Below, in pieces: positions 1 through 64,000 of a stretch of 64,000 bases of DNA. The stretch is taken from positions 62,001-126,000 of the forward strand of contig NIVC01002413.1 of the NCBI GenBank assembly GCA_002269645.1, in the 5' to 3' direction. The first letter of the stretch is position 1. Each line of letters starts with the position of its first letter. Under the pieces are notes generated by a model, which did not search any database, was not told where the DNA came from, and saw nothing but the letters and a program-made list of their open reading frames with translations. The stretch comes from Macrostomum lignano. Its lineage: Eukaryota. A program made the position numbers and the translations under genes.

Positions 1-421
1 ATTGCATTGCGTTAAGCTGGGTTTTTACCATAGACAAACTCAGTTGAAAACTGCTTCGTTTAGACTTTCAACCATAGATCTTATATTCCCTAGATAGGCC
101 ACTTTTGTATGGCGGCAATAGGGAACGCGCGACCACTTGTGCGAAAAAAGCCGACATGGGTTGCTTAAATTTTGAGTTCAGTAGCTTATGGACATAGACG
201 CTAGTTTTTTGAGAATTGAATAAAGCTTCGCATGGATTAATTAAAAAGCTACTCAATTGAACTAAAAATGATGAATTCACATGAATTCACTGCAGAGACT
301 ACTGACAAAATTGAGTTCAGTCGTTGATTTTCGCGCTGTCGCGAGAAGCGAATTTTTTTACATTAGCTTCTATGGCCACATAATCGGTTAATGATAGGCC
401 CATCTTGTGTATATATGGTAT

Positions 422-563
422 ATATTCCCCATTTATTTTGATGTCTAGCGGTCAAAGCAAGAGGTGTCTCGTTTATTGACCGGCGAAGCCGAGGCGAAGC
501 CGAGGTCAATGATCGAGACACCGAGTGCTTTTGGCCCTAGACAGCTAAATGAGTGGGGAATAT
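422..563. repeat. Long imperfect foldback palindrome next to the Crypton left end
   Basis: Paired arms read directly: ATATTCCCC/GGGGAATAT, TGTCTAG/CTAGACA, GGTGTCTCG/CGAGACACC, ATTGACC/GGTCAAT. The centre is GGCGAAGCCGAGGCGAAGCCGA. Confidence 0.85.
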
Positions 564-566
564 GAT

Positions 567-1620
567 ATGTATCCCCCGTTCGGTATGTTGGCTGCTAGCG
601 GGGATGAGGGGGCAGATTGCTCGCTGGGGGTGTGGGGGCGAAGCCCCACATTTAGGCCACAGACAAATTTTAATTTATTTGCATCGATGCACAGTGAGGC
701 AAACTAGCAAAAAGTCAAGGGGAACTAAAATACAAAAGAACTATAAAAAGTAACAATAAAAAATGAAAAGTATAAATTACGTTTTTAGTCTATGGCACAA
801 AGCTGAAGGCTAATCTAGAAAGAAATTACTGCACGTCGAAGTAAAGTTATTTGTGCAGCAAAACTGCAAGCCGGGAGACTTATACGACTGAGAGACGTGC
901 TGATTTTATCGACAAATAAGCCAAGAGATATGTCTGGACAGTCTGGTGCTCGACATCAAATCTTGTCGGATGCAGAAGCTGATGCGCTGGTAAGTGCAAC
1001 AGTACCACCAAATACGGTCAAGAAGAGTGCGTGGATGATATCGACGTTTAAAGAGTGGCACGAATGCAAAAAAGAAGACTGGGCAAAGAATGGCGGCTCC
1101 TCTCTGATGGTATTGAAATCTATGGACGAATTTACTAGGTCCGACTTGAACTATTTGCTGAAACTTTTCATCCTTGAGGTAAGGAGTAAGAAGCATGAGC
1201 GCTACTCGGCTGGAACTCTCAAGGACTTCGTGTCTATGCTGCAGTATGAAATGCGCAATGTCTACGGAAAGGACTGGAGCCTTTGGACGGATGTTCAGTT
1301 TGCTGAAAGTAGAAAATCGCTGGATGCGGCTATGAAGCTATCAACTGCGGAAGGAAAAGGAGTCGGGCTAAAAAAGTCAGAGCCTGTGACGAAATCTATC
1401 GAAGGAAATCGAACGAACTTTATATCACACATTTTGTGTCCTACAGTTGTAATTAAGCTTTTGTGTGTTACACTTTTTTGCTAGTTTTTGTTAGTCTATG
1501 GTTGTTGTCTCGAATTTATCAGCCCGCGGGGCAGCGGGAAATAAATGATTTATTCACCTAGGGAAATAAATGAAAACATGCGTCACATAGACACTCGCCC
1601 GGGGCAAAAGGGGGATACAT
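567..1620 (+). mobile_element. Internally deleted Crypton-like (tyrosine recombinase) DNA transposon
   Basis: Perfect 11-bp inverted termini ATGTATCCCCC (567-577) and GGGGGATACAT (1610-1620) enclose a DUF3504/ZMYM-QRICH1-like ORF. Confidence 0.65.
897..1484 (+). pseudogene. Truncated Crypton-type recombinase, N-terminal core-binding region only
   Basis: VPPNTVKKSAW..TFKEW, LNYLLKLFILEVRSKKHERYSAGTL and SRKSLDAAMKLSTAEGKG..KKSEPVT match the Crypton/DUF3504-associated N-terminal region. Similarity is lost after EPVT and the catalytic domain is absent. Confidence 0.7.
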
Positions 1621-1770
1621 GGACTTTGCTTTCTTCCTAATTGTAAATTAAACAAGTATCGTATGTTCAAGTAGTGCTAAAAAATTGGAACCTTCCTACC
1701 TTGGTATTGCATTTTTCGAGTGTAGCGAGTGTAAGCCCTTAAACATCTCAACTTACTTTTCATATCTCAG

Positions 1771-3772
1771 GGCCAAGCAGCAACTTTCATGCTGCGCCTC
1801 AGCTCGGCACCGCAGTTCACCGAGAAGCTCCGAGCTCTCGCCTTTCGTCACGGATTCGCCGAAAAGTCCATCGACTGCCGCAATCACCTGGCGCTGCTGT
1901 CGGCCGCCTGTCGTCAAGCGCTGGAAAGCCGAGCCCTGAGGCGTCTCCTGACTTTGACAGCGGCCTTGGTGGCCCTGCTTGGCCCGAGTCCAAATCAGGC
2001 GCTCCGAGGCGTCCGGGTTTCGGGTCTGTCCCGGTTGCTGGACGCCAGGACGACTGGAACGTCGGCATCGTCGAAGGCCGCGTCTACGTCAACTTGTTCA
2101 ACGGCGTTGCACTTTTTGTTGGCATTCGATTCCAGTTTGATGGCGCTTCCGTCGCAACTGCAGAAGCTGGCGCAGGTGAGTGAAATGAGATGACGCCACA
2201 CGGCAGCTGCGACAAAACGGCAAAGAAAAGTTACAAGCTCGAAACTAAAAGAGGACAAAATGACACATGATGGAGGACAAAATGACACATGATGGAGGAC
2301 AAAATGACACATGATGGAGGACAAAATGACACATGATGGAGGACAAAATGACACATGATGGAGGACAAAATGACACATGATGGAGGACAAAATGACACAT
2401 GATGGAGGACAAAATGACACATGATGGAGGACAAAATGACACATGATGGAGGACAAAATGACACATGATGGAGGACAAAATGACACATGATGGAGGACAA
2501 AATGACACATGATGGAGGATAAAAACACATAATGAAGGACAAAATGACACATAATGGAGGACAAAATGACACACGATGGAGGACAAAATGACACATGATG
2601 GAGGACAAAATGACACATGATGCAGGACAAAATGACACAGTCAAGTGGAACAAGTTATTAAAAAAATTCTATTCTACAGGCCGCAAGATCTCCGACGCCA
2701 CGAGAACTCGCCGAAGAGGTTGCCTCTTTAAGTTCGGCATTCACTGACGCCGTTCGCGCCCAATTGGCGCCAGATACTGGGCGCCAAATTGGCGCCGAGT
2801 TGCGTAGTCTACAGTCGGCGCTAACCGAATGCCAGGCCTTGTGGGAACAGCTACACAGGTGAGTGACGTGAATGCTTAGTATATTTAAGAACTTCACATG
2901 TGAGTCCAGGTAACCATGTACCTACGTACACTTCGAATGTGTGTCTACAGGTGAGGTCCTAGCTTGATCAGGTCAATTAAGTCAATCAAGTGGATAATTC
3001 AATTAAAAAATCAGCACCAAATTTCAGAAATGAAGTTCTGTTGCCAGATTATTTGCTTTGAAATTCTCTACTTCTACTGCAGTTCTGTGACAGTGGCTTT
3101 GATTGGCTTTATTGTCTATGGCCGAGAGCAGTTCTTTGGCAGTGGCTTTGATTGACTTTATTGTCTATAGCTGAGTGCAGTTCTGTGACAGTGGCTTTGA
3201 TTGGCTTTATTGTCTATGGCCGAGAGCAGTTCTGTGATAGTGGCTTTGATTGGCTTTATTGTCTATGGCCGAGTGCAGTTCTGTGACAGTGGCTTTGATT
3301 GGCTTTATTGTCTATGGCCGAGAGAAGTTCTTTGGCAGTGACTGCTGCTGCATCGAATGGGGACCACTTAACCCCAAAAATGTGTTTCCATTCAGTTCCA
3401 AGCCAAGACCGCGAAATCCTCAGGTACCTGTCCGAGCCGCAGGATGATCCCACGCTGCTCCAGGAGTTGGCCCGCTTCGCCCGAGAGGTGGCCAAAGCCA
3501 GTCATCAGATGAAGCTGGAACAGCAGCAGCAGACACGACGCCAACAGCAACAGCAAAAGCAACAAAAGCAGCAACAGCGGCCAAGTAGTCAGCAACAATT
3601 GCAAAAGCAAACAATGCAGCAGAAACAACAACAACCGCAACAACAGATTCACCGACAGCAGTCAGAGGGTGAGATGGACGATTTAATTAGCGCACTACAG
3701 TCTGGTAATATTTTTTCTGCTAGAAGAAGAACTCGAATTGTTGCTCCATCGTCGGAAGACAGCGTGGCTTAA
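1771..3772 (+). CDS. Formin-like protein, 3' part (C-terminal half of FH2, poly-Q, DAD); exons 1771-2175, 2680-2858, 3424-3772; 5' exons not found, probably upstream of the window
   Basis: FMLRLSSAPQFTEKLRALAFRHGF...TALHFLL aligns to the FH2 post region, RYLSEP corresponds to the YFGEDP motif, and GEMDDLISALQSGNIF..RRR is a Diaphanous/DAAM-type DAD. AG/GT sites keep the frame (phases 0, 2). Confidence 0.8.
2251..2640. repeat. 22-bp minisatellite GAGGACAAAATGACACATGATG (formin intron)
   Basis: Tandem copies read directly. Confidence 0.95.
3079..3340. repeat. ~49-bp minisatellite GCAGTTCTGTGACAGTGGCTTTGATTGGCTTTATTGTCTATGGCCGAGA, ~5 copies (formin intron)
   Basis: Tandem copies read directly. 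Confidence 0.9.
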
Positions 3773-3814
3773 CTCTGAGCATTTCGTGATTTCTGCCAAA
3801 GAGTCCCAAATCGA

Positions 3815-4205
3815 GTTTGTCTAGAGTCCCGAATCTAATGTGTCTAGAGTCCCGAATCAAGTGTGTCTAGATTCCCGAATATAGTGTGTCTAGAGTCCCG
3901 AATGGAGTGTGTCTAGAGTCCCGAATATAGTGTGTCTAGAGCCCCGAATCTGGTGTCTCTAGAGTCCCGAATATAGTGTGTCTAGAGCCCCGAATCTGGT
4001 GTCTCTAGAGTCTCGAATCTAATGTGTCTAGAGTTCCGAATGGAATGTTTCTAGAGTCTCAAATCTAATTTGTCTAGAGTCCCGAATCTAAGGTGTATAG
4101 AGTCCCGAATGGAGTGTGTCTAGAGTAACGAATTTAATGTGTCTAGAGTCCCGAATCGAGCGTGTGTAGAGTAACGAATCTAATGTGTCTCTGGAGTCCC
4201 GATTT
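3815..4205. repeat. 22-bp minisatellite with core GTGTCTAGAGTCCCGAAT
   Basis: Tandem copies read directly. Confidence 0.9.
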
Positions 4206-6479
4206 CTAAATTAGAACTAATGGTGCTAATGTATTTCTTCACTAGATTACACGTTCCATTGCAATCAAATTGACTGTTTACATGTATATAACTATCGTTG
4301 CATGAGGCTTGCCTTCCTATTTTTAAATGGCTATAGCAATTTTAAATTTTTAAGTCAATGCGGCCCAGGATCAAGCAGTTTAATTGCTAGCGTGAAAATC
4401 AAGCTTGGCTCGGAAAAGGGGGTCTGAGGAGCAGCCAAGTTGAGAGTTTGGACTCGGCAATCAATCCTTTTCACAGTGAGTTCTTCCTGTATTGCTAAGC
4501 CAACGTCTGCTGTTAGATGGCATACGAAAAATCAATGGACATAAACCTTTTGTTTTCTTTATACATGTACGTCCAGTCACCTCTTTCGACGGCAGCGACA
4601 ATCAGGTCGTGCACTTTTCGTTGCTTACCCATGCTCTACCCAGGTTCTCCTTCGTCTGCCATATTCATATGCTTGTCTGATGGAAACTGTTATTGTCTAT
4701 GGTCCATGGCTGGCACTATTCTCTCCAATTGGCTGCTCCCTGCAGACCCATTTGGGCCATAGACAATGAAAGCAATTCTTTAATAGCTTGATTCTCCCGC
4801 TAGGGATTAAACTGCTTGCAGCTCCCTGACTCAGTTGGCTTGAAAAAATATTAAAATGCAATCTTTTGTTACTTGCAAACTTCTCCAGTCCTTTAAACAT
4901 GTATCTAGCTAAAATACATGTACATATAGACAAATGTGTATCTCTTCTTTAAATATGCATGCTATCTGCTTGTTAGCTTGTTAGATAAATGCAGGCCAGT
5001 TTTTATAGAGCTTACATGTTATGGCTAATGACCAAATGTAAAACGCTTGGCTACCATCATTCTGTAAAGCTGCTTTGTTTTAAAACTACGTCTTTTCATT
5101 GATTGGCTGTCTTACTTTTCTTGTACACACCAGTTTATTGTTTTTGTTTTTTAAATGCAATCTAAATGTCGATTTTCGATTGTTTTGTTGAAATTAAAAT
5201 TTTAAGAAAACTTTCCATATATCCGGAAACTAGGATGAAAGGACGTTTGTAGTTACTGTTGGTCTGTACTAATTTAAACAAACAATGTCTATAAAAAGTG
5301 GTTTACAACCCAATTTTGGAAACTAATTAACCTGGAAATGACACATTTAAATATAACATGCGTTTAACTAATAAATTAGTAGCTAAAATTTTGGTACAAA
5401 TTATTTTTTCATTTTTAGTGTCCAAAATGGAAGCTTGACTTAGAATCTTAAACAATATTAAATTTAGTTCTCGCAATTTCCACTGCTTCATCAAACTGTT
5501 TCAGTTTCTAATTGAGCTATTTATACTATCAAATTTGTTTTTTTGCTTAACTAAACTAAAAAAATGTTGCATTTTTGAAATGCTTAATGCAGATGCATGT
5601 ACAAATCGAGCCATCGCAATCTTCTTAATGTTTTTCTCTTCGCTGTGATACATCACGGATGTTACTCTTAATCTCATTACGTGCATTCTTTTATCCATTT
5701 TAATTTAGCCTACCAAGTACAGCAATTACAGTTGCATATTATGTGCATACATACAATCGCATGTATAAACTACGTGTAGCTACTAAAAGAACGCAAACTA
5801 TTCTTTTATCTGACTTCTATCCTGTATATAAAATGTAGCTAGTTACTGCACAAAAATATCTGTCAGTTGAAGTGCTTTAAAACGTGTGCAATTTTCAAGT
5901 ACATGCCAAATAAAGAAAATATTAAAAATATACGCGTACGTCCCATTGGACTTATGAATAAATTAATATTTTAATAAGAACTTTCTACCTAGTTGTCTAG
6001 GGCTAATGGTAATTAACATATGATTTTCAATTTTTTCATTGAAAAACACACATAGCAGGCACTAAAACTACATGTACCTGCAAAAATTGTTTGCGATTCT
6101 TGGTTTCGACTCCTCTTAAGGATTGCACAGTTAGGAACACTTATTTTGTTATCCTTGAATTGCATGGTTAATCCTCTATTGGATGACCTGTGCAGTCCGC
6201 ACAGTTGTACCACCCTCTTAAAACCACATGCAGCTTTCCTTGTATTGGGTATAGCTATAGCCAATCAATTTATGGCAACTGTCTACATGTACATGAGCAA
6301 GCACTCTGACCTTCTATGCAGACTCAGTAAACATTATGTGAACGAGTGGCGTACTACGCTGAACCTGACAGGTAACCCTACGGATGAGCGCAGGAACGGG
6401 CTACGGTAGGTCTTTGCTACCGGAGTCGCTGTTGCCAGAAAGTTTCAGCATAGCACTAGTAGTCAGCACAGCCGATGTT

Positions 6480-7260
6480 GTGACTGTGAGGTTCGCTAAA
6501 CGATCAACCGTCGACTCTCCCAACGGATGCTGTTATCGAGGTTGCAGCCCGTGCTGGATCCGTACGGTACCAGCGATCTGAGCTAGCAGAACAGGTCCAG
6601 ACCCAACTTTCATTGTGGTGGTAAGAAATACACGAATAGATCCTGATTGTTATCATCTTCATAGATCGCAAGAAAGCATTCGACTCGGTCGTCAGGTCTG
6701 TGCTCCCAATGATGCTCCGTTTTCTTTCCGTGTCCTGCAGTTACCTCGCCTTGATGATGACCTCAACCATCGAGGGCGCTTGGCTACAGCTGGACATTCT
6801 GGTTGCCATGAAGTTGTGGCGAGTGTCGGCCATGTGGTCAACACCCCAGAATACCGTCGTGTTCTGTGTGATGGACGGCATGGAAGTCTGGGATTTAATG
6901 CTAAGGTGCTGACGAACTTCCGCGATGTCCGCATTTCGGAGAACTCGGCGGTCTGCTCCCCAACGTTTGCCTGGCCTAGCTGTCTTTCGTGCAGTGACAG
7001 CAGCGGTCCTGTTTGTTTAAGACCCTTTGATCAGTATCTGAGTGCTAGGAGGCGACGTTGTTCCAGGAGGTGGTTGCAAACGTCCAGCTTTACTGTACAA
7101 CACCCGGGACCTGGACTCTAACGGACTGCATGGCCTGTCCCGTCCAAGCGACCTGTTGTGCAGTCGGCGACTCCAGCTGGCAGGCCGCATCATCCGCGCC
7201 GAGTCGCACTGCCCGCAGCCGGTGCAGGAGGTTGGGCAGCTGACGCTGCAGGATATCATA
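6480..7260 (+). mobile_element. Decayed non-LTR (RTE-like) retrotransposon reverse transcriptase fragment
   Basis: QRMLLSRLQPVLDP, FIDRKKAFDSVVRSVLPMMLR and LQLAGRIIRAESHCPQPVQEV occur in different frames, with stops and deletions between them. Confidence 0.75.
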
Positions 7261-7893
7261 ACTACCAGCGAGGTTTGTTTCTTTTGGTTTTTGGAAATTT
7301 AAAGTTTTTGGATTCTTACTACTTAGATCATACATACATGTACGCTCGTACTACGTCCAGATTTTAAAATCGAGTGAACTACTAACAGTAGGATAAACGT
7401 AAGTAATGACTATTTTCTTATATCATATTTCATATCAAGCTATATTGATCTATAATGAAACTTAAAAGAAGTAATTAGTATCAATTTCTCACTAGTGCGC
7501 TGTGACCTACGAGTATAATTTGATCCAAACTGATTCGATGAAATCATGAGTACCATTGCGCTTGCAATATCCTACACTACTGTATCCTCATGTTTAACGA
7601 GACGAGTTATTATTGGATTTAATTGGAATTGAGTTGCTTAAGTTAACTGCTACTCAATGTTAACATTTGAATTTATCTCGAATTTCGTTTGTAAACATCC
7701 TTCAATTCCCGGGGGGCGGTTGACTCTGGACAAAATATTAGTGTGAAGCTCTGGAATCGCAAGACCTGTGTTAATCGCGTTTGCTGTACAATTAATTTTT
7801 ATGATACCTTAGAAAGACCGTAAACATAGTTGATGCGGGATGCAGGAATAATGCAGGAATTGGAAACTGGCAGAATAATCTTCTGCTGTCCAG

Positions 7894-8555
7894 GAGGCCT
7901 GCGGGAAGTGCCGACACTAGCAGCTCCAGCCTACCTCAGCTGTGCATGGGTGAGTGAGCTGGGCTTTGATTTGCCGCCTCTGCACTTTGCAGCACCGCAA
8001 CCGAACATATCGCTCCCTCCGTTCCAGATGAGGGAGACGGTGAAGTGCTGGACGACTTTCCAGCGCAGAGTCGACGGCTCCGTCAGCTTCAACTGCAGCT
8101 GGTCGGAATACGTGAGCGGATTTGGTCAGGGCGAGAGTCTCAACTACTGGATGTGGCTGGAGAGGCTGCACCAGCTCACCGCTCACCGCCACTGGGCTGA
8201 GAATGCTCCGTTCTCTGTTGCCACAGCGGCCGATAAGTACAAGTGCTCGATGGGACCTCTGGACGCGACCAAATCGAGTGTTGGACAGCGCACTGAACTG
8301 CGCTGGTCTCCTAACAACCAGTTCTTCACCACATTTGATTCCGACAACGACATGTTCAGTAGTGACAAATGCGCAAAACAGTTTTCGTGTGGCTGGTGGC
8401 ACGGCTACTGCACCTTCGTCAACCCGATTGGAGTCTACCGTGAATATCCAGATATTTACGAAGAACAAGGAGTCTATTACTACCTAAACGACACGGGAGT
8501 CCTATATTTTAGGTACTCTATGAAGAGCTTCGAATGTCTAACAGTCAGGAATTGA
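7894..8555 (+). pseudogene. Fibrinogen-related domain (FReD) gene, probably decayed; putative exons 7894-7949 and 8028-8555
   Basis: WTTFQRRVDGSVSF, GFG, FTTFDSDND, CA and GWWHGYC motifs. The usual LRIDL..G..YA.Y segment is missing, FWLG has become YWMW, and the CDM..DG motif appears only in a shifted frame. Confidence 0.7.
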
Positions 8556-8621
8556 CAAATCGCGTGGCAGTGTTGAGAAGTCTATTATGAAGACTTGGAG
8601 GCTTAAAATAAGTAAGACAAG

Positions 8622-8855
8622 TGAATAGTGAATACTGTATAGTGAATAGTGAGTAGTGAATAGTGAATAGTGAATAGTGAATAGTGAATAGTGAATAGTG
8701 AATGGTGAATAGTGAATAGTGAATAGTGAATAGTGAATAGTGAATGGTGAATAGTGAATGGTGAATAGTGAATACTGAATACTGAAAAGTGAATGGTGAA
8801 TGGTAAATAGTGAATACTGAATAGTGAACACTGAATAGTGAGTGGTGAATAGGGA
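8622..8855. repeat. (GTGAATA)n 7-bp tandem repeat
   Basis: Read directly. Confidence 0.95.
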
Positions 8856-9579
8856 ATGGGTCTCATCCTAATGTCTATGAGTCCCATTCTAATGTCTATG
8901 AGTCCTACTTTACTACTTAATTGTCTATGAGTCCTACTTAATTGTCTATGAGTGCAATTCAAACATTCGTGATTATGACTTTAACTTTTATTTATTCACC
9001 GTATTTCTTCTAGTTTAACTGTACAATTTGAAAATTTCCTGCGAATAGCGACCATATTTTGTACTTTCCAACTTACAAGAATGTTAATGAGAGTTTTTAT
9101 TACGTTTCTCTTACGGCTGCATTGTGTGTGAAAATTATTTAGAACTGTTTTAATCCCTATACAAATTTAAATCTTAAACTACTTTGAAAGTCGTTTACTC
9201 GTCATAATAAAAACAATTTCGTGTGTTTATAGCGAATTTAAATAAAAGAGTTATAAATTTATTATTCTAACGTGGTCAACCGTTAGAAATGATGAAAGCA
9301 AGAACGAAATTAAAGATACTATACCAGAGAGTAATTGAATGAGATGTTTGTTGAGTAATTAATTCCCCCTGACGATTTATTTTGCTGCACTGCAACAAGG
9401 CAACGCAGACACAAAATTAAAAAACGAGCAAACTTTCTGTTGCAAACCTTCTAAAAAATCAAGTCGCTAGTCCTCCGCACCGTCGAGATATTCGACGATT
9501 CTGCCAGAAGGTTGTATTTTTCCTATAAGCGCTGGTGTATTCAGTACACCCCTGTGCGCCAATCAGCACTGCGCCTAAG

Positions 9580-10800
9580 TGCGTGCAGCCTTGGCAAGCC
9601 TTCAAATTTCATCAGCACGTCGACTACATGTGACATGTGACTGCATCAGCTCTGACTTCGTTGGTCACTGGCCTTCGCCCAGGCGGAGCTTCTGGACCTT
9701 CAACTGGTGGCACCAGATGACTATGGACACCCTGTTTGCAAAATTCTCGAGTTTCACTGATCAAGCCTCGACAGTGGACAAATCACAACTGCTGGACATC
9801 CTCAGCTAGTCTCTCGAGAATTCCATCATTACCCCAACAGAGAGGGGGCAGCGAAACAGCATCAAGATGTCTGGAGCTTCGGCGTGGGACCAGCAAGTAC
9901 ATGTGTAGTAGCTGTCATATCCTCACAAAGATACGGGACGAAGCACGTAGTCTACAACCACGAGGAAGAGCAGAAGGGGCCAGCGCGTCGCCCTGAAAAA
10001 CGCCTCAGCTGGTGCCGAATTATTCTCGTGGGGCCGTCCCGCTGTCGACGGGTCAATTGCAGCTGCCTCGATGACAGAGCGGATGGTGCATGATGGCAAC
10101 CTGCTCAGTAGTGGACCTGCTTTGGAGGCTCAGCAGTAGCGGGTCAAGGACTTCTAGACTAACAGGACGCACCACTCCAAATTTGTGCAAAAAGTTTAGA
10201 AGGCCAGTTTTTCTTTTTTTCGACCCTGACTCTTCAGAAGTAGATGCATGCATTGATTAATTTGTCGTTCATCTAGCTCTGCATGCCAAGTATAGAAGGC
10301 CAGTGTAATGGGCATACAGGCCTAAGAAGGAAAGTATATTGGAGTCTTTGGAGAATAAGCTGCATGTTTATGGCAATTCGCGATGCAATGCAAAGATAAA
10401 AATATTGATAAGGGCATTTAAATTAATATATAATGCAGTTAACAACAGAAAGAAACAAGAAACTGCTTGGTTTTGCTTCATTTTTGTACGACGGAAATGC
10501 GCATGCTTTGCTGTAACAGGCCTTTTAAACTTTTTCCACAATCGGCGAGTGTCCGTCCTTCTTGGTCTAGAAGTCCTTGCAGCGGGTTGAGGCCGGAGGC
10601 AGGAGAGGCGGTCGTGCAGAACTGCGTTAAGAAGCTTCCATGCTGTGTATTCCAGCGCGATGCCCCGTTGGTTTTCCACTGCAGCAGGTGCATGCAGTGC
10701 AGGGAGGCACCTTTTTTCGGCAAGGGATCGGAGACAATCTTGGAGCTGCGCCATAATTGCTGAGGAACTGAGGTGGCCTCGTTGCCTCCAAAGCTTGCAG
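9580..10800 (-). mobile_element. Decayed non-LTR retrotransposon RT fragment
   Basis: Minus strand QRGIALEYTAWKLLNAVLHDRL (RT domains 1-2), GVFQGDALAP then a frameshift to LLFLVVVDYVLR, and RADEI..RLAKAAR. Confidence 0.75.
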
Positions 10801-11975
10801 TGCTTGTTCAGCAGGCTGGTGATGATTGGAGTGAGCTCGACAGACAGCTCGAGAACCCTGGGGAGGGGATGCGTCCACCCCAGCGGCGGCATCAATGCAG
10901 CGGAACATCTCTCTGTGGTTCTCAATTAAGTTGAAATTCTATTTTTTTTCGCAGACTGAAGTCTATTTGCACCTCTAAAAATTTGAATTGGATGTTGAAT
11001 ACTTCCGCTCCGCACATCCCCCATAATCTGAAATACTAATAACTGCGTGCCTGCTAATGACGTGACACCAATGCAAACGTACGTTACTAAGGATTTTATT
11101 AAGTTTGAATTTATTAAATTTAGATATGTTATTTAAAAAACTAAAAAAAGTTCATTCAGAAACTAAATAAACTAAATATTTTGTTTTAACTATTTGCAAG
11201 TAAATTCAAAACTTTGATTTTAATGATTTTAGTTCGTTTTTTTGCAGCCATCCAGGGAATACACTGACTGACTGACTGCAGTCAGTGACTGGCATGACTG
11301 GAAGTTGTAATATTTCACGATCGTTTGTCATAATTAGAGTAATGACAAAAACACAAAAATATTGGCTACGTTAGACTCGCGCTAGGCACACAGGACAGCA
11401 CAGGAAAAACATGTCTACATTTCGATGATATCAATCTCAATCAGATTGCCTTAGCCTTAAGTCTACCCTTATTGTTGTTTTTAGGCCCTATTAATCGAAG
11501 GACAGTTTTTCAGCGTCAGATAGTTTTTATGGATCAACAATTCTGGACAGCAATTCTAGGCACTAGGCCTATCTAGATAATAGATGTTTTTTTTCACTTT
11601 TTAAGTTTAGTTTTTTAGTTGAACTTCAAGGTATCATTAGGCCTGTCAAAGATAGTTATGTCTAGCACTAGTAAAAAGTTAAGGCTTACTAGTCAGTTGG
11701 CCTAGCATTAGATTTAAAAATAAATATTATGGGCTTATGAATAGCTAGAAACTTTATAGCCTTTACTATACTTATAGCCTAACACTAATATATCCTAGGC
11801 CTAATGTGCAGTATAGTTAAGTAGGCCCCTATAGGGCCTAGATCTAGCTAGGCGCTTATGCCTATCGGTGCAAATGTGCAGGCATGGATCCAGAAAATTT
11901 TTGAGGGGGGGGGCAAGCCGGCAAGCTAAACCAAGCATTAGGGGAGGGGGGCTAGGCCTATAAGTATAACTACAA

Positions 11976-12992
11976 TAGAGCTGTCAAAATTAGAGATTTT
12001 ATTCGAGACGAGATTCGAGACGAGAAAGGCTTATAAGTCAAGAATTTCAAGACAAGACAAGACAAAGTAAATCTAAAAAATATATTTCAGAATTGCATCT
12101 TGTCTTGCTCTTATCTTGCCTTATCTTGTCTTAAATTTCTTGATAAGATACAATTCTATAATATATTTTTTAGATTTTCCAGAATACTTTCTTAATTCTA
12201 GTTTAAATTCTTTGCTATTTATTCATAAGAACTTATGCTTGTAGCATATAGGCATTTGGCCCTACTGTACTATGTCTATTACTAATTCATCAAAAGACCT
12301 GTGTAGATTGTCTTCAAGTCTGCTATGATATACCTTGCTGCAGAACTGAAATGATAACTAACATACATGCGCAACCTCCAAAATTCAGTCAGCCATGTGA
12401 CTTATTTTTAACAAAAATGTGACTTGCATGTAAAAAACCGTAAAGCAAAATGAATGCAACTTTGGGTAAATGGCAGGAGTAACTATAACTCTTTTATTAA
12501 GCCAAAATGCCTCGTCAGCTACTTAGTACTACTACTTGGATGTTAGTACTAAGTAGCTGACAAGGCACTTTGGCATTTGGGCATTTTTGCGACTTCTTTG
12601 GTTGGTCGCCAAATCGGTCGGCCGGATTGGCCGACTCGGCCGACTGTTGCGCATGTATGATAACTAAAAGAGTGCATATGCAATGCAAACTTGAATATAA
12701 TGACGTTCGTTAAATAACTGCTTAACATTGGCTAGATTTTACCATTTGAAAATTGCCCTATCAAGTGTGTTACAACAAACAGACATTGTATTTATATGAA
12801 AATTTGCTCCCCTTTTTATATCTTATCACTTAAAAGCTTTTGAAAAAGGTATCAGAAAAATTCTTGAATCTCGTCTAGAATTTCTTGACAAAATTTGAGA
12901 TTTCTCAAGATGAGAAAAAATATTAAAATGTCAAGATCTTGTCTCGAATCTTGTCTCGAATCTTGTCTCGTTGAGATCTTGTGATAGCTCTA
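11976..12992. mobile_element. Non-autonomous hAT-like MITE
   Basis: Termini TAGAGCTGTCAAAAT / TTGTGATAGCTCTA, subterminal CGAGACGAGATT vs AATCTTGTCTCG repeats, and a near-identical 8-bp flank AACTACAA / AACTATAA (putative TSD). Confidence 0.7.
12464..12527 (+). pseudogene. Degenerate 28S rRNA fragment spanning the R2 / I-PpoI target region
   Basis: GGGTAAATGGCAGGAGTAACTATAACTCTTTTATTAAGCCAAAATGCCTCGTCAGCTACTTAGT versus the universal 28S GGGTAAACGGCGGGAGTAACTATGACTCTCTTAAGGTAGCCAAATGCCTCGTCATCTAATTAGT. Confidence 0.8.
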
Positions 12993-14169
12993 AACTATAA
13001 ATAAGGACTTTAGTGCTGGGTTTTTTCTAAGGTTGGAAATCCAGTTGCCAGCTAGCAAAGTTTGCTGTTAAGTTTGGTGTCATTTTTTATATTTTTATTT
13101 AGCATGAATATGAATATATTTGCATAATAAAAAACAAATGTTTTCATATAGTATCCTAGCTCTAGAGTTAGAACCATATATTAGAAAGTAGTAAAAGTAT
13201 GCATGTTTTTTAAAGTTCTATATATCAGCTTATACTACTCCTAAACTAACTTGAATAGTCTTAAATTGTAGAAAAGATATAGTTATATAAATTAAATATA
13301 TAGTTACTAAGCTTTGGGCAATATAAGACTTAGTTATATTTATCACTAATTTTATATTTAGGAATGTTCAAACTTTCTTGTATAGTAGGGTTAGGCCTAG
13401 TTTTAGTTCTAGGAGTTATCTAGATATAGAATAATTACATGGTATATTTATACTTTAGAATTTGAAAGCAAAATAAAAGCATTTGTTAATTTTACCTATA
13501 CATTGCCTTCAATTCTATATTCCATATACTAAAAATGAAAATCTTGCTTGTTTGCTTGTACAAAATCGATTTTCTCCTGAATGGCTGGACCGATTTTCTT
13601 CGAACTTGCACTGTTCGATCAGAAATTTGCCCGTGACAGTACATGCATCTTGGCTAAGAAATTGCTCGATGCTAAAGGGATTAAATATTCGAAAAACATG
13701 CTTTTTTGCAAAGGTCAAGCAGCTCTTTCGACTTGAAATGCATTGTAAGAATGCTAGAGAAAAAACTGACTGGTTGAATTCTGATTCTGAAATAGATTGC
13801 ATCATCACAATAGGCTTTTTATTTATCGTCTGTTTTGACACTCAATTGAATTGCGTCACAGCTTTGAGTGTGAAAGCATAGCGCAGTACTGAATTTATAT
13901 TACGTAACCATATTGTAAACTTTCATAGACACTGGTACTGACTTGCCTAAGAAATTGATTATGTCATAACTGCTTCGTGAGACTTTTTACTCTACCTGTT
14001 GAATTATATAAGTGGTACAACATCACTGATAACTTCGATGAGAGCTAGCCTAGAGCTGAACAGACCAGACTGCTAACGCAGCGACCTAGGTTCGAATCTA
14101 AGTAGTTTAAAAGTAGTAGTGTAAAATTTTTTATAAAAAGGTTTTATTAAAGGACTAAATAAAAACACT

Positions 14170-15335
14170 TAGATTACTGCACTCGATAAGCCAAGGATTA
14201 TTGCTACTAATAAACCAAGGACTACTGCACTCGATAAACCAAGGACTATTGCTATTAATAAACCAAGGATTACTGCACTCAAGAAGCCAAGGATTATTGC
14301 TATTAATAAACCAAGGATTACTGCACTTGGAAAACCAAGGATTACTGCACTCGATAAACCAAAGACTATTGCACTTGATAAACCAAGGATTATTGCACTT
14401 GATAGGCCAAGGATTACTGCGCTTGATAAACCAAGGATTATTGCACTTGATAAACCAAGGATTATTGCACTTGATAAACCAAGGATTATTGCACTTGATA
14501 AGCCAAGGATTACAGCGCTTGATAAGCCATGGATTATTGCACTTGATAGTAAAGAATGTTGCACTTGATAAGCCAAGGATTAATGCACTGGATTATTCAA
14601 TGATTATTGCTATTAATAAACCAAGGACTACTGCACTCGATAAGCCAAGGATTATTGCTCTTAATAAACCAAGGATTACTGCACTTGGAAAACTAAGGAT
14701 TACTGCACTCAATAAACCAAGGATTATTGCTCTTGGCAAACCAAGGATTACTGCACTTGATAAACCAAGGATTATTGCACTTGATAAGCCATGGATTACT
14801 GCGCTAGATAAACCAAGGATTATTGCACTTGATAAACCAAGGATTATTGCACTTAATAAACCAAGGATTATTGCACTTGATAAACCAAGGATTATTGCAC
14901 TTAATAAACCAAGGATTATTGCACTTGATAAGCCAAGGATTATTGCGCTAGATAAACCAAGGATTATTGCACTTGATAAACCAAGGATTATTGCACTTGA
15001 TAAGCCAAGGATTACTGCACTTGATAAGCCAAGGATTATTGCACTTGATAGGCCAAGGATTATTGCACCTGATAAGCCAAGGATTACTGCGCTAGATAAA
15101 CCAAGGATTATTGCACTCGATAAACCAAGGATTATTGCACTTAATAAACCAAGGATTATTGCACCTGATAAGCCAAGGATTACTGCGCTAGATAAACCAA
15201 GGATTATTGCACTCGATAAACCAAGGATTATTGCACTTAATAAACCAAGGATTATTGCACTTGATAAACCAAGGATTATTGCACTTGATTAATCAAGGAT
15301 TATTGCTATTAATAAACCAAGGATTATTGCACTAG
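14170..15335. repeat. 24-bp minisatellite GATAAACCAAGGATTATTGCACTT
   Basis: Tandem copies. They explain the spurious DKPRIIAL ORF. Confidence 0.95.
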
Positions 15336-15469
15336 CTGAGAAGCTGATTACTGCGCTGTCTAAAAAACAGATTATTGCGCTCGCTGAGACGTGGATTGTT
15401 GCACAACCTGAGAAAGCGATTATTGCATTAGCGGAAGTAACATTTGCACTAGCTACTTGCTGTCTCGTG

Positions 15470-15890
15470 GATGCTTGCTCTCAAGGGGGGATACTTGCTA
15501 TTTGGGAGAGGGGGTACTGGCTACATGCATGGGATTCTTTCTATCCAGGGATGCTTGCTATTCAGGGATTCTTGCTATCTGCAAGATGCTTGCTATTTAG
15601 GGATTCTTGCTATCTGCAGGATGCTTGCTATCTGGGTGGATGCTTCTATAATATCTGGGGGGTGCTTGCTATCTGCAGGATGCTTCTATAATATCTGGGG
15701 GGTGCTTGCTATCTGCAGAATGCTTGCTATCTGGGTGGATGCTTCTATAATATCTGGGGGGTGCTTGCTAATCTGCAGATGCTTGCTATCTGTGGTGATT
15801 CTTGCTATGAGCATTAGAGGATGCTTGCTATCTGCGATTGTTCACTTTTGGAGGGGGTTGCTTGCTGTCTTGGGAATATTTTCTATTTAG
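15470..15890. repeat. GGATGCTTGCTATCTG-family minisatellite (reverse complement of the array at 35470-36290)
   Basis: Read directly. Confidence 0.85.
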
Positions 15891-17704
15891 GGAAACAATA
15901 TTTTGTTGACTGTTTGTTAACTTTAGAGAAAAAGTGATTTTTTAATTTTGCAAACATCTTAGTCCGTGACAATTTTACACGAATAAGGTGATTTTTAAAA
16001 TGTGAAGAAGGAATTAGTGTTTAAGAAAATGTGTTTTTTTATTGTTTTCCATGAACTATTCTTGCTCCTTTCTTATTGGGCGCCCCGAAGGGGGGCCGCA
16101 CTAGATTGCTTATTAAACTAATTATTTAATGAGGCATTTTACACTATAAATATAACTACATGTTACTCTTGTTTTATACCTATAGGGCTTAAGTTTAAGC
16201 TCAAATTTCATCAAGAGTGACAGCATTTTAGATTTCAAGACTTTCTATTTAATTTGTCTTGTATCTATGAAAAAAGGTCACAACATTTTTTGTAACAAAA
16301 AATTGACTCACTTAACTAAAATCTAGTCTATGCTTTTTATTAAGTTTATCTTTTGCATGCTTTTATATAGACTAGACCCTATATAGGGTCCTATATAGGC
16401 TGTAATATATTGTAGCCAAGGTCTAAACTGTGCCAGTGTACCAGACTGCCTGTACTACTAGGAGCCAATCTGCACTAGATACTATCTGCAATAATGGCCA
16501 TTAGTTGCAATCCTTTGCCTACACTTTTGTCTTACAATCTCCTTTCATTATAGAATATACTTAGTTTCCATTGAAGGGATTATGCAATGAAACCAAAACA
16601 TAGACTTCATGTCTAAAGATACCAAAGATACCAAACCAAAACATATAGACTTCATGTCTCCAATCTAATACCTGCTTTCTGTCTGGTTAGTTTTTTGCAT
16701 ATTTTAGTTCACAATTAAACTATGTTCAATTTATTTACTTTCATGCTATAATCCTCTACATTTAAATTTGTCATTGTTGTGATCATAAGATAAAAGATAG
16801 GCTTTATGTCTGCCTTCTTTAATTCTAAATGGATCTTTTGTTTTGTTTTACTTTGACATATATTTAAAATTGGAAATAAATTCAAATTAAGATTTAAAAA
16901 TAAAAAGGGTGAAATTTTAGGTTTTGTTTAAATATAAAAAATTGCTATATTATAGTTTGTTTCTTTTTTAAAGTTGCCACACTATAATATGCTGCTTATC
17001 TTCCAGTTTCTTGATTTGCTATTACCTTTGCTTTGTGTTCTGCATTATTTTTTTCTAACAGACTGTCTGTCGTTTTTTATTTATAATTGCTTATCATTGG
17101 CAGTAGTAACAAAAATTATAAGTTATAAGTTAAGTTACTTTGAAATAAATCTTAAATTTAGGATCAGCACCTCAAAAACACTTAAAATTATGGCATTATA
17201 AAAATTATAACCACAATATTGTGTTGACTTGAATATGTCTGGCCTACCATATAGACAATAGTTGATATGCTTTAAATTTAAAATATACCCATAGGCTTCA
17301 TTGTTTTGGCTAGAAATTATATATTTTAATGTATATTTATAACTTTATATATTGGAAGTTAAGGTTTAGCCTTTAAAGCACTAAGGCTATGCCTCCTTAT
17401 AGATAGCTTATTAGGTGATAATCATTAGAAAAAATTGTACAAAAGTTACTGGCTTTGGAGCTAATCTCAAATATTTAAGATTTAAGATTTAGTTTGCAAG
17501 ATAAAGCAAAAAATATTAATATATGCAAAACTGAAACTTGTTGACAGTTCTTATTTCAAGTAGGTTAGTGCCATAATGCTTTTAATCTAGTTAATTTGCA
17601 TGGAGCTTTTGGCATTAGGTTTGTTCTAATAGACATAGAATGTTCTAAATGACTCATTATCACACAATTACCACAATTGCATGTTGGTTTAGCTTCATTT
17701 TCAA

Positions 17705-18787
17705 ATGAGCGACGAAACTGGCAGTGACTCATCGCTACCGCTGTCGCTATCTGCAATGGACACTAATAATGCTACTAATAGTAATACTACTAGTGCTGCC
17801 GCTGTTGCCGCCGTAGCCGCCGCTGTGGCCGCAGACATTGATGCCGATGATGCCGCAGCCGCTGCTGCAGCCACCGCTGCCGCTTTGCACGCCCTTGACG
17901 ACCACGACGAGCCGCCGAGGCTGATGCAGCAGCGCGGCTATCAACAGCAGCAGCAACAAGACGATGACGAGGATGAACTGTTGGAACTGACCGACTCCAA
18001 TCAGATGGCGCTGTCGCTTGACGATCAGGATGAACCGGCTGGCATGGCAACTGGAGAATCAACTAAACAGAAGCAGGTTCAATCTTCATCTGTGCCGTCT
18101 CTAATGGACCTGATTGTGACGCCTAGCGGCGCTCGCAAGCGTATGGGCGTTGGCGGTATTCGGCCTCTGTTATTGCAGCCCGAAACTGTGGACGCTGCGT
18201 CGGCTTATCGACCTGTGGCTAAAAAAGTCTGCGGTATTAATAATCGAGTAATGATGAGAACGGCGGAACATGATGATGGAGAAGTGGGCGCTACTAACGC
18301 TAGCGTTAGTGATAGGGAGGCCCCGGCCAGTGGCCAGATCCCCTCTCTATTGGAGCTGGACTGCAGCAACCGCGGCACTGGCGGCATCCCGTCACTCCTG
18401 GACGGCTGGTACGACAGCGAAGACGATTGGTCTTATTATCATAACCAGTCTGACGGCTACGGTAATTATTATCAATTCGAAGCGGACTATTACGGCGGCT
18501 ACGGCGCTAATTATCAGCAGCCTCAGAGATTCGATTTCAGACAACAGCAGCAGCAGCAGCCGCAGTCTCTACTGTGGGGTATCGCGTCTTCTGACTACGC
18601 CTCTTGGCCCGCTGGCGGACTTCTTGGTTACCCAGTCGGTGGCGGTGGCGGCGGCAGCGTCGGTCGCGGAGGTCGGCGCGGTTGGCGAAATCCTAAGCCA
18701 GCTGCTGAAGCTGAGGGCGGCAATAGCGGCAGCAAGGTGCCATCGCTAATGCCGACTGGACCGCCTAGCCTGCTAGATTTTATGTAA
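17705..18787 (+). CDS. Orphan low-complexity protein, 360 aa, with five PSL[LM] motifs
   Basis: ATG-to-TAA single ORF, a GC-rich island in AT-rich DNA, with poly-A/Q/G codon runs like the neighbouring true exons. No recognisable domain. Confidence 0.6.
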   Translation: MSDETGSDSSLPLSLSAMDTNNATNSNTTSAAAVAAVAAAVAADIDADDAAAAAAATAAALHALDDHDEPPRLMQQRGYQQQQQQDDDEDELLELTDSNQMALSLDDQDEPAGMATGESTKQKQVQSSSVPSLMDLIVTPSGARKRMGVGGIRPLLLQPETVDAASAYRPVAKKVCGINNRVMMRTAEHDDGEVGATNASVSDREAPASGQIPSLLELDCSNRGTGGIPSLLDGWYDSEDDWSYYHNQSDGYGNYYQFEADYYGGYGANYQQPQRFDFRQQQQQQPQSLLWGIASSDYASWPAGGLLGYPVGGGGGGSVGRGGRRGWRNPKPAAEAEGGNSGSKVPSLMPTGPPSLLDFM

Positions 18788-19294
18788 ACCGAATAAGTTC
18801 CGGATAGTCGCGCGAAAAGAAAGCAGATGGGATTCTGAGCCCCATTTTTTTGCACTTTAAAACAACTCCCATCTACAGTTCCGCCACAGACTCCCCGTTT
18901 CCCCGATTTGACAAACCTGTTTTGTTATTAACTCGCTAATCACCTTGCTAATCCTCACCTGGCTGACTGACTGAGACCCCCGAGTCGCGTGTTCGGCACC
19001 TTTTCTGCTATTAATATTTATCTATCTATATTTATTCAAAAGCCACCGCCCACAAATTAATTCATAAGCAGCCTCTCTCGTTTCTAGTGTGCCCTCCACT
19101 CTCTATCGGCTGCCCTTTCCGCTCAATCTCTGATGATTTTTGCTGTTTTTTTGTTTTTAAATTGTTCCATTCACGCGCGCTATAGTTGTGTCTGCTTTGG
19201 CTAACTGCTGATAGGCAGGGTAAATAAATATTTACACATTCATAGATAGATCTGTTTGTCCAAGGGAGACAGACTAATTTTCTATTATAACTGG

Positions 19295-19312
19295 ATAGAT
19301 AGATAGACAGAC

Positions 19313-19346
<34 letters not shown>

Positions 19347-19379
19347 GTAGATAGACAGATAGATAGATGGATAGATCAG

Positions 19380-19427
<48 letters not shown>

Positions 19428-19644
19428 TAGATAGATAGATAGATAGATAGATAAGTAGATAGACAGATAGATAGATAAGTAGATAGACAGATAGATAAGT
19501 AGATAGACAGATAGATAGATAAGTAGATAGACAGATAGATAAGTAGATAGACAGATAGATAGATAGGTAGACGGATAGACAGATAGATAGATCAGTAGAT
19601 AGATAGATAGATAAGTAGATAGACAGATAGATAAGTAGATAGAC

Positions 19645-19675
<31 letters not shown>

Positions 19676-19680
19676 CAGAC

Positions 19681-19714
<34 letters not shown>

Positions 19715-19747
19715 GTAGATAGACAGATAGATAGATGGATAGATCAG

Positions 19748-19783
<36 letters not shown>

Positions 19784-19788
19784 CAGAC

Positions 19789-19830
<42 letters not shown>

Positions 19831-20020
19831 GTAGATAGACAGATAGATAGATAAGTAGATAGACAGATAGATAAGTAGATAGACAGATAGATAGATAAGT
19901 AGATAGACAGATAGATAAGTAGATAGACAGATAGATAGATAGGTAGACGGATAGACAGATAGATAGATCAGTAGATAGATAGATAGATAAGTAGATAGAC
20001 AGATAGATAAGTAGATAGAC

Positions 20021-20055
<35 letters not shown>

Positions 20056-20060
20056 CAGAC

Positions 20061-20098
<38 letters not shown>

Positions 20099-20131
20099 GT
20101 AGATAGACAGATAGATAGATGGATAGATCAG

Positions 20132-20163
<32 letters not shown>

Positions 20164-20168
20164 CAGAC

Positions 20169-20218
<50 letters not shown>

Positions 20219-20410
20219 GTAGATAGACAGATAGATAGATAAGTAGATAGACAGATAGATAAGTAGATAGACAGATAGATAGATAGGTAGACGGATAGAC
20301 AGATAGATAGATCAGTAGATAGATAGATAGATAAGTAGATAGACAGATAGATAAGTAGATAGACAGATAGATAGATAGGTAGACGGACAGATAAACAGAT
20401 AAATCGATAG
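19295..20410. repeat. (GATA/GACA)n microsatellite with internal block duplications
   Basis: Read directly. The marker GGTAGACGGATAGACAG recurs near 19565, 19941 and 20285. Confidence 0.95.
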
Positions 20411-21144
20411 GACAGATAGCCAGGCAAAAGGCAATACGTGTCTGCTGCATTCATACTTCGCATTATTTTGCATATTAATATTTGTTTCTTCTTCGTTTTC
20501 CTTGTTTGTTTGTTGCTATTCTTTTTCACAAACTTTCCTTTCTGCAGCTCCCAACATTATAATTGTATGTCTACTTCGCTCCAGTTTTTATGTTAATGCC
20601 CGCTCCTTGCTACTATACATAAACGTTAGTAAGTAGTATACATACTAGATTCCTGGTAATCTAAACACCCAGTAGATCTACAGTCGATCCACTGCCAGTC
20701 CCTGCCCTATTTTTCTGCTCTCACCGCTTCACCCATTGTATTTGTTATTGTTATAATAGTACATCTTAATAGTGCATCCTCTTCAAGTACCCCGTGTACT
20801 TACTGTGTACTGTTACGGCTTTGCCTCTGCGGTTCAGTGTTCTCAATCGCCCATTATTATTATAAATAAGGCTTGTTGCTCCGTCTGCTCCCTATATTAT
20901 TCAGTTCAATCCCCTTTTATGACTTTGTCGCTAAAAATCTAATTGGTAAAACAGGGCAACGTAGGCCCGTCTATTTAACCTAAAATATATACGAGACTAT
21001 TCCGCATCTTCAATTTGAAAATAAAAACGGTAAAACCCCTATTAAACGATTACTATTATTATTATTATTGTACTGCGTTTGGTTTTAACTTTTTCTTCTC
21101 TGCCTTTTGTCTGCTTTGTTCTTAACTTCTGGTCATCTGTTACA

Positions 21145-21492
21145 TCGATTGATAGATCAATAGATAGATAGACAGATGCATGGATAGATAGGTAGATAGA
21201 TAGATAAATAGATAGATAGCTAGCTAGATAGATAGATACATGAATAGATGCATGGATAGATAGATAGATAGATAGATAGATAGGTACCTGGTAGGTAGAT
21301 AGATAGATAGTTAGATAGATAGATAGATAGTTAGATAGATAGATAGATAGATAGATAGATATATAGCTAGGTAGATAGATAGATAGGTAGATAGATAGAT
21401 AGCTAGGTAGATAGATAGATAGATAGCTAGCTAGGTAAATAGATGCATGGATAGATAGGTAGATAGATAGATAAATAGATAGATAGATAGAC

Positions 21493-21523
<31 letters not shown>

Positions 21524-21545
21524 AGATAGATAGGTAGGCAGATAG
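21145..21545. repeat. (GATA)n microsatellite
   Basis: Read directly. Confidence 0.95.
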
Positions 21546-21650
21546 ACATGTTTCATAGACAGAATAGAAATAGCAGGCGTATTATTTGATTAAGCTACTA
21601 ACAGTAGTTTTCAATTGCAAAGCAACTCCCCCGTAACCCCAACTGATGAC

Positions 21651-24600
21651 ATGACAGAGCGTGAAAAATGGTCCTGCCCTGTGTGCACCTACGCCAACTG
21701 GCCCGCGTCCCGTCACTGCGTCTGCTGCCGCACTAAAAAGTGCTTAGTAGGCGTTTCCAATAGCAACAGCGGCGGCAACAACAGTCGGGCTCCGACTGCG
21801 ACGACGAAAACTGCGAATTCAAAAACCAATTCGACAACGTTGTCGACGTCAGCCGCCGAGCAGAGCGAAGCTGACGGCGAAAATGACGACGATGACAATG
21901 AAGAAGACGATGACGGTTGCCATGGCAACCGGACAGGCGACGAGGACGAAGAGGAAGAAGAAGAAGACATCTACAAACTGGCCGCCGGTCGCAGTCGTCG
22001 ACGTAGCAGACAGAAACAGCGCCAGCGTCAGAGTCGGCGCCGCATTCTGCCCGACGATGCCGTCATTGCCGATGAATCGACGACGACGACGGCTGCGTCG
22101 ATGTCGAGAACGACGCCGGCGGCAGGCGGGGCTAGAACGTCGCCGCCGATCAGGCCGCCCGGCTCGCCGTCGGAGCTGAAGTGGTCCTGTCCGGCTTGCA
22201 CCTTCTTGAACTGGCCGCGGTCCCACCGGTGCGTCCAGTGCTACACCGAGAACTCCAACCCGCCTCCGAGCTCAGCGTCGCCGCCGCCGGCAGCTCCTCC
22301 ATCGGCTACGTCGTCTTCGTCGCCGGATCCTTCGGCAGCGTCCCTAGCAACCGGCGTTGCGCCGCCTAATCAAAATCAGTCTACAAATCCATTTGGCAAA
22401 TGGGCTTGCAAGATTTGCACGTACGAGAATTGGCCTAACACGGCTAAATGTGCCATGTGCGAGCGGAGACGCTCGGAGAGTCCGCCTGCAGAGGGCGCCA
22501 CCGGCGGAGGGGGCGGCGGCGTCGGTGTCGGCGGCAGTTCGTCGGTGATCTGCGGCGGTCGGCAGTCGCCTAATCACGATCACGACTTTCTGTGGCTGTG
22601 CGCCTGTCTAGCGGCAGTTGACGGCGACTCTGGCCCTGTGGAGGCTTACATCAACGCTCCTGGGGCTTCGATTGCTAGGAGATTAACTAAAGCCGAGGCT
22701 GCTCAGTTGAACCGCTATCGCGGCAATGCTGTCTTTGCGCCTAACATGAGCTTATCATCCTTGTTAGTGAGATACAGCGCCTCTCAGGAACAGCTCATGT
22801 CTCTGCTTGTGCAGGCGGTGCATCTCAGGTTTGTGGATTAAGAATCCACCCTAAACTAGCACATCTACCAAGAATCTACCCTAAACTAGCACAACTACCA
22901 AGAATCTCCCCTAAACTAGCACAACTACCAAGAATCTACCCTAAACTAGCACACCTACCGAGAATCTACCCTAAACTAGCACAACTACCAAGAATCTACC
23001 CTAAACTAGCACCCCTACCAGGAATCTACTCTAAACTAGCACATCTACCAAGAATCCACCAAAAGCTAGCATCTGGGACAAAGAATCTGCCCTAAACTAG
23101 CACATCTACCAAGAATCTACCCTAAACTAGCACATCTACCAAGAATCTACCCTAAACTAGCACCCCTACCAGGAATCTACTCTAAACTAGCACATCTACC
23201 AAGAATCCACCAAAAGCTAGCATCTGGGACAGAGAATCTGCCCTAAACTAGCACATCTACCAAGAATCTGCCCTAAACTAGCACACCTACCAAGAATCTA
23301 CCCTAAACTAGCACAACTACCAAGAATCTACCCTAAACTAGCACACCTACCAAGAATCTACCCTAAACTAGCACACCTACCAAGAATCTACCCTAAACTA
23401 GCACACCTACCAAGAATCTACCCTAAACTAGCACATCTACCAAGAGTATACCCTAAACTAGCACACCTACCAAGAATCTACCCTAAACTAGCACACCTAC
23501 CAAGAGTATACCCTAAACTAGCACACCTACCAAGAATCTACCCTAAACTAGCACACCTACCAAGAGTATACCCTAAACTAGCACACCTACCAAGAATCTA
23601 CCCTAAACTAGCACACCTACCAAGAATCTACCCTAAACTAGCACACCTACCAAGAATCTACCCTAAACTAGCACACCTACCAAGAATCTACTCTAAACTA
23701 GCACACCTACCAGGAATCTACCCTAAACTAGCACATCTACCAAGAATCTACCCTAAACTAGCACCCCTACCAGGAATCTACTCTAAACTAGCACATCTAC
23801 CAAGAATCCACCAAAAGCTAGCATCTGGGACAAAGAATCTGCCCTAAACTCTGGAGTAGAGATTATTTCCCACCGGTAAACTGGCTTATAGGAAAGTAAA
23901 ATCTACTCTAACCTACCTAACTACATGTCGGTATATTCTTAAACAAAATTACCCTATCCCACACTACAGGTCGCACACGAAGCGACTACCCTGCCAGGTG
24001 TCGCCAGAGACTGCGCTCGACATACGTCGCCACGTTGTTGGCAGCCTGCGTCAACGCAAAGGCCCCCTGCCCTGCTTCTACGTAAACGATCACAGCCTGT
24101 TCTATCTGCCCGCCAGTCTGGGCTATCACGAGCTGCCGCAGCACGTGCAAGATCAGCTAATGAGCGATGTAGTCGATTCCGCTGTGCAGAAAGGTTCGCT
24201 ATTAATTATTCGATCTGTATTTTTGATACATATCGGTAGACTGTGTTTAGTTTTTTGTCGTTTTTCATTCCAAGGAAGTTTAATGTTCATAATTGGTCCT
24301 GTGTTCGTTGGTCAATGTAGGTTTGTCGGTTTCGATAGGTTTTAGGTAGGACAGGTTTTAAATTTTGAGAGGATAATAAGTTATTCAATTTTTGATACAT
24401 ATCGGTGGGATCAATGTAGGATCGGCTTTGAATATTGTGAAGACAATAGTTAATTCTATTTTCGATACATATCGGTAGTCATTGTAGGATCGGCTTTGAA
24501 TATTGTAAAGACAATAGTTAATTCTATTTTCGATACATATCGATAGGGTCAATATAGGATCGGATTTGAATATTTTGAAGATAATGCTTTTTTATTTTCG

Positions 24601-26184
24601 ATACATATCAGTAGGGTCAATGTGAAACCAACCAAATATTGTAAAGATCATATATAATTTATTCTATTTTCAATACATATCGGCGCCACTATAATTATTG
24701 ATAACAGAACTGGAATCGGTTGGCGCCGTCAACTGGTGGCCAGCCGACAGCGGCGCCTTTCGAATGTGGGCGCTGTGGAACCGGACAGCAGGGGACTGCC
24801 TGCTGGACAGCGTCCTGCAAGCCAGCTGGGGCATCCTGGACGAGGACAACAGCATGCGCCGGGCTCTGTCCGAGTCGCTGCACGACTGCGAGGACGCTTT
24901 CTACAGTCGCTGGCGCGACTACGAAGAGCAACAGCTGGCCACCTCGTTGCTCTGCTATTCGTTGAGCGAAGCGCAATGGCGTCGCGACTGGGAGGCTTTG
25001 CTTCGCCGGGCCAGGATGCCTGGCGAGTCCCTTGAGCAAATTCACGTATTCGCTCTGTGCCACGTGCTTCGCCGACCAATTATTATTTTGGGAGTGAGGA
25101 TTATCTGCAATTATCGAGACGAGCCCATTGCCTATTCAAACTTTCAGGTTTGTACTCTCTTTTCGATACATATCGTCGAAGATTCATAGCTGATTTAATA
25201 GTATTGTTTCGATACATATCGGTGTAGGTTCATAGCTGAATTAATAGTATTGTTTCGATACATATCGGTGTAGGTTCATAGCTGAATTAATAGTATTGTT
25301 TCGTTACATATCGGTGTAGGTTTATGGATGACAATAATATTATTTCGATACATATCGGCTTAAGTTTATCGATGATTTCAAATGTTGTTTCGATACATAT
25401 CGGTTTAAGCTTATAGATTAATCAATAATATTTTTTCGGTACATATCGAGAAGGGTTTAAACAAAACCAAAAACATTCCTCTCAGGGTGTCTACCTGCCG
25501 TTGCTATGGGAACGCGCATTCTGCTCCCGGAATCCGTTGTGCCTGGCCTACACTAAGAATCATTTCTCAGCTTTGATGCCGTTGCAATCGCCGTCGCGTA
25601 GGCCGGATATTGTCGGCCTGAGCGGCGGGAACGCCTACGGCCTGTTGCCGTTGTGCGATCGGTACGGCGTCCGCCTACCTGTGCACTTTCTAGCCGCCGA
25701 CGAGGCCAATAGGCGAGAGTCTCTCCTAGCCGACTGGCTCGACTGCGTCAGGTGCGGAGTCGGCGGCCAGCAGCTGATGTGCCGCGTCAGGCTGGGCTGC
25801 GGCCGGCCGCACCCGCTGGTGCACCAGCTGCTGTGCCAATGGCTGGATCACTACCGCCTGTCAGCCGCCGCCGCCGACAATGACAACCTGGACAACAATA
25901 ACAGCGGTAGCAATAATCATACTGAAGACTTTGTTGATAGTCGCGACGAAGATGAACGAGTGCCGTGCAACTCGCCGGAGTTGATCTCATCGTCAACTTC
26001 GTCGAATTCTTCGACTCGATCATCGTCGTCAACTTCGTTGTACGATCAGCAACAAGAGAAGCTGGCCAGTGACAATACGGTTGGAAATGCTACTCACGCT
26101 ACTACCAGTAGTAGTAATGTTGGCATTGAAGAGGCTGAACTCACTTCCAGTGTCGCGGCTCCATCTTCTGCCGAATTCAAGTAG
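21651..26184 (+). CDS. ZRANB1: OTU deubiquitinase TRABID/ZRANB1, ~846 aa; exons 21651-22828, 23970-24193, 24708-25147, 25486-26184
   Basis: Three NZF fingers (W.C..CT[YF].NW....C..C), the AnkUBD (FLWLCACLAAVDGD..VEAY), and the OTU motifs ALWNRTAGDCLLDS and AYTKNHFSAL. Splice phases 2, 1, 0 are consistent. Confidence 0.95.
22841..23850. repeat. 30-bp minisatellite AAGAATCTACCCTAAACTAGCACACCTACC (TRABID intron 1)
   Basis: Tandem copies. Confidence 0.95.
24395..25450. repeat. TTTCGATACATATCGG-core repeats in TRABID introns 2 (24395-24620) and 3 (25160-25450)
   Basis: The same core recurs on both sides of exon 3. Confidence 0.8.
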
Positions 26185-26389
26185 CGACAAGTTGAACTTT
26201 AAATATATTGGAATTTTTTAAATTGCCAACTGAAAGTAGATTCTGCGAGACTAGCTTTAAAGGTGCGTGAAGGTTAATCTGGTTACATTCATTTTAGATA
26301 AATACTGGCTTCCATTTAGTTTAGTTTGTAGAGTAGTTTTACATTATTGGACTCGTGTTCATTTTTACTGATGCAAATCGTAATACTGC

Positions 26390-27235
26390 AGTTAGCGCCA
26401 AATCAAAATCTCTGGAATAGACGCCAAATCAAAAATCTCTGGAATTGGCGCCAAATCAAAATCTCTGCAATTGGCGCCAAATCACAATCTCTGGAATTGG
26501 CGCCAAATCAAAATCTCTGGAATTGGCGCCAAATCAAAATCTCTGGAGTTGGCGCCAAATCAAAATCTCTGGAATTGGCGCCAAATCAAAATCTCTGCAA
26601 TTGGCGCCAAATCACAATCTCTGGAATAGGCGCCAAATCAAAATCTCTGGAATTGGCGCCAAATCAAAATCTCTGGAATTGGCGCCGAATCAAAAATCTC
26701 TGGAATTGGCGCCAAATCAAAATCTCTGGAATTGGCGCCAAATCAAAATCTCTGTAATTGGCGCCAAATCAAAATCTCTGGAATTGGCGCCAAATCAAAA
26801 TCTCTGGAATTGGCGCCAAATCAAAGTCACTGGAATTGGCGCCAGATCAAAATCTCTGGAATTGGCGCCAAATCAAAATCTCTGTAATTGGCGCCAAATC
26901 AAAATCTCTGGAATTGGCGCCAAATCAAAGTCACTGGAATTGGCGCCAGATCAAAATCTCTGGAATTGGCGCCAAATCAAAATCTCTGTAATTGGCGCCA
27001 AATCAAAATCTCTGGAATTGAGATTCCAGAGTCACAGAATCACTTAATAAGAATCACATAATCACCATAATCACAATCTCTGGAATTGGCGCCAAATCAC
27101 AATCTCTAGTATTGGTGCTAAATAAAAAAACGCCAGAATTGGCGCCAAATCACAATTTCTGAAATTGGCGCCAAAGCTAAATCTTTAGCAGTGGGACCAA
27201 ATAAAAAAACTTCAGAATTGGCGCCAAATCAAAGT
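26390..27235. repeat. 26-bp minisatellite AATTGGCGCCAAATCAAAATCTCTGG
   Basis: Tandem copies. Confidence 0.95.
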
Positions 27236-27854
27236 GTAAAAACCGTGGCGCCTAATAAAATATTATTAAAACATCTTTAATTAGTAATGAGAGCTAAACT
27301 GAGCACTGTCTCCTAATTTATCGTAGCTTGAAACATTCGCATTATTTTAACTAATTCGACCATTTGGTTTCTACTGATTAGTTAGTAGTGATTTGAGCAT
27401 ATCTTTGTGTATAATAATGTAATTTACTATAACTACATACGAGTACTGCATAGTGTGATAATAAAAAGTCAGGTTTGGTGGCAACAGGTGAATCTGATTA
27501 ATTTGCCTCTTTTTTGCATTGTTTCTGCGTGCTTCAACTGAATTCGTGTAATTCTTGTTATACGGATTGAAAATTTATCGCTCTTTCTTTACTCAGATTT
27601 AACAGTCGGGTGGCTCAACCTAACTGCACTACTTCTATTAGTAGGCATGTGACGAGTATTTTTGTCAATTTTTTCTCTTAAAAAACTGAAAAAGTGTTTT
27701 TGTTTCGTCCTTAAAGTGAGATAATTTAATTTAAATTTGCGCAGGTGTTGTAGTACATGCTGTACTTTTTATATAATAGACTCTGTACATAGACTCTGTA
27801 CTCTGTCTATAGACTCTGTACTCTGACTCTTTTATATAATAGCTTTGAAATCTC

Positions 27855-30390
27855 GGCCAAGGCTCATGAGGGAATCGCCGAGATTTCAAGGCTCATGAGG
27901 GAATCGCTGAGATGCCAAGGCTCATGGGGGAATTGCTGAGATTTCAAGGCTCATCGGGGAATGGCTGAGATTTCAAGGCTCATGGGGGAATCGCCGAGAT
28001 TTCAAGGCTCATCGGGGAATGGCTGAGATTTCAAGTCTCATGGGGGAATTGCCGAGATTTCAAGGCTCATCGGGGAATGGCTGAGATTTCAAGGCTCATT
28101 GGGGAATGGCTGAGATTTCAAGGCTCATGGGGGAATTGCTGAGATGCCAAAGCTCATGGGGAATCGCTGAGATGCCAAGGCTCATGGGGGAATCGCCGAG
28201 ATTTCAAGGCTCATTGGGGAATGGCTGAGATTTCAAGGCTCATGGGGGAATTGCTGAGATTTCAAGGCTCATTGGGGAATGGCTGAGATTTCAAGGCTCA
28301 TTGGGGAATGGCTGAGATTTCAAGTCTCATGGGGGAATTGCCGAGATTTCAAAGCTCATCGGGGAATGGCTGAGATTTCAAGGCTCATGGGGGAATTGCT
28401 GAGATGCCAAGGCTCATGGGGGAATTGCTGAGATGCCAAGGCTCATGGGGGAATTGCTGAGATGCCAAGGCTCATGGGGGAATTGCTGAGATGCCAAGGC
28501 TCATGGGGGAATTGCTGAGATGCCAAGGCTCATGGGGGAATTGCTGAGATGCCAAGGCTCATGGGGGAATTGCTGAGATGCCAAGGCTCATGGGGGAATT
28601 GCTGAGATGCCAAGGCTCATGGGGGAATCGCCGAGATTTCAAGGCTCATCGGGGAATCGCTGAGATTTCAAGGCTCATGGGGGAATTGCTGAGATGCCAA
28701 GGCTCATGGGGGAATTGCTGAGATGCCAAGGCTCATGGGGGAATTGCTGAGATGCCAAGGCTCATCGGGGAATGGCTGAGATTTCAAGGCTCATGGGGGA
28801 ATTGCTGAGATGCCAAGGCTCATGGGGGAATTGCTGAGATGCCAAGGCTCATCGGGGAATTGCTGAGATTTCAAGGCTCATGGGGGAATTGCTGAGATGC
28901 CAAGGCTCATGGGGGAATTGCTGAGATGCCAAGGCTCATGGGGGAATTGCTGAGATGCCAAGGCTCATGGGGGAATTGCTGAGATGCCAAGGCTCATGGG
29001 GGAATCGCCGAGATTTCAAGGCTCATGGGGGAATTGCTGAGATGCCAAGGCTCATCGGGGAATCGCTGAGATGCCAAGGCTCATGGGGGAATTGCTGAGA
29101 TGCCAAGGCTCATGGGGGAATTGCTGAGATGCCAAGGCTCATCGGGGAATTGCTGAGATGCCAAGGCTCATGGGGGAATTGCTGAGATACCAAGGCTCAT
29201 GGGGGAATTGCTGAGATGCCAAGGCTCATGGGGGAATTGCTGAGATGCCAAGGCTCATCGGGGAATCGCTGAGATGCCAAGGCTCATGGGGGAATTGCTG
29301 AGATGCCAAGGCTCATGGGGGAATTGCTGAGATGCCAAGGCTCATGGGGGAATTGCTGAGATGCCAAGGCTCATGGGGGAATTGCTGAGATGCCAAGGCT
29401 CATCGGGGAATTGCTGAGATGCCAAGGCTCATGGGGGAATTGCTGAGATGCCAAGGCTCATCGGGGAATCGCTGAGATTTCAAGGCTCATGGGGGAATCG
29501 CCGAGATTTCAAGGCTCATCGGGGAATCGCTGAGATTTCAAGGCTCATGGGGGAATTGCTGAGATGCCAAGGCTCATGGGGGAATCGCCGAGATTTCAAG
29601 GCTCATGGGGGAATTGCTGAGATGCCAAGGCTCATCGGGGAATCGCTGAGATTTCAAGGCTCATGGGGGAATTGCTGAGATGCCAAGGCTCATGGGGGAA
29701 TTGCTGAGATGCCAAGGCTCATGGGGGAATTGCTGAGATGCCAAGGCTCATGGGGGAATTGCTGAGATGCCAAGGCTCATCGGGGAATTGCTGAGATGCC
29801 AAGGCTCATGGGGGAATTGCTGAGATGCCAAGGCTCATCGGGGAATTGCTGAGATGCCAAGGCTCATGGGGGAATCGCCGAGATTTCAAGGCTCATGGGG
29901 GAATCGCCGAGATTTCAAGGCTCATTGGGGAATGGCTGAGATTTCAAGGCTCATGGGGGAATTGCTGAGATTTCAAGGCTCATTGGGGAATGGCTGAGAT
30001 TTCAAGGCTCATTGGGGAATGGCTGAGATTTCAAGTCTCATGGGGGAATTGCCGAGATTTCAAAGCTCATCGGGGAATGGCTGAGATTTCAAGGCTCATG
30101 GGGGAATTGCTGAGATGCCAAGGCTCATGGGGGAATTGCTGAGATGCCAAGGCTCATGGGGGAATTGCTGAGATGCCAAGGCTCATGGGGGAATTGCCGA
30201 GATTTCAAAGCTCATCGGGGAATGGCTGAGATTTCAAGGCTCATGGGGGAATTGCTGAGATGCCAAGGCTCATGGGGGAATTGCTGAGATGCCAAGGCTC
30301 ATGGGGGAATTGCTGAGATGCCAAGGCTCATGGGGGAATCGCCGAGATTTCAAGGCTCATGGGGGAATCGCCGAGATTTCAAGGCTCATG
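27855..30390. repeat. 29-bp minisatellite GAGATGCCAAGGCTCATGGGGGAATTGCT, with one inverted copy at 31121-31157
   Basis: Tandem copies. GAGCCTTGAAATCTCGGCGATTCCTCATGAGCCTT at 31121ff is the reverse complement of the first unit. Confidence 0.95.
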
Positions 30391-31289
30391 GTGAGATTTG
30401 AGATTTGAATGGCTGAGAAAGGCTGAGCATGGGAAGGCATGATGAAAGTTCCTTAGAGCCTCATATTTTACCTGTAAAAATAACTGTTTCCTAACGAGAG
30501 TGTGTTCCACAAGTCCTACCCATTTTGAGTATTTATTGATCAACAAAACAGAAGCAGGCACTTTCACCGTAAAACATATGGAACACCCCTCGTACTTAAG
30601 CATGATATTATCTCGTAGTTAAGTAATGGACAGTTTTATTTAATAAATATACCAGTAAACGTGAGTTTGTTATGCCTAAAGTAAAAATAATTAATTGATG
30701 TCTAAATAGATGAATACATTTTTGACTAACTTATCCTAAAATAGTTGTTCTGCATATTTGTAACAGGGTAACGACTTTGTTATATCTGCATACGAGCGTA
30801 CGAGAGACAGGTAATTTACATGTAAGACAAGCAAAATTCCTCAATTTAAACTGATGTATTAATAACATTTAAGTTGGTAACTTGTACTAATTTATTTATT
30901 GAAAAACTCTCGCAAAAATTTTACCCCATTATCTATAGCATATTGACATGACTATGACAAAGTGAGCTGTACGGCTGAATAAGTGTAACAATGATACAAA
31001 ACTGTGCAGTTTCGAAAATCCCAATACAGTACTGTACTAAAGCATAAAAATTTATTACATAAAGTGACAATTTCAGTTATTAGTTTTAGCGGAATGAAAC
31101 TTTAGCAATCCCCAGATGATCGAGCCTTGAAATCTCGGCGATTCCTCATGAGCCTTATAATCAGTCAGAATTTTTCATTCGAAACAGTGGATCCGAAGTC
31201 GCATCTGTAGGGGGTCTCATTTCAAGGAGGCGAAATTGCGACATGAAAAAATTGCAAGTCCATGATTTCGGTATGACACGTTTCGCGTT

Positions 31290-34200
31290 TCATAAGTACA
31301 GCTTCTTGGACAGCTGGGACACAATCTGCGGCACTGCATAGCAAGCAACAACACCTTGCGCACTTTCAATCGGAGTCTCCTTGAGTCGCCGGTTCACAAT
31401 GGTGAGCATGTCGGCCAGGTGCTCAGTGCGGTGGTACTCCGTAATTACCTTGCACAGAGTCTGTATGAATGGCGAAACTTCCTCCTCGGTGTTGCCCCGG
31501 TACGAAGCGTATCCTTCGGTGGCTGAGTAGAAGATCAGGATGTCGCTCTCGACTGGGCTGTACGAACTGTCACCGCTGGGCCCAGAGTCTGTGGGTCGTT
31601 GAACGTCCATCCGTTCTCCACGACACGCTTGGATGATGAACACCTTTGGTTTGTGTTGTAGTGCTGAGCAATGGTAGGAGTTGAACTGGTCTACAATTTC
31701 CTTGATTAGCAGTTCCTTTCCGTCCCGTACTACAATTTTTCCGTTGTTTCCATGGGCCATAATCACGCATATCAGCCAGCCATGATTTTCAAGTCTCGTG
31801 CTGTATTTTGCCAAATTTTTAAGATCCTTCTTCATCTCCTTGTGTCCTTGATTCTCAAATACTTCGATTTCACAACTCAGCTCGGTCGCCATCTTGCGTA
31901 GAGCATTTACGTCGCTGCTAGATCCTACGCGTTGATCGTATCTACTTTTGTCCTCGTAATCGCAAATGTTGAAAACTAGAAACAGTCCAGATGACGCCAA
32001 ATGACTGTATCGAAGTGCGTCTTCAACTCCACTTGATCTGCAATATAAAATCGTTTTGTCAACCTTGATGGTGCTTGTGTGTCCTGGACGGATAGTGTTG
32101 ACCCTGTCTGATGGGTGCTCGCTCGGGCTGCCTGATTAACGAGACTCAAGCTCTAGCAGTTGGAACACCCAGCTCCACAAGGTCCAACCTATACTATGCT
32201 GGCCCGACCTAGAGTCTCCTGGTGGATCTCCTAGCAACCTCGTTTAACAACAAAACAGTTTTACTTTCTACTTTTTTGGCATAGTTAATCAGATGGCCTA
32301 ATCAGTAATGTCTAATCTAGAATTTTGCGGAGCTGGTAAAAATCAACCGCATAATCGATAGATCGATCGGGACACTGCATGGAAAGCAACCTACTATTGC
32401 AAAAGTACATGGCGGAATTCCCGTAACACGGCGCCGAACAACTATTCAGCTAGACCCTCATGCTGGCAGACAGGGTTTTTACTAATAGACAGGCTGTGCT
32501 GTGAGTAGGTGCTCACGCAGGGTGTAGAGTGGCCCTTTACCTTTCTAATCGCCAGGCTTGTACGTACACTTTGTCTTGGGGTTGGCCCTTATACATGTAG
32601 TAGGAGTAAATCGTACGACAACCTCCCAAACCACTTTTTGTGTCAATACGACTCAATAGTTTCGTTTCGCGTCATGAGTTTAAAAATAAGAAATAAAGTT
32701 TTTTTTCAAAAAGATGCCAATACGGTGACTAACCTTTTGCTGCTGTTGCTCCTCCAATTGCGAATGCGCTCTCTTATGGACAACTGCGATTCAGTCTTTC
32801 TCATGCCAGCAGTCGTGTTTGCGTCTCTCTCCGTTATTGAGGAGTCCGGAGAGACGCCGCTGGCTCTGCAAAAGGCGCATTCGGAATTAAATTAAACCAG
32901 AGTCACTCTAGGCATATGTTACTGTTGGCAGGCAATTAACGTACGTCTGCATCAGTGTAGACAGTGCCGGGTTCAAAGCGCTGCTCTTAGACAGCACTAG
33001 CGCTGTCCTGCCTTGGCTGTCTTCCATTGTGCAGTCGGCGCCCATGCTCACCATGGTGAGAACTGTGCTAGCAACCTGGCTTGGCGATGTTGCCGCCCAC
33101 ATCACTGGCGTCTGGCCTTCCGAGTCGCTTATGTTGACCGGCACGCCCTCCTCAACCAGAAGCTTCACCGCGTGCATCTTACTGCGCAGTGCGGCAAAGT
33201 GCAAGCTGGTTTCGCCGTTCACATCCGCTGCCGTCGGATCGCCGACTTGAATTAAGGCGTGTAGCGTTTGTTGCTTTTTTTCTAACGGTTTGATGTCGGA
33301 TTCAGCTGCCCAGGAGAGCACAGTACGACCCGTTTCATCTGGCAGGTCACAATTAACTCGAGTGACCACCAGCTGCAGCTCGGTGTAGTTTCCTTCTATC
33401 GCCAGGCGCTTCATCTTTTCAAATTGGCTCTGTTGGTGCAAGTTTGTCAATAAGAGGCTTCATCAGTTTTCTGTAGTTTCGTGTGGCAAATTTGAAAAAT
33501 CACTACATAGGTTTTTTAATTAACTTAAACTTACTTTATTCGCAAGACGGCGGAGCTTTGGCTTTCGGTCATCTGATAGCAACAATTTTGCTTCGCTGCG
33601 GTGAATCAATGAATGGAAGTTTAGTCAATTGAGTATGTTGTTGAATATTTCTGCACTCAAATGCCTGGTATGTAAGGTTGGCACGCCCTATCCGCGTGAT
33701 TAGCCTTGCACCCACCCGGCCCGGCTCCATTTCATCTTGCTCTGACACTCGCCCCTTTTGCAGAGCATCGTTCCCATTTTACCTCTTGAAGTGACGGTTC
33801 GTTGGTTTGTGAGCTGGGTAGCTGTGTGGGGTTTGTTTGCCTAGCTTTATTCACTTTGTTTGCATTTTGCCCTTGCGATCAGCGTGTTCCATAATGTACT
33901 CAGTAAACCAATGCGTACTCTGTGCAATACAATGTACATTGTTTTCGATATCTGCCCCCCCATTGGTAACTGCATATCAAATGCATATTCTTGTAGGTTT
34001 TCATTTGTACATACATCTGTGAGCTATGCGTTTGTGAGCTACATCTGGGGCAAAATGCGCTGCTGGTGAAAAGATTTGCGGGCAAAACTCTTGCTCCTCC
34101 CATTGTTCTTGATTTGCTGTTTTTTGCTTACTTGCTTATAATTTCGTCCATTTCCTGTACAATGTCTCTGTTATGATGGCTGTCTTTGGCCAGGGCCAAC

Positions 34201-34987
34201 GCAGTCTTTCCTTTCTTATTCCTGATATTCAACAGTTCCTCCTTTTTGGGGAAATATCGCTTCTGCCTGAACAAGTGCAGCAGGTGCTTGGCACATCTAA
34301 ATCGGCAATTCCGCACAGCCTCCATCAGTGGGGTGCAGTTCTCTCCGTTTGTCAGAAATTTGGCCTCAAACGGTAGCAGAGCGAGAATCCGCAAGTTGCC
34401 GCACCTTGCCGCCACGTGAGCCGCCGTGTCGCCGTTGCAGTCTACGGCGGCTGGGTCTGCCCCCAGTTTTAGGATGTGCTCAATGCACCTCGAGTATCGC
34501 TTGTGAGGACAGGAAACTTTTGCAACGGCTATGAGCACAGTGCATCCTTTGCTGTCTTTATCTTTTAGAATTTCGCGTAGATTTTTTATTTCGAGCAAAC
34601 GATCGATTTTTCCGTCGAAAATGAGGTCTATAACCTGAAATTCGTGCAAAAGTACACAAATCTATGTAGTGCATGCTATTTGTCAGTGCAGGAGCATACT
34701 GGCGCACTCTGGCTTCTGATAATTCGAAGGCTGGTTGGTGATAAACTGAACTCCGATAGTGTAAATTTAAATACAAATTTAGAAAGCGCTGGCTTAAAAT
34801 ACACGGACATTTATAGGTGCATTTAGACACGGATATGGGGGCAATTTTGAAATGGTTCAAAAGACGCAAACTGTACATGTATCATTAGGACAGTCTAATT
34901 TTGAAATGTACCTTAGATGCAAGATGCATAATTATACATTTAAAAGCATTTGCGCACCCTTACCTGTTGATAGGACTCGTTAGCCAT
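31290..34987 (-). CDS. Ankyrin-repeat caspase, 606 aa; exons 34987-34964, 34634-34132, 33595-33535, 33429-32945, 32037-31290
   Basis: Caspase catalytic MAHG and QACRG, plus the substrate-pocket Arg residues (DQR, SYR). Two blocks of ~4 ankyrin repeats. Donors GTAAGG, GTAAGC, GTAAGT, GTACGT with CAG acceptors give phases 0, 2, 0, 2 and an uninterrupted 1821-nt CDS. Confidence 0.8.
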
Positions 34988-35469
34988 TAATAGCAGCAGG
35001 TGAAATAATTAAAATAATTATTTTATGTTGGGCCTCAGACGACACTAAAGTTTTGGCATCTGCTGAGTGTTGTGGGTAGATATATAGACACGATAGCAGA
35101 AGTCACACAGCTAATTAAAAATAGATATGACGAGACAATTCACCCTAGTGTTCGTTAAAACAGTGTACTAATATTTGCTCTTAGATCAACAGTGCTCTTT
35201 TCAAGGCACTCTACTCAAAACGAACTACTTGGGTATAAAATTTCTTTTGGCCTCTGTGTTATGACTGTTCGTTATTGTGCAAAGTCTGAGTTTCAGAACA
35301 ACACTGTGTTTTTTAACACTGTACAGACATTTTTAGTATTAAAGTAGCAATCTTCGCCCCCCCCCAATGGGGGACATCTGGATAGAATCCTTGTTCTTTA
35401 CAAATAAACAAATAGACAGCGAAATAAAGCTTTCATAAAAAAACAACAGACATTCCCTATAAAAAAAAC

Positions 35470-36290
35470 ATCCCAAGACAGCAAGCATCCCCTGACAGCA
35501 TTCAAGCATCGATCCCAAAATAGCAAGCATCCCCCAGACTGCAAGTATCCCCCAGACAGCAAGCATCCCCCAGACTGCAAGTATCCCCCAGATAGCAAGC
35601 ATCCCCCAGATAGCAAGCATCCCCCAGATAGCAAGCATCCCCCAGATAGCAAGCATCCCCCAGATAGCAAGCATCCCCCAGACCCCAGATAGCAAGCATC
35701 CCCCAGATAGCAAGCATCCCCCAGATAGCAAGCATCCCCCAGACCCCAGATAGCAAGCATCCCCCAGATAGCAAGCATCCCCCAGACCCCAGATAGCAAG
35801 CATCCCCCAGATAGCAAGCATCCCCCAGACCCCAGATAGCAAGCATCCCCCAGATAGCAAGCATCCCCCAGACCCCAGATAGCAAGCATCCCCCAGATAG
35901 CAAGCATCCCCCAGACCCCAGATAGCAAGCATCCCCCAGATAGCAAGCATCCCCCAGACCCCAGATAGCAAGCATCCCCCAGATAGCAAGCATCCCCCAG
36001 ACCCCAGATAGCAAGCATCCCCCAGATAGCAAGCATCCCCCAGACCCCAGATAGCAAGCATCCCCCAGATAGCAAGCATCCCCCAGACCCCAGATAGCAA
36101 GCATCCCCCAGATAGCAAGCATCCCCCAGACCCCAGATAGCAAGCATCCCCCAGACCCCAGATAGCAAGCATCCCCCAGATAGCAAGCATCCCCAGACCT
36201 CAGATAGCAAGCATCCCCCAGATAGCAAGTACCCTCCATCCCCCAAGAGCAAGCATCTCCCAATAGCAAGTTATCCCAGTAGCTACTTAG
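35470..36290. repeat. 18/25-bp minisatellite GATAGCAAGCATCCCCCA(GACCCCA)
   Basis: Tandem copies between the two first-exon duplicates. Confidence 0.95.
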
Positions 36291-36413
36291 GGCAAGCGAT
36301 ATTCAGGAAACTTTTGCAGCACACATTCTAATTGTAAGACGCATTAAGACGCTTAATGATACATAATTATACATTTCTAAGTTCATGGGTGTATGCGTCC
36401 CAGTCACCCTTAC

Positions 36414-36437
36414 CTGTTCATAGGAATCGTTCGCCAT
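36414..36437 (-). CDS. Duplicated first coding exon (MANDSYEQ) of the ankyrin-caspase gene, within a diverged copy (~36320-36740) of ~34880-35340
   Basis: ATGGCGAACGATTCCTATGAACAG|GTAAGG versus ATGGCTAACGAGTCCTATCAACAG|GTAAGG (MANESYQQ). Both are phase 0. Confidence 0.6.
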
Positions 36438-36989
36438 TAACAGAAGCAGGTAGAATAAAAAAATAATGCTATGCTAGCCAAAGACAGCACTAAATCTTAT
36501 GCATTTGCATAGCGGTTGTGGGCAGATATAGACACAATAGATGTAAAGCTAATTAAAAATAGACCTGACGAAATACTTGTAGGTTCCTTGAACAGTGCTT
36601 CTCTTGTACCTGCGCTCACCTTTGCACTTTTCAATAGTTCAATAAAGGCTTCTTTTTGCCTGTGTTACGACTGTTCGTTAGTGTGCTAGTCTCTGAGTTT
36701 CAGAACAATACAGTTTTTTTCAACACTGTACGAACATCTTTAGCAATAAATATAGAGGTCAGTCAATTTAGGGACTTAGAGCTAAATATCAATAATAAAA
36801 ATGAATTAAGAGCAGCAATTACTAAACTCATCGTTTACTCGTATTTTGAGCCAGTTAAGCAGCCCAGCAAGAACTCAGTTTTAGGTCAATCGGCAGTTAG
36901 CATGCACTGTGTATTTCAATATAAATAACAATTCGTTTAATGCATTTGTTTGAATATTAGCTTTATAGAGAGAAATGTAGACGCATACG

Positions 36990-37170
36990 TTTGAACTGGA
37001 GAGAGTGTACATTGGGGAAGGGGTTTTGAACTGGAGCGGGTGTACATTGGGGAAGGGGTTTTGAACTGGAGCGGGTGTACATTGGGGAAGGGGTTTTGAA
37101 CTGGAGCGGGTGTACATTGGGGAAGGGGTTTTGAACTGGAGCGGGTGTGTACATTGGGGAAGGGGTTTTG
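36990..37170. repeat. 35-bp minisatellite TTGAACTGGAGCGGGTGTACATTGGGGAAGGGGTT, ~5 copies
   Basis: Tandem copies. Confidence 0.9.
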
Positions 37171-37274
37171 AATCGGACAGAGGGTCCATTGGGGTGAAAG
37201 AATAGTACATTCTAATATCTAATATGATTTTAGCAATTAATTTCTCACATAAATGATGAAAATATTCGTACAAG

Positions 37275-39559
37275 TCACTTCAAATTAGGCGGCTCCTCAA
37301 TTCGCAGCTGTTGCCGCACCTCTGCCAATGGTTGGTGCCAATTCCTTTCAAAGTAATAATTTATGGTCAGATCCGCATCCGAGCCAGTGCGCAACGCGTA
37401 GGCCAGGTAACCGCCCTCCTGCAGGTAGCGTCGTGTCTGCTTCGGGCGAAGCCGCAAGCTGCCTAGAAACGCCCCAGTAACGCACATCGGCAAGCCAGTT
37501 TGAAATGCTTCAAACCATTTGACGACAACTTCTCCGAGGAAGTCTGTGCCCTGCAAGAGTCGTTGCAGGTAACACAGGTAAAATAGGAAAGAAGTGATTA
37601 TTGTCATGGTGTCAATAGAACTCATTTCCTAGAATTCACTGTGTAATTATAAAACGGCCCTTTTCGGGCTGCTTAAATTTACTGCACACTTTACCCTAGC
37701 AACGTAAATGAAATATTAATCATTTCTCACCTGTCCCAGCAGTACGTGATTAAGGTCGTGAATCTCTCTGTACCGCTGCATCACGTAGGCCAGTTCGGGA
37801 TCGTCAACGAAGCACACGGTTCGGCGATGGTCGGGACTGTAGCCGTAGCGGTCGAGGAAGTCGGCGTAGGCTCTGCCGAGGCTGCCTTCGGGCAGGCGGC
37901 GCAGGGCCTCCAGGTCGATGCTGCCGCCGCCTGCGAGGGGGAGACACAAGAGCGATTCTTGAGGGGCGATTGTTGAGGGCGATTCCTAAAGGCGATTCTT
38001 GAGCGCGATTCTTAAGTGGCGAATACTGAAGGGCGATTCTTAAAGAGCGATTCTTAAGGGGCGATTCTTAAAGGGCGATTCTTGAGGGCGATTCTTAAAG
38101 AGCGATTCTGAAGGGGCGATTCTTAAAGGGCGATTCTTGAGGGCGATTCTTGAGAGCGATTCTTGAGAGCGATTCTTAAAGGCGATTCTTAAGAGCAGTT
38201 CTTGAGGGCGATTCTTAAAGGGCGATCTTAAGGGGCGATTCTTAATGGGCGATTCTTGAGGGCGATTCTTTAGAGCGATTCTTAAGGGCAGTTCTTAAGG
38301 GCGATTCTTAAAGGCTATTCTTAGGGGCAATTCTTGAGGGCGATTCTTGAGTGGCTATTCTTGAGTCTTGAGGGGTGATTCTTAAGGGACGATTCTTGAG
38401 AGTGATTCTTGAGGGGCGATTCTTGAGGGCCGATTCTTGAGGGCAATTAATGAGGGAGATTTATAAGAGCGATTTTTGCTAACTTGCGCAAACTTTTAAA
38501 AAGTATTTTTGGTCTTACATGTAAACAAAACCACCTTAAAACTTTTTCGCTTTCCAGAAGAAAGACCAAAGAAAGCGAAAAAAACAGGTTGATATCTACC
38601 TAGAGCACCCAGGTGACACACACGTCTTGGGCGAAATCATCTTACAGCCAACGCTGAGAAAATTCTGCCCTGGGCATTTACATGTATACTCTTTGTACCT
38701 TGTGGGTTGGCCCTCACGGATGTGAATGGCACGAATGTGGCCTGGAATCGAACCCGGAATCGCAATGAGAGTGCTGGCGCCCCTGCTGCTGGCACCCCTG
38801 GTGCTGGCGCCCCTGGTGCTGGCGCCCCTGGTGCTGGCGCCCCTGGTGCTGGCGCCCCTGGTGCTGGCGCCCCTGGTGCTGGCGCCCCTGGTGCTGGCGC
38901 CCCTGGTGCTGGCGCCCCTGGTGCTGGCGCCCCTGGTGCTGGCGCCCCTGGTGCTGGCGCCCCTGGTGCTGGCACCCCTGGTGCTGGCGCCCCTGGTGCT
39001 GGCGCCCCTGGTGCTGGCGCCCCTGGTGCTGGCGCCCCTGGTGCTGGCGCCCCTGGTGCTGGCGCCCCTGGTGCTGGCGCCCCGTGATGCGGCTACGCCC
39101 CTGATATTTCTATGTCAACTTAAAATGCGTCCTGAGAAAGCCACATTTATGCCATTCTAAGAAACACAAACCTTCGACAGTTCGAATGCGCGGCCTCTCC
39201 GCCAGAATTCGACGCCCCTCTTCATTTGCCAGCATGTCGTCGCGAAGTAGTCGAAGCGCCCACTCGCCCGTGGTCTCGCCGAACGCCGAGATCATGTCGT
39301 CGCGCCAGGGCGCCGCCAGGCAGGCGACGCCGGAGCCAACGGCGAGGAAAACGCGCTGGCCGCAGTCCAGAGGCCGATGGTTCGGGTAGCGGCGAATGTC
39401 GCCCAATGGCAGCAGGTCCGGGTCGAAGTCGTCGTCAATGGCGAGGGTGTCGCCGGGTTCCTGCGATGACGCATTGGATGACGTCATTGGGCGTCGTTGA
39501 GAGGCTGCCAAGCTGAGCAACCGCCCAGATTGAGCGAATAGTCTCCGGGAGAGAAGCAT
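37275..39559 (-). CDS. COQ4: Ubiquinone biosynthesis protein COQ4, ~287 aa; exons 39559-39172, 37930-37731, 37550-37275
   Basis: PWRDDMISAFGETTG, ERPRI, LPEGSLGRAY, YVMQRYREIHDLNH (HDxxH) and GEVVVKWFEAFQTGLPMC, with an Arg/Ser-rich mitochondrial presequence. Splice phases 1, 0. Confidence 0.95.
37955..38480. repeat. ~14-bp minisatellite GGGCGATTCTT(AAA/GA)
   Basis: Tandem copies in COQ4 intron 1. Confidence 0.9.
38775..39083. repeat. 15-bp minisatellite GGCGCCCCTGGTGCT
   Basis: Near-perfect tandem copies in COQ4 intron 1. Confidence 0.95.
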
Positions 39560-39734
39560 GACAAATATTGTGTTATTGAGTCATCATTTAGTAATGAGTC
39601 AATCAACTGTCTGTCATTACTAAAAAGGTCATACTACTATCGGTTAGGAATTGAGTCATCGACTAGAGATGAATCTTTATTAGGAATGTAAAATTTTTTT
39701 TGAACTACAGATGGGTCACGATTGGTCACGAATC

Positions 39735-39995
39735 ATGGGTCATGGGTCACGAATCATGAGGTAGACATGAGAATCATGAGGTAGATATGAGAATCATGAG
39801 GTAGACATGAGAATCATGAGGTAGATACAAGAATCATGAGGTAGATATGAGAATCATGAGGTAGATATGAGAATCATTATTTAGAAATGAGAATCATGAG
39901 GTAGATATGAGAATCATGAGGTAGATATGAGAATCATGAGGTAGACATGAGAATCATGAGGTAGACATGAGAATCATGAGGTATACGTGAGAATC
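39735..39995. repeat. 20-bp minisatellite GAGAATCATGAGGTAGATAT
   Basis: Tandem copies. Confidence 0.9.
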
Positions 39996-40679
39996 AAACT
40001 GAGCATGCTTAAATGAATTTAATACTGAATAAACAAAAATTAAGGTAATAAAAGCATAACACTTTTCAGCATAGAAATTTTTACCAACAATGGCACAAGT
40101 ATATGTACAATTAACTTTAATAAAAAAATTAGTTCAGGTAAAATGACGATTACAGGCAAAGTGAATAAGTGCATTACGCGCAAATATAATAAGTGAGAAA
40201 TAAAATCCATCAGCTTGTATAATAAAAGTCTGTAAGCATAGGCAAGGCACAGTTAAACAAAAAGGACGGAATTCATACTACTGAGGCTTAGCGTACTACT
40301 TACAAGTAGACTTCCACTTTTACATGCAAATTATAACAAAAATAATTCAAATAAAGGAAACAATGACTTTTAAAATAAAAAATATGTGAAATTAAGAAAA
40401 TATGATCTGAGAGTGTAAAGACTTCAACTGACAATTAAAATGAATAAATATAATTTATTGGACGGATTAATGATACAAGTATAACCACTATAAACAGCTG
40501 CGCATTAAAAACAGTGCATAAGTATCGCTTGTATGTCGATAATATGCCAGATTAATAATCATAAATACAAATACGATTTCGTTGGAAACCATGCAGCTAA
40601 ACATCTGCTTGACCAAAACATTATCCTCTTATCAAAAGCTTTTTATTACTCACAAACCTCGAACCCATAAAAAATTTTT

Positions 40680-41640
40680 AATGACCCAAAACTAATGCCC
40701 TTGACACAAACCTATTCTTTTGACCCAAAACTAATCCCCTTGACCCAAAACTAATGCCCTTGACACAAACCTATTCTTTTGACCCAAAACTAATCCCCTT
40801 GACCCAAAACTAATGCCCTTGACACAAACCTATTCTTTTGACCCAAAACTAATCCCCTTGACCCAAAACTAATCCCCTTGACCCAAAACTAATCCCCTTG
40901 ACCCAAAACTAATCCCCTTGACCCAAAACTAATCCCCCTGACCCAAAACTAATTCCCTTGACCCAAAACTAATCCCCTTGACCCAAAACTAATCCCCTTG
41001 ACCCAAAACTAATCCCCTTGACCCAAAACTAATCCCCTTGACCCCCAAACCTAATCCCAATTGACCCAAACCTAATCCCTTGACCCAAAACTAATCCCCT
41101 TGACCCAAAACTAATCCCCTTGACCCCCAAACCTAATCCCAATTGACCCAAACCTAATCCCTTGACTCAAAACTAATCCCCTTGACCCAAAACTAATCCC
41201 CTTGACCCCCAAACCTAATCCCAATTGACCCAAACCTAATCCCCTTGACTCAAAACTAATCCCCTTGACCCCCAAACCTAATCCCAATTGACCCAAACCT
41301 AATCCCCTTGACCCAAAACTAATCCCCTTGACCCCCAAACCTAATCCCAATTGACCCAAACCTAATCCCCTTGACTCAAAACTAATCCCCTTGACCCAAA
41401 TCTAATCTCCATTGACCCAAATCTAATCCCCATTGACCCAAACCTAATCCTTCTGACCCAAACCTAATCCAATTGACCCAAACCTAATCCCTATTGACCA
41501 AAATCGTATCCCCTTGACCCAAACCAAATCCCCATTGACCCAAATCTTATCCCCTTTAACCAAACTTAATCTCTATTGACCCAAACCAAATTCCCTTGAC
41601 CTCAAATCGATCTCACTGACCCAATTCTTATCTTCCTGAT
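40680..41640. repeat. 20-bp minisatellite GACCCAAAACTAATCCCCTT
   Basis: Tandem copies. Confidence 0.95.
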
Positions 41641-41747
41641 CCGCGGGATCGTTGTGGGTTCAACAATGATCTCACTGACCATCACACTATCTTGTCTTTC
41701 ACCCCAATACGCAGAGGTCAAACCCGAAATTAAGCAGGCCAGACCGC

Positions 41748-44700
41748 TCAGTTCAGCTTCGCAGCCAAAGATTTAAACGCCGGCAGGTCGCCGCCTCCGC
41801 CGCTGGCGTCAGCCGCTTCGCTAGTGGCTTTGGCCAGCCGCCGTTTCACCCGGTCCCGACAGTCCGGTTGGCTGGCCACCTCCAGCAGCAGCGCCTCGGC
41901 CGCCCGGCGGGTCTCCGCGTGCCGTTGGCTCAGCGCGCTGAACCCGAAAGTCAGCAGAGCGCCCAGGCTGACTTCGCCGCCGCCTTCGCCGCCGCTGCCA
42001 CCACCGCTTTTAGCCGCCTTCGACGAGGACTTGGCAGACAGGCCGAGCTGTTTGTAAAGCGCGCTGGCCAGCTGCACGCGCGCCACAGCCTGGCGCTCCA
42101 GGGTGGCGGCGCCTCGGCGCATAGGACGAAGGCAGAGATGTACAACCGCGGCGTCGGGCATCTGACGGACCTGATTAATAAAAAATATATAAGATCAAAA
42201 TAAATTGGAATTTACGCTCGAAGCACATCATGACACCTATTAACCGTGATACAGTAGACTCATGACTCAGACAGTAGACTCAGGACCCAGATAACTGACT
42301 CATGACCCAGACAACTGACTCAGGACCCAGACAACAGACTCATGACCCAGACAACAGACTCAGGACCCAGACAACTGACTCATGACCCAGACAACTGACT
42401 CAGGACCCAGACAACTGACTCAGGACCCAGACAACAGACTCAGGACCCAGACAACAGACTCATGACCCACACAACAGACTCATGACCCAGACAACAGACT
42501 CAGGACCCAGACAACTGACTCATGACCCAGACAACTGACTCAGGACCCAGACAACTGACTCAGGACCCAGACAACAGACTCAGGACCCAGACAACAGACT
42601 CATGACCCACACAACAGACTCAGGACCCAGATAACTGACTCATGACCCAGACAACTGACTCAGGACCCAGACAACAGACTCATGACCCAGACAACAGACT
42701 CAGGACCCAGACAACTGACTCATGACCCAGACAACTGACTCAGGACCCAGACAACTGACTCAGGACCCAGACAACAGACTCATGACCCAGACAACAGACT
42801 CATGACCCACACAACAGACTCATGACCCAGACAACTGACTCAGGACCCAGACAACAGACTCAGGACCCGGACAACAGACTCAGGACCCAGACAACAGACT
42901 CACAACCCAGACAACAGACTCAGGACCCAGACAACAGACTCACAACCCAGACAACAGACTCAGGACCCAGACAACAGACTCACAACCCAGACAACAGACT
43001 CAGGACCCCCCCCCCCCTACCTTGGGCCAGCCGGCCATCTCGAGCAGGAACTCCCTAGACGAGTCGCGAATTCTAGCCGCCGTGTCGCCCAGCTTAACCA
43101 ACAGCGGCGGCACGAGCCGACAGCAGCCGTAGTGCAGATCGGATCCGGGCAGATTGTGCCGATCAACAAATCCAACTAGCAGAGCCCGGCCAAGTGGCAG
43201 GGCTGCTTCGTGCACCGTCACCGCTGCGTCTTCGAAGCCTCTCTGGCAGACAGCCAACACGGCCTGGTAGAATTCTCCAGGCGTTGCATTATTGTTGCTA
43301 TCGGAGCCGAAATTCCCAACTAGATTGGTTAACTCCGATAGCGCTTCGGCGCGCATTGAGCGCGAAGTTGAGCGCGCTTTAGCCAGTAGGTCAGATGGCA
43401 GAGCACCGGTGTCGCTGGTCGTCTGGTCGACGGCGGTCTCCGCGCCATCGACATCTTGTTCGTTGATTGCGTCCGCGCTTTTCCTGCCACCAGAGCCCGG
43501 CTGTTCGTCCTCCTCGTTCACCGTCTGGTTCTGTGTGCGAATGGGGGTACATCTTGTACTTTTAGAAGCTTCAAGACTGAACTAAGCGCTTTTAATTACG
43601 ATGGACATTTCACATAGTCTTGGCTATAATATGTAATATGATAATATGTATATCATCATAGATGTCTGAAACCATTAGCCATAGACACTTAAGACCCCTA
43701 TTAGCCATAGACACCTAAGACCCCCACTAGCTATAGACATCCAAGACACCCCTATTAGCCATAGACATCCAAGACACCCCTGTTAGCCATAGACATCCAA
43801 GACACTCCTATTAGCCATAGACATCCAAGACACCCCTATTAGCCATAGACATCCAAGACACCCCTGTTAGCCATAGACATCCAAGACACCCCTATTAGCC
43901 ATAGACATCCAAGACACCCCTATTAGCCATAGACATCCAAGACACCCCTATTAGCCATAGAAATCCAAGACCCCTATTTGCCATAGACATCCAAGACCCC
44001 TATTTGCCATAGACATCCGAGACCCCATATTAGCCATAGACATCCGAGACCCCTATTAGCCATAGACATCCAAGACCCCTATTTGCCATAGACATCCAAG
44101 ACCCCTATTTGCCATAGACATCCAAGACCCCTATTTGCCATAGACATCCAAGACCCCTATTTGCCATAGACATCCAAGACCCCTATTTGCCATAGACATC
44201 CAAGACCCCTATTTGCCATAGACATCCAAGACCCCTATTTGCCATAGACATCCGAGACCCCTATTAGCCATAGACATCCAAGACCCCTATTTGCCATAGA
44301 CATCCAAGACACCCCTCTTAGCCATAGACATCTAAGACACCCCTATTAGCCATAGACATCCGAGACCCCTATTTGCCATAGACATCCGAGACCCCTATTT
44401 GCCATAGACATCCGAGACCCCTATTTGCCATAGACATCCAAGACACCCCTATTAGCCATAGACATCCGAGACCCCATATTAGCCATAGACATCCAAGACC
44501 CCTATTTGCCATAGACATCCAAGACCCCTATTTGTCATAGACATCCGAGACCCCTATTTGCCATAGACATCCAAGCCAACCTGCAAAGTGGGCAGCGGAG
44601 TATCATCGTAACTCAGCGCCAAAACATTCCTCCGATCGGTAGCGCCGCCGCCAGTGCTTCCGTCGATAAAGCCAATCTCAGACTGCCTCTCCGTCCTAGC

Positions 44701-47221
44701 CGTGTCCATAGCAACGCTAGGCAATTCAGAAGCAGATTCTTCTTTATTAGCTTCATTGTAGGCTGTATCGTTAGGAACAGGAGCATTAGCTGCAGGCGAA
44801 AAAGCAATAGCATTAGCTGCGGCCACAGCGGCATCCAATTTATTCTGTATAGCAATTTTATAGTCCTCAGCTAGGCCATAGTCCTCTATGGCTATGGCTT
44901 TGGCTTTGTCCAACTCAAGCTCTGCCAGCTCTTGGCCGGCGGACACAGCGGCACTGATCCGAGCCTGGGGACAGGTTGATTGGAAATATTAATCATCTTA
45001 AAATTTGCAGGTAGATATATTGGCAGTTAGATTTCTTATATTGGCAGGTAGATTTCTAATATTGGCAGTAAGATTTCTTATATTGGCAGGTAGATTTCTA
45101 ATATTGGTAGGTAGATTTCTAATATTGGTAGGTAGATTTCAAATATTGGTAGGTAGATTTCTAATATTGGTAGGTAGATTTCTAATATTGGTAGGTAGAT
45201 TTCAAATATTGGTAGGTAGATTTCTAATATTGGCAGGTAGATGTCTAATACTGACAGGTAGACTTCTAATATTGGCAGGTAGACTATAAAGCTGACGCTT
45301 ATTTTTAAATAAAAAATTTAACTAGCTCACCTGAACGCCTTTAGCGGCGCCTAGCAACTCCTTAGCAACCAATTGCTGTTTCTCCCAGTCCAACTCTCGG
45401 ATCAGCTGGACAAGGCGGGGGTGGCAGGTCAAATCAAAGCCAAGATCCACGTAGGGTGATTGGTAAGCCGCGGCGGCTGCGGCCAGTGTACTTTTACTAG
45501 CTTCATCATCGTCGGCATCCAGAGGCTGAGACTGTATCGCTAGGGCAATAATTCCCACCTGATTGTATGGATTTCTCTCTGCGTTGCTATGGTTGCTATG
45601 CAGGCTGAGTTTCACGAAGCTACCATTGGCCTCTAAATGGATGGATTTTAATTCGCGCCTCTGTTTGCCCGACTGGTTGCTAAGCAACGCCACGTGACCG
45701 AGTCGGCTCCAGCGGACATTGTTGACGTGTCTAGGCTCATCTGGCGGGCAGTCGCCGATGTAGAATTCGACCTAAGCCGGTTTGATAAAATGCGCGTAAA
45801 TGATATTGTTTTATACTAGATTATTGCTTTTCACTGGCGCTTCTATTCCAAAATTGGCGCTTGTATTCCAAATTTGGCGCTTCTATTCCAAAATTGGCAC
45901 TTGTATTCCAAATTTGGCGCTTCTATTCCAAAATTGGCGCTTGTATTCCAAATTTGGCGCTTCTATTCCAAAATTGGCGCTTGTATTCCAAATTTGGCGC
46001 TTTCACTCCAAAATTGGCGCTTCTATTCCAAATTTGGCGTTTTTCTATTCCAAATTTGGCGCTTCTATTCCAAAATTGGCGCTTGTATTCTAAATTTGGC
46101 GCTTTCACTCCGATATTAGCGCTTCTATTCCAAATTTGGCGCTTCTATTTCAAAATTGGCGCTTCTATTCCAAATTTGGCGCTTTCACTCCAAAATTGGC
46201 GCTTCTATTCCAAATTTGGCGCTTCTATTCCGAAATTGGCGCTTGTATTCCAAATTTGGCGCTTTCACTCCGATATTGGCGCTTCTATTCCAAATTTGGC
46301 GCTTTCACTCCAAAATTAGCGCTTCTATTCCAAAATTGGCGCTTCTATTCCGAATTTTGCGCTTCTATTCCAAATTGGCGCTTCTATTCCAAATTTGGCG
46401 CTTCTATTTCAAAATTGGCGCTTCTATTCCAAATTTGGCGCTTTCACTCCAAAATTGGCGCTTCTATTCCAAATTTGGCGCTTCTATTTCAAAATTGGCG
46501 CTTGTATTCCAAATTTGGCGCTTTCACTCCGATATTGGCGCTTCTATTCCAAATTTGGCGCTTCTATTCCAAATTTGGCGCTTTCACTCCAAAATTAGCG
46601 CTTCTATTCCAAAATTGGCGCTTCTATTCCGAATTTTGCGCTTCTATTCCAAATTGGCGCTTCTATTCCAAAATTGGCGCTTCTGTTCCAAATTTGGCGC
46701 TTCTATTTTGAGTTTAGCGCTTCTATTCCACCCCAAATTTGGCACTTTCACTCCAAATTTGGCGTTTTTCTATTTCAAATTTGGCGCTGCTATTTCAAAT
46801 TTGGCGCTTCTATTTCAAATTTGGCGCTTTTATTTCAAATTTGGCGCTTCTATTGTGAGTTTGGCGACTCCATTTTCTGATTGGGCGTATCCTTTCCAAT
46901 TTTGGTGCCTACTATAACAGTTGAGCTTTTATTACCCCTAGAATGCGTCTGACTCTTACAGCACTATAAATTATTCATAAAATTTGAACGAAAAGCACAA
47001 ACCTTCGAAGCGATGCAGTGTGGATGCGATACCAGCTGGATCTTGCGCACTTTTAGTGGCTCCTCTAAGCCAAGAACTAATTCTTGAGGATAGAGACAGA
47101 ATTTGGCACTGAGCCAACCTGTAGACCATGGCGATGGTGACTGAAGTGCAGTGGCTGGATGGCCTGCGTCCTGGCTAGAGCAGTGAATGATGCTGAATGG
47201 GCTGCAGCTGATGCATTGCAT
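41748..47221 (-). CDS. CEP104: Centrosomal protein CEP104 (jelly-roll, coiled coil, TOG), ~658 aa; exons 47221-47003, 45771-45331, 44964-44581, 43530-43021, 42170-41748
   Basis: GWLSAKFCLYPQELVL, RKIQLVSH..IASKVEFYI, RELKSIHL, NPYNQVGIIAL, KAIAIEDYGLA and TOG HEAT repeats (LLVKLGDTAARIR; SALSQRHAETRRAA). All introns are phase 0. Confidence 0.9.
42255..43005. repeat. 20-bp minisatellite GACTCAGGACCCAGACAACA
   Basis: Tandem copies in a CEP104 intron. Confidence 0.95.
43675..44575. repeat. 26-28-bp minisatellite GCCATAGACATCCAAGACCCCTATTT
   Basis: Tandem copies in a CEP104 intron. Confidence 0.95.
45005..45290. repeat. 21-bp minisatellite ATTGGCAGGTAGATTTCTAAT
   Basis: Tandem copies in a CEP104 intron. 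Confidence 0.9.
45830..46860. repeat. 20-bp minisatellite GGCGCTTCTATTCCAAAATT
   Basis: Tandem copies in a CEP104 intron. Confidence 0.95.
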
Positions 47222-47695
47222 AGTGGCCACTCGTCTGTAAAATGAAAAAAGAGATAATTATTTTCTTGCCATATATATCTCAGTAGCTATATTCAGATTC
47301 TAACTTGATTTAAACCCAGTAAAATCTTGAGAAAATCTATAGAGATAATAGGGAAATTTAGAAAAATAAGTTATTAGATGTAGGTCATGATTTTATATAT
47401 TCATGCTTCCTTAAATATAAGCCTAGTCTTTGGCTTGGTAATATATTTGTCTATGACTATACTTATAATTGTAAACACTTACTCATATTTATATAGAGGA
47501 TTAGATATGACTAATGGGGACATGATAAAAATAATAAAATCATAAGTTTAATAGTTATATCTTTTAGACATATAAAAATGAAAACTCTGTGTGTGGATAT
47601 ACAAATTACTTTACAATGGTCTCCCAGACTGTTCAACCAAAGTATATATAGTGAAATTTCAATTTATTTTAAATATCCTACAAAATTTATATTGT

Positions 47696-47740
<45 letters not shown>

Positions 47741-47917
47741 CAAAAATATTATATTAAACAATAAGGCCATTAAATTAAACTAAATACATTCTTATAATAT
47801 ACACTATGACAATACAATATAAAAGACCAAGACTGCAAGAGAGTAGAATAAGCAACCATTGCTTTATATAAAGTATATGAATTTTTGCTATTGTATTAAA
47901 TATAATTAGAAGTTATA

Positions 47918-49609
47918 AGGGTTATTCCATGATAGGGTCATCAAAGGTATAGAAATTTTTTTAAAAATTAATTGCAAATGTGAATATTTCATTTTGCATA
48001 TAATTATGTATAGTTTCATTTTTATGTAGTTTTATACACATTTATCTACCTCTAGGTATATATATTTTGTTTTGATCATGGTACCCTTGCAAGATTTTAA
48101 ATGTCCCGCGGGATATTATAAAAAGTTTAATCTAGTTTTCAATAAGAAAAAAAGTTAATAAACATAATGCATCAAGTGCATAAATAATAAAAATCTTTCT
48201 TTCTTATATCTAAAGACTGAAATTATAAAGTTTTATGATCTAATATAGTTCTATCTATCATAATTTTTTATTTTAAAAAGTTTGACTTCCCTTTTTTAAG
48301 TGTTAAAAACGACTATCATTTTTTTTTACAAAAAGTTGTTGTACTAATTTTCAAGAGGTTTATAAGTTGATAATTTTTTGCTAAAATATTTTCTGAGCCT
48401 ATATTTAAGTTTATAGTCATTTTTGTTAGTTTATGATAAGTGTATCATGCTAAAAAAACCCTGCAAAGTTACCTAATGACCATCATTTTCTAGTATTCTG
48501 AAATTTGTTGATCTTTATAAAACCTGAATTACTATCATTTATTCCTAAATTTTATACAAAAAACTGAATTTACTGATATTCTAAAATCATGTCTTTTTTT
48601 TAATGTGAATTACTTATTCAATTTCTCTTTCAAAGTTTTTACAGTTTTGATTGTAAAGAAAAATATAGTGGAATTCAAGTCTTTTATTAAAAATGTATAC
48701 TGTCAATTACTTGTTTGATACCTTAAAATCATTTTCAACCTGCACTATCAAAAAGGTTGTTCCAATTACTAACCATGCACCTAGAACTCTCCACTTTAGT
48801 TTGCAATGCACCTTAACACATGCCCCAATCTTCAGTATAAGTAGTCTAACTAGACTCAAGTTTTTACTATCCATTGGTGCTACTGCTTATTGCCTAACAA
48901 ATAATCTGTATTTGCCTTTGGTTTTGTTAATTGTTATATTCTATTCTTTGAATTCTTGAATAGATTAGGACTGTCCATCTTTATGATCATATGTTGAGTT
49001 GTGCAATCATGAAGTGATGTTTTTGTTGAAGGTGCATAAGTACATTTGATCTGAAATGTGAAACAGGTATAATAAATTTTATGGTTAGACAAGCAAGTTA
49101 TAGTTTTTATATGAACAACTATGGATTATAAACAATCTTTTAACCAAGATTGTATCTAAAAATAGAGCATCCTAATACACTTTTTAAAACTGAAGGTTGT
49201 TTTTTGAAACAAACGACCGTCAGTCAATGACCGTCATTTAAGAAAAAATGTGCAACACAGTTAAAGTTATCTACTAAAATGTAATAATGGTTTTAACCAT
49301 TCATCTAGCTATTGTTTACTACAATTAATGATCAATTGAGACAAAAACTTGCCTGATTCGCAGGAATCTTAAATTTCAGTTATAAAGTTGGATACATAAA
49401 CTTTCACCAAAAACGACCGTCATCAAAAGTTTCTCTCTGCTAAATCAACACAGTAAGACAAATGACTTTTTTAAAATGTATCTCATCTCAATCTAGAGGT
49501 CACGCCCATAAATATAGAACTCACAAAGTCTCAATTTAGTTTGTCTTTTGTATGATTACTGATTATTATTTGCTCCAACCCAACGACCGTCATCTCATGG
49601 AATTACCCA
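47918..49609. mobile_element. Putative TA-flanked TIR element (MITE)
   Basis: TA|AGGGTTATTCCATGATA ... TCTCATGGAATTACCCA|TA, with an internal repeated (A)ACGACCGTCA motif. No ORF. Confidence 0.45.
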
Positions 49610-50844
49610 TAAGTAAGTAGTTATGGGAAATAATAAGCTATGAAGCTAAAGACTTATAGAATATAGAAAATTATAATGGTTATTCTCATAGTCCCATGCC
49701 AATAATGCCAATATTATCCAAATGGTACTATGCCAATAATGCTTTGCCTGCACAGTAGCAAATTTATAAGGACTTCTTTAAGTTTATATAAATAAATTAG
49801 TTGCAATTTTGATAGGATGATAATTTTATTGCTATAGGGGTTTTTGATAGTGCTGATATAAAATTTTAAATGTATGCATATATAATACAATATGCATTTT
49901 GAACAATATTAGTAAACTAAAATAAATAAAATCATTACAGTGTAGTTAAGGGGCCTAAGAAACTTTGGTAGGGAAATTTTAGAGTTGCATAATTCATAAA
50001 GATATATGAACCATATAATTTATTAATTTCCTAACAGATTGCTGCATCTCTATGCTTCAATTATTTGTTCTGAAACTTTTATGACTTTTTGACACATGTT
50101 TTAGCTTTGCAATGAAATTTTAGACATATAATTATCTTTTGTATTTCCTGCAATATACAGGACAAGCTGAAAAATAGTTTTTTTAAAGATTCCATGCTGT
50201 TTTATAGCTAAGCTAAGCTAAGACTTCTTTAGATTGGAATCTGGGACGTTTCAAGTAGGTAGGTATTCAGGCCTAGGTTAATTACCGTTAATAATCAACT
50301 AATTAATTGTAGACTTATTACCATGATGAAAAAAACAAAACATTATTTTAATACTTTTAAGAATACTTTAAGTAGCCATTTAAACGATTTATTCAATTCA
50401 AAAATCTAATATAGCTAAAAGCGCTTAGACAAAAATTAGGCCTGGCATTATGAGAAAAAGGACTTACAAGACACAGCTAGCTGTTAAAAGTAGTCCTGGA
50501 AACCAGAAATTTTAAATTTGTTGTCCAATTTAACAAATTAGGTTTCAATTTAATAAGCTATAAAAGGTAAAAATAAACATATACATAAGCTTGAATAAAA
50601 ATAATGCTGTATTTTACACCGATTTTAAAATACTTCTATAGTAATTGGTCTGTAATTTTTTTACCTATTTAAACTGTGCCAGATTGTTCAAAACAAACAC
50701 TGATAAGATTTTTCAGTCTGAGTCTAAGATTGTCTGTTTCTTTGAAACTTGACGTAATTTAATTAATTGAAATGTCGTAGCAATAATAAGCCAAGTATGT
50801 TAACTAGTCATCCTATATACTAAAAATGGTCTGTCTGTGTCTAT

Positions 50845-52166
50845 CTATCTATCTATCTATCTATGTGATCGATTAGAGAAAAAATGGCTGGACCGATTTT
50901 GTTCGAACTTGCACTGTTCGATTAGAAATTTTCCCGTGACAGTACATGCATCGTGGCTAAGAAATTGCTCGATGCTAAAGGCATTAAATATTCGAAAAAC
51001 ATGCTTTTTTGCAAAGGTCAAGCAGCTCTTTCGACTTGAAATGCATTGTAAGAATGCTAGAGAACAAACTGACTGGTTGAATTCTGATTCTGAAATAGAT
51101 TGCATCATAACTGAATTGTAACTCCGACTTGAATTGAAAATGCAGTGTGGAAGCGTAGCACCAGAATTGCGTAACCATATTGTTAACTGATACTGACTGA
51201 CTGAGAAACTGATTATGTCATAACTGCTTCGTGTGATTTACTCTATGCTTGGATTTTCAAGTGTTGAATTATATAAGTGCAAAATTTAATGTTATCAAAA
51301 CGATGAGAGCTAGGCTAGAGGTGAACAAACTGAACTGCTAAATGCAGCGACGATGGTTCGAATTTTCATAGAGTATAATTTTTTTAATTAAAGCTTTTCA
51401 ACGTCAGGAAAACTAAAATACTTTTAAAAAAGAATCGTCACGTAAAAATCATAGAAGCGTCATGTAAAAAATCATAGAAGCGTCATGTAAACAATCATAG
51501 AAGCGTCATGTAAACAATCATAGAAGTGTCATGTAAAAAAATCATAGAAGCGTCATGTAAAAATCATAGAAGCGCCATGTAAACAATCATAGAAGCGTCA
51601 TGTGAAAATCATAAAAGCGTCACGTAAAGAATCATAGAAGCGTCATGTAAACAATCATAGAAGCGTCATGTAAAAAAATCATAGAAGCGTCACGTAAACA
51701 ATCATAGAAGCGTCATGTAAAAATCATAGAAGCGTCATGTAAAAATCATAGAAGCGCCATGTAAACAATCATAGAAGCGTCATGTGAAAATCATAAAAGC
51801 GTCACGTAAAGAATCATAGAAGCGTCATGTAAACAATCATAGAAGCGTCATGTAAAAAAATCATAGAAGCGTCACGTAAACAATCATAGAAGCGTCATGT
51901 AAAAATCATAGAAGCGTCATGTAAACAATCATAGAAGCGTCATGTAAACAATCATAGAAGCGTCATGTAAACAATCATAGAAGCGTCATGTAAACAATCA
52001 TAGAAGCGTCATGTAAAAAATCATAGAAGCGTCTTGTAAACAATCATACAAGCGTCATGTAAAAATCATAGAAGCGTCATGTAAACAATCATAGAAGCGT
52101 CATGTAAACAATCATAGAAGCGTCATGTAAAAAATCATAGAAGCGTCATGTAAACAATCATAGAAG
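50845..52166 (+). repeat. Direct-repeat copy X1 (1.32 kb)
   Basis: Matches 56633-57954 at offset 5788 wherever compared, including rare satellite variants (GTGTCATG, GCGCCATG, ATCATACAAG). Confidence 0.95.
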
Positions 52167-52199
52167 TGCATTGCATTCAGCTTGAAATTGAAATTGAAA

Positions 52200-55100
52200 T
52201 TGTGTGCGTGCATTCAGCTTGATTGGCTGCGGCAAGCAAGCTCGAAAGAGCTCGCTTCGCTCGCTCTTTCTCGCTATCTACCATCTATTGCCAGGACCTG
52301 CACCGGAGCGGTTACGAAAATTAGATTTCTCGGTAGTTGCTCGCACTCTTTTGCACTACTTGAGTAGTCTGATTTTCGAACGGCAGGCTGGTTCCAGCAG
52401 GTAGTTCCTCTGGATAAAAGCGCTTACCGCGCCCATTGGCTTTCCAGCTGCCTTAATCGTTTCCGGTGATCTTGTGTGCGTGCATTCAGCTTGATTGGCT
52501 GCGGCAAGCAAGCTCGAAAGAGCTCGCTTCGCTCGCTCTTTCTCGCTATCTACCATCTATTGCCAGGACCTGCACCGGAGCGGTTACGAAAATTAGATTT
52601 CTCGGTAGTTGCTCGCACTCTTTTGCACTACTTGAGTAGTCTGATTTTCGAACGGCAGGCTGGTTCCAGCAGGTAGTTCCTCTGGATAAAAGCGCTTACC
52701 GCGCCCATTGGCTTTCCAGCTGCCTTAATCGTTTCCGGTGATCTTGTGTGCGTGCATTCAGCTTGATTGGCTGCGGCAAGCAAGCTCGAAAGAGCTCGCT
52801 TCGCTCGCTCTTTCTCGCTATCTACCATCTATTGCCAGGACCTGCACCGGAGCGGTTACGAAAATTAGATTTCTCGGTAGTTGCTCGCACTCTTTTGCAC
52901 TACTTGAGTAGTCTGATTTTCGAACGGCAGGCTGGTTCCAGCAGGTAGTTCCTCTGGATAAAAGCGCTTACCGCGCCCATTGGCTTTCCAGCTGCCTTAA
53001 TCGTTTCCGGTGATCTTGTGTGCGTGCATTCAGCTTGATTGGCTGCGGCAAGCAAGCTCGAAAGAGCTCGCTTCGCTCGCTCTTTCTCGCTATCTACCAT
53101 CTATTGCCAGGACCTGCACCGGAGCGGTTACGAAAATTAGATTTCTCGGTAGTTGCTCGCACTCTTTTGCACTACTTGAGTAGTCTGATTTTCGAACGGC
53201 AGGCTGGTTCCAGCAGGTAGTTCCTCTGGATAAAAGCGCTTACCGCGCCCATTGGCTTTCCAGCTGCCTTAATCGTTTCCGGTGATCTTGTGTGCGTGCA
53301 TTCAGCTTGATTGGCTGCGGCAAGCAAGCTCGAAAGAGCTCGCTTCGCTCGCTCTTTCTCGCTATCTACCATCTATTGCCAGGACCTGCACCGGAGCGGT
53401 TACGAAAATTAGATTTCTCGGTAGTTGCTCGCACTCTTTTGCACTACTTGAGTAGTCTGATTTTCGAACGGCAGGCTGGTTCCAGCAGGTAGTTCCTCTG
53501 GATAAAAGCGCTTACCGCGCCCATTGGCTTTCCAGCTGCCTTAATCGTTTCCGGTGATCTTGTGTGCGTGCATTCAGCTTGATTGGCTGCGGCAAGCAAG
53601 CTCGAAAGAGCTCGCTTCGCTCGCTCTTTCTCGCTATCTACCATCTATTGCCAGGACCTGCACCGGAGCGGTTACGAAAATTAGATTTCTCGGTAGTTGC
53701 TCGCACTCTTTTGCACTACTTGAGTAGTCTGATTTTCGAACGGCAGGCTGGTTCCAGCAGGTAGTTCCTCTGGATAAAAGCGCTTACCGCGCCCATTGGC
53801 TTTCCAGCTGCCTTAATCGTTTCCGGTGATCTTGTGTGCGTGCATTCAGCTTGATTGGCTGCGGCAAGCAAGCTCGAAAGAGCTCGCTTCGCTCGCTCTT
53901 TCTCGCTATCTACCATCTATTGCCAGGACCTGCACCGGAGCGGTTACGAAAATTAGATTTCTCGGTAGTTGCTCGCACTCTTTTGCACTACTTGAGTAGT
54001 CTGATTTTCGAACGGCAGGCTGGTTCCAGCAGGTAGTTCCTCTGGATAAAAGCGCTTACCGCGCCCATTGGCTTTCCAGCTGCCTTAATCGTTTCCGGTG
54101 ATCTTGTGTGCGTGCATTCAGCTTGATTGGCTGCGGCAAGCAAGCTCGAAAGAGCTCGCTTCGCTCGCTCTTTCTCGCTATCTACCATCTATTGCCAGGA
54201 CCTGCACCGGAGCGGTTACGAAAATTAGATTTCTCGGTAGTTGCTCGCACTCTTTTGCACTACTTGAGTAGTCTGATTTTCGAACGGCAGGCTGGTTCCA
54301 GCAGGTAGTTCCTCTGGATAAAAGCGCTTACCGCGCCCATTGGCTTTCCAGCTGCCTTAATCGTTTCCGGTGATCTTGTGTGCGTGCATTCAGCTTGATT
54401 GGCTGCGGCAAGCAAGCTCGAAAGAGCTCGCTTCGCTCGCTCTTTCTCGCTATCTACCATCTATTGCCAGGACCTGCACCGGAGCGGTTACGAAAATTAG
54501 ATTTCTCGGTAGTTGCTCGCACTCTTTTGCACTACTTGAGTAGTCTGATTTTCGAACGGCAGGCTGGTTCCAGCAGGTAGTTCCTCTGGATAAAAGCGCT
54601 TACCGCGCCCATTGGCTTTCCAGCTGCCTTAATCGTTTCCGGTGATCTTGTGTGCGTGCATTCAGCTTGATTGGCTGCGGCAAGCAAGCTCGAAAGAGCT
54701 CGCTTCGCTCGCTCTTTCTCGCTATCTACCATCTATTGCCAGGACCTGCACCGGAGCGGTTACGAAAATTAGATTTCTCGGTAGTTGCTCGCACTCTTTT
54801 GCACTACTTGAGTAGTCTGATTTTCGAACGGCAGGCTGGTTCCAGCAGGTAGTTCCTCTGGATAAAAGCGCTTACCGCGCCCATTGGCTTTCCAGCTGCC
54901 TTAATCGTTTCCGGTGATCTTGTGTGCGTGCATTCAGCTTGATTGGCTGCGGCAAGCAAGCTCGAAAGAGCTCGCTTCGCTCGCTCTTTCTCGCTATCTA
55001 CCATCTATTGCCAGGACCTGCACCGGAGCGGTTACGAAAATTAGATTTCTCGGTAGTTGCTCGCACTCTTTTGCACTACTTGAGTAGTCTGATTTTCGAA

Positions 55101-56633
55101 CGGCAGGCTGGTTCCAGCAGGTAGTTCCTCTGGATAAAAGCGCTTACCGCGCCCATTGGCTTTCCAGCTGCCTTAATCGTTTCCGGTGATCTTGTGTGCG
55201 TGCATTCAGCTTGATTGGCTGCGGCAAGCAAGCTCGAAAGAGCTCGCTTCGCTCGCTCTTTCTCGCTATCTACCATCTATTGCCAGGACCTGCACCGGAG
55301 CGGTTACGAAAATTAGATTTCTCGGTAGTTGCTCGCACTCTTTTGCACTACTTGAGTAGTCTGATTTTCGAACGGCAGGCTGGTTCCAGCAGGTAGTTCC
55401 TCTGGATAAAAGCGCTTACCGCGCCCATTGGCTTTCCAGCTGCCTTAATCGTTTCCGGTGATCTTGTGTGCGTGCATTCAGCTTGATTGGCTGCGGCAAG
55501 CAAGCTCGAAAGAGCTCGCTTCGCTCGCTCTTTCTCGCTATCTACCATCTATTGCCAGGACCTGCACCGGAGCGGTTACGAAAATTAGATTTCTCGGTAG
55601 TTGCTCGCACTCTTTTGCACTACTTGAGTAGTCTGATTTTCGAACGGCAGGCTGGTTCCAGCAGGTAGTTCCTCTGGATAAAAGCGCTTACCGCGCCCAT
55701 TGGCTTTCCAGCTGCCTTAATCGTTTCCGGTGATCTTGTGTGCGTGCATTCAGCTTGATTGGCTGCGGCAAGCAAGCTCGAAAGAGCTCGCTTCGCTCGC
55801 TCTTTCTCGCTATCTACCATCTATTGCCAGGACCTGCACCGGAGCGGTTACGAAAATTAGATTTCTCGGTAGTTGCTCGCACTCTTTTGCACTACTTGAG
55901 TAGTCTGATTTTCGAACGGCAGGCTGGTTCCAGCAGGTAGTTCCTCTGGATAAAAGCGCTTACCGCGCCCATTGGCTTTCCAGCTGCCTTAATCGTTTCC
56001 GGTGATCTTGTGTGCGTGCATTCAGCTTGATTGGCTGCGGCAAGCAAGCTCGAAAGAGCTCGCTTCGCTCGCTCTTTCTCGCTATCTACCATCTATTGCC
56101 AGGACCTGCACCGGAGCGGTTACGAAAATTAGATTTCTCGGTAGTTGCTCGCACTCTTTTGCACTACTTGAGTAGTCTGATTTTCGAACGGCAGGCTGGT
56201 TCCAGCAGGTAGTTCCTCTGGATAAAAGCGCTTACCGCGCCCATTGGCTTTCCAGCTGCCTTAATCGTTTCCGGTGATCTTGTGTGCGTGCATTCAGCTT
56301 GATTGGCTGCGGCAAGCAAGCTCGAAAGAGCTCGCTTCGCTCGCTCTTTCTCGCTATCTACCATCTATTGCCAGGACCTGCACCGGAGCGGTTACGAAAA
56401 TTAGATTTCTCGGTAGTTGCTCGCACTCTTTTGCACTACTTGAGTAGTCTGATTTTCGAACGGCAGGCTGGTTCCAGCAGGTAGTTCCTCTGGATAAAAG
56501 CGCTTACCGCGCCCATTGGCTTTCCAGCTGCCTTAATCGTTTCCGGTGATCTTGTGTGCGTGCATTCAGCTTGATTGGCTGCGGCAAGCAAGCTCGAAAG
56601 AGCTCGCTTCGCTCGCTCTTTCTCGCTATCTAC
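52200..56633. repeat. 272-bp tandem array, 16.3 apparently identical copies
   Basis: Identical 66-aa ORF translations recur every 272 bp on both strands (52204, 52476 ... 56556). Confidence 0.98.
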
Positions 56634-57954
56634 TATCTATCTATCTATCTATGTGATCGATTAGAGAAAAAATGGCTGGACCGATTTTGTTCGAACTTGC
56701 ACTGTTCGATTAGAAATTTTCCCGTGACAGTACATGCATCGTGGCTAAGAAATTGCTCGATGCTAAAGGCATTAAATATTCGAAAAACATGCTTTTTTGC
56801 AAAGGTCAAGCAGCTCTTTCGACTTGAAATGCATTGTAAGAATGCTAGAGAACAAACTGACTGGTTGAATTCTGATTCTGAAATAGATTGCATCATAACT
56901 GAATTGTAACTCCGACTTGAATTGAAAATGCAGTGTGGAAGCGTAGCACCAGAATTGCGTAACCATATTGTTAACTGATACTGACTGACTGAGAAACTGA
57001 TTATGTCATAACTGCTTCGTGTGATTTACTCTATGCTTGGATTTTCAAGTGTTGAATTATATAAGTGCAAAATTTAATGTTATCAAAACGATGAGAGCTA
57101 GGCTAGAGGTGAACAAACTGAACTGCTAAATGCAGCGACGATGGTTCGAATTTTCATAGAGTATAATTTTTTTAATTAAAGCTTTTCAACGTCAGGAAAA
57201 CTAAAATACTTTTAAAAAAGAATCGTCACGTAAAAATCATAGAAGCGTCATGTAAAAAATCATAGAAGCGTCATGTAAACAATCATAGAAGCGTCATGTA
57301 AACAATCATAGAAGTGTCATGTAAAAAAATCATAGAAGCGTCATGTAAAAATCATAGAAGCGCCATGTAAACAATCATAGAAGCGTCATGTGAAAATCAT
57401 AAAAGCGTCACGTAAAGAATCATAGAAGCGTCATGTAAACAATCATAGAAGCGTCATGTAAAAAAATCATAGAAGCGTCACGTAAACAATCATAGAAGCG
57501 TCATGTAAAAATCATAGAAGCGTCATGTAAAAATCATAGAAGCGCCATGTAAACAATCATAGAAGCGTCATGTGAAAATCATAAAAGCGTCACGTAAAGA
57601 ATCATAGAAGCGTCATGTAAACAATCATAGAAGCGTCATGTAAAAAAATCATAGAAGCGTCACGTAAACAATCATAGAAGCGTCATGTAAAAATCATAGA
57701 AGCGTCATGTAAACAATCATAGAAGCGTCATGTAAACAATCATAGAAGCGTCATGTAAACAATCATAGAAGCGTCATGTAAACAATCATAGAAGCGTCAT
57801 GTAAAAAATCATAGAAGCGTCTTGTAAACAATCATACAAGCGTCATGTAAAAATCATAGAAGCGTCATGTAAACAATCATAGAAGCGTCATGTAAACAAT
57901 CATAGAAGCGTCATGTAAAAAATCATAGAAGCGTCATGTAAACAATCATAGAAG
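56633..57954 (+). repeat. Direct-repeat copy X2
   Basis: See X1. Confidence 0.95.
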
Positions 57955-59745
57955 CGTCATTTAAAAAATCATAGAAACGTCATGTAAAAATCATAGAAGC
58001 GTCATGTAAAAAATCATAGAAGCGTCATGTAAACAATCATAAAAGCATCATGTAAAAATCATTGAAGCGTCATATAAACAATCATAGAAGCGTCATGTAA
58101 AAAATCATAGAAGCGACATGTAAACAGTCATAGAAGCGTCATGTAAAAATCTTAAAAGCGTCATGTAAAAAATCATAGAAGCGTCATGTAAAAAATCATA
58201 GAAGCGTCATGTAAACAATCATAGAAGCGTCATGTAAAAAATCGTAGAAGCGTCATATAAAAATCATAGAAGCGTCATGTAAACAATCATAGAAGCGTCA
58301 TGTAAACAATCATAGAAGCGTCATGTAAAAAATCATAGAAGCGTCATGTAAAGAATCGTAGAAGCGTCATGTAAAAAATCATAGAAGCGTCATGTAAAAA
58401 ATCATAGAAGCGTCATGTAAAAAATCGTAGAAGCGTCATATAAAAATCATAGAAGCGTCATTTAAAAAATCATAAAAGCGTCACGTAAAGAATCATAGAA
58501 GCGTCATGTAAACAATCATAGAAGCGTCATGTAAAAAAATCATAGAAGCGTCACGTAAACAATCATAAGAGCGTCGTGTAAAAATCATAGAAGCGTCATG
58601 TAAACAATCATAGAAGCGTCATGTAAACAATCATAGAAGCGTCATGTAAACAATCATAAAAGCATCATGTAAAAATCATTGAAGCGTCATATAAACAATC
58701 ATAGAAGCGTCATGTAAAAAATCATAGAAGCGACATGTAAACAATCATAGAAGCGTCATGTAAAAATCTTAAAAGCGTCATGTAAAAAATCATAGAAGCG
58801 TCATGTAAAAAATCATAGAAGCGTCATGTAAACAATCATAGAAGCGTCATGTAAAAAATCGTAGAAGCGTCATGTAAAAAATCATAGAAGCATCATGTAA
58901 AAAATCATAGAAGCGTCATGTAAAGAATCGTAGAAGCGTCATGTAAAAAATCATAGAAGCGTCATGTAAAAAATCATAGAAGCGTCATGTCAAAAATCGT
59001 AGAAGCGTCATATAAAAATCATAGAAGCGTCATTTAAAAAATCATAAAAGCGTCATGTAAAAAATCATAGAAGCGTCTTGTAAACAATCATACAAGCGTC
59101 ATGTAAAAATCATAGAAGCGTCATGTAAAAAATCATAGAAGCGTCATGTAAACAATCATAGAAGCGTCATGTAAAAAATCGTAGAAGCGTCATGTAAAAA
59201 TCATAGAAGCGTCATGTAAACAATCATAGAAGCGTCATGTAAACAATCATAGAAGTTTCATGTAAAAAATCATAGAAGCGTCATGTAAAGAATCGTAGAA
59301 GCGTCATATAAAAATCATAGAAGCGTCATTTAAAAAATTATAAAAGCGTCATGTAAAAAATCATAGAAGCGTCATGTAAAGAATCGTAGAAGCGTCATAT
59401 AAAAATCATAGAAGCGTCATTTAAAAAATTATAAAAGCGTCATGTAAAAAATCATAGAAGCGTCATGTAAAGAATCGTAGAAGCGTCATATAAAAATCAT
59501 AGAAGCGTCATGTAAACAATCATAGAAGCGTCATGTAAAAAATCATAGAAGCGTCATGTAAAAAAGTCATAGAAGCGTCATGTAAACAATCGTAGAAGCG
59601 TCATATAAAAATCATAGAAGCGTCATGTAAACAATCATAGAAGCGTCATGTAAAAAATCATAGAAGCGTCATGTAAACAATCATAGAAGCGTCATGTAAA
59701 AAATCATAGAAGCGTCATGTAAAAATCCAAAGAAGCGTCATGTCA
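57225..59745. repeat. 22-24-bp minisatellite AATCATAGAAGCGTCATGTAAA(C) (also 51437-52166)
   Basis: Tandem copies. Confidence 0.95.
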
Positions 59746-60584
59746 GACATTAAAGGTGTCATGTAAAAATTGAATGAAGCTATAGTACATTGCTGTGCTG
59801 GGGAGAATTACTGAGACGTCAAGGCTCACAGAGAATAACTGAGATTACAGGGGGGGGGGGTTTCTGAGATGTCAAAGCAAAGTCAGAAGCTACTTCAAAG
59901 TTCATGTACTTTACTCAATTTTTTTATTGCATTCTTTGTTGGCTCGCCACGGGGGGGGGCGCTGATAGAAGAAGAGTCATGTAAAAAATAAAAGTAGCAC
60001 TATGTATACATAAAAGAAAAGTCATGTCGAAGTTAAAAGATTCATTTGGGAATTGCTACGATGTCAAAGCTAGGTGGAAATCGTTATAGTGCTGTGATTC
60101 TTAAAGAAGGAATCACTAAAATGTCAAGGCTTAGGGGAGAAGAATTGCTGAGATTTCAAGGCTTTAGGTTGGGTTAAAGTTAGGTTTAGGTCAGGTGTGG
60201 GTTGAGGGTTATATTTTATCGGGTTTCAAGGTTAACAGAATAACAGAAGATTTTTTAGATTTCAAGGTTTATGGGGGCCATCGCTGACATGTTAAGGCTT
60301 ACGGGGGGAATAGCTGAGATGTCAAGGCTCACGGGGTATAAATGAGATTTCAAGGCTAAAGTCAGAAGCTACATGTAGTTTATTGAAAACTTTTTATTAC
60401 ATTATTTGATGCCTCCTCAGGGGAGGGATCGCTGATAGAAAAAGCATAATGTAAAAAATAAAAGAAGCTTCATGTCGAAGTTAAGAGATTCATTTGGGAA
60501 TCCCTACGATGTCGAGGCTTGCAGGGAATCGCTATAATGCTGTAGTAGTGCTATAATGACTCAGAATTACTGAAATTTCAATGT

Positions 60585-60640
60585 TTTAGGGTTAGGTTAG
60601 GGTTAGGGTTAGGGTTAGGGTTAGGCTAGGGTTAGGGTTA
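60585..60640 (+). repeat. Short interstitial (TTAGGG)n-like tract
   Basis: TTAGGGTTAGGTTAGGGTTAGGGTTAGGGTTAGGGTTAGGCTAGGGTTAGGGTTAG. Confidence 0.85.
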
Positions 60641-62741
60641 GAAGGTTGACAGATATTTTTAGATTTCCAAGGCTTATTGGGGGCATTGCTGAGATGTCAA
60701 GGGGGGAAGTTGATATGTTAAAGCTTGTGGGGGGGGGAATTACTGACATGTCAAGGCTTACAAGGTTTGACAGGAGATTTTTTAAGATTTCAAGGATACA
60801 TGTAGCTTATTAAAAAAACGTGTATTGCATTTCTTTGGCTCCCCAACGGGGGGCGTAGATTGCTAGTTTTCAGTCTAAATTCTAATCGAATATTTTTAGC
60901 TCAGTAATTAATTTATTAGCAGGGGCCTATGCAGACTCGCAAATTTTAGTTAGAAGTCAGACAATAAAAATTGTCTACCTTTTTTTACCGTCTGGCGTCC
61001 ATTAGGCTTACCTACCTTTTATTTTTAATTCTAAGTTTTACAAAAGAGCCTGGACTGTTTTACTTAGATTTTTAAGTACCAAATAAAACTCATTAACAAA
61101 CAAGCGAATTGTGCTAGCTAGGCTAGGCTATGCAACCTACTTAGGCCTAGTGTAAGTAATTTGATTTTGACTTAGTTAGGCCTAGTCATAGTTTTGCAAC
61201 TAACCCAACACAAAAAATGAAACAAATCTTTAGTTTAATTTTGTTAAAAAATCTTTTTTAATTTAACATAGTGTAAAAAATGAATTGCCAAAGCCAACAC
61301 TTGAATTTCCAATCTAGAGGTGCTAAAACAGAGTGGCGTACTCTTAAGATGAATCTGACGATGCGACAATTTATTATACATGTATATTAGTTAATATTGA
61401 GAAATAAAACAAAGAGTATGTTATAAACCAGTTATGAAAACTTTTAATTATAAATACATACAGTAAAAAGTACAATAAAATATAAATAGAATACAAATAC
61501 AAATAATGCACGATATGAAATAAATACAAAATATGATTACTTTTAAAATAAACAAAGATACATTACAATAGACCTAGGGCCTACGTTTTTTGAGTTTTTT
61601 TTAAACCCAATTTGTTAGGCCTATATTATCATTATGCTAATTTCTATTAATTTAATGGCTTTGTATTGCATTTTAAATCTATAAAATAAAGTCTATCAAA
61701 ATTTTCATTTTCACTTTTCAAATTACTAATGGATTGTGACAGGCCTTTTGGCTCTGTCTTTCTAAACTTCTAACTATTAGTGTTTATTAAATATCCTACG
61801 AGCTGCCACCAAAGTTGTTACAGGCCTTTCACCTCTTACTTTATCAATTTTAATCCCACCGATTTGCCAACTACAGTTATCCTGATTATACTTGCTTTTA
61901 CTCCCTAACTATTTCTTAGAATTTCATTTAAATATTTCTGGGTAGCGTTCTTAGTAGCGTTTCTGGTAGCGTTCTTAGTAGCGTTTCTGGTAGCTTATGG
62001 CTTGCTTTCTGGTAGCGTTCTAGTAGCTTATGGCCTGAGCGGTCTAGTACTGGTATATGTATTAGTGTATAGTCCTAATCGGGCGTTCACCGAGACTAGA
62101 GGGTCACGGCGCCTCTCTTGGTATATCTCCAAGAATTAGTCCCAATTCCCTTCTCTTAGCAAATTTCTTAGAATCGTTTCACAGGTTTTGCAAATAAATA
62201 AGTCGCTATTTAGCTCAAAGACTTTGAAATGGTTTAGATTGAACTGCTTATTCTGTTCGCAATTATTTGCTCACGAGTAAAAGACAGTTAGAGTATATTT
62301 GTCGCAAAACCGCTCCTATATATAGTGGTTTCCCCCCCATACGATTAAAACAAAAAAAATAATTCCCCAATTTATTTTGCGCAGTAAAACAAAAATATTC
62401 GGTACGGTAAAACAAAATATTTATCTAGTATTTCGCACGAGTTTAGTTTCTAAGAAAACATACCTTTATTGCTCAAAATTCGTACAGTATTGAAGCACTA
62501 CTACAACTTCCTCCTCTTAATATCAAGTTTGAACGAACAATTACAGTGAAAAATTGATATCAATATAGGTGAAAAGTGCGCAACTAAGTGCAAAAAAATA
62601 TATATGAGTGCTAAGTCAACATACTAGTGCATAAAATGGTTGTGCAAAAATTGTGGAAGCATTGTTAAAACTATTAAAGGCAAAAGTAAAGCACAGGTGA
62701 GATAGTAAACGCAATAGTTAGTTCAATTCTGATAGTTCAAC

Positions 62742-63584
62742 TCAAATAAATTTGCATGGTTCAGGTAGATCACGGTAATAAGGCCAGCCGATTTGAGAGA
62801 AGAACCAGTTGTACTCCTCGTCTAGTACAGCTAGCGAAGGTGGCGGGTTGACTTGCCTGGCCCTTTGGATACGATGGGCGACATCTTGCAGAATCGCAAC
62901 CGCTTCTTGGTGGCTAAACTGTTCCCTAAGGAACTTCAGGTGCTGCCAGATCTGAGACCCTTGAGGATATCGCTGCCGCATGTCAGATCGATGGTACGCG
63001 ACCTTCAGCGAGTACTGCTCAATATGGAAGCGCAATTTCTCGACCTCAGATCCACGAGTCTCTACAAGCTTTCGGACAATTCGATGATAGTCTTGCTGCG
63101 GTGTCGGCGGCTGCGAAGCTGGTTGTTGACTCGGCTGCAGAGCTGGCTGTGGAGCTAGCTGCGGAACTGCCTGCAGACTCGGCGGCTGTTGAGCCGTTGT
63201 TGGCGCGGCCTCGGGCTTCTTCCGCCGCGGTGCTGGAGGCTTCTTCGATGGCGGGGCAGATGGCGGCGACACTAGCTGCTGCGTTCTTCCTGCTGTTGAC
63301 GAGCCTGGCGTGGCCTTGATAACGTACGAACGAATGGGCGCCGCTGCCTGTGTTGTCAGCAAGGCGGCTCGCTTTTGCTCTGGGCCATCCACGTTTAATT
63401 GGCGGCACGGCGATGATGCTTGTGGCGATGCCCTCGGCCTTTTGTTGCTTACACCAGGCGCCTTTGGTCTTGTTGGACAACGTAGCGGCGCCTCGTTCTC
63501 GTCAACATTAGGCTCCGGCTGAGGCTCAATCTCTTCGGACAGGTCACCGATCAACTCTTGCAGAATGTCGACTGAGTTATCCAT
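62742..63584 (-). CDS. Orphan intronless protein, 280 aa (Pro/Gln/Ala-rich middle, predicted helical C-terminal domain)
   Basis: ATG-to-TGA ORF in a GC island, with TATA and GC box upstream and AATAAA ~275 nt downstream. Confidence 0.6.
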   Translation of the reverse strand: MDNSVDILQELIGDLSEEIEPQPEPNVDENEAPLRCPTRPKAPGVSNKRPRASPQASSPCRQLNVDGPEQKRAALLTTQAAAPIRSYVIKATPGSSTAGRTQQLVSPPSAPPSKKPPAPRRKKPEAAPTTAQQPPSLQAVPQLAPQPALQPSQQPASQPPTPQQDYHRIVRKLVETRGSEVEKLRFHIEQYSLKVAYHRSDMRQRYPQGSQIWQHLKFLREQFSHQEAVAILQDVAHRIQRARQVNPPPSLAVLDEEYNWFFSQIGWPYYRDLPEPCKFI

Positions 63585-63666
63585 ATGGTTCTCTTCGAAT
63601 GACTCTTAGAATAGAAAGGAAGCTAGCAGTGAGCTATGGGATCTGTGGGGCCTGCGGGGAGCTCGT

Positions 63667-63732
63667 ATTTATAGGCTGGCGGGCCGAAAAACTGGACCTC
63701 TTCGAAGCACTCCCCTCGCGCGTGGGGCGGGG
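63667..63732 (-). promoter_or_regulatory. Putative Pol II core promoter of the 280-aa ORF
   Basis: Minus-strand TATAAAT (63673-63667) ~85 nt before the ATG, and a GC box GGGGCGGGG at 63724-63732. Confidence 0.45.
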
Positions 63733-64000
63733 CATGCCAGATTTGACAGATTTGACAACTAAATTTTTATGGATTTTCTATTTATTTTTATAACTTTTTT
63801 ATTTTTTGATAGATTTTCTTGAGTAAAGTATCAAATTAAAGATCGCATTTTGTAGATTAATATGGTATTTACAGATTCGCTCTATGTACAGCATGTCAAA
63901 TTTTATAAGCAGATAAGTAATTCTAATACGAAAATTTAACTGTTTAACACTGTTTCTTATGGGAAATTGCTTACATCACTGCTTAAGGTGCTAAATATCT

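What the first reader, a model, noticed from the sequence alone, without database searches (positions are those of the whole stretch)
31290..34987. Hidden single gene: an ankyrin-repeat-prodomain caspase (ANK4-linker-ANK4-caspase)
The ORF track shows three separate genes. The apparent stop codons of both ankyrin ORFs lie inside introns just past good donors (AGC AA|GTAAGC at 34132/31; CAG AC|GTACGT at 32945/44). A 61-nt exon missed by the track (33595-33535, EAKLLLSDDRKPKLRRLANK, CAG acceptor, GTAAGT donor) converts phase 2 to phase 0. The caspase exon (acceptor ttttatattgcag, starts 32037) needs exactly phase 2. An 8-codon first exon (MANESYQQ) supplies the ATG. The result is a stop-free 606-aa protein with intact His-Gly and QACRG. 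Established: initiator caspases use CARD, DED or DD prodomains. An ankyrin array in that position is non-canonical and suggests a protease activated by direct ligand or protein sensing (inference). Whether the architecture is already described in this lineage needs a search.
Basis: partly seen in the sequence, partly recalled or inferred. Interest (0 to 1): 0.88.

Follow-up and report, generated by a model that had tools for sequence, protein, structure and literature searches.

The report
Flatworm caspase with ankyrin-repeat prodomain
The three apparent ORFs are one spliced gene of the free-living flatworm Macrostomum lignano encoding a caspase with a long double ankyrin-repeat prodomain. The gene is real but already annotated, unnamed, in GenBank, and it belongs to an undescribed lineage separate from the published flatworm "ANK caspases".

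Summary
The five minus-strand exons join through GT-AG introns into a stop-free 606-aa protein with Ank repeats and Peptidase_C14 (E 4e-42), and His-Gly and QACRG are intact.

With it the product is 650 aa, collinear from Met to stop with GenBank PAA91632.1. That is a 652-aa, 95.7%-identical model derived from RNA-seq, at a 97%-identical copy of this locus in Macrostomum lignano.

The architecture is not new. "ANK caspases" were reported in Schistosoma in 2014 and defined as a flatworm clade in 2024.

Two things are new:
- This gene is not in that clade (0 of 200 bootstraps), and its ANK module does not match theirs. It belongs to a separate M. lignano family. In that family one conserved double-ANK module is fused to a caspase, a kinase, or both.
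- M. lignano also has a true Casp.Ank orthologue, PAA88208. This contradicts the published claim that ANK caspases are restricted to parasitic flatworms.

The likely mechanism is inferred, not shown: a rigid ANK recruitment module, a disordered tether with Asp sites, and a caspase-3-like domain with a conserved TD|SG processing site.

Interest is moderate.

The parts
34964..34987 (-). Exon 1. It holds the ATG and 8 codons (MANESYQQ), with donor gtaagg.
   Evidence: One search gives the splice context. One search shows an in-frame TAA 8 codons upstream. The N-terminus is identical in P0001, P0002, P0003 and P0424.
34132..34634 (-). Exon 2 (503 nt, phase 0 to 2). It encodes the first ankyrin block, aa 9-175: an N-cap helix pair plus four repeats.
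   Evidence: The AF2 helix pattern has pLDDT above 90 here. It is an internal duplicate of exon 4, with 27% identical self-hits.
33535..33595 (-). Exon 3, a 61-nt micro-exon (phase 2 to 0) encoding NEAKLLLSDDRKPKLRRLANK. It links the two ANK blocks and restores the reading frame.
   Evidence: The junction is confirmed in paralogues, which carry an in-frame 6-nt deletion here. AF2 models it confidently as the end of a helix plus a beta-hairpin. It is the most divergent segment between the two locus copies, at 85% identity.
32945..33429 (-). Exon 4 (485 nt, phase 0 to 2). It encodes the second ankyrin block, aa 197-358: a cap plus four repeats.
   Evidence: dN/dS is 0.12 against the sister locus, the most constrained part of the gene.
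32734..32865 (-). It is probably a cassette exon and forms most of the disordered tether. It contains the Asp-X sites VSPD|S and TERD|A.
   Evidence: One search shows it is in frame with strong splice sites. It is present in P0001, P0424, P0422 and P0423 and absent from P0002. pLDDT is about 30. One search lists the Asp sites.
31290..32037 (-). Last exon (748 nt, entered in phase 2). It encodes the end of the tether (GVED|A) and the complete caspase domain, with p20, the intersubunit linker containing RPTD|SG, p10 and the stop codon.
   Evidence: Peptidase_C14 at E 4e-42. The best solved-structure match by sequence is caspase-3, at E 1e-27. The AF2 model has pLDDT 89 and TM 0.80-0.87 to caspase-7/-3/-6.
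31051..31056 (-). AATAAA, the candidate polyadenylation signal, 234 nt downstream of the stop codon.
   Evidence: This is a sequence match only.
36414..36437 (-). Diverged duplicate of the promoter plus exon 1 (ATG GCG AAC GAT TCC TAT GAA CAG | gtaagg, encoding MANDSYEQ). It lies 1.45 kb upstream and is separated from exon 1 by a satellite array. It could be an alternative first exon or a relic.
   Evidence: 77% identity over about 300 nt, with the ATG and donor preserved. One search lists the ORF. The same arrangement is present in the sister locus L002.

Best explanation
**What it is (shown).** This is a six-exon gene of Macrostomum lignano on the minus strand, 34987-31290. It encodes a 650-aa procaspase. 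An exon-skipped form would give 606 aa. The product has three parts:
- a rigid N-terminal unit of two ankyrin blocks (cap plus 4 repeats each) joined by a structured linker, aa 1-358;
- a disordered tether of about 55 aa that holds the alternative exon and three Asp-X sites;
- a complete caspase domain with the catalytic His/Cys dyad and the Asp-specific S1 residues.

**How it most likely works (inferred).** The protein is made as an inactive zymogen. The double-ANK unit acts as a protein-binding module. It recruits or concentrates the zymogen on a partner that is not yet known. Activation then follows from proximity and from cleavage at RPTD552|SG in the intersubunit linker. This site aligns with caspase-3 IETD175|SG. 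Cleavage at GVED408|A would release the protease from the ANK unit.

**Family context.** The same double-ANK module is found in M. lignano on protein kinases and on kinase-plus-caspase proteins. The module is therefore probably a shared docking adaptor that brings different effectors to one upstream partner.
For: **Gene model.**
- Splice sites, phases and the open frame are confirmed.
- The model is collinear with transcript-derived GenBank PAA91632.1 at 620/648 identity.
- The GenBank annotation is built from RNA-seq, with trans-splicing and poly(A) evidence (PMC5730564).
- The loci are 97.35% identical over 6.1 kb and share the same neighbours.

**Catalytic competence.**
- Pfam matches are strong.
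- H, QACRG and both S1 arginines are invariant across six M. lignano lineages that are only 27-38% identical, and across 50 caspases.
- The fold matches caspase-7/-3 with TM 0.8-0.87.
- TD|SG aligns with the caspase-3 processing site.

**Layout.** AF2 gives pLDDT above 90 for residues 1-358, including the micro-exon linker. It gives about 30 for residues 360-414 and for the intersubunit linker. The closest solved structures to the ANK unit are rigid DARPin-DARPin fusions and tankyrase ARC2-3, which are two-block peptide-binding ANK units.

**Shared module.** The ANK half matches M. lignano ANK-kinase proteins at 35-39% identity. It matches ANK-caspase and ANK-kinase-caspase paralogues collinearly at E 1e-45 to 1e-55. 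On contig NIVC01000875.1, caspase-domain exons lie 7 kb upstream of an ANK-kinase gene.

**Constraint.** ANK block 2 is under purifying selection, with dN/dS 0.12.
Against: - No expression, interaction or activity data exist for this copy. Transcript support comes from the 97%-identical sister locus.
- AF2 pTM is 0.61, so the model says nothing reliable about contacts between the ANK unit and the caspase domain. It neither supports nor excludes autoinhibition.
- The catalytic domain scores best against executioner caspases. Executioners are normally constitutive dimers activated by cleavage, not by recruitment.
- dN/dS against the sister copy is 0.71 overall and nominally above 1 in the caspase domain (11.5 nonsynonymous to 1.5 synonymous changes, not significant). 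Recent constraint on the protease is therefore not demonstrated.
- The ANK partner is unknown.
Confidence: 0.6

Rival explanations
1. Targeting rather than activation. The catalytic domain is executioner-like, a constitutive dimer switched on by an upstream caspase at TD|SG. The ANK unit only directs it to particular substrates or to a cellular location, or keeps it anchored until the tether is cut.
For: The best sequence and structure matches are caspase-3/-7/-6 and insect effector caspases. The executioner-type processing site is conserved. The tether is disordered and carries Asp-X sites that would free the protease.
Against: A 400-aa prodomain is unlike any characterised executioner. The NJ tree does not place the family inside the executioner clade, although support is very low. 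The same module sits on kinases, which fits a signalling scaffold better than substrate targeting.
Confidence: 0.25
2. A recently duplicated, functionally decaying copy. The window gene is one of several near-identical copies in a partly duplicated genome and is drifting toward a pseudogene. On this view the architecture tells us about the family but this copy does nothing.
For: The genome has 180 Mb of blocks at 95% identity or more (PMC5730564). The window copy is the outlier among five database copies, with 28 aa changes. dN/dS is 0.71 overall, and about 1 or higher in ANK block 1, linker 1 and the caspase domain. No exact match to the window protein was found in the protein collection.
Against: The ORF is intact across all six exons. 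All splice sites and catalytic residues are retained. Both indels relative to the sister copy are multiples of three. ANK block 2 has dN/dS 0.12. The number of changes is too small to separate relaxed from diversifying selection.
Confidence: 0.1
3. An artefact of gene modelling. On this view there are separate ankyrin genes and a separate caspase gene, perhaps on a polycistronic precursor resolved by trans-splicing, and they have been wrongly joined.
For: M. lignano does make polycistronic precursors, and about 7% of assembled transcripts are of this kind (PMC5730564). The authors of PMC11463336 themselves warn that unusual prodomains may be chimeric predictions.
Against: - Exon phases match exactly.
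- The caspase exon has no ATG that would preserve the first beta-strand, and its frame is entered in phase 2.
- The GenBank annotation pipeline cuts transcripts at trans-splice and poly(A) evidence, yet it still gives one 652-aa CDS.
- At least three further M. lignano lineages, only 27-38% identical, have the same ANK-then-caspase order.
Confidence: 0.04

Closest known systems
Platyhelminth 'ANK caspases' (Casp.Ank) of PMC11463336 (Genome Biol Evol 2024, evae204). That paper credits Lee et al. 2014 with first noting them in Schistosoma. Examples are E. granulosus KAH9278879.1 and S. mansoni XP_018647858.1.
   Same: Same phylum and the same domain order: N-terminal ankyrin repeats, a long low-complexity spacer, then p20/p10 with QACRG. 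In both cases the function is unknown and is proposed to be protein-protein recruitment.
   Different: - The window caspase domain never groups with Casp.Ank in the tree (0 of 200 bootstraps). Casp.Ank plus M. lignano PAA88208 group at 89%.
- Bit scores to Casp.Ank are 54-71. They are 125-146 to the window protein's own family and 60-95 to ordinary executioners.
- The window's double-ANK module has no detectable match to the Casp.Ank prodomains.
- The published clade was said to be restricted to parasites, and M. lignano was scored as lacking it.
M. lignano long-prodomain caspase paralogues: Mlig000705/009621 and Mlig009377 (ANK + caspase), Mlig018903 (ANK + kinase + caspase) and Mlig000293 (Ras/Roc + caspase). 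All are unnamed GenBank proteins.
   Same: The catalytic domains are the closest to the window's after its own near-identical copies. They form one clade with 42% NJ bootstrap and share the motifs YPVTxPQG, NHGxFVCxxMAHG and SQLSKK. In the three ANK-bearing lineages the double-ANK module is the same and collinear.
   Different: They are only 32-38% identical to the window caspase domain. One has a kinase inserted between the ANK unit and the caspase, and another has Ras/Roc in place of ANK. The 61-nt micro-exon seems specific to the window lineage. In the ANK-kinase gene examined, the linker lies inside the ANK2 exon.
Executioner caspases-3/-7/-6 (MEROPS C14A)
   Same: These are the best matches by sequence (E 1e-27) and by fold (TM 0.80-0.87). 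The dyad, the S1 residues and the TD|SG intersubunit site are all conserved.
   Different: Executioners have prodomains of about 25 aa. This protein has about 400 aa of ankyrin repeats and tether. Orthology is not shown, because the deep nodes are unresolved.
M. lignano ANK-kinase proteins (for example PAA entry Mlig034440g1 and UniProt A0A1I8 entries). Architecturally these recall RIPK4/ANKK1-type kinase-plus-ANK proteins (from my own knowledge).
   Same: They carry the same N-terminal double-ANK module, 35-39% identical over about 300 aa. One such gene lies 7 kb downstream of caspase-domain exons on the same contig.
   Different: The effector is a protein kinase rather than a protease. In RIPK4/ANKK1 the kinase is N-terminal to the ANK repeats, the opposite order. 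No homology to those proteins was tested.

Membership tests
Caspase (Pfam PF00656 Peptidase_C14; MEROPS C14A) | Significant match to the family profile over the full domain | tested here: met
   Peptidase_C14 at E 4.2e-42, 144.9 bits against a cut-off of 21.4, covering profile positions 3-233 of 233.
Caspase (Pfam PF00656 Peptidase_C14; MEROPS C14A) | Catalytic His-Gly and the QACxG cysteine | tested here: met
   H497-G498 and Q538ACRG542 are present. They are invariant in the alignments.
Caspase (Pfam PF00656 Peptidase_C14; MEROPS C14A) | Asp-specific S1 pocket: two Arg and one Gln, equivalent to caspase-3 R64, Q161 and R207 | tested here: met
   Domain positions R36, Q136 and R180 align with these residues (alignment). 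They are invariant or nearly invariant.
Caspase (Pfam PF00656 Peptidase_C14; MEROPS C14A) | Caspase/haemoglobinase fold | tested here: met
   The AF2 model has pLDDT 89.1 and pTM 0.88. Foldseek gives TM 0.80-0.87 to caspase-7, -3, -6, CED-3 and caspase-9. This is a predicted structure, not a solved one.
Caspase (Pfam PF00656 Peptidase_C14; MEROPS C14A) | Asp-directed endopeptidase activity | not testable with these tools
   This needs recombinant protein and Ac-DEVD/IETD/VEID substrates.
Casp.Ank clade of platyhelminth ANK caspases (PMC11463336) | Ankyrin repeats N-terminal to p20/p10 | tested here: met
Casp.Ank clade of platyhelminth ANK caspases (PMC11463336) | Catalytic domain falls inside the Casp.Ank clade | tested here: not met
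   NJ tree with 200 bootstraps. E. granulosus plus S. japonicum Casp.Ank group at 96%, and with M. lignano PAA88208 at 89%. The window family groups with them in 0% of replicates. This is a simple distance method with limited sampling and no DED caspases.
Casp.Ank clade of platyhelminth ANK caspases (PMC11463336) | Prodomain homologous to the Casp.Ank prodomain, beyond the generic ANK consensus | tested here: not met
   phmmer with the window ANK module gives no hit to KAH9278879 or TNN08539 and 19 bits to PAA88208. It gives 108-156 bits to the window's own family.
Executioner caspases (3/6/7 type) | Short prodomain without an interaction module | tested here: not met
   About 400 aa precede the catalytic domain, including two ANK blocks.
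Executioner caspases (3/6/7 type) | Catalytic domain orthologous to the executioner clade | tested here: inconclusive
   Similarity ranking favours caspase-3/-6/-7. The NJ tree puts the family outside the executioner clade, with support of 6% or less at the deep nodes.
Apical (initiator) caspases | Death-fold prodomain (CARD or DED) | tested here: not met
   Pfam finds only Ank families in the prodomain at E up to 0.1. AF2 shows ankyrin helix pairs throughout residues 1-358.
M. lignano double-ANK-module family (caspase, kinase and kinase-caspase effectors) | Collinear match of both ANK blocks and the linker to other members, well above generic ANK similarity | tested here: met
   phmmer E 1e-45 to 1e-55 over residues 6-357 to P0241, P0167 and P0158. 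Identity to the ANK-kinase proteins is 35-39% over 41-51% of the query, against about 23% for generic ANKRD44-type hits.

The most novel reading that the evidence does not exclude
Macrostomum lignano carries two independent kinds of ankyrin-prodomain caspase.

1. PAA88208 is an orthologue of the neodermatan Casp.Ank. That clade therefore predates parasitism and is not a parasite innovation as published.
2. The family that includes this window gene is a second, undescribed lineage. One conserved two-block ANK module has been combined with a caspase, one or two kinases, or a kinase plus a caspase. At least one locus has caspase exons and an ANK-kinase gene as close neighbours.

On this reading the family is a modular adaptor-effector system for cell death or immune signalling. 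The ANK module docks different effectors onto a common upstream partner or ligand.
Probability: 0.3. Interest if true: 0.6.

Novelty: new variant of a known kind. Interest (0 to 1): 0.4.

Why it matters
Caspase activation is usually explained through death-fold prodomains (CARD, DED). Flatworms lack FADD, and parasitic flatworms also lack DED caspases (PMC11463336). How non-CARD caspases are activated in this phylum is therefore open.

This locus matters in three ways:
- It gives a clean, transcript-consistent gene model for an ANK-prodomain caspase in a free-living flatworm in which transgenesis has been established (PMC5730564).
- It shows that such caspases are not confined to parasites, and that the ANK prodomain appears in at least two separate lineages.
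- The shared ANK module on kinases and caspases offers a concrete experiment: find the partner of the module.

The sequence itself is already public, and no function is shown, so the gain is modest.

Tried and rejected
- **Other copies in the window.** tblastn with the 650-aa model found only the gene itself.
- **AF2 on the window model.** I used the 95%-identical P0001, which lacks the last 35 aa, and modelled the window caspase exon separately.
- **Neodermatan ANK caspases in the protein searches.** None appeared among the 120 listed hits of the full-length search, the caspase-domain search or the profile search, and the only ANK-bearing proteins in the top 150 of the exhaustive search were M. 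lignano's and one jellyfish protein. I obtained these sequences from the bioRxiv supplement instead.
- **First bootstrap tree.** It timed out and was redone with a faster distance routine.
- **Exon versus intron conservation as a selection test.** This was uninformative, because the two locus copies are about 98% identical in both.
- **dN/dS.** The counts per region are too small (43 changes), and the caspase-domain excess is not significant at p = 0.75.
- **Foldseek on the full-length model.** It returned only generic two-block ANK structures with high rmsd, so no specific homologue can be named.
- **Conservation of the micro-exon in an ANK-kinase paralogue.** It is not conserved there, so I do not claim a mobile three-exon cassette.
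- **Other literature.** Searches for further metazoan Ank + Peptidase_C14 descriptions found only PMC11463336.
Full report
**Observation**

The window is from the free-living flatworm Macrostomum lignano. All close protein matches come from that species, and window 31095-37194 aligns at 97.35% identity to GenBank contig NIVC01000083.1.

Every boundary is a canonical AG|exon|GT junction, the phases work as described, and the 1821-nt CDS gives 606 aa with no stop. Pfam finds Peptidase_C14 (E 4.2e-42, full-length domain) and several Ank families (Ank_2 at E 6e-26). An in-frame TAA lies 8 codons upstream of the ATG, and an AATAAA lies 234 nt past the stop codon.

**A missed exon**

Its acceptor is ttttgcag and its donor is gttagt. 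It is open in the required frame and preserves phase 2. Including it gives 650 aa.

Database proteins settle the matter. GenBank PAA91632.1 (Mlig027210g2, 652 aa) is collinear with the six-exon model from Met to the last Leu, at 620/648 identity. PAA47072.1, PAA91635.1 and UniProt A0A1I8HW26 also contain the exon.

The GenBank annotation of this assembly derives from a genome-guided RNA-seq transcriptome whose gene ends were set by trans-splicing and poly(A) evidence (PMC5730564). A single mRNA joining the ANK and caspase parts is therefore supported for the sister locus. The window copy differs from all database copies by about 4% at the protein level, and no exact match was found. The assembly is known to contain 180 Mb of duplicated blocks at 95% identity or more.

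**Anatomy**

- Residues 1-358 form one confidently predicted unit with pLDDT above 90. It has two blocks, each a cap helix pair plus four ankyrin repeats, joined by a long helix and a beta-hairpin encoded by the 61-nt micro-exon.
- Residues 360-414, comprising the cassette exon and the start of the last exon, are disordered (pLDDT about 30).
- The caspase domain is confident, except for its intersubunit linker.

The two ANK exons are internal duplicates with the same phase, 0 to 2. The micro-exon, whose length is 1 mod 3, restores the frame between them. The closest solved structures to the ANK unit are rigid DARPin-DARPin fusions and tankyrase ARC2-3. These matches are generic and have high rmsd.

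The window caspase exon modelled alone has pLDDT 89 and pTM 0.88. It superposes on caspase-7, -3, -6, CED-3 and caspase-9 at TM 0.80-0.87. By sequence the best solved match is caspase-3 at E 1e-27. R, H-G, QACRG and the second S1 Arg are all conserved, and RPTD552|SG aligns with the caspase-3 processing site IETD175|SG. The Asp-X sites in the tether are VSPD365|S, TERD372|A and GVED408|A.

**What is known**

PMC11463336 (Genome Biol Evol 2024) defines 'ANK caspases' as a flatworm clade, first seen in Schistosoma (Lee et al. 2014). It states that they are restricted to parasitic flatworms. For M. lignano it reports only a 'protein kinase pro-domain' caspase as sister to them. Its preprint Table S1 scores M. 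lignano ANK-caspase as 'N/A'.

**Where this gene belongs**

An exhaustive HMMER search with the caspase exon found 5298 relatives. After its own near-identical copies, the best single-domain hits are other M. lignano long-prodomain caspases:
- Mlig000293 (Ras/Roc + caspase);
- Mlig000705 and Mlig009377 (ANK + caspase);
- Mlig018903 (ANK + kinase + caspase).

The ANK modules of the ANK-bearing paralogues match the window's collinearly at E 1e-45 to 1e-55. The same module also heads a set of M. lignano ANK-kinase proteins, at 35-39% identity. On contig NIVC01000875.1, caspase-domain exons lie 7 kb upstream of such an ANK-kinase gene. A profile of the family's catalytic domains ranks caspase-3/-6/-7 and insect effector caspases first.

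I took the published Casp.Ank sequences from the preprint supplement and built an NJ tree with 200 bootstraps:
- E. granulosus and S. japonicum Casp.Ank group at 96%.
- M. lignano PAA88208 joins them at 89%. Pfam confirms that PAA88208 has Ank plus Peptidase_C14.
- The window family forms a separate clade at 42% and never joins Casp.Ank (0%).
- The deep nodes are unresolved, at 8% or less.

The window ANK module has no detectable match to the Casp.Ank prodomains. Two conclusions follow, within the limits of a simple distance tree:
- M. lignano does possess a Casp.Ank orthologue, so that clade is not parasite-specific.
- The window gene represents a second, undescribed ANK-prodomain lineage.

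**Selection**

The two locus copies are about 98% identical in exons and introns alike, so conservation contrast is uninformative. Nei-Gojobori dN/dS is 0.71 overall. It is 0.12 in ANK block 2 and about 1.1 in ANK block 1 and linker 1. It is nominally 2.2 in the caspase domain (11.5 nonsynonymous to 1.5 synonymous changes, not significant).

One feature is unexplained. The last exon has 13 mismatches in 748 nt, while the adjacent 695-nt intron has none (Fisher p = 2.6e-4). Five of the changes cluster at aa 473-486. Over longer times the catalytic residues are invariant across paralogues only 27-38% identical.

**Mechanism**

The following is shown: one gene, a rigid double-ANK unit, a disordered tether, and a complete Asp-specific caspase domain with an executioner-type processing site.

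The following is inferred. The ANK unit is a protein-binding module that recruits the zymogen to an unknown partner. Activation is by proximity and by cleavage at D552. Cleavage at D408 would release the protease. The cassette exon changes the tether length and the number of Asp sites. The reuse of the module on kinases suggests a common docking partner.

The rivals are:
- substrate or location targeting of an executioner-like enzyme (0.25);
- a decaying recent duplicate (0.1);
- a modelling artefact (0.04).

**Verdict**

The gene and the architecture class are already public. This is nonetheless a distinct variant of the ANK-caspase theme, and together with PAA88208 it corrects a published statement about the distribution of these caspases. 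Interest is 0.4.

Noticed in passing
window 36414-36437 (minus strand), with upstream sequence to about 36650: A 77%-identical duplicate of the promoter region plus exon 1. The ATG, 8 codons (MANDSYEQ) and the gtaagg donor are preserved. It lies 1.45 kb upstream of the real exon 1 and is also present in the sister locus. It could be an alternative first exon or a relic.
   Followed up: partly
window 28003-30391, 35520-36270 and 36990-37172: Three tandem-repeat arrays flank the gene. A 29-nt unit repeated 82 times lies downstream. Arrays of 18/43/86/129-nt units lie between the two exon-1 copies. A 35-nt unit repeated 5 times lies further upstream. All are shared with the sister locus L002. They produce long spurious ORFs in the ORF list.
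   Followed up: partly
window about 37260-39560 (minus strand) and about 25714-27020: By synteny with L002, the upstream neighbour is a Coq4-family gene and the downstream neighbour is an OTU / RanBP-type zinc-finger gene. The window coordinates are extrapolated from the alignment and were not modelled.
   Followed up: no
window 31290-32037 compared with 32038-32733: Against the sister locus, the last exon has 13 mismatches in 748 nt, mostly nonsynonymous, with five at aa 473-486. The adjacent intron has 0 mismatches in 695 nt (Fisher p = 2.6e-4). This could reflect gene conversion of the intron or diversifying change in the exon. It is unexplained.
   Followed up: partly
M. lignano PAA88208 (sequence from the supplement of bioRxiv 10.1101/2023.12.11.571055): This 599-aa protein has Ank plus Peptidase_C14 and groups with neodermatan Casp.Ank at 89% bootstrap. 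The paper's Table S1 nevertheless scores ANK-caspase as absent from M. lignano, and its text says free-living flatworms lack them.
   Followed up: yes
L001 (GenBank NIVC01000875.1), 2025-2931 and 10001-23674: Caspase-domain exons lie 7 kb upstream of an ANK-plus-two-kinase gene (P0004), on the same strand. This suggests that family members with different effectors are arranged in tandem.
   Followed up: partly
proteins P0006 and P0007 (UniProt A0A1I8J237 and A0A1I8HDW0): These are two M. lignano proteins of 921-931 aa. They have the same N-terminal double-ANK module, followed by about 600 aa with no Pfam match. They may carry a further, unknown effector.
   Followed up: no
protein P0260 (EukProt, jellyfish Sanderia malayensis): This 1127-aa model has ANK + caspase + ANK + caspase. 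It is either an independent cnidarian ANK-caspase or a fused tandem pair.
   Followed up: no
protein P0003 (UniProt A0A1I8HKM7, 412 aa): This database model of the same gene family jumps from inside the micro-exon region to the middle of ANK block 2, and from there to the middle of p20. It is probably a mis-prediction rather than an isoform.
   Followed up: no
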